64,000 bases of DNA from Zygnema circumcarinatum SAG 698-1b (taxonomy: Eukaryota; Plantae; Zygnematophyceae): the NCBI GenBank assembly GCA_037447605.1, contig CM074808.1, forward strand, positions 3,906,001 to 3,970,000, read 5' to 3'. A program made the translations under genes and the position numbers. Position 1 is the first letter of the stretch. Every line of letters begins with the position of its first letter. The notes beneath the pieces are model-generated. The model was given only the letters and a program-made list of their open reading frames with translations. It was not told the DNA's origin and did no database searches. Shown piece by piece: positions 1-64,000 of this stretch.

Positions 1-10
1 TCCCGAAACG

Positions 11-1866
11 GTGGATGTGAGAGAGGAAGCGGTAGCAAGAGCGGTAGCGGCGAGGAGGAGTGAGAGAGATGAATTGGGAGAGCATATGCAAGGAGGGGGG
101 TATGGTGGGGGCCTGCTGGCAAGGAGGAACCAGTACAGGGGACTCAGAGTGGAGGGCTTTAGGAGGCAAATGGAAAGACAGGCGGTGGTCCTTTTTGGGG
201 GTTCAGTGGAATCTTCTGCTACTTCATCTCCAATCACTCCCGCTGTAGTAGTTGCGGCGGTGTTGGAAAGTGGGGGAGAATTGGGGCGGCAGAGCAGTTC
301 AGATGGGAGAGCGGTATCAGAGAGAGGAGAGGGAGAGGCAGCAGGAGGGAGAGACGAGGGAGATATGGAGGAGAATTTGACCACCACAACAACGGAGTTG
401 TTAGCTAATAGGACAACGGATTTGATGACATCCACAACAGATTTGAGTGAATGTAACTTCACTGGAATGTCACTCTGCAGTGACAATTTACCCCTTACGA
501 CAACGTCTATGTCTATTCAGGGAGTTGCAATTGATGAAGGGGAGGAATCCAGTCGGAGGAAGAGAAGATCAAATAGAAATAAAGAAGAACCTGTGAACCA
601 TCAGGAAATTAGGAATCTTTTGCATGGTGCTCAATCAGAGTCAGAGCCAGTGAGGAGACGCTCTACTGAGGGACTACGTCGAATTTCTAAAATCTCTCGC
701 ATTTCACGTATTGTTTTAGCCGAAATGGGAGCGATTCCAATCTTAGTGGACCTGCTGGATTCAGTAGATGAAGAGACCGCAGAGTATGCAGTAACTTCCT
801 TAGTGAATTTATCCCTTGAAACTGAATTGAGGCGGCAGATTGCTGGAGGGGGAGCGGTTATTCCGCTTGTTCGGCTCCTTGAATCGGCAGAGTCGCTCGT
901 ATTGAGAGAGAACGCGCTAAGTACTTTGTGCAACCTCAGTTCAGTCGAGCCCTTCCGAGAAGAGCTTAGTTCCGCCGGTTTAATACCACTCCTTCTCGAT
1001 ATTTTGGGAGCGGACGAGACCTTTTCAGTCCGGCAAGAAGCATCCATGGCTCTCTTCAATCTTGCCCTAAATGCCGAATGTCGTGCAGCTGTCGTTTCTG
1101 CAGGAGGAGTTGAACTTGTTTTGGAGCTTATGGGAGAGGACGATGGTGAACTGGAGGAGGATTTGGTGATGCTTTTATGTGCTTTGTTGAGGTCTCCTTT
1201 AGGGCGAAGTAAGGTTCAGCTTTTGGAAGGAGTTCCTGTGTTGGCTTCTATAGCAGAGGGAGGCTCTGAGGGGGCTCAGACTCACGCAGTAGCAGCTCTC
1301 CTATTGGTGGCTTCTGGAAGTGAGATGGGGCGGGAGATGGTGCGGAACGAGATCACTATTCCATCCCTTGTTGCCATTTCAGAAGGAGGGACTGCAAGGG
1401 GGAAATCCAAGGTGTGAGCGCGGCCTCTCTCTCTCTCTCGCTCTCCCTCTCTCTCCCTCTCTCTCCCTCTCTCTCTCCCTCTCTCTCCCTCTCTCTCTCT
1501 TTCTCCCTCTCTCTCCCTCTCCCTCTCCCTTTCTCTCTCCCTCTCTCGTTCTCTCGTTGGCTTCTATTTTAAACTAGGTCTGCTAGGTTGCTAGGAGTAG
1601 TCCCTATTGACTTTTCGCGTGTGTTTCCTGTTTACTCTTTCTTTCTTCACACTTATAGGCTGTTGGTTTTCCCAGTTTTAGAGTTTCATCATTTTTATTT
1701 TATGAGTGTTTCGGGTTGTTAGGGCTCGTATATTTTTGGCTTTTACCGGTTTCAGGGGCTTGTCTAACGCTGTTCTCCTTGACCTGTTCCATTGCCGGCT
1801 GCGCCTTCTTCCTCTCTCCCTCCATTGCAGGCATTGGCGCTCCTTCAATTGATGCGGCGAAAGTAG
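11..1866 (+). CDS. Armadillo-repeat protein (plant PUB-type ARM array; no U-box visible in window), probably 5'-partial
   Basis: ORF 11-1411 has ARM repeats (LAEMGAIPILVDLL, AGGGAVIPLVRLLE, ENALSTL, EITIPSLVAISEGGTARGKSK). Donor AAG|GTGTGA at 1411/1412. Terminal exon 1831-1866 follows TTGCAG and reads ALALLQLMRRK*. The frame is open to the window edge and the called start is GTG. Confidence 0.88.
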
Positions 1867-3777
1867 TTCATTTTCCTTACTACTAAATTGATTATTTGTT
1901 TTCTTTATGATAAGGTTGGTACTCCTTCATGCATTGAATGGAAAATTGCAGATAAGGGGGGGCAGGTTCTTCCTCGTCGTAGGAATAACCGCAACTCTGA
2001 AGCCTCCGAGCCCTTTTGAACTTTTAATAAACCATTAAGTCTTTTGATTTACTGCGACGTAAATCAAATTTTATTTTCGAATTTGGGGCATATAGTGGAG
2101 AATTGGGTCGATTAGAATAAGCCGTACAGTGGCAGCCAACAGGTAACGCGATCTCTGTGCTATTCAGTTGATGTTGTCAGTTGATGTTGTCAGACGTTCC
2201 ATGCAACTGAAAATCCGTGAAAGATTGCTCGAGTTTGATTGATTGAGATGTGCTGTGTTTGTAAAGTTTAGAAAATGTTGAATTGAACTTTGGAAGCAAC
2301 GTGCAGAGAAAGTGTGTTGCTGTGAGCAATTCCGTCATGAGGGCAATGTTGTCTGTTGTTTAACATCAGCTTTTTGTGGAGTTTTTCATTCAACTGCATT
2401 GTTGTTTTGGACGTACAGTGCACTGTTCACATTGCATTAGTACGGGCCCCGCTAATGGTGAAGTCCTCTTTCATTCATGGTCTCATGGTGTGGACAAGCC
2501 CAACCATGCAGCCACGAATTGGTGTGCGCCAGAACTTTTACAACAAAGACAATGTTCTGTGCATGAATTTGTAGTGTGGGTTTGTGCGGCCTCAGTTTCA
2601 TTCTCTTCATACTTACAATTGTGCCTCGAATAGAACACAAAGTGGTACATTGGATAATGTTGAATTTGTATAATGAAATGAGAGCTCTAAAGGTCGTGCA
2701 CAGGAGTCGTAGCACCATCGCTCGTTGCATGGATTGCGTGGAAACGCGTGTTAAACAAACGTCTCCTGTCGTCTTTCGTTCGAGGAATTCCAGATGAACG
2801 CTGCAGATTGTGCCACGTGCGTACCTTAATCGACGGCTTGCAGCACTCCGTACAAAAGGATTTCCCACCGCTCAGCAAAGACCTCGCGCAGTGGAAATAA
2901 TCTAAATTTTTTTTCCTTTAAGTAAAAGTAGGAAAAAAAAAATGTGAGCTTGACCGCCGGGCTGCCGGCCATCCTGCCGGCAGACCAAAGCTGCCGTCCA
3001 AAACCCAATCCTAGATCCACCTGAAAAACACGGTGAGATCAACCTCTGGGTTCCACCGACCCCTTGTGGTGGATCCAGTGGATCCGCTGTCAGCCGCCGG
3101 CCGTCAGTTCCTCTGACGCGGCCCCGCCCTCCGCGTGGCGCCGCCGGCCGTCAAATCCTGTCAGCCGTAGCGGCCAAAATCAGATCCCTCAATTATGGCT
3201 AGACTGCCGGCCGGCGGCGGATCTGACAGCCGGCCGGCAGGTAACTTGACGGCACGGCGGTCAAAGCGGCGGCAGGGGTCCATCAAATCTGGGCAGTCAA
3301 CGACACCACGTGGCGAGCTCTGATTGGGTGAAGGCCCGTCAGAGCGGCCAGCTGGAGGCTCACGTCAGGGCCATTGTCCTCTGCAAAACTGTGGGTCCGA
3401 TTTCGGCGAATGGTGGGACGCCATGTGTCAGAACTGGACACGTGGCGGACTCCGATTCGTTATAGGCGAGGTAGTTCGCACTGGAGAGAAAGGCCCTTCA
3501 CGGATCGCCAGTTAGGGCGGTAGGAGGGAGAGGGAGAGGGAAATTAGGGTTTGAAGTGGGAGAGTGGGGTGGTAGAGAGGGAGTCAGGGAATGGTAGTTC
3601 CTGAAGGAGAGACGTTCGTAGAGAGAGGTAGAGAAAGGTAGAGAGAGAGGAGGGAGGGAAGGGGAGAGGGAGGTAGAGAGAGGTAGGACTGCTTGTGGAA
3701 AGGAACGACGAAGACAAGGAGAGGGAGAGGGAGAGAGGAGAGAAGAGAGGGCGGGGGGGAGAGGAAGAGAAGGAGAG

Positions 3778-6700
3778 ATGGGAACCTCTCTTTATTCCCT
3801 TGTGATGTTGGTGTGGATAGCGGCGGCCTTCCTTCTAAATGCCGCCAATGCTGCCGTTGAAGATTTTAGCGGCGGTGAGTCTTAACATCTCATTTCTTGA
3901 TTCCAGATTATTCAAATTAATTATTCACTATTATACGTGTTTTTGGTCTATCTGTATGAATATTGCAGCATGTTTCCCTCCCTCTCTCCCTGTCCCCCTC
4001 CCTCTCCCTTTCTCCCTCCCTTTCTCCCCTCCCTTTCCCTCCTTCCCTGCCTGCCTCCCTCCATTTTTCTCTCCCTCCCTCCATTGTTTTTCTTTCCATT
4101 CTATCCGTGAGAGGCAGTGAGTGCTAAGGTTGGGTTTCTCGGAAGCTTCTTGGTTTCCGTTTATGCATTCAGTGCATACAACGTGAATGTCTGTGCATGA
4201 AGAAACTTAGTTTTGTTTTCGTTCTTTGTTCCATGGAAATGCCCTGCCTGTCGTGGTATGCCATGGAGCACCTCCTTGCTGTCGCCTGCTTTTCCATACT
4301 CTTGAAGCTCCCTCATCGCATATGTTGTTTGGTTGACCCCTCCTCCCTTCATGCTATTTCTATGTCCCCTTCCGTTCGGGCGTGCAGGCGCGGTCCTATT
4401 CGATCTGAGCGCGTACTTCCAGCGCAGTCCGGACGCGAGCTGGGGCGGGGCCGGGGACCAGCTCGCGGGGGTCTGCGCGTGGGCCTATGTCAAGTGCAGC
4501 GCCGCGGGGCAGATCACGCAGCTGTGAGGCCTCATGCCCGGGGGGGGGGGGGNNNNNNNNNNGGAGAGAGGGAGGGAGAAAGGGGGGAGAGGGAGAGGGG
4601 GGGAGGGGAGTAGGAGGAAAGGGATGGGGGAGGGGGCGGAGGAGGGATAGGGGGAGAAAAGGGAGGAAGAGAAGGGGGGAGGGGAGTTGAAAGGGAGGGG
4701 GAGGGGGGGGGGAGGGGGATGGGAAGGGGAGGGAGAAGGGGAAGGGAGGTGCAGGAGTGATGGAGGGAGGTAGGGCCAGAGGGAGTAGGGAAGGAAGAGG
4801 GTGAGGGAGGAGGAATGGGATGTGGAGAAGGGTAAAGGAGAGGGAGTAGGAGCGAGGAGAAGGGGAAGGGGGAATGATCATGACGGGGGCTGAGGGGGAG
4901 AGAGAAGAGGGAGGTAGGGAGAGAAGCGGAGGAGGTAGAGAGAGAGGGACGGTAAAGGAGAAAGGACGATGGATGGGGGTAGAGAGGAGGAAGCGAGGAG
5001 GAAGCGAGTGGTAGGGAGGAGGGAAACAGAGTGAGAAGGAGAGGGCGCGGGGAGTGAGGGAGATAGAGGGAAAACTGGAGTGATGAGAAGTTGTTCTTCT
5101 TTACAGCAATTTAGCTTCTTTCACAAGATTGCTAAAAAAGTACTTTAGATATCTTCTGTTCACCTGACACGAATTCCCAATCCCTTTACATAATTTTTTT
5201 ATTATTACTTATATGCAGAGATCTTTCCAATCTTAACCTCGGTGGCACCTTATCCAGCGGTATTGGAGATATTAAATCCCTTGAAAGCTTGTAAGTAAAG
5301 CCGACATTTTTCAATTCCTCCTTCATTCTTAATCCTCTTCTTGCTAACCCCTATAAATTTCAACTTTTTTCTTTTTCTGCCTAAGCTTTCATCTTCTGAA
5401 ATGCTAATTTTCATTTCTTTGTATATATTCTTTTATATTTGGGGCAGGCGATTGGGTGGGAACGGATTTGTGGGCACATTGGTGAGTTCTTAAAAAGCCA
5501 AACCCTAAAACTGGCCAATCCAGAAGCTCCGGATCCGAAAAATCAGATTTTAAACTTCGAGTTAATGAAGGGGCCACTTTTGTAATTTGGTTTCAGTCCT
5601 GTTTCCTGAAGCCTAAATCTGCTACAGTCAAAGTTTTTATCTTCTTCGCCCCTCCCCTCCCTTACGTTCTACTCTCTCTCTCTCTCTCCATTTCCTCTCT
5701 TTGTGTCAAAAGCCTTCTACTTTAGGCTCGCTTCAAAACCTGACTCTATTGGACGTCAGCAACAACAATTTTACCGGAACAATTCCGACTACTCTGGGCA
5801 CTCTTCCATCCCTTACGTCATTGTGAGTCACTTGTCCATAAGGGGAGAGGGAGAGGGAGCGTGAGAGGGGTGGAGAGACGGCTGGAGAGGGAAAGAGAAA
5901 TGGGGAAAATGCAGGGGAAGGTAGAGAGGGGAGGAGAGAGGAGAGGTGGTGGGAGAGGCGAGGGCTGAGGAGGGTAAGGAGAGGAAAGAGCAAGAACCCA
6001 GTGAAGGCCTTTTTGTAGGTCTGGGTTATTTTTATCTTTAACATTAAGCTAATGGATTATGTTAATTAGCTTCAGGTTACAGCTAATGAAACTGGAACAG
6101 GCTTGCCGTCAGAGGGAGGGAGGGAGAGAGTGAGAGAGGGAGGGAAGGGACAATGTCGTCCTTCTGGGTTTACCTAGTGATGGCGGGGGAGGGAGAGGGC
6201 AAGTGGCCGTCTCTCTTTCTCTTTCTCTTTCTGAGATTCTGTTTCCGAAATGCTCCTTTGGGCAGAAATGTCTCCTCCAACAAATTCGAGGGCCCCATCC
6301 CCCTCGCCCTTCAACAGAAATTCTGCAACTTGAGGTCGGTCCCTTTGCTCCAAACGTTGTTTGTTACCTTGTCCTTTGTTTGGTTAATCACGCCTGCTAC
6401 TAACATAGAATAGAAGTGGGTAGAATGTGAGAAGGTTCTAAACTGCTCATCGGTTTCATGCCCTTGAGGATTGGCAGACACTAATTATCTCCGTCTCTCT
6501 CGCTCTTTCTCTCTCTCTCTCTCTCCCCTCCACCTTCCCTCTCCTTTGTCTCCTTTTCATTTCGCCCCTCCCCCCACCCTTCATCTTCCCCTTCTTTTCG
6601 CCCCTTCCTTCCTTCCTTCCCGCACCGCCCTTTCTGTGAATCCTCGTCGTTCACTCCTCTCTCGCTCTCTCTCTCTTTCTATTTCTCCGTCGCTTTCTCC

Positions 6701-9700
6701 CTCTCTTTCTCCTCCCCCCCTCTCTGTCTCCTCCTCTCCCTCTCTCTGTGATGTTTTTTGGTTTTTCTGCAGTTTTCTCGATATCCCGGCTACATCGTCT
6801 CCCTCCTCAAACAGTTTTGTTGAATGCTCTTCAGGTGTGGTGTCTACTCACTTAGTTCTTAAAGTTAATTCTATAACCGGGTACCCTCTGTAACTTAATT
6901 AAAAGTGGTCAAGATCCACTTCTTTAATTGAGGAAGTGAGTTCACTTTTGTAATACTTATTTTTTATCATTTAAAATCCATCACCTATGAAACCCTACCG
7001 TTCACTCGGATGCTTAACTTGACTAGTCAGGATGTGAAACCACTAGTGACACGCCTGACATCACTTTTTTATGATGTCTCGCAGGGGGTTATGTTGCTCC
7101 CTCCCCCCCACCTTCAAAAAGTTCAAATTTGGGCCTAATTCTTGGACTCGCTATTGGAGTCTCTATGGGACTCGTTCTCCTCATTGGTGCTATTGGAATT
7201 TGTTGTTGGCTGAGAACTAAAGGAGGTTTCAAACGGCTCACAACGGAAGAGATTCAAGACATTGAAGGTGAAGTAAAAAAGTCTACTCCCTAAATACTCG
7301 TGGTTTTTAGCCCTTTCAAAAGATCGAAATCTGTGGAGAACTTGGGAGTTTTCTAATTGCTTGTTAGGGCTAAAACTTCGATCTCTGAATATTTTCAATG
7401 TATCCAATGTTTGGGGGTTGGAAATATGCATGCAGCCGGCCTTTCGGGATTGGACCTTTCCCGAGTTCGGAGATACTCGCTTCAAGAGATTATGGCTGCT
7501 ACGGATGGGTTCAGTTTGAAGAGAAAGTTGGGAGAGGGAGGATATGCGGAAGTGTTCAAAGGGAAGCTTCGGGATGGGTCGGAAGTTGCAGTAAAGCGCA
7601 TTAAGGTCAGTGAATTTCCACACACATCAACTACTAGTAGGTTTTCTGCATACATTTTTTTCCAGGCTGCATTGCCCTGCCCTAAGTTTTACGTAGTAAG
7701 AACTTCACCTGTCTGTTTGAAGCCCTCTGCCTATTGCCTGCCGCTGTGGGAATGTGAGAGCATTTCGTATTATACTTGCTCATGTACTACAGCAGAATGA
7801 ATACAAGAAGAAGTAGAATGCAAGAACACATTCTTACATATAAGAATATGCATATTTATACGTATATATAGTGTATGCATTAGCACATTGTTCTGAGGAG
7901 CGTTTAGTCGAATATAGTCAAGCTTATAGTCAATCTTATTGTCAAGCCCAGTCAAGCTCGGTCAAGCCCCCCCTTGTCCTTTCCCAGGATTGGCGCATTG
8001 GTCGCGGCGAGATGGTGACTTTCTTCAACGAGGTGGACCTGATTGGCCGAGCGGTCCACCGCCACGTGTTGCGATTGGAGGGCTTCTGCGTGGAGAACGG
8101 AGAGCGCATCCTCGTCTTCCCATACATGGCCAATGGCTCCGTGGCGGACCACTTGCAAGGTATGCATCCCTCTCTCTCTCTCTCGCTCTCCCTGTGTGTT
8201 GTTCTGTCTTCCTCCCTCCATTTCCTTCATTCCCTCCCCCTCCCCCTCCGCCTCTCCCTTTCTTTCTTTTCGTCTCCCCCGGCCTCTCTCTTTCGCTTCC
8301 TCTGCACCTCTCTCCCCCTCGCCCGTCCACTCCTGTGCAGTGTCTCTTCCCCTCCCACTCCCTTCCCCTCCCACTTCCCCTCCCACTTCCCCTCCCCCTT
8401 CCTCTCTCCCTCCCCCTCCTTCCTCGTTCCCTTTCCCTGTGCCTCTCTCCCTCTCCTTCTCCGTTCTCCTTGCAGTCGTGTGACCCTGCCTGAGCCTCTC
8501 CCTATTTTCAATGTGAATGCTGTTCTTCGGGTCGCAGGGTCCCGTCTGGAGAAGCGGGCGCCCCTCCCATTGGCCCTCCGCTCCAAGGCGGCTCTTGGCG
8601 CGGCGGAGGGTCTCGCGTACCTGCACACCGAGTGCGACTCGTGCATTCTGCACCGCGATGTCAAGGTGGGGGGGGGGAGAAGGGGGGGGAGGGGGGGGAG
8701 GGGGGGAGGAAGGGGAGGGGGAAAAGGGGGTGGAGGGGGGAAGGGGGGAGGGGGGGAGGGAGGGAGGGGAAAAGGGGGAGGGAGGGAGGGGAAAAGGGGG
8801 AGGGAGGGAGGGAGGGGAAAAGGAGGGGAGGGGGGAAGGGGGGAGGGGGGGAGGGGGGGAGGGGGAGGGAGGGAGGGGAAAAGGGGTGGAGGGGGGAAGG
8901 GGGAGGGGTGGGAGGGAGGGAGGGGAAAAGGGGTGGAGGGGGGAAGGGGGGGAAGGGGGGGGGGAAGGAGGGGGAGGGAGGGGGAGGGGGGGGGGGTCGT
9001 ATGCATGGAGGCAGGTATGCATGCATGCATGTGTATCTATGTAGGTGTGTGTACTTGGCAGAAGCAATGGTCAATGGAGATTTTCTGGTTTTTGAGAAAC
9101 GCAGTCTGCTGTGAGGAAAACGGAATTTCAACATTTTATTGGAAACCCTTTCTAAGCAAGCACTCGAAAGTGCTGAAAGCCCAAAAATCATGAAAAGGCT
9201 CTGAGTGCTGACCCGGTTCTTTGCTGCGGGCTTGGTGTTGATTCCGTTAAACAGGCTGCCAACATACTTTTAACGGAGAACTACACAGCTGTCGTTGGAG
9301 ATTTTGGACTCGCGAAGTTGTTGGGAGGAGACGAGACACATGTCACGACTGCGGTGCAGGGGACTTTCGGCCACATTGCTCCCGGTTGGTTCAAATTTAC
9401 ACCTTTCAAATTTCTTCAAAAAAATATATATATATATATATCTATATATATATGTACATATATTCTACAAAGAAAAATCCGATCTGCAAATTGTGTTGGA
9501 GCTTGAAAAAATGCAGAATTGGAGTCAAATCAGCTCCCATTTTTTTGTTTCTTCTCCTGAGTTTCTCCCCCATTCTCTCTTCTTTCATTTTTGTGTGGTG
9601 ATGGTTGAATTGGAAGAGCAGAGTACATTCTGAATGGGCATGTGAGCGAGAAGACGGATGTGTACGGATTCGGAGTATTTCTATTGGAGATCATAACTGG

Positions 9701-10657
9701 GCGGGATGCAACATATCTCGCAGCCCAACCTCGGGAGGATCGACTTCTGCGGGATTGGGTAGGCTCAAATCTCCATTGAATAATGCTGAGAGAGAGGGAA
9801 AAGGGGTGGAGGTAGGGGAGTGGAGGGAATAGGGAGAGGTATTGGGAAATTGATAGAAAGTTGGGGGAATGGAGAGACATGGTGGTGAGGGGGGGGATTG
9901 TGGGAGGAGGGTGAGGAGGGAGGGATGGAGAGGTGTTGTGGAGAAAGATAGAGGTGGAGGGAGAGAGGGAGGGAAAGAGGGGGAAAGAATGCGTCCAGCT
10001 GGTCTCCCTCCTTTCGTGTCACACACACAGTCCTGAAGCTTGACAAACCCTAAAACTTCGTAACCCTAATCCTGCTCCCCCTCGTCCCCCAACCCTGAAG
10101 TTCCAGTACTATCCTTCAAGATTTCCCTGACCCTAATCCTGCGTGTGTGCCTCTCTCTCTCGCTCGTGCCTCCTCTCCCCCTCGCTCCTCCTCTCCCTCT
10201 CACGCTCCCTCTCCCTCTCCCTCTGGCCCTCCCTCTCCCTCTCCCTCTCCCTCTCCCTCTCCTTCTCCCTCTCCCTCTCCCTCAGGTAACGGAAATGTTC
10301 GACCGAGGCCTAGCCTCTCAGCTTGTGGATGTCGAGCTTCTGATGATGGACATGAACATGGTGGATGGCCAATACGACTTGGAGCCCATAAAGGACCTCG
10401 TCCAAGTGGCGATGCTCTGCCTCGCGGAGGACCCAAAGCAGCGGCCATCCATGGCGGACTGCATTCAACTCCTAAAGGGGCAGGGATTGGACCCCACATG
10501 GGAACTCTGGAAGAAGGGGGTGGATGACATCACCATTGATCAGCATGACCTGCTGAACGCCATGGATGACTTCCAGACGCATTCCTTCTTGTCGGTGTCT
10601 GATGGGTCCACCGGGATGAGCTTGGTTGGGCGGAGCATCGTGGGGGGGCCGAGGTAG
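3778..10657 (+). CDS. LRR receptor-like kinase, SERK/NIK-like (LRR-RLK II type), 14 exons, ~623 aa
   Basis: Phase-consistent exons 3778-3874 (signal peptide [25 protein letters not shown]), 4388-4523 (CAWAYVKC cap), 5219-5290, 5448-5481, 5713-5822, 6266-6334 (LRRs), 6773-6834, 7085-7267 (Pro-rich plus [29 protein letters not shown]), 7436-7605, 7988-8159, 8538-8665, 9255-9384, 9622-9758, 10286-10657. Kinase motifs [43 protein letters not shown] and KTDVYGFG. Exons sum to 1872 nt. Confidence 0.92.
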
Positions 10658-10667
10658 AGGGGGAGGA

Positions 10668-11085
10668 AAGGTCAACTCTTGGGGAGGATCGACTCTTTTA
10701 GGGAGGATCAGCTCTTGGGAAGGATCAACTCTTGGGGAGGATCAACTCTTGGGGAGGATCAACTTTTGAGGAGGATCAGCTCTTGGGGTGGTTCTTAGGA
10801 GGATCAACTCGTAGGGTTGATAAAGTTTAAGGGAAGTTAATCGTGCAGGCGGATCAACTTCAGAGAAGCGTGGAGACTTATGGGGATGAACTCTCGGAGG
10901 AGGAACTTTAAAGTGAGATCAATCGTGGAGAATTTACTCGGGAGGAGGATTATCTCCGAAGGTGGATCAACCTTGAAGAGGATCACGAGGGCAAACTCTG
11001 GAAGATGAACTCTTGAAAAATGAGCACTGAAGAAGAATCAACCCTGGAAAAGACGGAACACTCAACTCTGAAGGATCAACTCTAC
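10668..11085 (+). repeat. Degenerate minisatellite (core GAGGATCAACTCTT) in the RLK 3' region
   Basis: GGGGAGGATCAACTCTT-like units recur about every 18-20 bp from 10668 to ~10815, then as decayed copies to ~11085. Confidence 0.8.
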
Positions 11086-11618
11086 TGATGTAGGGTTTAA
11101 GGTTTTGGGGTTTTGCTGTAAAGGTGGACTACTCCTGATTTTGGAGTCTCTCTTTCTGCATGACATTGGTCAAAAAACACATTGTTTAAGGCAAATTTTT
11201 GATATTTTTTATAAGATTTTAGTTTCAGGTTTTACGATAAGCTACAGTAGAGAGCAGCCGTCTTCGCTTATTATTATTTCATGGCTTTTTTTTTTTTTTT
11301 TCATCCGCAGGCGTCAGAGGTGGGGTGGGGGGAGGGAGGAGGGGCCGAGTAGTGGATTATTGAAACTACTGGTTGTTGGTTCCTTCGAACGAGATGAATC
11401 AAATTTGGAATAAATTGAATAAGCACATTTATTGTGGCTCCTCCTGTCAGACCCTACAAACCCAGTGCCTTCTGTCGTCTGTAACCTGAGTCAGGGAGGG
11501 AGAGCGAGAGGGAGGTGGGCGAGTGAGAGGGAGGAGAGGAGAGGGAGAGGAGAGGGAAGGTGAGGCAACCACCATAGTTTGACCAAGTTCTAGCCAGCTT
11601 TTCTATTGCCATGCAGTT

Positions 11619-12216
11619 ATAGCGGCTTGCAAGACCTCGCTTAAAAACACAACATCACTGTAACCCTTCTTATTCCACGTTAGCAAGTTGACGCGAAGTA
11701 ACGCATCAGTAGTGAGGCCCTTTTTTTTCCTTTAGGGCTTTCTTTTTTTTAGTTGAAATAGGACTCTGGTGATGATGCTTTAGTAGAAAATATGACTGTC
11801 TATTGATTTAGAGAGGGATGACTGTTCTTGATGCTCCATGTCGTTTTGCTGAAACTTTGCTCGTAAAAGGACCAAACGGGGTCTTTGTTTAGTGAAGAGA
11901 TTCATGGTTGACCTCACACTTGTTTCCGCAGTGGGACCAGCATCTCCGAGTACCACTAGGATTGAAGACTTTTTTGGCTCATGTTCTAGCAATACCATTC
12001 TCTGCAACAACTTCGAGTGAGGACTTTGAGTGAGAATATTTTGCCAGTCGGAGAAGCGAAAGGCTCGTCGATGCAAGAGTGACGTGTTTTTGTATGGTGA
12101 TGGATGACCAGCTAAAGTGATGTCATTTACGTATCATATGGAATGGACTCGATGGAGCCACTTTCTTTACTCGGAGGAGCTTGTGAACAATCTGTTGAGC
12201 TGGGCTGCTATAATCT
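11619..12216 (+). repeat. ~600-bp dispersed repeat, copy A (inverted relative to copy B at 17823-18377)
   Basis: Reverse complement aligns by eye with 17823-18377. The near-identical spurious ORFs 11780-12076(-) and 17995-18369(+) both read MVLLEHEPKKSSILVV.GDAGP. Confidence 0.9.
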
Positions 12217-12637
12217 GATGCGGGGGTACCTGACTGTATCGTACCGGAAGATATCGCGATACGATGTTAGCCATTCACTACGCGCCGCCAGTGCATGCGA
12301 CGGCGATGCAAAATCGCACTTTTTACATGCAAATGGCAGTTTTTGGATTTGATTCATTGATAGACTGGATTGTAACTCGCATCCTTGTTCGCGATTTCAT
12401 CTTGTGGCTGCTTGTATTTTTTAGCTAGCAATCTAAATAATAAGAATTTTAGCAGTCTATAGCTAGCTACAGATGCCATATACTCAAGTCTCACATTCAA
12501 CATACAACGGCTCTTGAAAAAGCAGCGAATGAAAGCGAAGCTTTATTCAGACTTGGTGTCGAGTTGCCATTGACCACATGAACAAAAACCACTTGTGGAA
12601 AGCCACAACCGACCCACCGTAGGAAAGACCCCCTTAT

Positions 12638-15600
12638 CTATCTTGAGAGGACTTTGCCGTCACTGAACAGGGTCTCCAATCCATAGTCTCCCAATTCGAG
12701 GGTGGGAGCCGCCTTTTGGAGAGGCTTTGCTTGCCGCCGCGAAATCAAAAACTGCCCTCGCTTAAAGTGATGTTGAGCCTGCGCTTGGGCCCGCGGCAAC
12801 AGTCGTCAAATGGGAACGACAGAACATGCAGAAACATTAAAAAGCACAACAATATGATAATATGTGATGCACATCATGAATCAAGCTGTTTACTGATACC
12901 AATTTTGGGGCCTTAGGAGCTTTGAGCTTTGATTTTTGCAGATTTTTCTTCTTTCATAGTGGGACAAACTCACTTTCAGAGAGAATTTGAGACCGAGGGC
13001 CTGACTGAGTGCGTCGAGCCGCTCATTCCCTGCTCCTTGCAAGAACTGAAGGGTTGAGGGGTCGACTCGAATCAGCAAGAAGGGCCATTTGGAAGTATTG
13101 GAGCGCTCTTTCTCTGAAATCGCCAAGTCAGGATATGCAGCCTGCAAAAAAAAAAAAGGGCCTCACTTTCTCCTTCTTGGATACACACTTACACCTCCAA
13201 CACCACATCGACGTTCTTCTTTAAAAAAAATAGATTGAGTAGAGTGCACAAAAAAGGGGGTTACTCTTTTGTTTGTTTGGGTTCCTATTGTGTGATTTTT
13301 GTAGAAGAAGAACGCACCTTTATTCTCCAAAGAGCGATCTCTAAGCGCATCATGATTGCTTCCGTCCCTTCAACACGACCTGCCCCTTCACAGCTTTCGC
13401 AGGGCTCACTGAAGGTCTGCATCAGACTTTGCCGAACCTGCAAAGGAATTTCGGAGTCCGGCTGAGGGGGCAGGAAATAAACTCTGAAGGCTTTCATAGC
13501 ATCATCCAAGAAGGCCCCAAGTGCTCTCACATTCATTTATTTAGTTTGTTTCTTTTGGGGATTTTCAAAATTTCTCAGAGTTTGACTCACTCTCTTCCGG
13601 GTCAACATCATGACGCCAAACTCGTTGATGTCGAGGACCTGCACAAGAACTCGATCCCGAGCAGTTGCTCTCTTCATCTCCCTTACCACTCGACTTTTGT
13701 GGTTTTCTACAAAAAAAAAATGCCAGAGGAAAAGGGCACATCAGTTACCACCTAATCGACACAGAATTTTTGAACATATAGACAACAGCTTTTCAACAGA
13801 ACCCCAAATTCAAGAATTTTTTTCTGCCCTACGAACCTTAGGTAGCCTGAATAGGAGACTTCACTCACAGGGGTAGTGAAAGCCCTTACCATCAGTCATA
13901 GTAATTAAGTCAACCGCAATAATTCCACCGATATCCCGTAGTCGAATTTCTGTAGCAGCCTGAAAATTTGCCAGGTGGCAGTCCACAGTAAAAGTCCACG
14001 ATCAGCCACTACAGGATCGGTGCTCGCTGTAGATTGTACGTTGAACTGGGGTTAACTTTATTAACTGAAATTGAACTGAATCCATGTCAGGAAAGACACA
14101 CTTCAAGAGGGAGTTTCATTGGTAGCACCTGTCGTGCTGCTTCGAGATTAACTGCCAAGATGGCATCTTTCATCTGAATGTTCTCTCCGTCTACTCCCAC
14201 AACTCGTTTGCCTCCATTCACATCGATAACCCACATGGCTTCCGTCTCCTCCACTACGAGATTGCCACCTGTCGCTAGGTCCACCCTGCGAAAGGCAGCA
14301 GTAGTAATGCCTTAGAAGGGTTGATTCAAAAAAAATGGAGCCAAAAAAATGTAACTTACTGTGTAGTAGCCCATTAACATATAAACTACCTTTTTGATGT
14401 CAACCGTTCAAGTTGGGGTTCTATGTTGTACGCATCAAAAATTGGCTCTGCTCCTACATAGAGCTCCACTCGATCACGAAGATCGGGCGCGACAATGTCC
14501 AAGTAAGCCATGATCTGAGCCACTAATCAACAAACGAACACTATATACATGAGTTACAATGTTTCCGTTATCTGTTTCAGCAAGTACAAGTAATGCTACG
14601 GGGCTTCAGAAAATTTGAAGGATCTTCTTCTCTTAATATACCAGACAACTCTTCATGGACGGGCTTACGACAAACTTGACATATCCATCCTACGCTACTG
14701 TGAAAATCCAATGGAAAGGGAGGAGAGACAGAAAGAGAAGGGGGGGATAGGGAGGGAGAGGATGGCGGGTGAGGAGGCGAGAGAGGTGAGTCATCATCAC
14801 CTCTTTGTATGTGCTTTCTGAATCCACAACCATGCGTGATACCTGCAATTCCTCCACGCATAGAAACCCACCCAACAGGGGAAATACTCTTCAGCCATAA
14901 AATTGCAAATGTCCACTCCATAGACCTTATCGTCCAGAGAATGCAACCCACAAAAATGAATTCCAAAATAAAAACAACAAAACGAACGAAAAACAAGCAA
15001 AAGACAACCCTTCGTTCTCTCAATTCCGGCATTCAGAAAAAGCTATATAGGATATAGTATAAACCTTGCTATTGAAATACTCGCGAACGACTGTCATGAT
15101 CCTTCCAACAGCCGGTAATAAGAGCTTTGGAACAGCTGCGAAGTCTCCTTCTGCTGCCCTTTCTACTGCTGCTACTGCTTCCTCCGTAATCCGCTGCCAC
15201 ATATCGAGCAAGCGTTGAAGGTCCCTCGCCAGTTCATCTTTTTCACAGCCCTCTGCCAGGAAATGAATTGTGCAGCCCATTTGAGGGGGAAGCAGCTCCT
15301 TCATGATCTGCTGAAGGCGTTGAACTTCTTGTTCATTTTGTATTTTGGGGGAAAAGGATATCCTCGAGGAGGATGGGACTAGAGTCTGTCGAGGGAGGGA
15401 AGACATGGAGAGTTCAAAGGACAATGCAAGGGAGGGTAAGCGAATGAGAAAGAGAGGCAACATCCCATCCCACGTATTTAAAGGTTGAAGCTCTTCATTT
15501 AGTATCCAGTTAGTTGGGTTATTGAAGGGAAGCATTTTTGGGCATTTTGCAGCTCTCAAGGGTTGGAAGTATTAGGGTCTGGGATCTCATTTAGTTTGGC

Positions 15601-18600
15601 TTATTGGGTCATTGATTCTTTCATTTTGATGCGTTTTTTCAACTGTTGAGATTTCAAGCTTTGGTTCTGCGGTTTTCCAGAGTTGCAATCTTACCAATAA
15701 TCGGCCTGGCAGCTGAATAATGGAGGTTAATCGAGCTTCCTTTTGTCTCAGCTTCTCCTTCAGCACCTGCACTACCACAACCATTCCTGGCCGTAGATTT
15801 GCCCAGCGATTGGTAGCCCCTAATCCCCCTTCCACTTCCATCCACTTTTGGGGTCCCAAATAGAAGGCGGGTCTTGCCCTGTTTGCAGGCCAAGTAGCAC
15901 CTGCATTCTCCAAAATCTGCTCTTGAGAAAGTTTGTCAATAGGATCTGTGACAGGAGAAATAGGGAGAAAGGGTTTGTGTTCAGATCTATGTTGGAAGTC
16001 CGGTTTTCCCCCCTGCCAACTAAGTATCTGCTCTAACTCCTCCAACGTTTCTTCCAAATCTTCATCCAGATCTCCCTCTATTTCTGTTTCCACCACCTCG
16101 TCGCTCCTCTCTCCCGCTCGAATATGACTCCAGTCTTTGCTGTTGCTGGTCATGCTTACAGCTGCCTCCTCCTCCCCTCCCCTGTCCTCCTCCTCCAAGT
16201 CCTCATCCAAATCATCATCTTCCGCTTCCTCATCCTCCTCTCCCTCTGCCTCTCCTTCGCCGGGGGTATATCTCTTATGTGACCCGATTGGAATGCTTAA
16301 GGCAACCTCTTCTCTTTCATCCTCCTCTACCTCTCCCTCCTCGTCTTCCTCTTCCCCATCTGACTCTCCCTCCTCCTTTCGAATGACCACCTCATTGTCA
16401 GCCGTAGCTCCATTGCTCTCTGCATCCTGAGGCTCTTGAGGCCTATGAGGGAGCACAGGCGCATAGGGATGAATTCTAGGAAAAGTCATTGGAAAATTCC
16501 TCCTTTTGAAGTTAACTTCCATAAAGGACCCTTGATATAATCCATGGTGCGCAAGATTCCCTATATCTACGAAAGCTCCTGGCATTTTGGGAGCAAGGCC
16601 TTGTACTACTCCCAAATATACCTCTCCCACCTGCTTCCGATTCCTAGAATCCAAAGGATCTACCACAAGTTCTACCAATTTTCCGTTTTCCACAATAGCA
16701 AGTCTTTCCATAGATGCTACAGGAGAGTTGATAAAGACCTCTCTTACAGGAGGTGGTTCTTCCATCAGAATATCTTCATCTTCCTCTACATTATGCTTCT
16801 CATCTATTGCCGGGCGAGCTGCTTCTGCACTTTCTTTCAATGCAGCAATCACCTTCTCTATGCCCGACTTCTCTATGGAAAAAGTAGAAGAAGATGTAGG
16901 TTCTGAAGGAGTATCACTCCCCGAGCTAAACGATGCAGCCTCTCTCTCATCTCCCTCCTGCTCTATCTCTGTTCCGGCTTTCCGGAAATCGTCCATATTC
17001 ACATCCATTTCACTCTTACCCAATGCCTTTGCGATCCGCTCTCTCTTTTCCTCTCTCTCTACCAGCTTCAGCGCCTTCCTATCAATATGTTTTCTCACTC
17101 TCTCCTCCTTTATCATAGTCATCAGTCTCACCTCCTCCTCCAACCACTTCTGCCGCTCTTCCATCATGATGCTCTCCATCAGCCATGGCTCCTCCCGAGG
17201 AGTCGATATACTCCTCATCCACTGCCTTTGCCTCTTCCCAAACGGACCTCCAAAGATAGAACGTTTCTCTTCATGGTCAGGGCTTGGCACCCAACCCCCT
17301 CCTCCTTCCTGAGCAACCTTCCTTTCTCCATCTTCACTCACAACATACTCTCCATTCAAAGCTCCCAATGAAGCATAGTGGTTTGATTCCCTATCACCTT
17401 CTCCTACTCTCCCACTGTTCTCTCCGTCTGTTTCGTCCTCTTCCAAGTCGTCCAGCTCCTCCCAGTCATCCTCATCTTTGACCCCAAGTTCCGCAATTGC
17501 CATCGCCTGGTCTACTTCTTCGTCGTCCTCATTTTCATCCTCTTCTTTGCTCTCTTCGTCTCTTCTTTCCTGCTTAATCCCATTCTCCTTCTCCAATTCA
17601 GATGTTGCAATCTCTGCACTTTCGTGTCTTTCCTTTCCATCAAGCATTGCCTCTTGAGCACTCAATTCCTCAAGCCAATCTGCCCATTCCAGAGTCGGTA
17701 GAGGCATTGCCTCTGTTCCCTCATCATCGTCATCCTCAGACTCAGCATCTGATGTACTTGGAGATAGCCACCACGGGGTTGAAGCTCTGTCCTGCATGCC
17801 ACAACAAGGAATGCTTTATGAAAGATTATAGCAGCCCAGCTCTACAGATGTTTCACAAGCTCCATCGAGTCCATTCCATATGATACATAAATGAAGTCCC
17901 TTTTAAACATGTCACTCTTGCATCGAGGAGCCTTTCGCTTCTCCGACTGGCAAAATATTCTCACTCAAAGTCCTCACTCGAAGTTGTTCAACGAATGGTA
18001 TTGCTAGAACATGAGCCAAAAAAGTCTTCAATCCTAGTGGTGATCGGAGATGCTGGTCCCATTGCGGGAACAAGTGTGAGTTCAACCATGAATCCCTTCA
18101 CTAAACAAAGACCCCGTTTGGTCCTTTTTCGAGCAAGGTTTCAGCAGAACGACATGGAGCATCAAAAACAGCCATCCCTCTCTAAATCGATAGACAGTCA
18201 TACTTTCTACTTAAGCATCATCACCAGAGTCCTATTTTTTTCAAAAAAAAAAACGAAAGCCCTAAAGGACAAAAAAGGCCTCACTATTGATGCGTTACTT
18301 CTCGTCAACCTGCTAACGTGGAATAAGGAGGGTTACAGTGATGCTATGTTTTTTAAAGAGGTCTTGTAAGCTGCTATTGCTAAAATAAATTTTAAGTACA
18401 CGAAATCCAACTTAAACGTACTTATCTTCTGAGAACTTCAATATGTCGGGGAATTATAGCCGCATTGTTTTTACTCAATGGAAAATGCCCTATTGAATGC
18501 AAATGCTATAGTTTTTGCTAACGATGGCTTACATCGTCTGATCATTTGTTAGGCCTACATGGAACTCACTCATAACAAATACTCCTCCTCCTGAATGATT

Positions 18601-19501
18601 GACGGGTACCCCGACATGTTTTCTCTCCGCCCAAAAGACCATCGCACTGCTGAGAAGGAGAGCCAGTCAGCTGACCGACCTCATCGCTTTCCCTGACCAC
18701 CCTTTAAGGTTAGCCATTCCAGGTTTCTATGGTCAGTCAGATGAGATTCCAGGCGTTCTCAGCTTGTTCTTCTACCCTTTTAACGTTACATTGGCTACTA
18801 ACCATAAAAATCCATTCTCAAAATTCTCAAGATTTTAGTAGTTCCAGTGATCATCAGCGACATTGTGAACTTGAATGAAGTTGAAGGTGCTCCCTGCGAG
18901 GAGGATACTCACTTCCAGAATACCGTCGTGCCATAGGAAGCATCAAAGTAGTCAAATAAGGAGTAGCCTAGTTTCCAGGGTTAGGGTTAGGGCTTGAAGA
19001 TTTAGGGTTGAGTCCATGGAGCTGAATCTCACCTGTCGAACGTCTCCTTCTCCTCCTCCTCTTCTTCCTCCTCCATCGTCCTCCGATTTTAATACATCAC
19101 CTGGGATGATTTTTGTTACATAGATGAGTATTAGTCAAACAAATGACTAACCAATACATGAATAACCAGGAAAATAACTGGTCTGGATCACTACTGTTAG
19201 AAAACAAACATGTCTCCAGAAGCTTGAAGTGATTCAGGATGAAATTCCAAGTTTTAGGATGTGAAAGCTCACCTGCAGCCGCCTTCAAAGCCGTCTGAAA
19301 GAAGAAGACGGGAATGCTCCTCCTCTCCACCGAGAACATACTCCGCCTCCGCAAGTGCGAGCTTCGCCATTGGAGCCTTTGCAAGAGTCGATGGCTGAAG
19401 GAGGAGGGCGAGCCTCCGCAGAGGCAGCACGGCCGTAATGAGGAGTGCGCGGTCTGCAGAGGAGGAGGCGGGCAGGCGGCCCTGACGGCCATGGCCGCCA
19501 T
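12638..19501 (-). CDS. RNE: Chloroplast ribonuclease E/G-like protein (multi-exon)
   Basis: First exon 19501-19273 is a Ser/Arg/Ala-rich transit-peptide-like sequence. The large exon from 17791 contains FINSPVASMERLAIVENGKLVEL, VYLGVVQGLAPKMPGAFVDIG (S1) and VVVQVLKEKLRQK. Later exons carry LARDLQRLL, VVEETEAMWVIDVNGG, EIRLRDIGGIIAVD, Zn-link CESCEGAGRV and terminal QHHFKRGQFLI...VLSR* (stop 12638-12640). Small N-terminal exons at 18.9-19.1 kb are not fully resolved. Confidence 0.92.
17823..18377 (-). repeat. ~560-bp dispersed repeat, copy B, inside an RNE intron
   Basis: Inverted match to 11619-12216. It ends ~30 nt upstream of the acceptor (GCATGCAG, 17792) of the large RNE exon. Confidence 0.88.
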
Positions 19502-20119
19502 GGCCAGAGCTCCGCACAGAGAGGCTCCCGGAGGGGAAAGGGGGAGGGGGGAAACAGAGCTTTTACATGACTAAAAGGGCCCGTATAACTGTGACTGGAA
19601 CTGGAACACAGCAACAGAACGGCGGCAGTTGACAGTTCTGTGAGTGAAGACCGTTCTTTGCTCCTCGAGAGGGCGGGTCTATGGAATTGGCCGAATTCAG
19701 CATTGGACGAGTTTCAGACTTCAAAAACTCATAATGCAATTGTGCTTAGGGCCTTTGCGACCAATTAGTTCCTCTAGGTTCCTTCTTCATGTTGATGTTG
19801 TCCATGTACATTTGATGGCCTCATTGCCATCGTGATATCAATGCCACTTTCTTTTCTTTCAATATGAAATTTGTACCATGGAAGTAGTCTGTATTACTGC
19901 AAGTGGTCTCATAATAAGGTTGGGAAATGTCGAGATTTTCTAAAGACGTAGCTTCTTCTGTATGGAATCCAAAATTTTGTTTGCTACGGCTTCTTACGGA
20001 TTGATGGACTTGGGAATCAGTTCTGATCAATGGCTTGCAAATTCTGATTCCTTAGTCTGAAATTCACTTCTGATCAAAGTCTGATCCCAGCTCTAACCTC
20101 ACACCATTCAAACAAAAAA

Positions 20120-20475
20120 AGATCCACCTAGATCCACACAGGTAAGCCCCCAACAAGGTACAGTACACCCCATGTGGATCCGCCAAATCGATCAGATCAA
20201 CATTCCCCTCCAAGGAGCGGCGCAGGTTTACCCACCTCGAATCTCACGGGATACTTAACCCGCTGTCGTGGCGCAGTGTAAGAGCGCCACGTGGTACCAA
20301 GCTGATCCACAGGATTCCAGTTTGAAACTCCCCTGTTCACACTTGAACCGGTTCGCCCCATTTTGAGTCTTGCCTCTGCTCCCCCCTCGAGAGGCCTTTC
20401 TTCTCTCCGTCGGGATGCTGCCACGTGGCGTCCGCCCTGCCACGTGTCGCATTCCCCAGCGTGACACGTGGCACA
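20120..20475. promoter_or_regulatory. G-box/ABRE cluster in the divergent RNE/PPR promoter
   Basis: GCCACGTGGT (~20287), GCCACGTGGC (~20420), GCCACGTGTC (~20439) and GACACGTGGC (~20463) lie within ~180 bp between head-to-head ATGs at 19501(-) and 20751(+). Function is inferred. Confidence 0.5.
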
Positions 20476-20750
20476 ACCAGAAGGAGCAGCTGGCAGGCCG
20501 CCATGGCCCGCTGGTAGGGCTCCACGTAACAGGCTTCGCGGCTTCTCGCTGCCAACGGATTTCCAATTCTTCCACATGGAACGTGTTGGGAGGGGAGGGA
20601 GGGGAGGGAGTGGGAGAGGGGGAAGGGGAGGGGGAGGGGGAGGGGGAGGGGGAGGGGGAGAGGGAGGGGGGGGGAANNNNNNNNNNGGGGGAGGGGGAGG
20701 GGGAGGGGGAGAGGGAGGGGGGGGGAAAGGGGGGAAGAGGAGGAGGAGCC

Positions 20751-23700
20751 ATGGCGGCCCGGGGAGCTCCCAATCCTCCGTACATTAGAACTAGGGTTCT
20801 GCGTCCAGAGGGGTCAGGGCCGGCTCTGCAGGGTTCAGACGTCCTCGAAGGGAGGCCTGATGCTGAAGCGGGAGAGGAGAGAGAGGAGGGAGGGAATCCT
20901 TCTGCAGGCGATAATGGGAATTGGAAGGTAAGGAATGGCTCTCGGAAGGGTTTTGCAAGAGCTGCAGGGTTCAGATTCCAACCGTAATTGTAGGCCTGCT
21001 TAGTTTCTTCTCTCAAACCAATGAGCCTGTGGAAGAATGTGAACCCTCGGATGACATTTTGAGGCTGAATTGCCTATCTACATGAGCAATTTGTAAATTG
21101 AAGCTAATTTTTGGTGTACAAGACAATGTAGCGGCATTGCTGTGATTTTAAATGGAGCTCGTGCATCTAATATTGTCGAATTTTAGAGAATTTGGAGCTG
21201 CATTGTCTGTTCCACCCTCTCCAAGTTCCCGCTCTCCTCACCTTCCTCTCTCTTCTCACCCTCCCTCTTCTCTCCCTGCGTTCTCTCGACTCCTCTCTTC
21301 CTACCTCTTTTCCTCTGCACTTCTCCCTCGCACTCCAAATCTCACTTTCCTTAAACATTGCCTTCGTCTTGCCTTTTTGTAGTAGATCGCAATAGAATTA
21401 CACTTAATCAGCGTTTCTTTCAATTCATAACGTTGCTTACGATCTGCTTTCTTACACTCAAATCTCTGACAGCCAACTTGTTTCCTCTCTCTCTTTCTCT
21501 CTCTCTCCCCTTCTCCTCTCTCTCTCCCTCCCTCTTCCCTCTCTCCTCTTTGTCTCTTTCGCTCCCTCTCCGTCTCCCTCTCCTCTCTCTCTCCCCTCCC
21601 CTCCCCTCTCTCTCTCTGCTCCCTAACAGGAGAATCCTTGCATTCGGTGCGGAAAAAGTGGCCATAAGCCGTGGAACTGCTCCTCAGCAGAGAAGTGTCC
21701 ACAGTGTTCGGCAGGTCTCTCTTGCAGAATAGTCTCGTCTCGATACCAGGATATGAAAAAGCTGCGACAGAAGGGAGACATCCTTAAAATGCGGCGAGAA
21801 TTGCAGAATCTTAAGCTTAAAGGCCACAAACCGGTGCATAATATTTATATGGAAGTAATCAACGCCTCTGTTGGGCAGAAGCAGGCAGTAGCTGCTCAAG
21901 CAGTCCTGGATGAGATGCAAGAAGATGGAGAAAAACCGCGATCTGTTTGTTTTAATTCCGTTTTAAATGGCTGGTGTGAGGCTGGGAGAATGGAGGAAGC
22001 TCTTCTAGTATTGGAGCAAATGAAGAAGGCCGGATGTGAGCCGATTGCAAGTACATATAATACAATTGTTAAGGGGCTCGGCTTAGCCGGACGACCGAAC
22101 GATGCTATGCAGCTGTTAAAGCAGATGCTTGAGTTGGGAGTAGAGAAAGCTAGACCCAATTTGATGACATTCAACACGCTGCTGAATGCGTGGTCGGAGT
22201 CAGGGAAAGTGGAGGAGGCTCAGAAAGTGTTAGGCATTATGAGAAGGGTGGGAGTGGAGCCGGACGTCGTGTCATATAACATAATTGTGAAGAGTTATGC
22301 AGCTGTTGGGAGAGCACAGAAAGCGGAGGCAGTGATTGAAGAGATGGAAAACTGTTACATAAGGCCGAATGAAAGGACTTGTGGCCTAGTAGTTCGAAGT
22401 TATTGTGATAAAGGGGATATGGGGAGAGCGTTGAATTTTATGGAGAGAATGAAGGATCGAGGAGTTCGACCTAATTCGGCTGTTTATAATACGGTTATAA
22501 GGGGCTATGCTAGGGCCCTTCAGCTCCCGCAAGCTGCGAAGGTGAGTTTTGTGGACATTCTTTGGAACTTGGGTTATGTATGCAGATAGTAATTTGCTGG
22601 AAAAGTTTGAAATCTACCTTCCAGGCCCACCCTCTTAGAATTGGGAGATAGAAAGGAAAAGGAAAAGGAAAAGAAAGGAAAAGAAAAAAAAGGTAAAGAA
22701 AAAGAAAGAAAGGAAAAGAAAGGAAAGGAAAGGATCCCTTGATGAGTCAAAACTTACTGGAACATAAAGCAACGAAGGAGTATGCTGGGCAATCGCCATA
22801 AGAGAGTCAAATTCTTTTCTCCTGATGTTCTGCAAGTGTAAATTTGTGCAGTGAGATAGCCTAGCTTCAACTCGATTGTAGAAAATAAGCTTCAGGGGTT
22901 AAGTTTGGCATGTTTTGGCTGTCTGATGCTGATCTCAATGTTCAATGCCTCCCACTCCCTCACTTTCCCCGTGATGCATCGCTGTTATTCAATTTCTACT
23001 CCTTGTAATGCAGGTACTGGAAGCCATGGATTCAGCAGGAGTGAAACCAGATGTTGTGTCATATTCAACAGTGATGAATGCCTGGGCAGAAGCAAGGCTC
23101 CCAGAGGAGGCTCGTAAAGTGTTCGAATCAATGAAGCAAGCTGGAGTTAAGCCGGATGTGGAGGTCTACTCTATCCTTGCAAAAAGTTATTCGAGAACGT
23201 GGAGATGTGAGGAGGCTGAAGCGCTCCTAAAGGAGATGGAGAAAGACGGAATCCGACCAAACGTGGTCACTCTAACCACAGTCCTTAGCTGCTACTGCTC
23301 CTGCGGGAAAGTCGATAGTGCAATGCAAGTTTTCCGCTCTATGGGGGAAATGGCAGCTGTTCCGAACATTCGCACTTACCGCACTTTACTATGGGGCCTC
23401 TTGGAGGCGAGGGAGCTTCAGAAAGCAGAGGAAGTTCTGGACCTTCTAGAAGCTTCCGGGCTTCCGCTAGATGCCAGGTGTTACGACCAGGTGGCATCCG
23501 CGTGGCAGTTATTAGGAAGGAGTAATGAGGCCCAACGGATAGCCAATAGGAAGCAGGCAGTGATGAGAGGAGGGATGTCGGGTAGAGGCGAGACGCGCAC
23601 GGAGAGAGTGCCACCTGGCAGAGTGCAGGGCGCTAATGACGTGTCGGTTCGGATGGGAGTGAGGGACAGCAGGCGAGTGACAGGTGGCAGCACTCAATTC

Positions 23701-24282
23701 GCGGATGTTCGGCAGCGGGGTGAGGAGGGTGAAGGAGGGGGGGGGCGAGAGAGGGGGTTGCGGGAGGGACCTAAAAAAACGAGAGAAGGGAGAGGAGGGG
23801 AACCGGAAAATGGGGGATCGCATGGTGAGGAGGAGAGGTACGTTAGTGACCAGATCGTGAATGGGCATGCGAGGGAGAGGGACAGGGGGAGGGAGAGGGA
23901 GCGGGAGTGGGAGGAGAGTGAGAGGGAGAGCGAGAGGGAGGGAGAGGGAGAGGGAGGTATGTTGGAGCTTGTAGAGGCTGAGAAGTTCAGCAGAGAGAGA
24001 GAGAGAGAGCAGAGAAGAAGACCCTATGCCAATGGGGTCGCTGTAGGCAGCAATAAAGTGGGCCCAAATGGGGCTTATGTGAAGAAGAGTTTGGATACGG
24101 ATAGCAAGTTTACAAATGCCGAGTCTATTAGGGTTCCCTTCCATCGTCAGTCTCTGAAGAAATTGCAGATAGACCCTGGGCCAAGGCCGGAGCCTGCCCA
24201 CTCTAATTTCAAGTGCCTTGTGGGGCCCACTATGGGAAGTGGGCATGGAGGAGTAGCAGCAAGGCTGCTTCTGCTAGTCTAG
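20751..24282 (+). CDS. P-class pentatricopeptide repeat protein (resembles the Arabidopsis At5g25630/At5g21222 type) with N-terminal CCHC zinc knuckle
   Basis: Exons 20751-20927, 21630-22541 and 23014-24282, all phase 0. About 11 PPR motifs (e.g. VCFNSVLNGWCEAGRMEEALLVLEQMKKAGCEP, VVSYSTVMNAWAEARLPEEARKVFESMKQAGVKPD). The leading CPQCSAGLSCRIVSSR recalls the CKSCVEGSSCRTVRSR segment of At5g25630 (from memory, not aligned). Confidence 0.93.
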
Positions 24283-24501
24283 GGGGGCAATCTAGAAAAA
24301 ATAGAAATTGGTAGATTTGAAAATTATTTAAATTTTAGGTTGCAAAAAATGTCTTGTGAAATTTGGTGTATAAAAGTAATTTTAGATATCGACAGTTTGG
24401 ATGTATGTATGTATGTACGGTTGTGTAATTATTATGAGAAAAATTATACAATAAAAAGTCTTCTAAAAAAGAAAAAGATAAAAACGAGATTTAAGAAAAA
24501 A

Positions 24502-27500
24502 TCAAGAGCCGTTATTTTTCACTTGGTCTACATTAGGGAGCATGGAACCGTTCTTCCGTAGCCCAAAACCAAACGGAAACAACGGAGCGTAATTCGTTCC
24601 TCCCACACTCATGGGCAGCTGTGAAACTTTTCGAAACCAACTAACGGGCAGCCGCCCGGAAAAATCCTCCTGCCCAAAAAGACGGTCAGCCACGCCCTGT
24701 CCCTCGCTGCCCGGCAGCCACGCCATGACTAGCGCGTCAATCACGGGCAAAAGGTGAAAAATTTCCAGCGGCCTGCCCGCCACTAGCACCACCACGCAAG
24801 GCATCTTCGCACACACCCCAAAGATTGCGCTCTCGGCGGAGGCGTCCAATCGGAGCGCTTGGTCGTCGCCCGAAGATTCGGCGTACGGACGCTCCCCGAC
24901 AAAAACGATCCCGTAATCTGCGTCCTCATTGGTCGGCTGCTCGACAAACCGCACGTGCGAAATGCCACGTGTCAAGTTCAAAATTCCGTCCAGGATCGTG
25001 GTGCCCGTAGTGGTACGGCCCGGACCGCCCTGCCACGTCACCGTCCAGCCGCCGCATTGGAGGCCCAAATTGTCGGCATGGCTGCCCGCGACCAAAATGT
25101 TTCGGCCCGCGACGGGCAATGGAAAAACGGGGCCGCCGGGCTGCCCGAAAAATGGAAAATGGCGGGAAGTGTTGCCATTGGCTGCAAGGGCCGGCGGCGG
25201 AAACGCTCTGAGCTCGTTTTTCAGGAGGACGAGGGACGCGCCGACGGCCGCCATGGCCAGCGCGCGGTGCTCTCTGCAGCCGACGCGTGGCAGGAGCTCG
25301 CGGGCGGCGCAGGGCCTCTGGAAGAGGCCGAGGCGGCGCTTGACCCGCAGGATGCGTTGAACCGCGTCGTTGATCCGGGCGAGGGGGACGCGGCCGGATT
25401 CCACTTCCAGGATCAAGTTGGAGATGAAGTCGTGATAGGCTTCCGGAACCATGATCATGTCCAGGCCCGCGTTGATCGCCGTCCGCACCTGGTGGGTNNN
25501 NNNNNNNGGTTAGGAGGGGAGGGGAGGGGGGGAGGGGAGGGAGGTTAGGAGGGGAGGGAGGGGAGGGAGGAAAGGGAGGGAGGAAAGGGAGGGAGGGGCG
25601 GGAAGGGAGAGACGGGAGGTGTGTGAGGGAGGCTCGGGTGTGTGGGTTGAGAGAGGGAGAGATGCACGGAGGAATGGGTATGACGGAGAGAAGGGGGAAA
25701 GAGTGAGGGTGGGAAGAGGGAGGCAGAAGGAGGAGATAGGAGGGAGAGGGAGGAGGGAGAAGAGAGGATGGGGTGGGAGAGAGACTGCCCTTTCTATCTC
25801 ACCTGCGTTCCGTTATCACCAGGAAGCTGTTGAATTCCGTTCCAATCGGAGCTCACGAACCCCCGAAAGCCAAGCTCTTGCTTGAGGACTTGAGTCAACA
25901 AGTAATGATGGCCGTGGAGGTGGGCCCCACGCCACATGTGGTACCCCACCATGATTGTTTCAACGCCTCGGTCAATCGCCCTTTTGAACGGAGGGAGATG
26001 AATTTCCCTCAACTCATCTTCATCTATTTGTACATCCCCTCCATTGACCCCATTTTCCGTGGCCCCATCTCCTAAATAGTGTTTCGCTGCAGCAGCGACA
26101 AACACCTCTCCGGGAATGTGGGCTGCAGGATGGGACGAATTCGACGACCTTAACTGCAAAAAAGGTTCATGTTTGAAGTTATTATGGTTGAACTTCTTTA
26201 GGTTTTCGATGTTCTAGCTACTCACAGAGAATTGAACCCTTGCCTTTTCCCTCTCGTCCTCCCTCCTCTCCCTCTCAGTCCAAACCCTTACCTGCCAGCC
26301 GTCGATTTCGGTCGTCATTTCGCTCACCACCGTTGGATCTTCACTGAAGCTTTCATAGCACCGACCCCATTTGGGATTACGGCAAACGGAGAGGGCCGGC
26401 GCGAAGGCCCACCGAATACCCGTTGCTGCAACTTCCTGAAGTCAAATGGCTTTGACTTTTGTAAAGGTTTCAGAAATTTAGGGTTTGAAGGTCTATGGCA
26501 TCCTTTCACGTTTCAGAAAAACATACTTTTTAAAAGAATGAGAACTGACCTCAGCTGCCGCCGCCGCTATGGCACGTACTAATTCTGAATCCCGAGTGGC
26601 CCCCAACCCAACATGGTGCGGAAAAATGGTGGCTCCAACGACATTGTTGTGTCCATGTACTGCATCCACTCCGTAAATCAACGGAATCCGTAGCCGGCTA
26701 CGGAGAGCTCTCGCTTGAAAATTGTCAACCATGTCAGCCCAATCCGAGGGCTTGCTACCCCACGGAGGCCCTTCCCCTCCTCCACTACCGCCAGAGTTCC
26801 ATGAAACGAAGGTCAACTACATGTTTTACAGTTACAGTTAAGCGTGCAGTCAGTGAGAGAGTGTTTCCATGCTCTCTTTCAATGGGCGTGTTGGGGTTCG
26901 AGCTCTGAATGTTCATTGAAATGTGAGGAAATGATCTCAGAAGTCAGTAAGTCAACAAAGTCAAACAAGTCTTTGGTTGAAAACTGACCTCAAAACGGAG
27001 CCTGCGAAAAAGTTTGTGATGTCATTTCCAGACTCGAGCACGCTCGCGCCCATCATCGTCATTTGACCAATTTTCTCCGCGAGAGTCATATCTTCAACTC
27101 GAGGCACTGCAAGCGAAGGACTAGATAATATGGAAAGGCCTCAGGAAGCAGTTACAATATTACTGTAAGGATCGCATATATGATAGAAGAAACATGTCTT
27201 AGCAGTAAAGAAGAGCAGCTAGCCGTAGCTGCATCCATCTCTTTTACTATCTCCTCTCCCTCTCTCTCCTCCCACTCCCTTCTCCCCCTTAATCTTTCGC
27301 TCTCCCTTCAGAACAGATGCACATTTGTAGCCACGAAAAACTCCAAATTTCTAACCTGCATGCAGTTGCAGGCTTCTCGTAATCCCCCATTAACTCAATC
27401 TTTGAAGAGCAGCGTCAAGCATTTCAATGATCATTTCGAGTGTTTCTTTTTTTCTCCTCATTATGACAACATTCCTCTTATCCTTGTCTCTAAAATGAAT

Positions 27501-27857
27501 GTCGAGATTTTCCACGTTTGCTTATCTTCCCTTATTAACTTTGTATGTCCGAATTGCCGAAGAAACGTAAACTTTTTCATTAAAAACAAAGCTAGTTAAA
27601 TCATAATAGTTGAAATAATTAGTTGAAATTAACTAATTGAAACTCATCGCCTCACCTGGAATATTTTCAGCGGAGCATACGAGCAATTCTGGCTCGTCGC
27701 TGCCAGGTGGCACTTCATAACGAAGGAAAAAAGATCCGTACAGTGCAAGCAGCATTACCCCCACTACAGATAAAACAATAGGGGGGGAGCAGCGCACGCG
27801 CTGACACGTGTCACCAGGGGAGGGGGGAAGGAGAGGAGCTAAGCTCTCTTCAGTCAT
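24502..27857 (-). CDS. Glycoside hydrolase family 3 beta-glucosidase / exo-beta-glucanase
   Basis: Exons give [90 protein letters not shown] (nucleophile Asp), VGERPYAE (acid/base Glu), [13 protein letters not shown] and [12 protein letters not shown] at 27857. One exon start lies next to a 10-N gap. Confidence 0.95.
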
Positions 27858-29173
27858 GGCTGCCAAAGAATGACCTTGGACAGAGTGCCACGTGTCAGTT
27901 TTTGGAGACTTTCTGAGAGCAGAGAGTTAGCCCCTCCTCCCCTCTCCCGTGGCACGCCCTCTTTCCGACTCTATCCTCCAGCATTCTCCTCCTCTCTCTC
28001 TCCCTTTCCCTCTCTCTCCCCCTCTCTCCCGCTATCTCTGCCCCCCTCTTTCCCTCTCCCTCTCTCTCTCTCTCCCGCCCTCCTCTCTCTCTCTCTTCCC
28101 TTGTCCTTCCCTCTGCCCCTCCGCCCATCTCCCTCTCATCCCTCGCTCTGTCCTGCGAACAGGGCACATCGGGGAACGAACGATGTTGACTTTATCGCAA
28201 GCCAGTCGTCGGCATTTACTTGATAAAGTCATCATTTTCTGCTACCACTGACGGCATTCCCGCCGTCGATGTGAACAGAACGAGAGGCGGCGAATCCAGG
28301 CCGTCGATTCGATCGCGATTTCTCAATGAGGGTGCAATGCGCGGCTCGTACGGAGAGGTCACTTTCGGAATCAATCGGGCTCCACGGTCACAGTGTGAAC
28401 AGATCATTCTCTCCCTCTCCCTCCCTCTCCCTCTCCCTCTCGCTCTACCTCTCCCTCTGTCCCGTCTCCCTCACCCTTCCCCTCTCACTCTCCCCCTGCC
28501 TCTCCCTCTTCCCTCATCTCCTCTCCCTCTTCCTCACTCCCTCTCTCCCTCCCCTCCCCTTCCCTCTCCGTGTCTCCCTCCCTCCCTCCCTCCCAAGCCG
28601 TTGGCTCAGTACTCAAGTGGTGCACATGCGCAACATGGACACAACGCCCACACAGCAAAAGTCGTCCTTAGGGTAAAAGGAATATGCATGCCATTAACGA
28701 TCTTTCTACCGTTCTCTGTGCCTTAAAACCCCNNNNNNNNNNCCCCCCCCCCCCCCCCCCCCCCCAAGGAACCTTTCCAGGTTCATGCCTGGAAAGACAA
28801 TTTCGGACTCTTCCCCAACAACCTTAATTGCAAGTAAGAAACTTTTCCATGGTACAAAAGACCCTATTTATTACTCAAGCCGCTGCCGCTCGTTTGAGCA
28901 GTCCTTTGAAACCACTCTATACCTGCTAGAATCCAATGCACTAAAAGCACTTAAAAAACCACTTTTACATGCTAAGTAGATGCAATCAATGCCCATATAA
29001 AAACGACGCTTCGTCTCCATCATACAAAACTGAAAACTGCGCATCTCGGCCACCACCCTAAAGAAAGGAGGCCAAGAAATTCATTTTGAAGGCGTTCACA
29101 CCATCAAGCTCCGATCGGGTTCCCACACACAAAAAATAAAAATGACACAACGGCGACCCAGAAAGCGTTCACA

Positions 29174-32100
29174 CTACAAATCTGGATCCGTGTCACCCCC
29201 AACTATGTCTGGGAGGGGCCCATCCGAGTCGGACTCATGCCCTCCCAAGGGCCTCCCTCTTTGGCCCTGAACCCCCGAAAAGTCGCTTCTGTTGCTGATC
29301 ATGGAGGACATGAGAGCCCCCATGGATTGGTGCGATCCCAAGAGGTCCGAGAAGCTTCCTTTGTCCTGACCTGCAGCGAGAGGGGGAGGCCTTATCCCCC
29401 CTCCCTCCCCCCCCACCTCACCACTATGAAACGCTCTCCTCTCACTGCCTCCCGCAGCCAATCCCTGCGTGCCACCTGTCCTATTGCTCCTCTCAGCGAG
29501 CCCATCAAAGCTTGAAGTGGGCATGTTCTGCTGCTGATTTGCTCTCATAGCTTCCGAGTAATGAAGGGCCCCATGATGGCTCCCACCCGGAGCACCACTC
29601 GTTGAAACGGTAGCCATGGAGGCAGTCATAGCGGTAGTGATAGTGCTAGTCATAGGGGTAGACATAGCGGTAGTGGGAAGGAGAGAGAGAGCATTCATGG
29701 CCATGGGAGTGTCATTTTCCATAAGCATGGGAGCCATGGGGGCTAATCTTCCTCCTGGAACAGCGACAGGTGTCACGCTCTGAGGCCGCCTCCGTTTCCA
29801 CGATTCCGTTCTCATTAACAAGTCTTGCCTCCCTTGGCCTTGTGCTACACCCATCTCTCTCTCTCTCTCGCTCTCCCTCCCCCCTCCTCCCACTCCCCAC
29901 ATCTGCGCCGTCTCCTGCAAGGACCCTCCTAATTGCCTCTGATCCAAGCTGCCTTGAAGGGTGTGACTTATTGCGGATACAAGCCCTGCAGAAGTTAGTC
30001 CTGCAACCAATCCTGGGAGGAGAGATTCACTTGTTCCTTGATTTGTTCCCCCTCCTCCCCCCCCTACCACTCCCCCTACTCCTCCTCCCCCCATTAGCCC
30101 TACTGTCCCCCCTACCCCTACAAGTCCTCCCCCATTCGTATACCCCCCCCCCACTATGGGATCTCCCCCTCCCCCTCCCCCTCCCCACCCCCCATATCCA
30201 CCCATCAAGCTCCCAGCCATGGCTTCCCCTCCAAACACTCCCGCAGTGATGCTCCCTCCTCCCTCCCCCACATGGCCTGCTATGGCCCCTCCTGCGCCCC
30301 CCCCCATCCCATGCATGGGAGGGAGAAGCCCAGAATCTGTAGCCAAACTCTGCATTCTCTGCCTTACAAGCTCAGGCTCTATTCCTCTCTCACTCCCTCC
30401 CAAGAGAGAGGCTCCCACTTCGCCTCCTCCATCCCCCCCATCCATCGCAATGTCGGCCTCTTGATCCAGATCCAACGGCCCCAGATCCTCGAACAGCTGC
30501 AGATCCACTTCCGTCCATGGATCCTGATCCACCGCCAGATCCTGCAGCACTGCTGCGGGATCATTGGCCCCTGTGATGCGAGTGGATGCAGGGCCCGCCC
30601 CAAGAGGGTAATATTTGGAAGCTCCGTTTGGACTGATCTGGGAGGGGAGAGCAGATCCACCAAGAGCTGCTTCGCTACTGGACCCCCCCCGTTCTATGCT
30701 CGTAATGTGGGGGGCAAACGGAAGGCAACGGGGGTGTAACATGGGTTCTATGGCGAGGAGGGCGGTGCTGCACACATAGGAAAGCTCCGTTCCTGCGGCG
30801 CTTTTCCCTGTTTCCAGGCGAAGGAGAAATCCAAAAAGGAATGCAGAAGTTAAATGATTAGTTGTTATTAGTTATTAGTTAGTAAAGTTAATCAAGAAGT
30901 TAAGAAGCTTTGTCCTGATACGAAACCACACGCGATTTTGTGAAGGGTGGGAGGAGACGTGCAGGACTCAATGCTTTCAACCAACTTAAGATTGAGTAAA
31001 TCGAAAAGAGGAAAATAAGGGGAACGAGGTTCACATCCCTCCACATCAAGAAGTCAAGTTGAGTCAAAGTCAAAGTCAAAGTCAAGGTCAAGGTCAGCCC
31101 CAGTCAAGGCAAGTCAACTCACCGCGACGAAAGATCGAGAGTGCCTGTCCGAGATATGGCGGGCGGTGAGTGGAGGCTGCAAGTACGGAGGCAGAGAGGG
31201 CCCTGCAGGCTGCCAGCTGGAGGCGTGCCAGGTGGCGTTCTGAGGGGCTGCCACCTGGCATGCTGCTGCCCAGCCGGCCAATCACAGCCATGGCGGTCGT
31301 CACGATTGCGGAATCGACTTCCAGCCGCCATCTCTCCGGCAGCAGAGACCCGCCCTGAAGCTCCCCCAAGCATGGAAACGCAGTTCAGTTTCCGTAATTC
31401 AAGCTTTGCTTTGCTTGGAAATCATCTCCTTCATTTCTGGTTTTGACAGGAAATAGGGTTTTCTTTTTTTCTTCCCCAACTTTTTCTCTCAGAATCTGTA
31501 GGTCCATCTGTAGGAGTTTCGGAGTTCCAAAGTGTGACATTGTGAATGCAATATCTTGATATCAGAGACAAGCACGTTCCGAGATATTTGACACAGGATT
31601 TTCTAAAACCATTTAAGGGTTTCAAAAAGTTGGGGTTTTTTAAAAGTTTCTGGAAAGAGTCTGACCGCTATGAGCACAGCTTCCAGTGCTTCGAGAGCCG
31701 CGCATTCGAGCGCGGGATTCCGCGGTGCCTCCAATCGATCTCCGTCTCCCCCTCCCCCTCCCGCTGCCCCTCTCCCTCCCTCTCTCCCTCCCCCTCCCCC
31801 TCCCTGGGGAGCCTCCTTCCTCTTCCTGCTCTCCGCCATGGCTGCGCTGGCCAGGAAGGGGCTCGACCCCTTAGAGGCCGCCAGCTGCGCCTTGCGGGGG
31901 GAGAACCGCGTTCCATGCCCGCTCAGTTCCGAGAGCGCCTGACAAACCACGAGGGGCGCAAGGACAGACACCATTCCTGCAGAGGGAGAGAGGGAGGAAA
32001 CATGGAGGTTAGGGTTAGGGTTAGGTTTGGGGTTAGGGTTGGGGTTAGGATTGGGGTTAGGGTTGGGGTTAGGTTCGGGGTTAGGATTGGGGTTAGGTTC

Positions 32101-32326
32101 GGGGTTAGGATTGGGGTTAGGCTTGGGGTTAGGGTTGGGGTTCGGGTTGGGGTTAGGGTTGGGGTTAGGGTTGGGGTTAGGGTTGGGGTTAGGGTTGGGG
32201 TTATGGTTGGGGTTAGGGCTGGGGTTATGATTGGGGTTAGGGTTGGGGTTAGGGTTGGGGTTAGGGTTGGGGTTGGTGTACGGAGCCGGAGTACAGAGTC
32301 CATACTCTGACTAGCGCCGTGGTAGT

Positions 32327-32375
<49 letters not shown>

Positions 32376-33020
32376 TACACACAGACTTTTTCCCTTTCTC
32401 CCTTCCCCCCCACGCACCTGCTCCCATATAGAGGACGAGATGTCCGGCAATAGAGAAAAGCTGCATCCGGACTGCTACCGATGTGTGGGAGCGCTTAAAG
32501 CAGTCCCCTAAAAGCCGGGCAACATCCGATGCCAAAGGAAGAAGTTGGCTGCAAAAAAATAGAAAAAGAAAAAAAGATAGAACCACAGTGAGGAAAGCAT
32601 GTCACAACTTGACAACAACGGGACAGTGTCTTTCAGAAAGGGCTTTTGAATTGCAGGTCTACAAGCTGTAAAGTTGTCCCAACATATGAGCCGCAAGCCG
32701 AACTTGTTGAACACCTTCTTCTATCCTTTTCAACAGCATTCGCAAACAAAGCTTAAGGTGATAAAGCACATAAGGGCCCTGCCTGGGTCCTTACCAAATA
32801 AGGAAAAAGGCAAATACATAAATAGTTCGTTCGAACAGGTTCCATCAAAATCAAATAGTTCCAACAGGTGTTGGGGGTGGGGGTGGGGGGGGGGGGGGGA
32901 NNNNNNNNNNGGGGGGGGGGGGGGGAAGGAGAGGAAGAGGGGGATAGAGAGCACACGCGCGAGAGAGAGAGAGGGAGAGTGACAGTGAGAGAGCGGGCTA
33001 GAGAGAAGGAGAGAAAACAG

Positions 33021-33062
<42 letters not shown>

Positions 33063-36000
33063 AATACGTTCTCGCCGACTGCAGCAGGCCTAGCAGGAGG
33101 CGCAGAGCCGCCGCGTGCAGGGCTGGAAGCTGCGCGCAGAGAGCGACCTGGTGCTCCCTCTCCCTCTCCCTCCCTCTCTCTCCCGTGGGGCCCACCAGCG
33201 CGCCGTCCACTCGCAGCACCCTTGCCACAAGGGCCAAAGTGGCGGAACTCGCAAGGGGGGCCTGCAGCCACAGCGCATGGAAACCCTAATTCCGTCACCC
33301 ATCACGGAATCCGTCCACGCTCGGCAGTTTGGCCAACCCCTAAAGAGCGTCCGAAATGAAACTATCCGAGGAAGGCCTGGAAGTGGAGCCGAAGCCTTAG
33401 GGTTTGTGTTTGCTGGATTTCATTGTCTCTCAGGGCTTTAAAGGTTATGTGAGATTCTTAGAGTTGTATGAATACTTCAGCGTTACTGTATTGTAACGGT
33501 TTGTAGATCTTAGATTTTGCAGGAAAAAATTTAGGGCTGTAAAGCTTGAGGATCTACAAACTTGAGGAACTGCAGACTCGTAGGTTTTGCAGGACATGGA
33601 TTTGCAGACCTTGAGGAATTGTGCATGTTTCGAGTTTGCTTTTTTTTTAGGGTTTGTTTGCGAATATTTAGAGTTTGGAGTTTTACAGGGGCCGGGCAGG
33701 GCGTGGCGAGCAGGTGCTGCAGCGCCCCGAGGAGCGCCTCCGCCCCGAGGAGAATGTCGGTCCAGAAGCCCTTCTCGCCCCGCCGGGGCCGATCTGAGCC
33801 GTCCGGCATCCCCGCCAGCTGCGGAGGGCCGTCCGATCCCGGCACGTGCAGGCTCCCCGCTGCCGAGGCTGCGACTGACTCTGCAGAAACGGGGGGACAG
33901 CAGGGCTTAGGGTTCAGCATTAGGGTTCAGAGGTTAGGGTTCAGAGGTTAGGTTTCAGAGGTTAGGGTTCAGAGGTTAGGGGTTAGGGTTCAGGATTAGG
34001 GTTCAGAGGTTAGGGTTCAGAGGTTAGGGGTTAGGGTTCAGGATTAGGGTTCAGAGGTTAGGGTTCAGAGGTGAGGGGTTAGGGTTCAGGATTAGGTTCA
34101 GAGGTTAGAGATGGTGCGTGTGAGGGCGTCAAATGAAATGAAACGAAAGGGATCTTCATTCCTTGTCGTACCGTCTTCCATTCCTTTGAATGCGACGTCG
34201 AGCTCTGAATGAATGGCCAGCAGCAATCGACGGCAGAGGCTGCTCCACGTGGCAGGATCTCCTGTGAGGCGGGGCAGTAATGCGAAGCACCGGATGCATT
34301 TCTGCAGCCAGTATATTCATATAATTAAAAAAAAAAAACTTTCTGCAATCATCCGGCTTTAGGTCATGAAACTACCCTCCTTTTACAGTCGCTGAAGAAA
34401 TTTTGTTGGAATATATCTAGAAGAAAATAAGTTTGTTTTATTCTCTTGCTGAGTTGAAGCAGTTTAGGTGAAACGCTAAGAAAAGGAAAAGAACGGAGAA
34501 AGTGTTCAAAAGGAGGTCGTGTTCGAACCTGATGAATGTCTTCTGAATTCATAGGCGCAGTGAGGTGCTGTACGATCAGCTTCTCAATCTGAAAACCAGG
34601 AAAATGCTAGTTTTTTCAAAAACGATCAATGTTTCTGAACAATATTTCACATTTGAACATTATTCTAATGTAAAAAGTGGAATGCTCGAAAGGGAAGATC
34701 ATACAATGGCTGAATAATAAACTCACTGCATCTGCCTCCCTCTTGATTCCGCCTGGAAAAAAAGTCATCAGCGTTGCGAGAAGGTCCAGACCCTGCCCCT
34801 GCAGTTCACATGCACGCAGTCCAGAAAACCGTTAAACTGAATGGTTAACCAACCACTAGGTTCCACGTGCCACATGCGACCTGTCAGAGGCCATCAAAAA
34901 CTGTCTTCTCAGCTGAGAAAACCGAACTCCCAAGGTTGGATTTATGTTGTGTTTGTGTATGAGAGAGAGGAAGAGAGCGAGAGAGCGGGGGAAAGAACGG
35001 GGTAGAGAGGAGAGAAGGGGAGAGAGAGAGAGAGAATGAGAGAAAGAGCGGGAGGAACGAAGGGGAGGGGGAGGAGAGGGAGGACGAGAGAGAGAGAGAG
35101 AGAGAGTGATAGAGAGAGGAGATAACTTAGGGAGAGGGAGAGGGAGAGGGAGAGGGAGAGGGAGAGGGAGAGAGAGAGTTCGATGCACCCATACGTACCC
35201 ATGCAGATCGCGCCATGTCCTCCTGCAGCAGCAGCAGGAGGGGGCTCCACGCCTTCCCTGCAAGGGCGATCACTTCCTTCTTCACAGCCTGCTGCTGAAG
35301 GAGCTCTCCCAGTCTGCAAGAAAGACAAGAAAGAAAATAAAAAAGAGGAACGGATGAAAAGGACGCAGAAAGATAAAGGAAGGTCCCACGCACTCCTGTC
35401 TGACAGAACAGGACAGAAGAGAACAGACAAAACGCAGTTCCATGGGAGACTTTCTTGTTTCAGAGCAGGCCGTTAGTGCAGATTTGAAATTTGTTACATT
35501 CCAATGCTTAAAGTTTCAATTCTTCAATACCTGGAGAAATAGTCCGTTAGAGAAGCGCAAGCCGCCGAGCGAACAGGGAGCACATTCACAGTCGGCTGGT
35601 CATCTTTCCGCGACGGATCCTTATTTGCCACCTGCAAAAGTAAGCCCACAATAGAAAGCCTTAATTTCAAAAATTATCAAAATTCAGACTACGTTGAATA
35701 CTAGCGAAGAGCGAAGCTCTCAACTTTGTGCTCTTTCTCTGACTTTCCTTCATTTTTGGAGAAAGTTTCAAGCCCCCTACCTTGAGCAAGGATATGAGCT
35801 TTGGCCCCCACAATTCCCTAAAGTCAAGAAACCGCTGCCGGCTGCACTCTCGTGACGTCACTCCGAGCAGCGCCGCCCCCGCCCACGGCCTCTCCATCTG
35901 CAAAACTTGCAGAGAGTACCGATTTCGGTTTACTTTTCCACTGAAACGAGCTCAAAACCAGTACTTTTCAAAGCTCCAGCACGCGTAGACACCACTCCCC

Positions 36001-38749
36001 TCTCACCACCCTGAAGATCTCTACCCTGGGCCCTAAAACCTGCCCCTTGAACCCCTGCCCCCTCAACCCTGCACCCTGAACCCTGAACCCTGAACCCTGA
36101 ACCCTGAACCCTGAACCCTCCACCCCTCCACCCCCCACCCCTGCACCCAAACGAAAGCCAATTCGGGGCCCTTCCTTACGTCGGAGCTGTTAGCGAGCTC
36201 CATGACACGTGTGCACCACTGGTCGATTGCCACCTGGCGGGCCGGCTTCTGCTTCATGCGGATGGAGGCGGCGGGCGGCTCCTGCAGGAGGTGGTGCCGC
36301 CGTACGATGTCGGCAGCCATGGCGATGTCTCCGAGGTCCACCTTCTCGCGGCCGCCCTCGGAAGGGAGGTGCTGCGCAATCACGTGGAGGAGGAGACATG
36401 GCTGCAGCCGGGCGTCCTGTAGGGACACGTGGCAGAAGGACAGGGGTCACATAGGCAGTGGCTGGCAGGGGGGGGAGGGGGGGGGGGGGAGGGGAGGGGA
36501 AGGGGGATGAGTTGTCGGAGTCCTATCTCTACTGGGACTTCTGCTCTTCTCGGCTGTTTGTGTCTTGCTTCCACTCTCTCCCCCTCACTCCATCACTCCG
36601 TCCCTCCCGCCCCAACTCCCCACTTCCCCCGCACCCACTCCACTCCTCCACCCCTCTCGCTCCCTACCCTTACATCTTCCCTTCTCACACTCTCCCTTTC
36701 CTGCCCTGCCCTCCCCCACCTCCCCTCCCTCTCCCCCTCTCTGTACCCCCACCCGCCTCCATCCATCCTCCCTCCCTCCTTTTCCCATCCCCCCTCCCTC
36801 CCCCTCGCTCCCTCGTCCACTCTCCCCCTCTCCTCTCCCCACCCTTTCCCCCTCCCTCCCTCTCCTTCTCTCTGCCTCTACCACCCTCCCCGCTTCCCCC
36901 CACCTTTCCCCCTCCCCGCCCCCTTCATCACTTCCCACATTCTTAGACCCTGCGCCCCTTTACCTCTTTCCCTCTCCCCCTCTCCACGCCTCCTCCGTCT
37001 CCCGCCCTTCCCCCCCTCTCCTCCTCTCCCCCTCCTCCCCAACTCTCCCCCTCTCCTCTCCCCACCCTTTCCCCCTCCCTCCCTCTCCTTCTCTCTGCCT
37101 CTACCACCCTCCCCGCTTCCCCCCACCTTTCCCCCTCCCCGCCCCCTTCATCACTTCCCACATTCTTAGACCCTGCGCCCCTTTACCTCTTTCCCTCTCC
37201 CCCTCTCCACGCCTCCTCCGTCTCCCGCCCTTCCCCCCCTCTCCTCCTCTCCCCCTCCTCCCCAACTCTCCCCCCTCTCCCCCGTCCCCTCCCCTCCCTC
37301 CCCCCTGCCCTCTCTCTCTGTCATCTCTCTCACTCCCTTTCCTTCCACCCTCCTCTCAAATCCCCTCTCTGTCCCCTAACCCTAACTCCCTCTGTCTGCT
37401 TCACTCTAACTCTCCTATCTTTCCCTCTCTGCCCTCCCTCTATCTCTCTATTCCGTCTCTCTTAGACTCTTGATCTCCTTCGTACCCTGTTCCCTTCTAC
37501 TTCTTCTTCCTTCCCTCTCACTGTCGCTCTCTCCCCTCTTCTCTTCGCTTTCCCTCCCTCCTATGTACACATAATCTTTGTTTGCCCCCCCTCGTCCTTT
37601 CTAGCTCTACCAATCTCTCTCCCACCCTCTTCCTCTCTAGGTCTACCACTTTCTCACCCTCCCCCTCTTCCCCCCTACCTCTATTACTCTCTCGCTCTCT
37701 CTCTCTCTCCCCATCCCCTTCTACTCTATCTCTACCACTCCCTCTCCTTCCCTCTTTCTCTCTAGCTTTACCACTCCCTCCCCTTCACTCTCCCTCTCCC
37801 TCCCCCTCTGCCTCTCTATCTCCACCACTCTCTCTTCCTCCCTCTCCCCATCACAAGCGTGAATAAAGATTATTAAAGCTCTGTGCAGTGAGTGAGTTGA
37901 TCTCCACTGGAGCAGAGCGAGCTACGAGAGGAGGAGGGGGTCAAAGTCGGACCAGAGAGGGACATTTAACGGCTTCAGCGATTTCACTTTACCGGCGCAC
38001 TCAAATTGCTCGAATCTAGGGATTAACGTGGGGGCGAACAATAGAATTCCATACAAGAAATACATATTCTAAAAACAGCAAGTTTTTTACGTTTGGCTTT
38101 TCTACATGCTACACCATAGAAAGTGGATCCAAGAAAGTGGAAGTTTTGTGATCGCCAAATCTGCAAGTTGACGACCGCTACATTCAGCTTGTAACATAGA
38201 ACTGTTCAGGGCAGCAGTTTTCCGTTGCAATGGTTGGTTTGAAAGTTAAGAGACACGGCTTCACGGCATATAAATCGCCCAAAAAATGTCAGAACCCTAA
38301 AATCTGATTCTCTGTTCCGAAGATTGACAGCAAATTCCGCTTCGAATTCTCGTCATCCTCTCACAATCTTAGTTTATGGAATGGTTGCATGAATGGTTTT
38401 CCTCTCACAATGCCTTCACGAGACTTCTCAAATTTGAAACAAATCTTCAATTTTTTTAAAAGCTTGTCATTGATTCCAAAACCCTTTCAAAACCCTTTCA
38501 AAACGGGTACCCTGCGCCTTCCCTTGCTATTCTTCAACAAACAAAAAAATTGAAAAAAGGTTACAAACAGTACAAAAGAAACGCGGATAATCGGACATTG
38601 CCCTTGTGTGCGAGAAGGCCGAGCGAGGTCCGCCTCCCGCTAAAGCCCTACCCCACGGCGGTCCCTGAACCCTAAACCCCAGCGCTCACCTGCAGCCCGA
38701 TCAGAGGTTCCGCGGCCGCACTGCCAAGGCTGCCCGCCGTCGGAAGCAT
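29174..38749 (-). CDS. PELP1: PELP1/Rix1 homolog (pre-60S ribosome maturation complex), many exons
   Basis: Exon translations resemble plant RIX1/PELP1: DARLQPCLLLHVIAQHLP, WAGAALLGVTSRECSRQRF, RLGELL...AGKAWSPLLLLLQED, CFALLPRLTGDPATWSSLCRRLL, QLLPLASDVARLL, HRPPYLGQALSIFRRG, CSTALLAIEPMLHPRCLP and terminal GPLPDIVGGDTDPDL*. First exon 38749-38690 (MLPTAGS...GLQ|GTGAGC) is tentative but in phase. Confidence 0.85.
32007..32277 (+). repeat. Intronic telomere-variant array (GGGTTA/GGGGTT)n
   Basis: About 270 bp of GGGTTAGGGTTGGGGTTAG repeats in a PELP1 intron, C-rich on the sense strand just before the acceptor at ~31980. Confidence 0.92.
33906..34108 (+). repeat. Intronic telomere-variant array (GGGTTCAGAGGTTA)n
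   Basis: The tandem array fills most of the ~280-bp PELP1 intron ~33893-34171. Confidence 0.92.
36040..36145 (-). repeat. Intronic (GGGTTCA)n array
   Basis: CCCTGAA heptamers on the + strand are G-rich on the PELP1 sense strand directly after the donor at ~36178. Confidence 0.88.
36823..37270 (+). repeat. 223-bp tandem duplication within a C/T-rich PELP1 intron
   Basis: The block ...CCCTTCATCACTTCCCACATTCTTAGACCCTGCGCC... occurs twice 223 bp apart (ORF ends 36946 and 37169). Confidence 0.85.
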
Positions 38750-38884
38750 AGCCCTCTCCCACCAAGAAACCCTATAACCATTCCATTCTCTCTTTCGCTC
38801 TCTCTTTCTCTCTCTCTTTTTTCTTCTAGCAGTCAAACACTCCTTTATTCTCCCTTTCTCCCCATCTCTTCCCCCAATCCTTCT

Positions 38885-39105
38885 CTCCCTCTCCCTCTCC
38901 CTCTCCCTCTCCCTCTCCCTCTCCCTCTCCCTCTCCCTCTCCCACTCCCTCTCCCTCTCCCTCTCCCTCTCCCTCTCCCTCTCCCTCTCCCTCTCCCTCT
39001 CCCTCTCCCTCTCCCTCTCCCTCTCCCTCTCCCTCTCCCTCGCCCTCTCCCACGCCCTCGCCCTCGCCCTCGCCCTCGCCCTCGCCCTCGCCCTCGCCCT
39101 CTCCC
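38885..39105 (+). repeat. (CTCTCC)n then (CTCGCC)n hexamer microsatellite upstream of PELP1
   Basis: Long near-perfect hexamer runs, directly visible. Confidence 0.9.
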
Positions 39106-41991
39106 TCTCCCTCTCACTCTCCCACTCCCTCTCCCCTTTCACGCTCTCTCTCTCTCTCTCTCTCCCTCCCCCCCTCAACCCTAACCCCCGCCACGCGGCC
39201 CCGGCTCCCTCTGCCGGCGGCGCCGGCCACTGCTTTCCAGAAAGGCCGCGAGATGCCCTTCTCGGGGCTGCCGCGATATCGGATACTTCCACGGCCGGGC
39301 GGCCGCCCCGCTGTACGCCCCATCCAAACGCCGCGCGCCACGTGGACACTTTTGCCAACGTGGTGCCCTTCTACTGGCCGACGTTCTGCTAAAGACCCGA
39401 GTTCGTACGGCCATTACACGACAGGCTCTTGGGGTTTGTACGAATGGCGGCCAGGAGAAAAGCCGTACGATACGAGATTGTACGAAGGTTGATCCTTTGA
39501 GTACGACATCCGTACCAGCCATTTGTCCCGGGGCCAATAGGTACAGGGTTTTGTCGCGCCAGTGGGGAGCCGAATCGGATCCAGGCGCGGCTGGACACGT
39601 ATCGGATCTAGCCCCTAAGGCCTAGGATTTTCGCGTCACCTGGTGCTGACAGGTGATGCGTCAGCCAGTTGCAAACTGGTGGAAGCTGGCCCTCTGGCTT
39701 CCGCTGATGGTTTTTTGGAAGTTGCGAAGGTGGCGAAATTATTGTCGATATGGTGTGAGCCAATGAGAGTTCACAAAAGAAGAGAGGGATGTCAGTGTGT
39801 CGTATTATCTTGGCCGATACTAACACGACAGGAAGGACTCCTCTGTACAAACCGAATCCCTGCAACTGTATTTTTTCGAGCGCCAAATCGCGGCACCACG
39901 TGATCACCCGCGGCTCCAACGGTCAGCAGCCAATCAGAGGGTGCCATTTGATTCACTTGTCGCACGCGGGCAAACACTAACGGCGCTTTGTACTCATTCA
40001 GTACTCATGCCAGCTGTAATCCGGGCGGTATCCGCTTGTCCGGTAGCGCGACGCCCGGTCGGGAAAAGCCCGCAACGCGGTCGGTGCCGAATGTCGCCGT
40101 TTTATGGGCGGCTGCAGGGGGTGAAACCGTGGGGCGCGCCAAAAATGTTTTGTCCAGCAAATGACATGTGAACATGTAACAGAGCCACCGAGGTCGAATA
40201 TTATACGGTTTCGTCAAGAGTCTCAAAAGTCAAGCATTGGATTTCTGATTTTGTGCAGCCGTCATATCGCAAATTGATTAATATCAATCGTGGCCGTCAT
40301 TCATTGGTTTATTAGGCCAGCTTTTAGCTAGCTGCCAAAATTCCACCGACAGCATTTAGTGAAAAGGTAGACAGGCTTCCGAGCACGTGTCTTGGATCCC
40401 TGTCGCTTGTGCCGACAATGTCGGTGAGACGCGACCGCAGACTTTCGGGTAAAAGCCAGGTATGCTGACTTTCAGCGAATTAGGTTAAATGTTTCTGGCC
40501 TTTGTGCTGATGACTTCGATTCCCCGGCTCGGTGACGGCGCCGTACGACAGTGCCGGTCGCGCGTTAACGCACGCCGACCGGAGGCCGGCCGGCGACCGA
40601 CCGACACCGACCGCGCCCGCGCGCTGCGTACGTCACCATGCGCCAGTCAACAGCACACATGGCAGCCTACCATAGGGCAACGTGCGCGGTCAGCCGCCTC
40701 GTGGCAGGGCTGCACGGAGGACTCTTGGCAGGCCCGGGGGGCCGCGGCTGCCGCGGGCCCTACGCCGTCAGTGCGCCGTATCGCAGCCGACATGTACGGC
40801 ACCAATCGCGGGTTGGGCTCCACGTGAGTGGCGTACTTTGGTAGAGATTCGAATTGCACAGGATCGATCGGCCATCGCGATCTTTATCTGATCTGATCTT
40901 GTAAGGATTGAGGCCTTGGTGCTTCCTTGAGTCGCGCGGGGAAGGCGGGGGAGCCCTCGCTCCCTCCCTCACCTCCCTGAGTCCCCGCGCGCATGTACGG
41001 CATGTTAGGATGGGTGAATGGACGGACGGACGGATGGGATCGCTCTGGTTTAGGGATGGATTAATTACGACTATATAATATATATTATATTATACAACTG
41101 TGGCGACTAGATAACGGCTGATATATATTACTTTACAACGCCTTTACAACATGTACGGTCGGACGGTCGGACGGTCGTATGGTCGTACGACTGTACGGTA
41201 TTATGCGGTACGAATGTACGGTCGAGCACTAGCAGACGAGTGAACCAGACTGACCCATTTCGCAACGCCAACGTGTAGCACAAGATAAGTGGGGTTAAAA
41301 GGAGATTGCTGAGCTAGTCGCAGATGCTGTACGGCCACCCGAGCGTCCGTGCTGAAACTGACGTAAGGTTGGGGTGGTGCTGTGGGTCTGCCTGCAGCAT
41401 AGAGCCAGGATCCGGGGGATTCAGAGGTACGCGCANNNNNNNNNNCTCTCTCTCTCTCTCTCTCTCTTACTTAGCATCTGTTGCTGTAACTGAAGAGGAA
41501 GGAAAAGAAGAAAGAAGAACAAGACAACAAACCACACAGCAAATACAAATACTAAGCCCAGCACTAAAAGACAAACAAGCATCACTGACATCCCATCTAC
41601 TTAACACTGACAATAGATCTTGAGTCTTGGTAGTGACAGTCCCTGATTGGCCAACTGCCCACTGAGAGGCCTGACTGACTACGTGGAGCCTTCGGATAGG
41701 TCAACGAATGATAATCGGCGGCCTTAGGCGGTGTTCCCGAGTGCGCCTTGCTGGATGGTGTGCTGTTCCGTGGGCCGCCAACGCATGGCGCCGCCTTCTC
41801 TCAATCTCCGTTGGCAGCTCCTGGATTCCGTTGATCCGTGACACGGAAGAGGCATATGTCAAGTACAATTGAACTGACGCAAATCCGTCGAACGCAGCTC
41901 CGTTACGCTACAAACGCCAATACGCAGGGTTCGTCAAATAGGGGATTTCGGCTTAAGATAGGGGACTGTCCCCTAACTTGGTTTTGTAGAA

Positions 41992-42689
41992 GGGGACGAC
42001 TATTTACAGTGTACGTTTTCTGAATGTAGTGTACGATTTCGCGGGGTAGCAAAAAAAAGGTTTTTTTTGGCGAAAAATGTTGTTTCACACTTCTCAGAAT
42101 AGATACAGACCTTTTTTCGTCGGATGTACGGATGGTGATTTGAAATGTACGAAGCGCGCGCGTCTACAAGGTATTAGGGCGCAACACGTGGAGCGACATG
42201 ATTGGTCGCGGAAACATATGACGTGGCAAGTATGTTTGGGACCGTGACGTGACGAAACGAGACGCGACAAAAGTGGAGTCCGCGGACGGCAGTCGGAAAT
42301 GGCGGGAATTAAAACTGACAGATTTTTCCTGAAACACGCTACGTTATGTGCCCTATCTTTTTTTGTCAGTTTGAATTCCCGCCATTTCCGACTGCCGTCC
42401 GCGGACTCCACTTTTTTCGCGTCTCGTTTCGTCACGTCACTCCCAAACATACTTGCCATGTCATATGTTGCCGCGACCAATCATGTCGCTCCACGTGTTG
42501 CATCCTTATACCTTGTAGACGCGCGCGCTTCGTACATTTCAAATCACCATCCGTACATCCGACGAAAAAAGGTCTGTATCTATTCTGAGAAGTGTGAAAC
42601 AACATTTTTCCCCAAAAAAAACCTTTTTTTGCTGCCCCACGAAATCGTACACTACATTCAGAAAACGTACACTGTAAATAGTCGCCCCC
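41992..42689. mobile_element. Foldback-type MITE with ~330-bp inverted arms
   Basis: Arms 41992-42320 and 42364-42689 are near-perfect reverse complements around a 43-bp spacer. Flanks are TTGTAGAA / TTGTAAAA (7/8 TSD match). Confidence 0.85.
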
Positions 42690-42699
42690 TTGTAAAAAC

Positions 42700-43741
42700 G
42701 GAAAATGATACAGCGGCCCCACTTTTTGGATATCGGCGCCCCTTTTGGGAAAAATTGTACTTTCTTTTTTGGCTAATCACCCCCCCCCCTTGGATCTTTC
42801 GGGAGGAGAGATCTTGTCGACAATCGGACCCCGCGCCTCGCGCGCAGGATCCGACCGTGCACCGACGTACGGCGCCGCGCATCGCGGCGCGGCCCGCGAG
42901 ATGCGGCGAGCCTACGGAAACGTTGTCCTCACCTGACCCGTTTGGGTCCGAGGTTACCACGTGGCAGTCTGCCATTGGACAGCCATGCTGCCGGTCCCCC
43001 ATGCCGATACAAGTGGACCCCCATAATATTTTCGCCATGGTTTCGGCAAATACTGGGCGAAAATATTGTAATTTGCAAATATAAGGTCCGTGTTACCAAT
43101 AGGCGAGCGGTATTATGTTAGAGTTCATGTCTGTTCGTACGTATCGTATCGTATCGTACCGTGATTTAGATACATGAACTCCTATTGGTGTCGTACGTAT
43201 ACCGTACGACTTAGAGATTTTATTCGTTTTTACCGTACAGTAAAAAAGCGTGACCCATGTTTGAAATCCGTTTCGATTAACAGATTTTGTATTGGAGAAT
43301 AGGTCAGGTTAGGTTAACACCCCTAATACGTTAACATTGAGTTACCGTACAAAAAGGTGGTTTCGGCAAAATCGGGGCGAATTTCTTGTGGGACGCACTG
43401 TACAAGGTGGAAAATATTATGGAGGTCCACTGTATCGGCATGGGGGACCGGCAGCATGGCTGTCCAATAGCAGACTGCCACGTGGCAACCTCTGACCCAA
43501 ACGGGTCAGGTGAGGACAACGTTTCCGTAGGCTCGCCGCATCTCGCGGGCCGCGCCGCGATGCGCGGCGCCGTACGTCGGTGCACGGTCGGATCCTGCGC
43601 GCGAGGCGCGGGGTCCGATTGTCTACAAGATCTCTCCTCCCGAAAGATCCAAGGGGGGGGGGCTGATTAGCCAAAAAAAAGTACATTTTTTCCCAAAAGG
43701 GGCGCCGATATCCAAAAAGTGGGGCCGCTGTATCATTTTCC
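42700..43741. mobile_element. Mutator-like palindromic non-autonomous element (terminus GGAAAATGATA)
   Basis: Perfect 9-bp TSD TGTAAAAAC (42691-42699 and 43742-43750). Arms 42700-43009 and 43433-43741 are near-perfect reverse complements. Confidence 0.9.
43010..43432. mobile_element. Tc1/mariner-type MITE nested at the palindrome centre
   Basis: TA|CA(A)GTGGACCCCCATAATATTTTC ... GAAAATATTATGGAGGTCCACTG|TA. The internal sequence is homologous (inverted) to 63099-63627. Confidence 0.85.
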
Positions 43742-43843
43742 TGTAAAAACACGTAAATATGGACTGTACGGACGAAACCGTGCACGTACGGACGTTCATC
43801 ATTTCCCAGCACTGCTACCGTCGAGTCTGATTTTTCAGTAATT

Positions 43844-44122
43844 AGGGGGATTCAGACCTTGACCATCGCCCGCGGAATTGAAAGATTCCGCCGGCGGAAA
43901 GGTATTGATTTCGATTGCAGAATTCGGTTCGGAAACCGCGGCTCCCCCCGAACCTGTCTGTCCCGTCCGTACTTCGAAATAGGTGACAAAAATGAGATAC
44001 GGGCTCGGCGCCCGAGCCTGTCGAACATCACCTTTTGGCGAAAAAGGCCTGCCGTACAACGGGGAATTGGCCCGACGGGCTCGCAGAATTGGCTTGGCGC
44101 TGGTCAAGGTCTGATTCCCCCT
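43844..44122. mobile_element. MITE with AGGGGG..TCAGAC termini and 3-bp ATT TSD (PIF/Harbinger-related, tentative)
   Basis: 22-bp TIR AGGGGGA(T/A)TCAGACCTTGACCA with one mismatch. Flanks ATT (43841-43843) and ATT (44123-44125). Confidence 0.8.
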
Positions 44123-45001
44123 ATTGGATGGGAGAAAGACGAGTTTCAAAAGAGGTTGACAGACTTGATGAAAGTTTGTCGCTTGGTTGACAGACTTTTC
44201 ATTGGAAGGCATTCTTCACTGCAAACAGTTTGATAGTTTGACCTCTCTTCGAGGGTCTCTTTGAGTAGTTTGCATCACTTCTATAGCTGTCTTGTTCAGC
44301 CTAAAACTCCTAAGGGAGTGAGACCATTTTTCATTTCATTTCTAATTTTAGTTCCTATTTCAGTTTTTCTTTTGTGACTACACCTAGAATTTCCAAGGTT
44401 ATGATTTGGAATAGAGTTTTTGTGAGGAAATTTCAAGACTATGATGGATTCTTAAGTGATACTTGGAGTAATTAATGATGGATGGAAAAGGAAATAGAGA
44501 GCTTAGGATTGGATCTACAAAATTTCCGTGCAATTGGGTTTCTGAATAAGCAACTATATGTTGTGATTGCCAAATGCACAGTTGTTCTAATTGATTGGTA
44601 AAATTTACCAATTTATAAGAGTCGAAGAGGTTGCACCAGTTTCTAAAGCCGTGTTGTTATACCCACAAGTAAAGTTCATATACATCATTGCTATCGTGGT
44701 TGCAACTGCAATTCATTTCCTTTTTGTTTTTAACCAAAAAAATGCTTTTTTGGGGCTTGTGTGGTATTTAAGTTGAAATCACGTAAACTAATCTCAAAAT
44801 CTTACATAAATAAGCTATTTACGATGTTTAGGGGATCTCCCCTATTTGACGAACCCTGCCAATACGACCTAATTTTGGTATGGTACGACCGTACGAGTAC
44901 GGTCATACGGTCGTTAATTGTTCAAAACGAGTGGGTATAATATAATAAAGTCTTTTACTTTATAATATATTACTACTTTTAAACCCGTTGTAAAGTATAT
45001 A

Positions 45002-45485
45002 CAGTCTAATCACGTTATAGTGACACCGTTTATAAGAACAGCATGGATATACTGACTTTTTTTCCGGGAACGGAATTGCACCACTGCAGATCCTGCGCCA
45101 GTAGTGACGCCATTACGGATATAATGACGTTGAAAAACCCTGATTGTTACTATATATTCAAAATTTCGATATTATCCACTCACGTATTGGAATATGCGTT
45201 ACAAATAGATTACAACCGTACACGGTATCGACTAATATCGTCAGATATCGACTTGACCGTACATATCAACTTGTCCGTACAGATGCTCACTAGGGTTCGT
45301 ACACACCTACCCACGTGACGACTGCCCAAAAAGTACAATGTACGGTATCAAAGTCGTACGGATATACCGCAAAAATATATGTAATAACATTGTTACTATA
45401 AATGTGAGATGACAAACGGGTCATTACCGATATAGTGACACAAATGTGTGGGGACCGACACAGTCACTATAACGTGATTAGACTG
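45002..45485. mobile_element. Tc1/mariner (pogo-like) MITE
   Basis: Perfect 23-bp TIR CAGTCTAATCACGTTATAGTGAC / GTCACTATAACGTGATTAGACTG, flanked by TA on both sides. Confidence 0.88.
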
Positions 45486-45832
45486 TAATGTATTCGGAAT
45501 TTATAACGCGGGCCATCCCTACTCTGGTTCGACGCCGGCCGTACAAAAGCAGTATTCTTCTCCCAGTCTGCCACCTACAGTACAGTACAGTACCGTGGTG
45601 TACCGTACTGACTCTGTCATTCCGATTTCGTGCACGTGCCGTATCCCCAACCCTACGGGGTCGCTTATGATTGGCTGTTGATTCGCTCCACGTGACGACT
45701 GATTCTGTTCCATTTAATTATGCCACGTCAGCTGTAATTTGTTGACCCCATTCCACCATCACTCCCCATTGCTCAGCTTGATTCCACACGATATTGATTC
45801 TGACCTTTAGATCAACATCATCCCTAAAATTT

Positions 45833-46537
45833 GGGAAATGATACTTCGCTCCCTTGTTGGGTTATCCCGTCCCCTTTTTTGAAATCCCGCCCTCAGAATT
45901 TGGCTATTCCGCCCCCTGCTTTGGATATCCCGCCCCTCCCCTTTTTGGATATTCACCCCCTGTTTCCTCCTCACACATCAGCGCAAAGTTCGTAAAGGCA
46001 TTCGCAAAGAGAGAGACCAGAGGAGAGGAGAGGAGAGAGAGCAGAGGAGAGAGAGAGCAGAAGAGAGAGAGAACAGCGGAGAGAAAGCGCAGAGGAGAGA
46101 GAGCAGAGAGACTAGTGGAGAGAGAGCGCAGGAGAGAGAGACTAGGAGAGCGAGCAGAGGGAGAGCAGAGGAGAGAGAGAGAGAGCAGAGGAGAGAGAGA
46201 GAGAGCAGAGGAGAGAGAGCAGAGGAGAGAGAGCAGAGGAGAGAAAGCAGAGGGAGAGCAGAGGAGAGGGAGAGCAGAGGAGAGACTAGTGGAGAGAGAG
46301 CGAGAGAGAGAGAGAGCGAGAGCGAGAGAGAGAGAGAGAGAGAGAGANNNNNNNNNNGAGAGAAAGAGAGAGAGAGAGAGAGAGAGTGAGAGAGAGAGAG
46401 CAGAGAGAGCAGAGGAGAGGGAGCAGAGGAGGAAACAAAAATCGATTGGGGAGGAAATAGCCGAAATGCGAGGGCGGGATTTCGAAAAAAACGGGGCGGG
46501 ATAACCCAGAAGGGAGGGGGGCGAAGTATCATTTTCC
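45833..46537. mobile_element. Mutator-like MITE (GG(G/A)AAATGATA termini) with a GA-rich satellite core
   Basis: Degenerate ~80-bp TIRs (GGGAAATGATACTTCGC.. / ..GCGAAGTATCATTTTCC). Flanks TAAAATTT / TAAAACTT (7/8). The interior is GAGAGCAGAGGAGAG repeats with a 10-N gap. Confidence 0.7.
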
Positions 46538-46565
46538 TAAAACTTCACCTATATTTTCGGCTACT

Positions 46566-46700
46566 AGGGGGTGTCAGACTTAACGAAATCTTACGAACAA
46601 AAAAGTTTTGTAAGTACTCCGCCGCACCAGGATTGCTATGTCACCGAAGTACTCGTTCTGGTCTCAAACTTACGAACAATTTTTAAGTCTGACACCCCCT
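46566..46700. mobile_element. 135-bp MITE with AGGGGG..TCAGAC termini and 3-bp ACT TSD
   Basis: Perfect 18-bp TIR AGGGGGTGTCAGACTTAA. Flanks ACT (46563-46565) and ACT (46701-46703). Confidence 0.82.
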
Positions 46701-47255
46701 ACTATGACCTAACTTGAGTGACACCTGCATTCGACTATCGCGTCAGGCAGCGCGGCGCTGTACTGTTCAAATCTTAGATCAAATCGAATCCAGACCGGTG
46801 GATCGCCCCGATCGGCTGAGAAGATCCTGCGGATCCTTTTCAGCCGCGCCCCCGGGGCCCCTGGCGAGTCCGGCGGTGACACGTGTCCGACTGCGAGAAC
46901 AGAGCGGATCTTCAAGAAGACCCAATCGTGACGTGACGTCACGACCCGCGATCCGGCGCATGTCCGACACGAAGCCAAAGACTCTGGAAGCTTCTGGAAG
47001 CTTCTGGAAATACGACTCTCAGGAAGAACGTTCAGTAGGGCTGTACAGTACAGTACAGTACTGTACATTACAGTAGTACGGCACGCACGGCACGTACAGG
47101 AGCAAAGCTGCCTAGGCATGTTGGCATGGCCATGACGACGCTATGACGTCATCGGTCCATCGCCTGCACGCCGTACATCATAGCACGCGCTGATGCATGC
47201 GAGGGAGGGAGGGAGGGAGGGAGGAGAAGGGAGACGGAAGAGGGAGGGAGGGCGG

Positions 47256-50045
47256 ATGGACCGGGAAGGAAGGGAGAAGGGCGGGCGGGGGAACGCGGCG
47301 GGGGACAAGAAGCGCAAGTTCGTGTACGGGAACTACAGCCGCTACTATGGCTACCGGGCATGCCTCTCCCGCTCTCTCTCTCCCGCTCTCTCATCCGCTA
47401 TCTCCGCTCTCTCGTCCGCTCTCTCTCCCGCGCTTCTGAACTCTAGTGTCCTTACAAACCCTAGAAAGTCTCTGAACATGGAGACCCTGCATGCTTCACA
47501 AAAAATGGGATCCCTGATATAGGACATACTGTAGAATCGTACAATGTTCGTAAACGCTAGCAGACTGAACAATCCTGGAAGATATCAGAATCTTGCAATC
47601 GCTGAACCCTGAACTTTCAAATTTGGGTTAAGGGTTCAGGGTTCAGTTTCAATGTTTCAATTTTTTTTTTTTTTAACTGCAATGCCTGAGGTCTCCAAGA
47701 TCTTGGAGTTGTGGAGAGCTTTTGACGCTTGAATGCCTCTAAACTGTGGAAGCCATCGTTGCCTGACCAACCCTAGAAATTCACTTCCAGATCTCACTTC
47801 TCCTCATGACGTCAAAGACTAAAGACCTTCAAGGATATCTCAGAAGCGAAAAACATCCTCCCTCTCTCACTCCCACTCTGTCTCTCTCACTCACTCTCAC
47901 TCTCACTCTCGCACACTCGCTCTTAAAACGTATTGTGAAAGCCTTGCAGACTCGAAATCTGAAATGAAACAGCTTTTAAGAATGATTTTACAGGCATGTA
48001 AGAACCTATGACGATTAAGTATGCAGGGATCACAATCCTAATTCCAACTTTATCCCCACAAACCCTACCTCTCCTCTAACCTTACACGTAACCTTACCTA
48101 ATCTCGATCCTAAGCTCATCCTGAGCAACTTAGCCCTAATGCCAAACCCTAAATTGTGAATCTGATCCTTGAGCATTTTTGTGAGCCCCGTTACTCTATA
48201 GGGAATTCTGAAGATTATTTTGACTGATTCTTCAGGTAGGAGCAGCGCTGGAGGAGGATCCTCGTCTGAAACATTTCAAGAGAGAGTGGTTTGAAGGGAG
48301 AGACTGCCTCGACATCGGCTGCAATGAAGGCCTCATCACTATTTCTGTTGGTGAGAATTCATGTAACCTTCAAAAATGACGAAAATTTGTTTTTAAGGCG
48401 TGGTAAACGCCGCTAATTGAGTTTGGTTGGAGGATGGATGCTCTGTTTCTTCAACTGTGTGTTGGCTGGGAGGGAAACAGGAGGGGAGTGATAGAGTGGG
48501 AGCGAAAGGAGAGGGAGAGAACACAGAGGAATGATGAATTTGCTCTGTTTGGTACATGCAGCACAAAAATTCCTTGTTAAATCCATGGTGGGAGTGGACA
48601 TAGACAAAGGTGAGAACTTCATGCCAACGGCTGAATACCACGAGTTGAAGGAAATTAACATTTCTCAACCTTGATTGAAGGAAATTTGACAAAACGCACA
48701 CTCGATATATGCAAAATAAGCCCACGTTCCTCCAACATATTAGTAGAGATCAGAGGAGCGGAGTGATAGTTTGCGGAAGAGAGGGAGAGAGAGGGTGGGG
48801 GTGGGGAGGGGAGGGAGACGTGTGATCTGTGAGTGCTCTGTCGTGCATTGCAGGTCTTGTAGTGAGTGCCAAGCAGCACTTGGGCGCGGAAATGGCTCGA
48901 CTTCGCCGTCAGGAAATAGGTAGAAATAATAACCGAAATGCGACGACGATATCTCACAGCAATGTGGAGGCAGAGAGAGGAGCTGTTGAGAGGGAAAAGG
49001 GTTCAAGGCAGCAAAGACGGAGAGCGGCTGCTTCAGGGGCTGGGAGAGAGAGCAATGGAGTTAGTGGGAGAGAAGGGGAAGGTTCTCGAAGCCGAACAGA
49101 GGTCACACAGAAGGCTGAAGCTGAGAGAGAATCTACAGGTGATGGTGTTGGAGATGAGAGAAGTGGAGGAGGTGTTGGAGAGGATTTGCGGGAAGCGAGG
49201 GAGGAGAGGAGGAATGGTGAAGGAGGTAGTGGGAGAACAGGGGAAGAGAGAGAGGGGGAGGGAGTGGGAGTGGGAAAGGAGCTACAGGTGGGAGGGGAGG
49301 GGAAGGTATGTGGCCTTGGGGCAGAGGAACTGGAAAGAAGAGTGCGATTCCATGCGGAGAATTTCTTAGAGACGCGAACGGGTGATTCTATGTATGACGT
49401 GGTGCTATGGTGCGCACTGCTCATCCGACGCATGTGAATTGTCAGCATGATTAAATAAAAGAAAGAAAGAAAGAAAAGAGAGAGAGGGAGAGAGAGAGAG
49501 AGAAGGGGAGGGCGAGAGAGGAGGGGAGAAGGGGAGAGACAGTATTAATAGTGATGGCTTGTCTTTGTATCCGTGTCTTCATGGCTGCAGTCTGAGTGTT
49601 ACGAAATGGATACATCTCAACTGGGGCGATGAGGGACTGAAGCGCTTCTTTGGAAAGATATTTCGAGTTCTCCGACCGGTAAGGAGCCCATGGCAGGAAA
49701 GACTTCAAGAAATTTGTGCGTTTTTTTTTATTTTTTCTTGAATTTGATAAAGAGTTTGATGGGGGGTTCAGAGACTTCTAGTTCACTCTTTTCTATGCGG
49801 AAGATAAGGATGATGAATTGCGGGTATCATTTTTCTAAGCCTTTCTTCCCATGGCATGGAGGGAGGGAGGAATACTGATTCTTGAGGAGTACTGATTCTC
49901 CGTTTGCAGGGAGTACTGATTGAGGAGGAGTACTGCTTCTCCGTTTGCAGGGAGGAATACTGATTCTGGAGCCGCAGCCGTGGAAGTCGTACCAGAAAGC
50001 AAGATCCTTTTCTCCGGTAGACTCACGAATATCCTCTCTCCTGCA

Positions 50046-50099
<54 letters not shown>

Positions 50100-50530
50100 T
50101 CTCTCTCTCGCTCTCTCTCTCTCTCACTCTCTCTCTCTCTCTCTCACTCTCTCTGCCTTCATTGAGACGTTTGTTTGAAAGCTTTGAAGTAATCCAATTG
50201 GCTCAGGGCATGTCTGAGGTGTGATTGCAGGAGGCGAAGAAGAACTACAGCGCAATTCAAATCTTGCCGGACGATTTTTCAGAGATTCTGCTCGATCGGG
50301 TGAGGCTCTGTCTGACCTCTCTGCATTAGGTCTAAAGATGTTTCTTTTTTTTCGGGAGCAGAGGCGACGCCATACTCTCTTCAGATTAGTAGAATAGTTT
50401 TTCATACTTTGATTATTGCTTTCTGGGGTTGCGCGTGCAGGTGGGGTTTAGATCCATGGAAGAGGTGAGTGGCGGAGTTACCAACAGCACAAAGGGATTC
50501 AATCGCCCAATTTTTCTTTTTCACAAGTGA
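47256..50530 (+). CDS. MEPCE: Bin3/MEPCE-family RNA 5' methylphosphate-capping methyltransferase
   Basis: Exons give [44 protein letters not shown] (SAM motif I), [51 protein letters not shown] and GFRS...[12 protein letters not shown] (stop 50528-50530). Upstream in-frame ATG at 47193 is an alternative start. Confidence 0.93.
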
Positions 50531-51165
50531 TGATGATGTAAGCGCTCGAGGTTGTGAAGTGATTCAATAAAGGGAACCGCATTTGGTGCCAATGAAATGC
50601 AATTGACAAGGTCAACTGGGTCAAGTAGGTCAACCGAGTCAGAAAGTTGTATTGTCAATTGAGTCAACTAAAGTCAATTTAGGTGAAGAGGGTCACAAAG
50701 TCAAGCGGGTTAACCAGGTCAACCGATATGACCGTTCTTGATGAGGATTGTTGGAAGCATCCGTTGTTTTGTGTACTACGTTGATTCTCCGTTTTTTATC
50801 CCCTTTGCGAATTATTGTCGAACATCTTCCAATGTGATTTTCCAGCTCTTTTTCATCCCATTTCGAAAAAGAAGTTCAACTATGAACTTATGTGTCTGGT
50901 TTGGGACATCTTCAGATAGAAATCGACCTTGCAATCCAAAAAAATAGGAACGAAATTTCGATTCACAGACCTCTCGACCCTTCTGCACGGTACCATCGTT
51001 TTGCGAACCACTCACGATATTCGATACGATACGATACGATACAAAATGCCATGGAAGTCATCTTGACGGATCCTGTCGAGACGACGATACTCAATACGCC
51101 AGTCGGATATCGGTATATCGTCGTGCAGATATATCGCCGACTAGTCTCCCTCGCCAAGTCCCAAC

Positions 51166-51424
51166 AAACCCTAAAAGCTTCAATGGCGTGCCCTCAGCAC
51201 CCATCCCTAAACCCTAAACCTTGAACCCTTAAATCTAAACCTAAAAACCTTAAACCCTAAATTCTAATCAGGTTGCAATCTTCCCTCCTTCCACTTTTCC
51301 CTCGCGCGTTCCCTCGTCCCGCATGCATGACAGCTGGGGAAACCCTAAAACCCTGGAGGTTAAGGTTTTAGGTTAAAACCCTAAAACCTTAACCCCTGGA
51401 CCAGAAACCCTAAAACCCTAAAAC
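51166..51424 (+). promoter_or_regulatory. Telo-box (AAACCCTA) cluster upstream of INTS6
   Basis: At least seven AAACCCTA(A) motifs lie within ~260 bp before the ATG at 51503. Confidence 0.6.
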
Positions 51425-51502
51425 CCTTGCAGTGGCGAAGGTCTCATTTTGAAGTTTTTCCGTGACCTCTCTCGTTGCGACACGTGTCAGCGAGCCGGCA
51501 AG

Positions 51503-52018
51503 ATGCTTGTCGTTTTCGTGGTCGACACGAGCGCCTCCATGAACCAGAAGGTCGCGAGCGGCCTCTCTCTCCTCGACTGCGCGAAGAGCGCCGTCGAACA
51601 TTTCCACAAGGTGCGGATTTTAGGGTTCAGGGTTTAGGGTTCAGGGTGAAGAACTCAGGGTTTAGGTTCAGGGTTCAGGGTTCAAGGTTCAGGGTTCAGG
51701 GTTCAGGGTTCAGGGTTCAGGGTTCAGGGTTCAGGGTTCAGGGTTCAGGGTTCAGAGTTCAGGGCTCAGGGTTCAAGGTTCAGGGTTGAAGGTTTAGGGT
51801 TCAAGGTTTAGCGTTCAAAGTTTAGGGTTTAGGGTTCAGGGTTTAGGGTATAAGGTTCAGGGTTTAAGGCTTAGCGTTCAGGGTTTAGGGTTTAGGGCTT
51901 GGGATGGTTCTAGGGTTCAAGATCGTAGGGCTTCGGCCTTTAAGCGTGATGTTAATTCCATTTTTTTCGGCTACAGGTGCGACAGCGAGATGCGTCATGC
52001 CGACTGGATAGGTCAGTA

Positions 52019-52095
<77 letters not shown>

Positions 52096-55071
52096 CTCTC
52101 CCTCTCTTTCTTCCCCATCAAAATTAGAATCTATGACTTCCATTAATTACTGTAGATTCTTTCTGATCATGTTTTTGTCGTTATTTATCATGGTTTAGGT
52201 CAGGGGGCCTCCTTTTGAGAAAAAATAGGCCGAGCAATACGGTCTTAAGCCAAATTCATGCAATACTAAAAATTCTCTTCTGTTTTTTTATTTTCTAATA
52301 ATTACTTTTGACAGATACATGCTCGTCACCTCTGAAGGTGGTCCGGGGGCCATTCAGGTACATTATTCAGATTTGTGTTTATTTCACTATCAGAATTTCG
52401 ACTGTACTCACATCAAGAATAGAGACTGCGTGTGCTTATAAAAGCCTATCTCTTTCCCCCAAACGGTCAACTTTTGAGTCAATATTGGTCAACTTCCGAG
52501 TCAACGTTTTAGGGTTTTGAGCCAACTTTGAGCCAAGTCAAGTTCACTTGTGTCAAAATGACTCCTCGGTTTGACTCCTGCGTATATTTTTTTTTTTTTT
52601 TTTTTTTAAAGGTGTTCGACAAGTACCCGTTCGCCAGTTTCCTGCGCGTTCTGAAGGGCGTGCAGGCACGGGACCTGACCTGTACGGGCGCGGCCGTACA
52701 GCGGACCTTCGACTTCCTGCAGCTGCAGCGACTGGCCAATGACGTCGACCGCTTTGGTGAGTCCAACGCACAGAAAGAAAGAAAGGAAGTAAGAAAGAAA
52801 GAAAGGAGGAGAGAAAGAAAGAATGAAAGAAAGAATGAAAGGAAGAAAGAATGAAAGAATGAAAGAAAGAGAGAAAGAAAGAAAGAATGAAAGAAAGAAT
52901 GAAATAGAGAAAGAAAGAAAGAAAGAAGGAAAGAAAAACAAACTACAAATTCAACTTCCTTGCTCCTTACAAGGTGTTTTCCTTAACTTACTGATTTCCT
53001 TATTCTATGGTTTAATGGAAATCTTTAAGATGGGAGGCGAGTGTGGCTGCTACAGGACAGGGACGGAATCCATGTTCGATCGATCCAACGATGGTGATAC
53101 TGCTCACGGACGGAACTGAACTCACCTCTCTGGTAACCCTCCATGCAGAAAATTGCTCCTAATTTCCTTTTTCTTCGTCAGTAGTCCGTTGGTTTGAAAT
53201 GACGGCACACGCAGCTCCTTAACATAATCTCATTCTTAAAATCCTCCAACACATTCAGAATACCGTATGGAAATGTTAGATACAACGCAAACTTGGTTTT
53301 TGCATGAACTTTGCTTTTTTTTTATTTTTTTCTTTTGCGATCCTGTCTGCCAGGCTGGAGTTTCCAACACTCTCATGCTTCCGGGTGGTCCCATGCCGAT
53401 AGGCGCTGAGCTGGCAATGCAGCCATTCCGTTGGGACCAACGGGTGTTTGCGACAGTTTTACGGTCAGTTGAACTGAACTGAACTGAACCGAGCCGCACC
53501 GAAACTGAGGAACTGTAGGAGCTTCTGTTTACTCCATGCATGGCCCCATCTTCTACACCTCTTTGAGAAACTCGTTTTCTATGTGTTCGCTCTGTGCGGC
53601 TTCCCTGTTCCAGCAGACGCACAGAAAGAGGGCAGCCGCGTTCCATGTGAGAAGTTTCCGTTAGTTTGGGGGCGGCGGTTTCAGAATTCCGTCCGTAAGC
53701 GGAGCAGCGCTTGAGCGGAGCGGACCAATCCCGCAAAACGGGCCGATTTCTGGCAGCCAATCAGCTGTCGCCATGGATGCCAACATTTCGGCATTTTGCG
53801 AAGTGACTGGGTATATAGAAAAAGCTTCCTTTCTCTCCCTCTCCCGCACGGTCCTTTCCGGGTCTTATCCCGTTCCGTTTCAGTTACCTTCAACTCCATT
53901 CTGTTCTCTTTCCCCGTATACGGACGATATGCAGAGAGAGACATAGATAGGTTTAGTCTCAGCTCTCCGGTTTGCAATATTTGTTCTGTCACAAAAAACG
54001 ACGGAGAATTGACAAANNNNNNNNNNNNNNNNNNNNNNNNNNNNNNNNNNNNNNNNNNNNNNNNNNNNNNNNNNNNNNNNNNNNNNNNNNNNNNNNNNNN
54101 NNNNNNNNNNNNNNNNCCAAGTTGGGCCATGTTCGCGTGCAGGTGGAGGAGCCCGAGCGCGGGAAGTCCCGCGCCATGTTCGGCAATCCGTACAGGCAGG
54201 AAAAGGCGGAGGGCCCCGACGAGGCCTGGCTGGAGGGAGGCAATGGCCAGCTGACACGTGGCAGAAAGAGACGAAAACGCTCCGAATCTCCTGCTAGCTC
54301 TGCCAGCCTGGCAGGCTCCGCAGAAGCCATGGTAGCTCCTCAAGGAGGAGATGCGGCAACAGCGCAGGTAGTGGGAGAGAGAGAGAGGGAGAGGCAGAGA
54401 GAGAAAGAGAAGGAGAGAGATAGGGAGAAGGAGAGGGAGGGAGAGAGAGGGACGGTGTCTGCGGCTCCGGTCTCGGCTATGACTCCTGGGAGCAGCGAAG
54501 TTCCATCTGTTGATTCTGTTGGAGTCAGTTTGGTGAACGGAACGGAGATTGGGACGGGGGCTGTACTGCATGGAACGGGGGAGGCTAGTGTGGGCCCCAC
54601 TTCAAGTGACGGTGGAACTTTGGTGGAGGTCGGGAGCGCTATGAGCAATGGGGGCCAAGTGGGGGAAGGAGAGGGGGGTGGGAGAGAGGGGAGAGAAGAG
54701 AGGGAAGGAGATGGAATGGGTGGGCAGTGGGAAGCGGAAGGAGGGGGCGGGAGAGAGGGAGGGGTGATAGGGAAGGAGGAGGAGCGTTGGGAAAGTGGCA
54801 AGGTAAGTTTGGAGCGAAGACAAATAGGAGGACAGGGGGTAGTGGTTGGGAGAGAGGTGGGAGAGAGTGAGGGAGGAATGGGAGAGGAAGAGAAAGTTGT
54901 TTTACCGGGGCCCCTTGCAGAGCAGAAGGAACTGGTGGCCTTTGTGCTCTCTGTTTTCAGAAGGCTGCGGAGCACAAAAGGCGAAAACTTCAAAGAGGTG
55001 AGAGAGGAAGGAGAAGGCTCTCTCGCTTCCTCTGTTCGAGACACATGCAAAATTGTTGAAATGAAAGAGGG

Positions 55072-55130
<59 letters not shown>

Positions 55131-55590
55131 AGAGGGCGAGAGGGCGAGAGAGAGAGGGAAAGAGAGAGTGGTGGGGAGAGGGAGAAGGAGAGATTGAGGC
55201 TCACTGTTGGGACACCACCACCATTCCCCTTTCGTCCCTGTGCAGCTGTTTGAGATTCTCGGCCGCCCCAATTTCCCGGTGGACAAGGCCGGCCTGGTCA
55301 GGCAGCTCGTGCTTAAGGCCAGTCCCATCTGTCACACTAGTGGTGTTTGAAATCTCTGCTTCACTCGAAAATGTCGACGATACTTAAAAGAATACTTACA
55401 TGCGAAGTGTATTGGAGGAGGTATGCTTCAACTGCGGTAAAAAAAATAAAAAAAAATAAATAAATAAATCCCTCGATCCCTTGATCTCATTTTTCCTTTT
55501 TGTGGTGGGCAGGCACAGCGGCATCGGAAATTTGGGCTCGCGCAGGAACTGACCGACTTCCTCGGGAAAGCGATTGTTGCCGTGGGATGA
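51503..55590 (+). CDS. INTS6: Integrator complex subunit 6 homolog (vWA domain); central part lost in the 100-N gap
   Basis: MLVVFVVDTSASMNQ, AKSAVEHFHK, DRYMLVT, FDFLQLQRLANDVDRFGQGRNP, ILLTDG and QPFRWDQRVFATVLR parallel the human INTS6 N-terminus. After the gap (54017-54116) come RAMFGNPYRQ (cf. INTS6 HTFGNPFK) and a terminal LKAQRHRKFGLAQELTDFL. Confidence 0.88.
51619..51900 (+). repeat. Intronic telomere-variant array (GGGTTCA/GGGTTTA)n in INTS6 intron 1
   Basis: About 280 bp of heptamer repeats starting 8 nt after the donor at 51611. Confidence 0.92.
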
Positions 55591-56879
55591 GTGCATGTGA
55601 CGTGACTCAGCGCGGCACGGCAGCACATGGCATGACATGGCATGGCATGGCATGCGATTTCATCACATGACATGACATGCACTCATTGTACATACTATCT
55701 TGCGCATGCACCCACATGCAATTGTATTTTAGAATGTGTTCATTCATTCATTCATTCATTTTTTGTCCATGTTTCTATTTCTATGTGAACGAGTGAGGGC
55801 GGTTCCATGTGGTTCCGTTCACCGTGGTAACGCCATCAGTTGCACTGGAACACTTGTCCTGTCTCGTCCACGTCGTTCCCGCTGGCCAACGAGCCTCGTC
55901 CCATGGTTGAAGGGTACGGAAAGCAAACAAACTTTTGAACCCATGAGCTGCAAACTCAACCTAGCGAAAATTGAGAAACCGAATCTGGTTTCTGGTTTCT
56001 GGTGTCTGGTTTCTAGTTGCTGGTTGCTGGTTTCTGGTTTTCTGTTAGATTTTGTTAACTAAAGTCCGATTTCCAGGTACTGTCCGTACATCCGACCATC
56101 ATTTTTCGTCTTTTCAGACAGCTGCTGTACGGACCGCCATTTCGTACACATGTACGCGGTTAAAGCGACAACAGGCGCCGTCCGTATGCGTCATTGTACG
56201 GTTGACCAGGTGGCATCACCACAGGGCCCTACGGTGTGACAGCTGGCACGTGATGAGTGGCTGGCAGGCAGCCTGGATCCCGTAAGGGCCTCTCCAGCCG
56301 CCGAATATTTTGCTACCGTCCAAAAAACGACCGGATCTCGGCATCCCATTGGTGTTGTACACCTCAAGCCGACCAATGAGGAGGCGCCCGTGACTTCCGG
56401 GACCTTCTGCCAATGATTGTGCTTGCCACGCTGGCACAATCTGCGCTGTACAACTGACAAAATCTCAGCCGTACAATGGCACCGGCCGTTGGTATAGGTT
56501 CTTCTCGTTGCCGTTGCCCGTACAATTTTGGAAAAAAGCCGCACAAGTGCCGCCAAAGGACGCCACCGACATTGCGTAACAGTTACTAAACGACAAAATG
56601 GAGATTTGAGACAGGCTGGTCCTCAGGTTTCCGTTTGCGGTTGACGGTTCGAGTCCTACGTGGCGCCCTTTGATTGACCAATGGGTTGACCTCCTGGATC
56701 AACGATATGTACGGAAGTTATGGAGCCAGGGACTCCATCGGCCTGGTACTGGATCCACTGAAGCGTTTAGATGAACCACTCGGATCCATTACCGGATCCA
56801 CTGGGCCGCCCCCAGATCTATGCGAGACTTTGAGTTGACCGAACTTGGACCGGGGCGCCACGTGGTGCTCTCTCATTAT

Positions 56880-59603
56880 AGCAATCCTATCAGACTTGGC
56901 GGTTTCTTCGGCCCAGATCCTCTAAGATCCTGCCACGTCATATCTCTTTTGTCTCCTTGGACACTCCCCGCGGCCTTCCAGTTTTCCCTCAGATCTTCCC
57001 TGCCACGTCAGCCTATCCGTATGCCTCCTACCAGCTGGCGTCCGGATACGACATTTCGGCCTTGTCGGTGCCGCCTAGGGCGCCCTCCCCGGCCAGCCTG
57101 TCTTGTCGTATCAGCCGCCCGGCAGTTGCATTCCGTTTCGTTTTTTGGCGCGCAGTGCGGTGCCGGACCGGCGCGCGATCACTCCCTCCCTCCCTCCCTC
57201 CCACTCTCTCTCCCTCCCTCGCCCACCCCTCCCTCCCTCCCTCCATGGTTATGATCTTGGGGTCAAGGAATAGGGTTCAGGTTTAGGGTTTCCCCTCTCT
57301 CCTATGCCGGCCATGCGCCCCCATCAGATGGCTCTGGCCATGGCAAAGAAGGAGAAAGATAGGGAGAGGGAGAGGGAGAGGGAGAAGGAGAGGGAGAGGG
57401 AGAAGGTGAGGGAGCGCGTCCCCTTGAAGGCTCCGCGGAAGATGGACATTCCTCCGCTGCAGCTGCAACCCGACCCTCCAAACGAATCCATGCTTGACAC
57501 GTGGCAGACCGCCACGTCATCCTCCTCCTCCTCGTCCTCTCTCCGAGGCGGCTCTCCCGCCACCACTCTCTCCTTCCCCTCCGACTCGCCAGCTGGCAGC
57601 AGCGTAGGGGACCTGCAGGACCCCGCCGCGCTCTCCCTCTCTCTCTCTCTCTCCCTCCCACGCCACGTGGAACAAACTCCGTCCTCCGTCGGCCACAACG
57701 GAGACGGCGGCGCATGGAGCCTGGCGGACGAGGAGGCGGGAAAGAGGGAGAGGGAGAGGGAGAGGGAGAGGGAGAGGGAGGGAGAGGGAGAGGCGGCTCC
57801 GACGGGAGAGGGCGGAGGGGACGGAGGGAGAGGGGCCATTTCCCCGGCAGAGTTGAGGGAGGAGAAGGGAGGGGGGGGGGTTGGCGGGAAGTCTCCCGCA
57901 GGGGGCAGCAAATGGATGGCGCTTTTCAGCCCTCGGAGTGGCGCGGGTTTAAGGTCGCCTGCGGGCAGTCCGCGGGGGGAGGGTTTAGGGTTTTGGGAGC
58001 AGAGCAGGGGGCTGTCTGAGGGCTCCGTTGAGAGCGGAGGTTCCCTTGCGCCCGACGGAGTTCAGTCGGTGGGGTCGCCCACGTCTGAGAGAGGGCCTCC
58101 CACTCCCAAGGTGCGAATTGCTCCTCCTCTTGGGTTTTTTTTCTTTATGGTTTTTTTAATTAGAAACATAGAAAGAGATTTAATATGTTCGCGTGTTTAA
58201 TTTTAGTCTTCATTGTTTTTTTTTTTTTTTTTTTTTNNNNNNNNNNAGCAATCCTATCAGACTTGGCGGTTTCTTCGGCCCAGATCCTCTAAGATCCTGC
58301 CACGTCATATCTCTTTTGTCTCCTTGGACACTCCCCGCGGCCTTCCAGTTTTCCCTCAGATCTTCCCTGCCACGTCAGCCTATCCGTATGCCTCCTACCA
58401 GCTGGCGTCCGGATACGACATTTCGGCCTTGTCGGTGCCGCCTAGGGCGCCCTCCCCGGCCAGCCTGTCTTGTCGTATCAGCCGCCCGGCAGTTGCATTC
58501 CGTTTCGTTTTTTGGCGCGCAGTGCGGTGCCGGACCGGCGCGCGATCACTCCCTCCCTCCCTCCCTCCCACTCTCTCTCCCTCCCTCGCCCACCCCTCCC
58601 TCCCTCCCTCCATGGTTATGATCTTGGGGTCAAGGAATAGGGTTCAGGTTTAGGGTTTCCCCTCTCTCCTATGCCGGCCATGCGCCCCCATCAGATGGCT
58701 CTGGCCATGGCAAAGAAGGAGAAAGATAGGGAGAGGGAGAGGGAGAGGGAGAAGGAGAGGGAGAGGGAGAAGGTGAGGGAGCGCGTCCCCTTGAAGGCTC
58801 CGCGGAAGATGGACATTCCTCCGCTGCAGCTGCAACCCGACCCTCCAAACGAATCCATGCTTGACACGTGGCAGACCGCCACGTCATCCTCCTCCTCCTC
58901 GTCCTCTCTCCGAGGCGGCTCTCCCGCCACCACTCTCTCCTTCCCCTCCGACTCGCCAGCTGGCAGCAGCGTAGGGGACCTGCAGGACCCCGCCGCGCTC
59001 TCCCTCTCTCTCTCTCTCTCCCTCCCACGCCACGTGGAACAAACTCCGTCCTCCGTCGGCCACAACGGAGACGGCGGCGCATGGAGCCTGGCGGACGAGG
59101 AGGCGGGAAAGAGGGAGAGGGAGAGGGAGAGGGAGAGGGAGAGGGAGGGAGAGGGAGAGGCGGCTCCGACGGGAGAGGGCGGAGGGGACGGAGGGAGAGG
59201 GGCCATTTCCCCGGCAGAGTTGAGGGAGGAGAAGGGAGGGGGGGGGGTTGGCGGGAAGTCTCCCGCAGGGGGCAGCAAATGGATGGCGCTTTTCAGCCCT
59301 CGGAGTGGCGCGGGTTTAAGGTCGCCTGCGGGCAGTCCGCGGGGGGAGGGTTTAGGGTTTTGGGAGCAGAGCAGGGGGCTGTCTGAGGGCTCCGTTGAGA
59401 GCGGAGGTTCCCTTGCGCCCGACGGAGTTCAGTCGGTGGGGTCGCCCACGTCTGAGAGAGGGCCTCCCACTCCCAAGGTGCGAATTGCTCCTCCTCTTGG
59501 GTTTTTTTTCTTTATGGTTTTTTTAATTAGAAACATAGAAAGAGATTTAATATGTTCGCGTGTTTAATTTTAGTCTTCATTGTTTTTTTTTTTTTTTTTT
59601 TTT
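56880..59603 (+). repeat. Exact 1357-bp direct duplication across a 10-N gap (probable assembly artefact)
   Basis: 56880-58236 and 58247-59603 appear identical (offset 1367, identical ORF sets). The first copy ends in a poly-T run at the gap. Confidence 0.9.
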
Positions 59604-61153
59604 GGGGTGTGCAGTTGAGGTTCAGCCGAAGTCCTTCCGTTCCGTCGTCGCCAAAAAATTTCGTCGGTCCGTCAGAAAAGTCAGAAGGCCGGAGTTCATT
59701 CGGGGCCTCAAGAATCATTCAAAGGGAATTTTCACGGCAGTCGGGATCGCCTTTGAAACTGACAATAGAAGTGCCGGACTTCGGGCAGAGAAGCAGCTTC
59801 GACACGGAGGATGAATCTGAACCGGAAATACGTCCAAGTTCAGGCCTCGGAATGTGTCTCCCACAGGCCTCCACTCCCCCTCTCCCTCCGTCCCGTGGGA
59901 GCCATCGCCGACAGCAGTCAACCAGTGTCTTAGAACTGAAAAGTACCCCCCCTCCTCCAGCCCAAGAAATTCCCTTTTGGGCTCGAATTCCGGTCTCTAA
60001 TTCCAGTACTCCGGAAAGCTCTTCGGCGGCTTTAGTCCGAAAATCAAAAGCGCGGATTCAACGAACCCGGACGATTGTGATCGAAGTGGAGGGGGAGGAG
60101 TGTTCGGAAGACTCGCGGTACATTTCGGCGGTTTTGAACTCCCTCGGAAAGGGAAGCGTGGAGGATCAGAGAGATGTGGCGGCCATATTGAGGGGACTCA
60201 TAAAGAGGCAGGCACATAACAAGAGGAGTTTGGTGCTGTCCGGGGGCATTCCGACCCTTGTCAATGTGATGAATAAGTCGACAGACCCCGATACGGTCGA
60301 ACATGTCGTAACGATTCTTTTGAATGTCGCGAATTCGCAGCAATGTGAGAGTGAGCTAGCGGCTGCTAGTGGTTTCGAGGCCCTTGTGAAGGTGTTGAAG
60401 GGGGGCAACCCGGCAGCGAAGGCGAATGCTGCAGCGGCAATTTTTGTGTTGGGGGAGAATCCGGAGCATAAACTGCGACTATGTGAAGCTGGGGCCGTTC
60501 AACCGCTGCTTAAACTGATGGTTGGAGGTACCCCCAGAGGGAAGAAAGACGCAGCTCTTGCTCTTTTCCAGTTGACTCAGCACGCAGTGGGAGCTCGAGA
60601 AATGGCGGAAAGCGGAGGGGTGATGGCTCTCACCGGCTGTTTGATAGAGGGAGTGGAAGGGATGGAGGAGAAGGTCATGGCTGTGTTCGTGAACTTAGCC
60701 AAAATTCAGGAAGGGAGGCAGGCAGTCGAGGAAGAGGGAGGGATTGGGGCCCTCGTGGAGGTGATAGAGACGAGTGGGAGGAGGAGAGCGAGGGAGGATG
60801 CAGTAGGGGTTCTATTACAGTTGGCTACAACGAGCAGTTCGGCGTTCGATATCATCCATGGAGAGGCCCTAATGCCCTCCTTAGTGGCCCTAATGGAGAA
60901 GGGATCCTCTAAGGCGAGGTCCAAGGCGAAGGCCCTAATGGAGCTTTTGAGGACAGCTGGCACGCAGGGAGAGGACGCCTCGCAGTACGCCATGGCAGCG
61001 TCGGTGTCCTCCGCGGGAGGAGGGGTCAAGGTCGGGGCCATGGCCGCCCACACAATGTTGAATGGGTGGAAGGGAAGGCTGCCGCCGCTTACTGCGGAAA
61101 ATAACTCCCCTCGAAAAAATGGATGCTTTGGGTGCCTAGTGGGGCTCGAGTGA
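58671..61153 (+). CDS. Armadillo-repeat protein (PUB4-like ARM array, no U-box) with a long disordered N-terminus
   Basis: Exon 58671-59478 (AAG|GTGCGA) joins exon 59615-61153 in phase 0. ARM repeats include SGGIPTLVNVM, NPAAKANAAAAIFVL, GAVQPLLKLMVGGTPRGKKDAALALFQL and MPSLVALMEKGSSKARSKAKALMELLR. Exon 1 is also present at 57304-58111 in the duplicated copy. Confidence 0.9.
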
Positions 61154-63098
61154 GGGNNNNNNNNNNGGTGGGGTTTGGGGGGCTTCTATGGTACATAGTT
61201 CATGAGACCTAAGACTGACTGACATGGAACGTAAAGGTGGCCATGTTGTGTTGTGTTGTGTTGTGTTGTACTCTACGCGCCGCCGCAGCACACGCGTGCT
61301 TGAAAACGGCAATAAGTAATTTAAATCGCTAGCAAAATTCTTTCATTATTTAGGAATGAGTTCATTCGTTCAATCATATTTATAATTGCGTAGGGTTTAA
61401 GATTTAAGGGTTTAAGGGGTTAGGGTCCCATATAGATGGTTTGGGGTACATAGAGCATACGCTATTTTGTGTCTTTTTTAACCATGGCCGAAGAAGTGTT
61501 CATGGTTGCTGTCATAATGTGAGTGCAATGAGTCCCAAGGATGGGCTAGTGACGTTTGTTGTCGAACATATGATTGATCAAGTTTTGCTCCAAGTCGTGA
61601 AAGTTGTTGTTCGCGTGATGGCATGAGAGGAGCATGGTCACCGGTTCGGCCCAACACGGGCTCTAGAGCGCCTCCGGCGAACCCTGAACCCTGATAAAAC
61701 TTTGGCCGCCGACACTCGTGTCGGCGGTCATCGCTTGGCGGCTTATCGGAGCGCCGCGGCACCACGTGGCGCTTGCGCAGCGTACAAGCGGGGGACCAGC
61801 AAGCTGCTAAAATGTCGGTGTAATGTCGGTGCTAAGTAAAGTGTCGGCTCTGTCTGGAAAGATGTCGGTGCTGTGGCGGCGCACATTAACTGCCAGCCGG
61901 ACGCGACGGAGCAAACGATACTCGTATTCCACAACCGATAAAATGTTTTGTCGTCTATTGCAAGTTTGCAGACTGGCGTCCGAGTACATAGAAACAGATA
62001 AATCTTTGCATCGACCATGTGAATACTCATGTTTTGTCGTTTGTTTACCAGTGAAATCCACTGCCAGCTGTCTCCTTCTGGCAGTTGGATACCAGTACGG
62101 GCACCAGTCTGACAGGCCTAAAACGACAAATATCGTACTTTTTTGGACTACAAGAAACGTCAGCAGTCGCTGTGACGGTTGGCTTCAACTCGAAAGGGCC
62201 GCCTGTTATATACGACAAACTGACGTTGTACGGGCATGAAGACTTGGACACGTGGCCATTATGACTCGGTCACGTTGCACTTTGTCGGCCAGGGGTGACC
62301 CGAGCGCTGGCGGGCCGCAAACAGGCGGCGGGCGAGCGGGCGGGCGGGTATGTCGTATCTGTCCTGGACAAGGCGCCGGCGACGGGCTTTGGCGGCGGGA
62401 GGGCGGTTAACCGCGACGGCGGTCGCCGCGCCGTACAGGGAATCATGGCGAGAGCAATCCTTTCCCCGCCACTTTGTCCTATTCGGATTGCGGACAGAGG
62501 GAGCGCCGTTTGTCCAACGCCAAAAAACTATGAGACAACATGTGCCAACATGCGGGTTCATTGGTGTTGATGTTGTTGTTCTAGTAGTTGTTGTTGTTGT
62601 TGTTGCATGCATGCGTACAATGTTGCAGCCGCCACCCTATATTTTCGTACGATCGTACGTGTTTGCATCTCCGTACAATCCACGTGTCGATCCTTCGGCG
62701 CGGCTGCCAACTTCCGAAAAACATCAGTTGGCGAAATCGACGGCGTTGGATGCATGCGATCGCCACAGGCCCCTGTTCTCACGTCAACTTGTTATCCGAT
62801 TCAGGGCGCGTCGCGCCCATGTGAATGGTAAGGACAGTCCCACGGCAGGCCTGGCCGGCCGCACCTGTTCTATGTGAGACAAATCAACGGAGCTCTTTGA
62901 AAATCACAGTTTTTTGCAGACAGAACTTCGACACAGTTCGTTAAGCAGTTAACGACCGAACGTTAAGCAGTTCCAGGACAGGACTGGCCAGCTAGACCCG
63001 TTCCATGTGCGATAAATCGACGAATCTGTTCGACCGTTGCAGATTTCTGCCAGACAGATAGAACGGCGCATAGATCGTACGCCACGTGACACGCAATA

Positions 63099-63627
63099 CA
63101 GTGGGGGGTCCTCGTATTTACCACCCCAAGGAGTGCGTCCTCAATATTTTCGCCCCAATTTTGCCGAAACCACTTTTTTGTACGGTAACTTGTGTTAGCC
63201 GTACTGCTCGTACTGCTCGTACTGTTCGTACTGTCCGTACTATCTGTACTAGCCGTTACGGGCTTACGCAAATCGCACCTAATCTCCCCGCTCGTGCCGC
63301 CGTAAGAGGCGCTCGCTCTTCTCCCCGTCTTCTTGACTTCGATACGATAAGATACGATACGATACGGTCAATACGATACGAAACTCCCCGATGGCTGGAT
63401 GACGACAGTATGTACGACAGTATAAGCGTCACGATATGTCACGATACGATACGATGTTAAATGATACAGTACGATACGATACGGTAGGGTACGATACGTA
63501 CGGTTAAACATGAACTCTAACATAATACCGCCCGTCTATTCGTAACACGAACCTTATATATGCAAATTTAATATTTTCGCCTCATTTTGCCCGGAACCAG
63601 GGTGGAAAATATGAGGACCCCCTACTG
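63099..63627. mobile_element. Tc1/mariner-type MITE, same family as 43010-43432
   Basis: TA|CAGTGGGGGGTCCTCGTATTTACCACC ... GGTGGAAAATATGAGGACCCCCTACTG|TA. It shares internal blocks (CATGAACTCTAACATAATACCG, TTTTGCCGAAACCAC) with the nested copy. Confidence 0.85.
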
Positions 63628-64000
63628 TAGTAGCGAACCGTACGCTCACGATTGCGTCCGTCCGTACAGTGCCGTACCCCGTGCGGACGGGTCTCGCGTG
63701 GGCTTCCTTGTTGTTGTTGTTTGATGTTGTTCATGTTCGCTAGCAACATGAACAGGGCGGGAGAGGGAACAGGGAACAGGAAGGGCGGGAGAGAAGAACA
63801 ATCGAACAACAAGGTATGGGCCAAAAACAAAGGCACGCTACCAAAGGCACCACCAACAACAACCTTCAAAAAATCCCAAAAAATAAAACACACCAACAAA
63901 ACATATTGTTCACAAACTACGAAAATGTCTTCTTTTTCCTTCGTGAAAATGTGTACTCCGCTCAATAACCAACCAACCAACCAACCAGCCACGGCCTCAA

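Follow-up and report, generated by a model that had tools for sequence, protein, structure and literature searches.

Nested non-coding TIR elements within one hAT-like element of the streptophyte alga Zygnema circumcarinatum

Introduction

Small non-coding TIR elements of maize and rice form nested multimers in which families are interinserted, each with its own TSDs, and more than 10% of rice MITEs are found in multimers of this kind, which arise from independent insertions (according to a passage of PMC5172404 that cites Jiang and Wessler, 2001). A rice MULE carrying the Tourist-like MITE Os0548 likewise shows a MITE nested within a DNA transposon; its lineage comprises 107 highly similar elements, and the composite kept transposing (PMC3903597).

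Here we describe a locus of the same general kind in a window of 64,000 nucleotides from Zygnema circumcarinatum SAG 698-1b (assembly GCA_037447605.1, contig CM074808.1, positions 3,906,001 to 3,970,000; all coordinates below are window positions and the elements are treated as unstranded). The nest differs from the maize and rice multimers in being four deep, with TSD classes of 8, 8/9, 2 and 3 bp brought together in a single 2.9-kb element, in belonging to a streptophyte alga, and in having long-arm foldbacks in place of short MITEs as two of its guests. Unlike the Os0548 composite, it is single copy in the data searched. The nest is real and tidy, yet nothing unusual where a plant-lineage genome is rich in transposons. 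It adds one specimen to a known phenomenon and is of little importance in itself, DNA transposons being routinely nested in plant-lineage genomes.

Results

The outermost element, or shell, occupies 41925–44858 (2934 bp). Its ends are formed by the TIR CAGGGTTCGTCAAATAGGGGA, which starts CAGGG and matches at 21 of 21 positions, and each end abuts a copy of the 8-bp TSD CCAATACG (41917–41924 and 44859–44866, 8/8 identical). The first-pass annotation had recognized both the 21-bp TIR and the perfect TSD, and these stand; the start that it gave, 41924, is corrected to 41925. At up to three mismatches the TIR has two matches in the window, both of them the shell ends (0.01 expected), and no second copy of the shell termini was found in the window at that threshold, in JGI metagenomes or in viral contigs. 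Cargo makes up 2039 of the 2934 bp, which leaves an empty backbone of 895 bp (37.7% GC), in agreement with the sizes first proposed (about 2.0 of 2.9 kb, and ∼ 900 bp). Five of the ten TAGGGGA motifs of the window lie within the two ends of the shell, including the palindromes TAGGGGACTGTCCCCTA and TAGGGGATCTCCCCTA.

The 8-bp TSD and the short TIR of the shell (hAT range ∼ 5–27 bp) are those of hAT elements, whose TIR tips follow the consensus (C/T)A(A/G)NG, as the shell tip does. The hAT target preference nTnnnnAn is weak and statistical; CCAATACG, with C at both position 2 and position 7, departs from it, although a single site proves little. With non-autonomous, Ds-like hAT elements (Ac TIR CAGGGATGAAA) the shell has in common the 8-bp TSD, the short perfect TIR, the CAGGG tip, short motifs that recur close to either end and zero coding capacity, but, unlike them, it is tied by sequence to neither an hAT transposase nor an autonomous element. 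An hAT transposase comprises a BED finger, a DDE core and an hAT dimerisation domain; a six-frame Pfam search of 44124–44858 (the ten longest stop-free segments, each at least 39 aa) gave no relevant match at E ≤ 10. Since the shell is non-autonomous, the absence of a transposase is expected. One reverse frame in the AT-rich backbone, NEKWSHSLRSFRLNKTAIEVM..., had resembled an hAT C-terminus by eye, but Pfam returned nothing for it at E ≤ 10 and the resemblance was dismissed. We describe the shell as a non-autonomous, hAT-like 8-bp-TSD TIR element; it could belong to another superfamily with 8-bp TSDs, such as P. Here and below, the names hAT, Mutator-like, Tc1/mariner and PIF-like are putative and derive from TSD length and end sequence only.

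The first guest is a 698-bp foldback (FB1, 41992–42689) in which a 43-nt loop separates two arms of ∼ 330 bp. Complementarity between the arms is 96.6%, with indels (blast pairs 41990–42320 with 42364–42691), and folding as a DNA hairpin gives −405 kcal/mol (z = −51). These best ends combine a 13/14 TIR with an 8-bp TSD whose left copy, TTGTAGAA (41984–41991), and right copy, TTGTAAAA (42690–42697), agree at 7 of 8 positions. Alternative bounds were tried and set aside: a TA TSD with arms starting at 41989, TTGTA as a 5-bp TSD, and GGACTGT as a 7-bp TSD beside poor TIRs. The 8-bp TSD with the 13/14 TIR gives the best fit and is the probable boundary; TA or TTGTA could still be correct.

Next to FB1 lies a 1042-bp palindromic foldback (Pal2, 42700–43741). 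Its 9-bp TSD TGTAAAAAC (42691–42699 and 43742–43750) is perfect, 9/9, and falls within the 9–11 bp of Mutator-like elements; long inverted arms are present, and the MULE-like assignment follows TSD length and end sequence. Arm complementarity is 98.4%, again with indels. Without the MITE that it contains, Pal2 is a spacer-less element of 617 bp, and removal of that MITE together with one TSD copy leaves a perfect palindrome through ...GCCGATATCGGC.... The termini GGAAAATGATAC and the subterminal motifs recur in a downstream foldback of the same kind (45833–46537), which ends in GG(G/A)AAATGATAC and aligns with Pal2 over the terminal 95 bp. Its 9-bp TSD has decayed (TAAAATTTG/TAAAACTTC, 7/9), and a GA microsatellite of ∼ 420 bp, enclosing a 10-N gap, forms the core. 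Viral contigs contained no match to the Pal2 terminus pattern.

The MITE inside Pal2 (43010–43432, 423 bp) is Tc1/mariner-like, with a TA TSD (43008–43009 and 43433–43434), a 21/22 TIR and CA(A)GTGG ends. It is inserted in the central TA (CCGA-TA-TCGG), one of the 16 TA sites of empty Pal2 and the exact axis of the palindrome. A related minus-strand copy (∼ 63100–63625) carries CAGT ends and TA flanks, and its subterminal blocks are 88–95% identical. The TA duplication expected of Tc1/mariner is seen in both copies and in a further Tc1/mariner-like MITE (45002–45485), which has CAGTCTAATCACG ends, TA flanks and an inverted repeat that matches at 25 of 25 positions, TA included. Within the TIR, resemblance to Tc1 is confined to the CAGT tip. 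A conserved 25-mer of the inner MITE was absent from metagenomes.

The last guest is a 279-bp MITE (43844–44122) with a 26/28 TIR, flanked by ATT (43841–43843 and 44123–44125). Its ends, AGGGGG-NN-TCAGAC, are also those of a 135-bp MITE at 46566–46700, whose TSD is ACT. The TSD is 3 bp long in both members and reads A-N-T (ATT and ACT), whereas the 3-bp TSD of PIF/Harbinger-Tourist MITEs is typically TWA. Three of the cargo families therefore have relatives in the window; the shell and FB1 have none, and blast found no further FB1 copy there. Because these two are single copy where searched, it is structure alone that points to their membership of repeated families.

All pieces of the nest proposed in the first pass, TIR elements with differing TSD lengths inside one 8-bp-TSD shell, were thus located, and the three further elements that it placed after the shell are those at 45002–45485, 45833–46537 and 46566–46700. 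Its suggestion of continued element density downstream also holds: TIR elements make up ∼ 89% of 41925–46703, and a TIR scan finds hardly any elsewhere in the window. A larger element around the shell (∼ 41.05–41.2 versus 44.87–45.0 kb) was suspected by eye but unsupported by blast.

No coding features were detected in the nest, no tRNA, Rfam or miRNA-like features in 41.5–47.2 kb, and no Pfam family in ten ORFs from 34.9–54.6 kb. A 533-aa ARM ORF had no near-identical match, the best (∼ 42%) being in flowering plants; for the PPR ORF the protein search found no record.

The insertion sites within the nest are CCAATACG for the shell, TTGTAAAAAC for FB1 and Pal2, the axial TA for the inner MITE and ATT for the 3-bp-TSD MITE. 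Excising each element with one TSD copy restores clean sequence, and simulated insertions reproduce 41925–43843 but for one base. The order first deduced was hAT, foldback, Mutator-like, Tc1. Those steps that follow from containment are borne out, whereas the placing of the foldback before the Mutator-like element is not: the right TSD of FB1 (42690–42697) and the left TSD of Pal2 (42691–42699) overlap by 7 bp, and simulation of FB1-first and Pal2-first insertion gave identical products, one substitution off the observed sequence. Because of this overlap the order of these two cannot be deduced, and arm divergence (3.4% in FB1 versus 1.6% in Pal2) does not differ significantly. The lesson is general: two insertions with overlapping target duplications cannot be ordered by them.

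Discussion

We interpret the nest, with a probability of roughly 0.8, as cut-and-paste transposons, non-coding and dead-end, that have piled up where a genome of the streptophyte-alga type is free of genes. In such a history, a non-autonomous element with hAT-type ends would have inserted at CCAATACG, its transposase cutting with an 8-bp stagger. The 895-bp AT-rich backbone would then have taken three separate insertions, either here or while still part of an earlier shell copy: the 698-bp foldback (8-bp TSD), the 617-bp spacer-less MULE-like foldback (9-bp) and the 279-bp MITE (3-bp). The two foldbacks would have shared one 10-bp A-rich site, and the Tc1/mariner-like MITE would later have entered the central TA of the MULE-like one. 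Accumulation of this kind could reflect that the host pays nothing for insertions into existing transposon DNA and that MITEs favour other MITEs as targets. We infer that the insertions were independent events at the present locus.

It is distinctly unlikely, in our view, that the cargo was gained earlier and that the 2.9-kb shell transposed as one unit with all or part of it, in which case the nest would record the history of a lineage, not that of the locus. The rice MULE with its nested Os0548 MITE provides a precedent (PMC3903597), and the flawless shell TIR and TSD (21/21 and 8/8) stand beside an FB1 that has a mismatched TSD and 3.4% divergence between its arms. At that divergence, however, only about one difference is expected over the 29 bp of TIR and TSD, and the probability of seeing none is ∼ 0.37, so that the contrast is uninformative. 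The shell ends were not seen a second time in the window, the JGI metagenomes or the viral contigs, and FB1 lies just 59 bp from the left tip of the shell, a subterminal region in which hAT elements such as Ac/Ds require binding sites. An assembly artefact, with palindromes or junctions created by chimeric reads or misassembly, is very improbable. Chimeric library molecules are a known source of long palindromes, and the window holds ten N-gaps, the two nearest to the shell lying upstream at a distance of under 500 bp (41436–41445) and downstream at under 1.5 kb (46348–46357). Yet there is no gap within 41925–44858, the foldback arms are imperfect and contain indels, and three of the elements have relatives elsewhere in the window. 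Moreover, TSDs bound each of the elements and their length goes with the type of end, an arrangement that a chimera would not yield.

Passive accumulation may also be set against targeting, in which hairpin or cruciform DNA of the foldbacks draws insertions at base and apex. Several features are consistent with such a structure-guided hotspot: the FB1 and Pal2 targets are offset by 1 bp (∼ 2% by chance on an 895-bp backbone), the Tc1-like MITE occupies the axial TA among 16 TA sites, and TIR elements crowd 41925–46703 while being scarce in the remaining window. We nevertheless regard it as unlikely. Only two insertion events are involved, both spotted post hoc, and the shared A-rich run may simply suit both transposases. 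Axial insertions may be survivors, if uninterrupted spacer-less palindromes are unstable, and the core of the third foldback (45833–46537) is a microsatellite, not a transposon. We speculate, as a long shot, that foldbacks act as structural landing pads and that transposases of unrelated superfamilies prefer the base and apex of extruded cruciforms; this would, if true, explain why the landing site of one foldback is a single base pair away from the end of another, and why a TA-inserting MITE lies on the exact axis of a spacer-less 617-bp palindrome.

As a teaching example the locus is clean, with four TSD classes still readable within 2.9 kb. It also provides the ends and TSDs of five element families, which could seed a repeat library for the alga.

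FB1 and Pal2 are in addition two carriers of a promoter-type box, CCAAT-N9-CCACG, within foldback arms. The box occurs once per arm in FB1 (42187–42205, minus strand; 42477–42495, plus strand) and once per arm, near the axis, in Pal2 (42960–42978, minus strand; 43464–43482, plus strand). The layout of the boxes is the same in both, whereas the ends differ and no shared sequence is detectable beyond the box. Box-bearing foldback arms of this kind bear on the idea that such elements spread promoter modules.

Structure of the shell

Both ends and both flanks of the hAT-like shell (41925–44858) were verified: its 21-bp TIR, CAGGGTTCGTCAAATAGGGGA, is a perfect inverted repeat, and CCAATACG directly abuts the element on either side, as expected from the intact element with a perfect 8-bp TSD described in the first-pass annotation. 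With up to three mismatches allowed, the TIR has two matches in the 64 kb (0.01 expected), which are the shell's own ends. Each end also contains a short palindrome based on TAGGGGA (left TAGGGGACTGTCCCCTA, right TAGGGGATCTCCCCTA); 5 of the window's 10 TAGGGGA motifs fall in these two ends, the sort of subterminal repetition that would be expected of transposase-binding ends. Superfamily names of all elements are based on TSD length and end sequence. On these grounds (8-bp TSD, short TIR, a CAGGG tip like that of Ac) the shell is most reasonably classed as hAT-like. hAT elements have a weak target preference, nTnnnnAn, which the shell target does not fit, and the shell may belong to another 8-bp-TSD superfamily. 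It has no relative in the window.

The four guest elements sum to 2039 bp, in line with the earlier estimate of ∼ 2.0 kb of cargo in 2.9 kb. The empty backbone and the empty palindrome (see below) were constructed by script from window coordinates. The backbone (895 bp) is AT-rich (37.7% GC versus 50.9% for the window) and has no recognisable protein remnant. Its 44126–44858 part (36% GC within a 51% GC window) matched no coding sequence, RNA or repeat, and tRNA and Rfam searches of the nest region were likewise without match.

The guests and their neighbours

The guests proposed earlier are all present. The first foldback, FB1, is a near-perfect hairpin (arm complementarity 96.6%, loop 43 nt) that folds as DNA with −405 kcal/mol (z = −51). 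A systematic boundary scan gave one clearly best reading of its limits, 41992–42689, with a TIR of GGGG(A/G)CGACTATTT (13/14) and an 8-bp duplication, TTGTAGAA/TTGTAAAA (7/8). No relative of FB1 occurs in the window. Pal2 (42700–43741), a palindrome with 98.4% complementary arms and a perfect 9-bp duplication, TGTAAAAAC, is called MULE-like solely by that TSD and its long arms. Removal of the Tc1/mariner-like inner MITE (43010–43432) and one TA leaves a 617-bp palindrome, uninterrupted through ...GCCGATATCGGC..., and the MITE therefore occupies the TA at the axis; Pal2 without the MITE has 16 TA sites in all. The fourth guest, a MITE at 43844–44122, has AGGGGGATTCAGAC ends with ATT on either side.

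Three further elements lie downstream: a MITE with TA flanks (45002–45485), a foldback with Pal2-type termini (45833–46537) and a MITE of the AGGGGG-NN-TCAGAC type with ACT flanks (46566–46700). The foldback's core is a GA microsatellite (46008–46428, ∼ 420 bp) holding a 10-N gap (46348–46357), so its true length is uncertain. About 95 terminal bases of this foldback align with Pal2, and TTGG(A/T)TATC...CCCC motifs are common to both. The 43844–44122 and 46566–46700 MITEs are alike over ∼ 20 terminal bases; the duplications of these 3-bp MITEs read A-N-T, versus the TWA usual for PIF/Harbinger. A TA-flanked relative of the inner MITE, with subterminal blocks 88–95% identical, lies at ∼ 63100–63625. 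Three cargo types (Pal2, inner MITE, 3-bp MITE) thus have relatives within the window. The shell ends and an inner-MITE 25-mer had no match in the metagenomes searched, nor did the shell ends and the Pal2 terminus pattern in the viral contigs searched.

The window contains six copies of the ER-stress-element-type box CCAAT-N9-CCACG (0.09 expected). FB1 (42187–42205, 42477–42495) and Pal2 (42960–42978, 43464–43482) each carry one per arm, facing outward; the other two (3309–3327, 40289–40307) lie in unique DNA that may represent promoters. Apart from the box, FB1 and Pal2 share no detectable sequence and their ends differ, so that a promoter-type box is carried by two foldbacks with different ends.

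Insertion order

The order proposed earlier (hAT, foldback, Mutator-like, Tc1) stands where it follows from containment: Pal2 predates the inner MITE, and the shell's origin predates the guests. The placing of FB1 before Pal2 does not. The right duplication of FB1 (42690–42697) and the left duplication of Pal2 (42691–42699) overlap by 7 bp, and TGTAAAA is therefore present three times. Starting from the ancestral site as inferred, TTGTAAAAAC, we ran a simulation of each order with the real element sequences. The products were identical, differing from the observed 41925–43843 by a single base (41989); TSDs thus cannot order the two foldbacks. Arm mismatches (11/326 in FB1 versus 5/308 in Pal2) hint that FB1 is the older, but the difference is not significant. 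Guests may have arrived at the present locus or been carried in with the shell; containment fits both.

Origin of the cluster

TIR-element DNA makes up ∼ 89% of 41925–46703, and a TIR scan of the whole window found almost no such elements outside this cluster, so the clustering is real. A hotspot created by cruciform targeting has been considered. Two placements look non-random: the target sites of FB1 and Pal2 are shifted by 1 bp relative to each other (chance ∼ 2% on the 895-bp backbone), and the inner MITE took the axial TA, a 1 in 16 choice. These are just two observations, made post hoc; a common liking for an A-rich run would explain the targets equally well, and survival of interrupted palindromes would do the same for the axial insert. 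The other idea is that the shell could have moved with its cargo as one unit. A rice MULE carrying a nested Tourist-like MITE, with 107 highly similar elements (PMC3903597), is a good precedent. The shell's flawless ends carry no weight here: at FB1's divergence, 29 bp would stay unchanged with a probability of ∼ 0.37.

More than one in three candidate coding MULEs contain nested elements (PMC3903597). Insertions of MITEs into MITEs have long been described from maize, rice and mosquito. Multimers, from independent insertion, make up > 10% of rice MITEs (PMC5172404). Nesting being thus documented, the shell nest is a neat new specimen of a known kind of thing.

Genomic setting

The window (∼ 51% GC) has plant-type, eukaryotic gene content. 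Pfam identified PPR repeats (ORF 23008–24282) and plant U-box-type ARM repeats (ORFs 11–1417 and 59552–61153). The ARM ORF best matches U-box proteins of flowering plants (∼ 35–42% identity), with a Closterium protein lower in the list; no near-identical protein to the ARM or PPR ORF was found in the protein collection searched. Two 298-aa ORFs (57304–58200, 58671–59567), 1367 bp apart with the same nested ORF pattern, suggest a tandem duplication; the first had no Pfam match. Inverted duplicated blocks at ∼ 11965–12220 and ∼ 17840–18030 (at least 84 bp, reaching past the scanned TIR) enclose ∼ 5.7 kb, including a very acidic 736-aa minus-strand ORF (15587–17797) without Pfam match. The blocks are probably not a transposon, as no TSD was seen. 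An interstitial telomere-like array (51205–51897; also 47628–47643) mixes plant-type CCCTAAA-related repeats with CCTTGAACCCT, in several inverted pairs. Ten N-gaps interrupt the window (4553, 20677, 25498, 28733, 32901, 41436, 46348, 54017, 58237, 61157); the one at 54017–54116 is the single 100-N gap, and the 10-N gaps mostly fall within homopolymer, purine-rich or microsatellite tracts.
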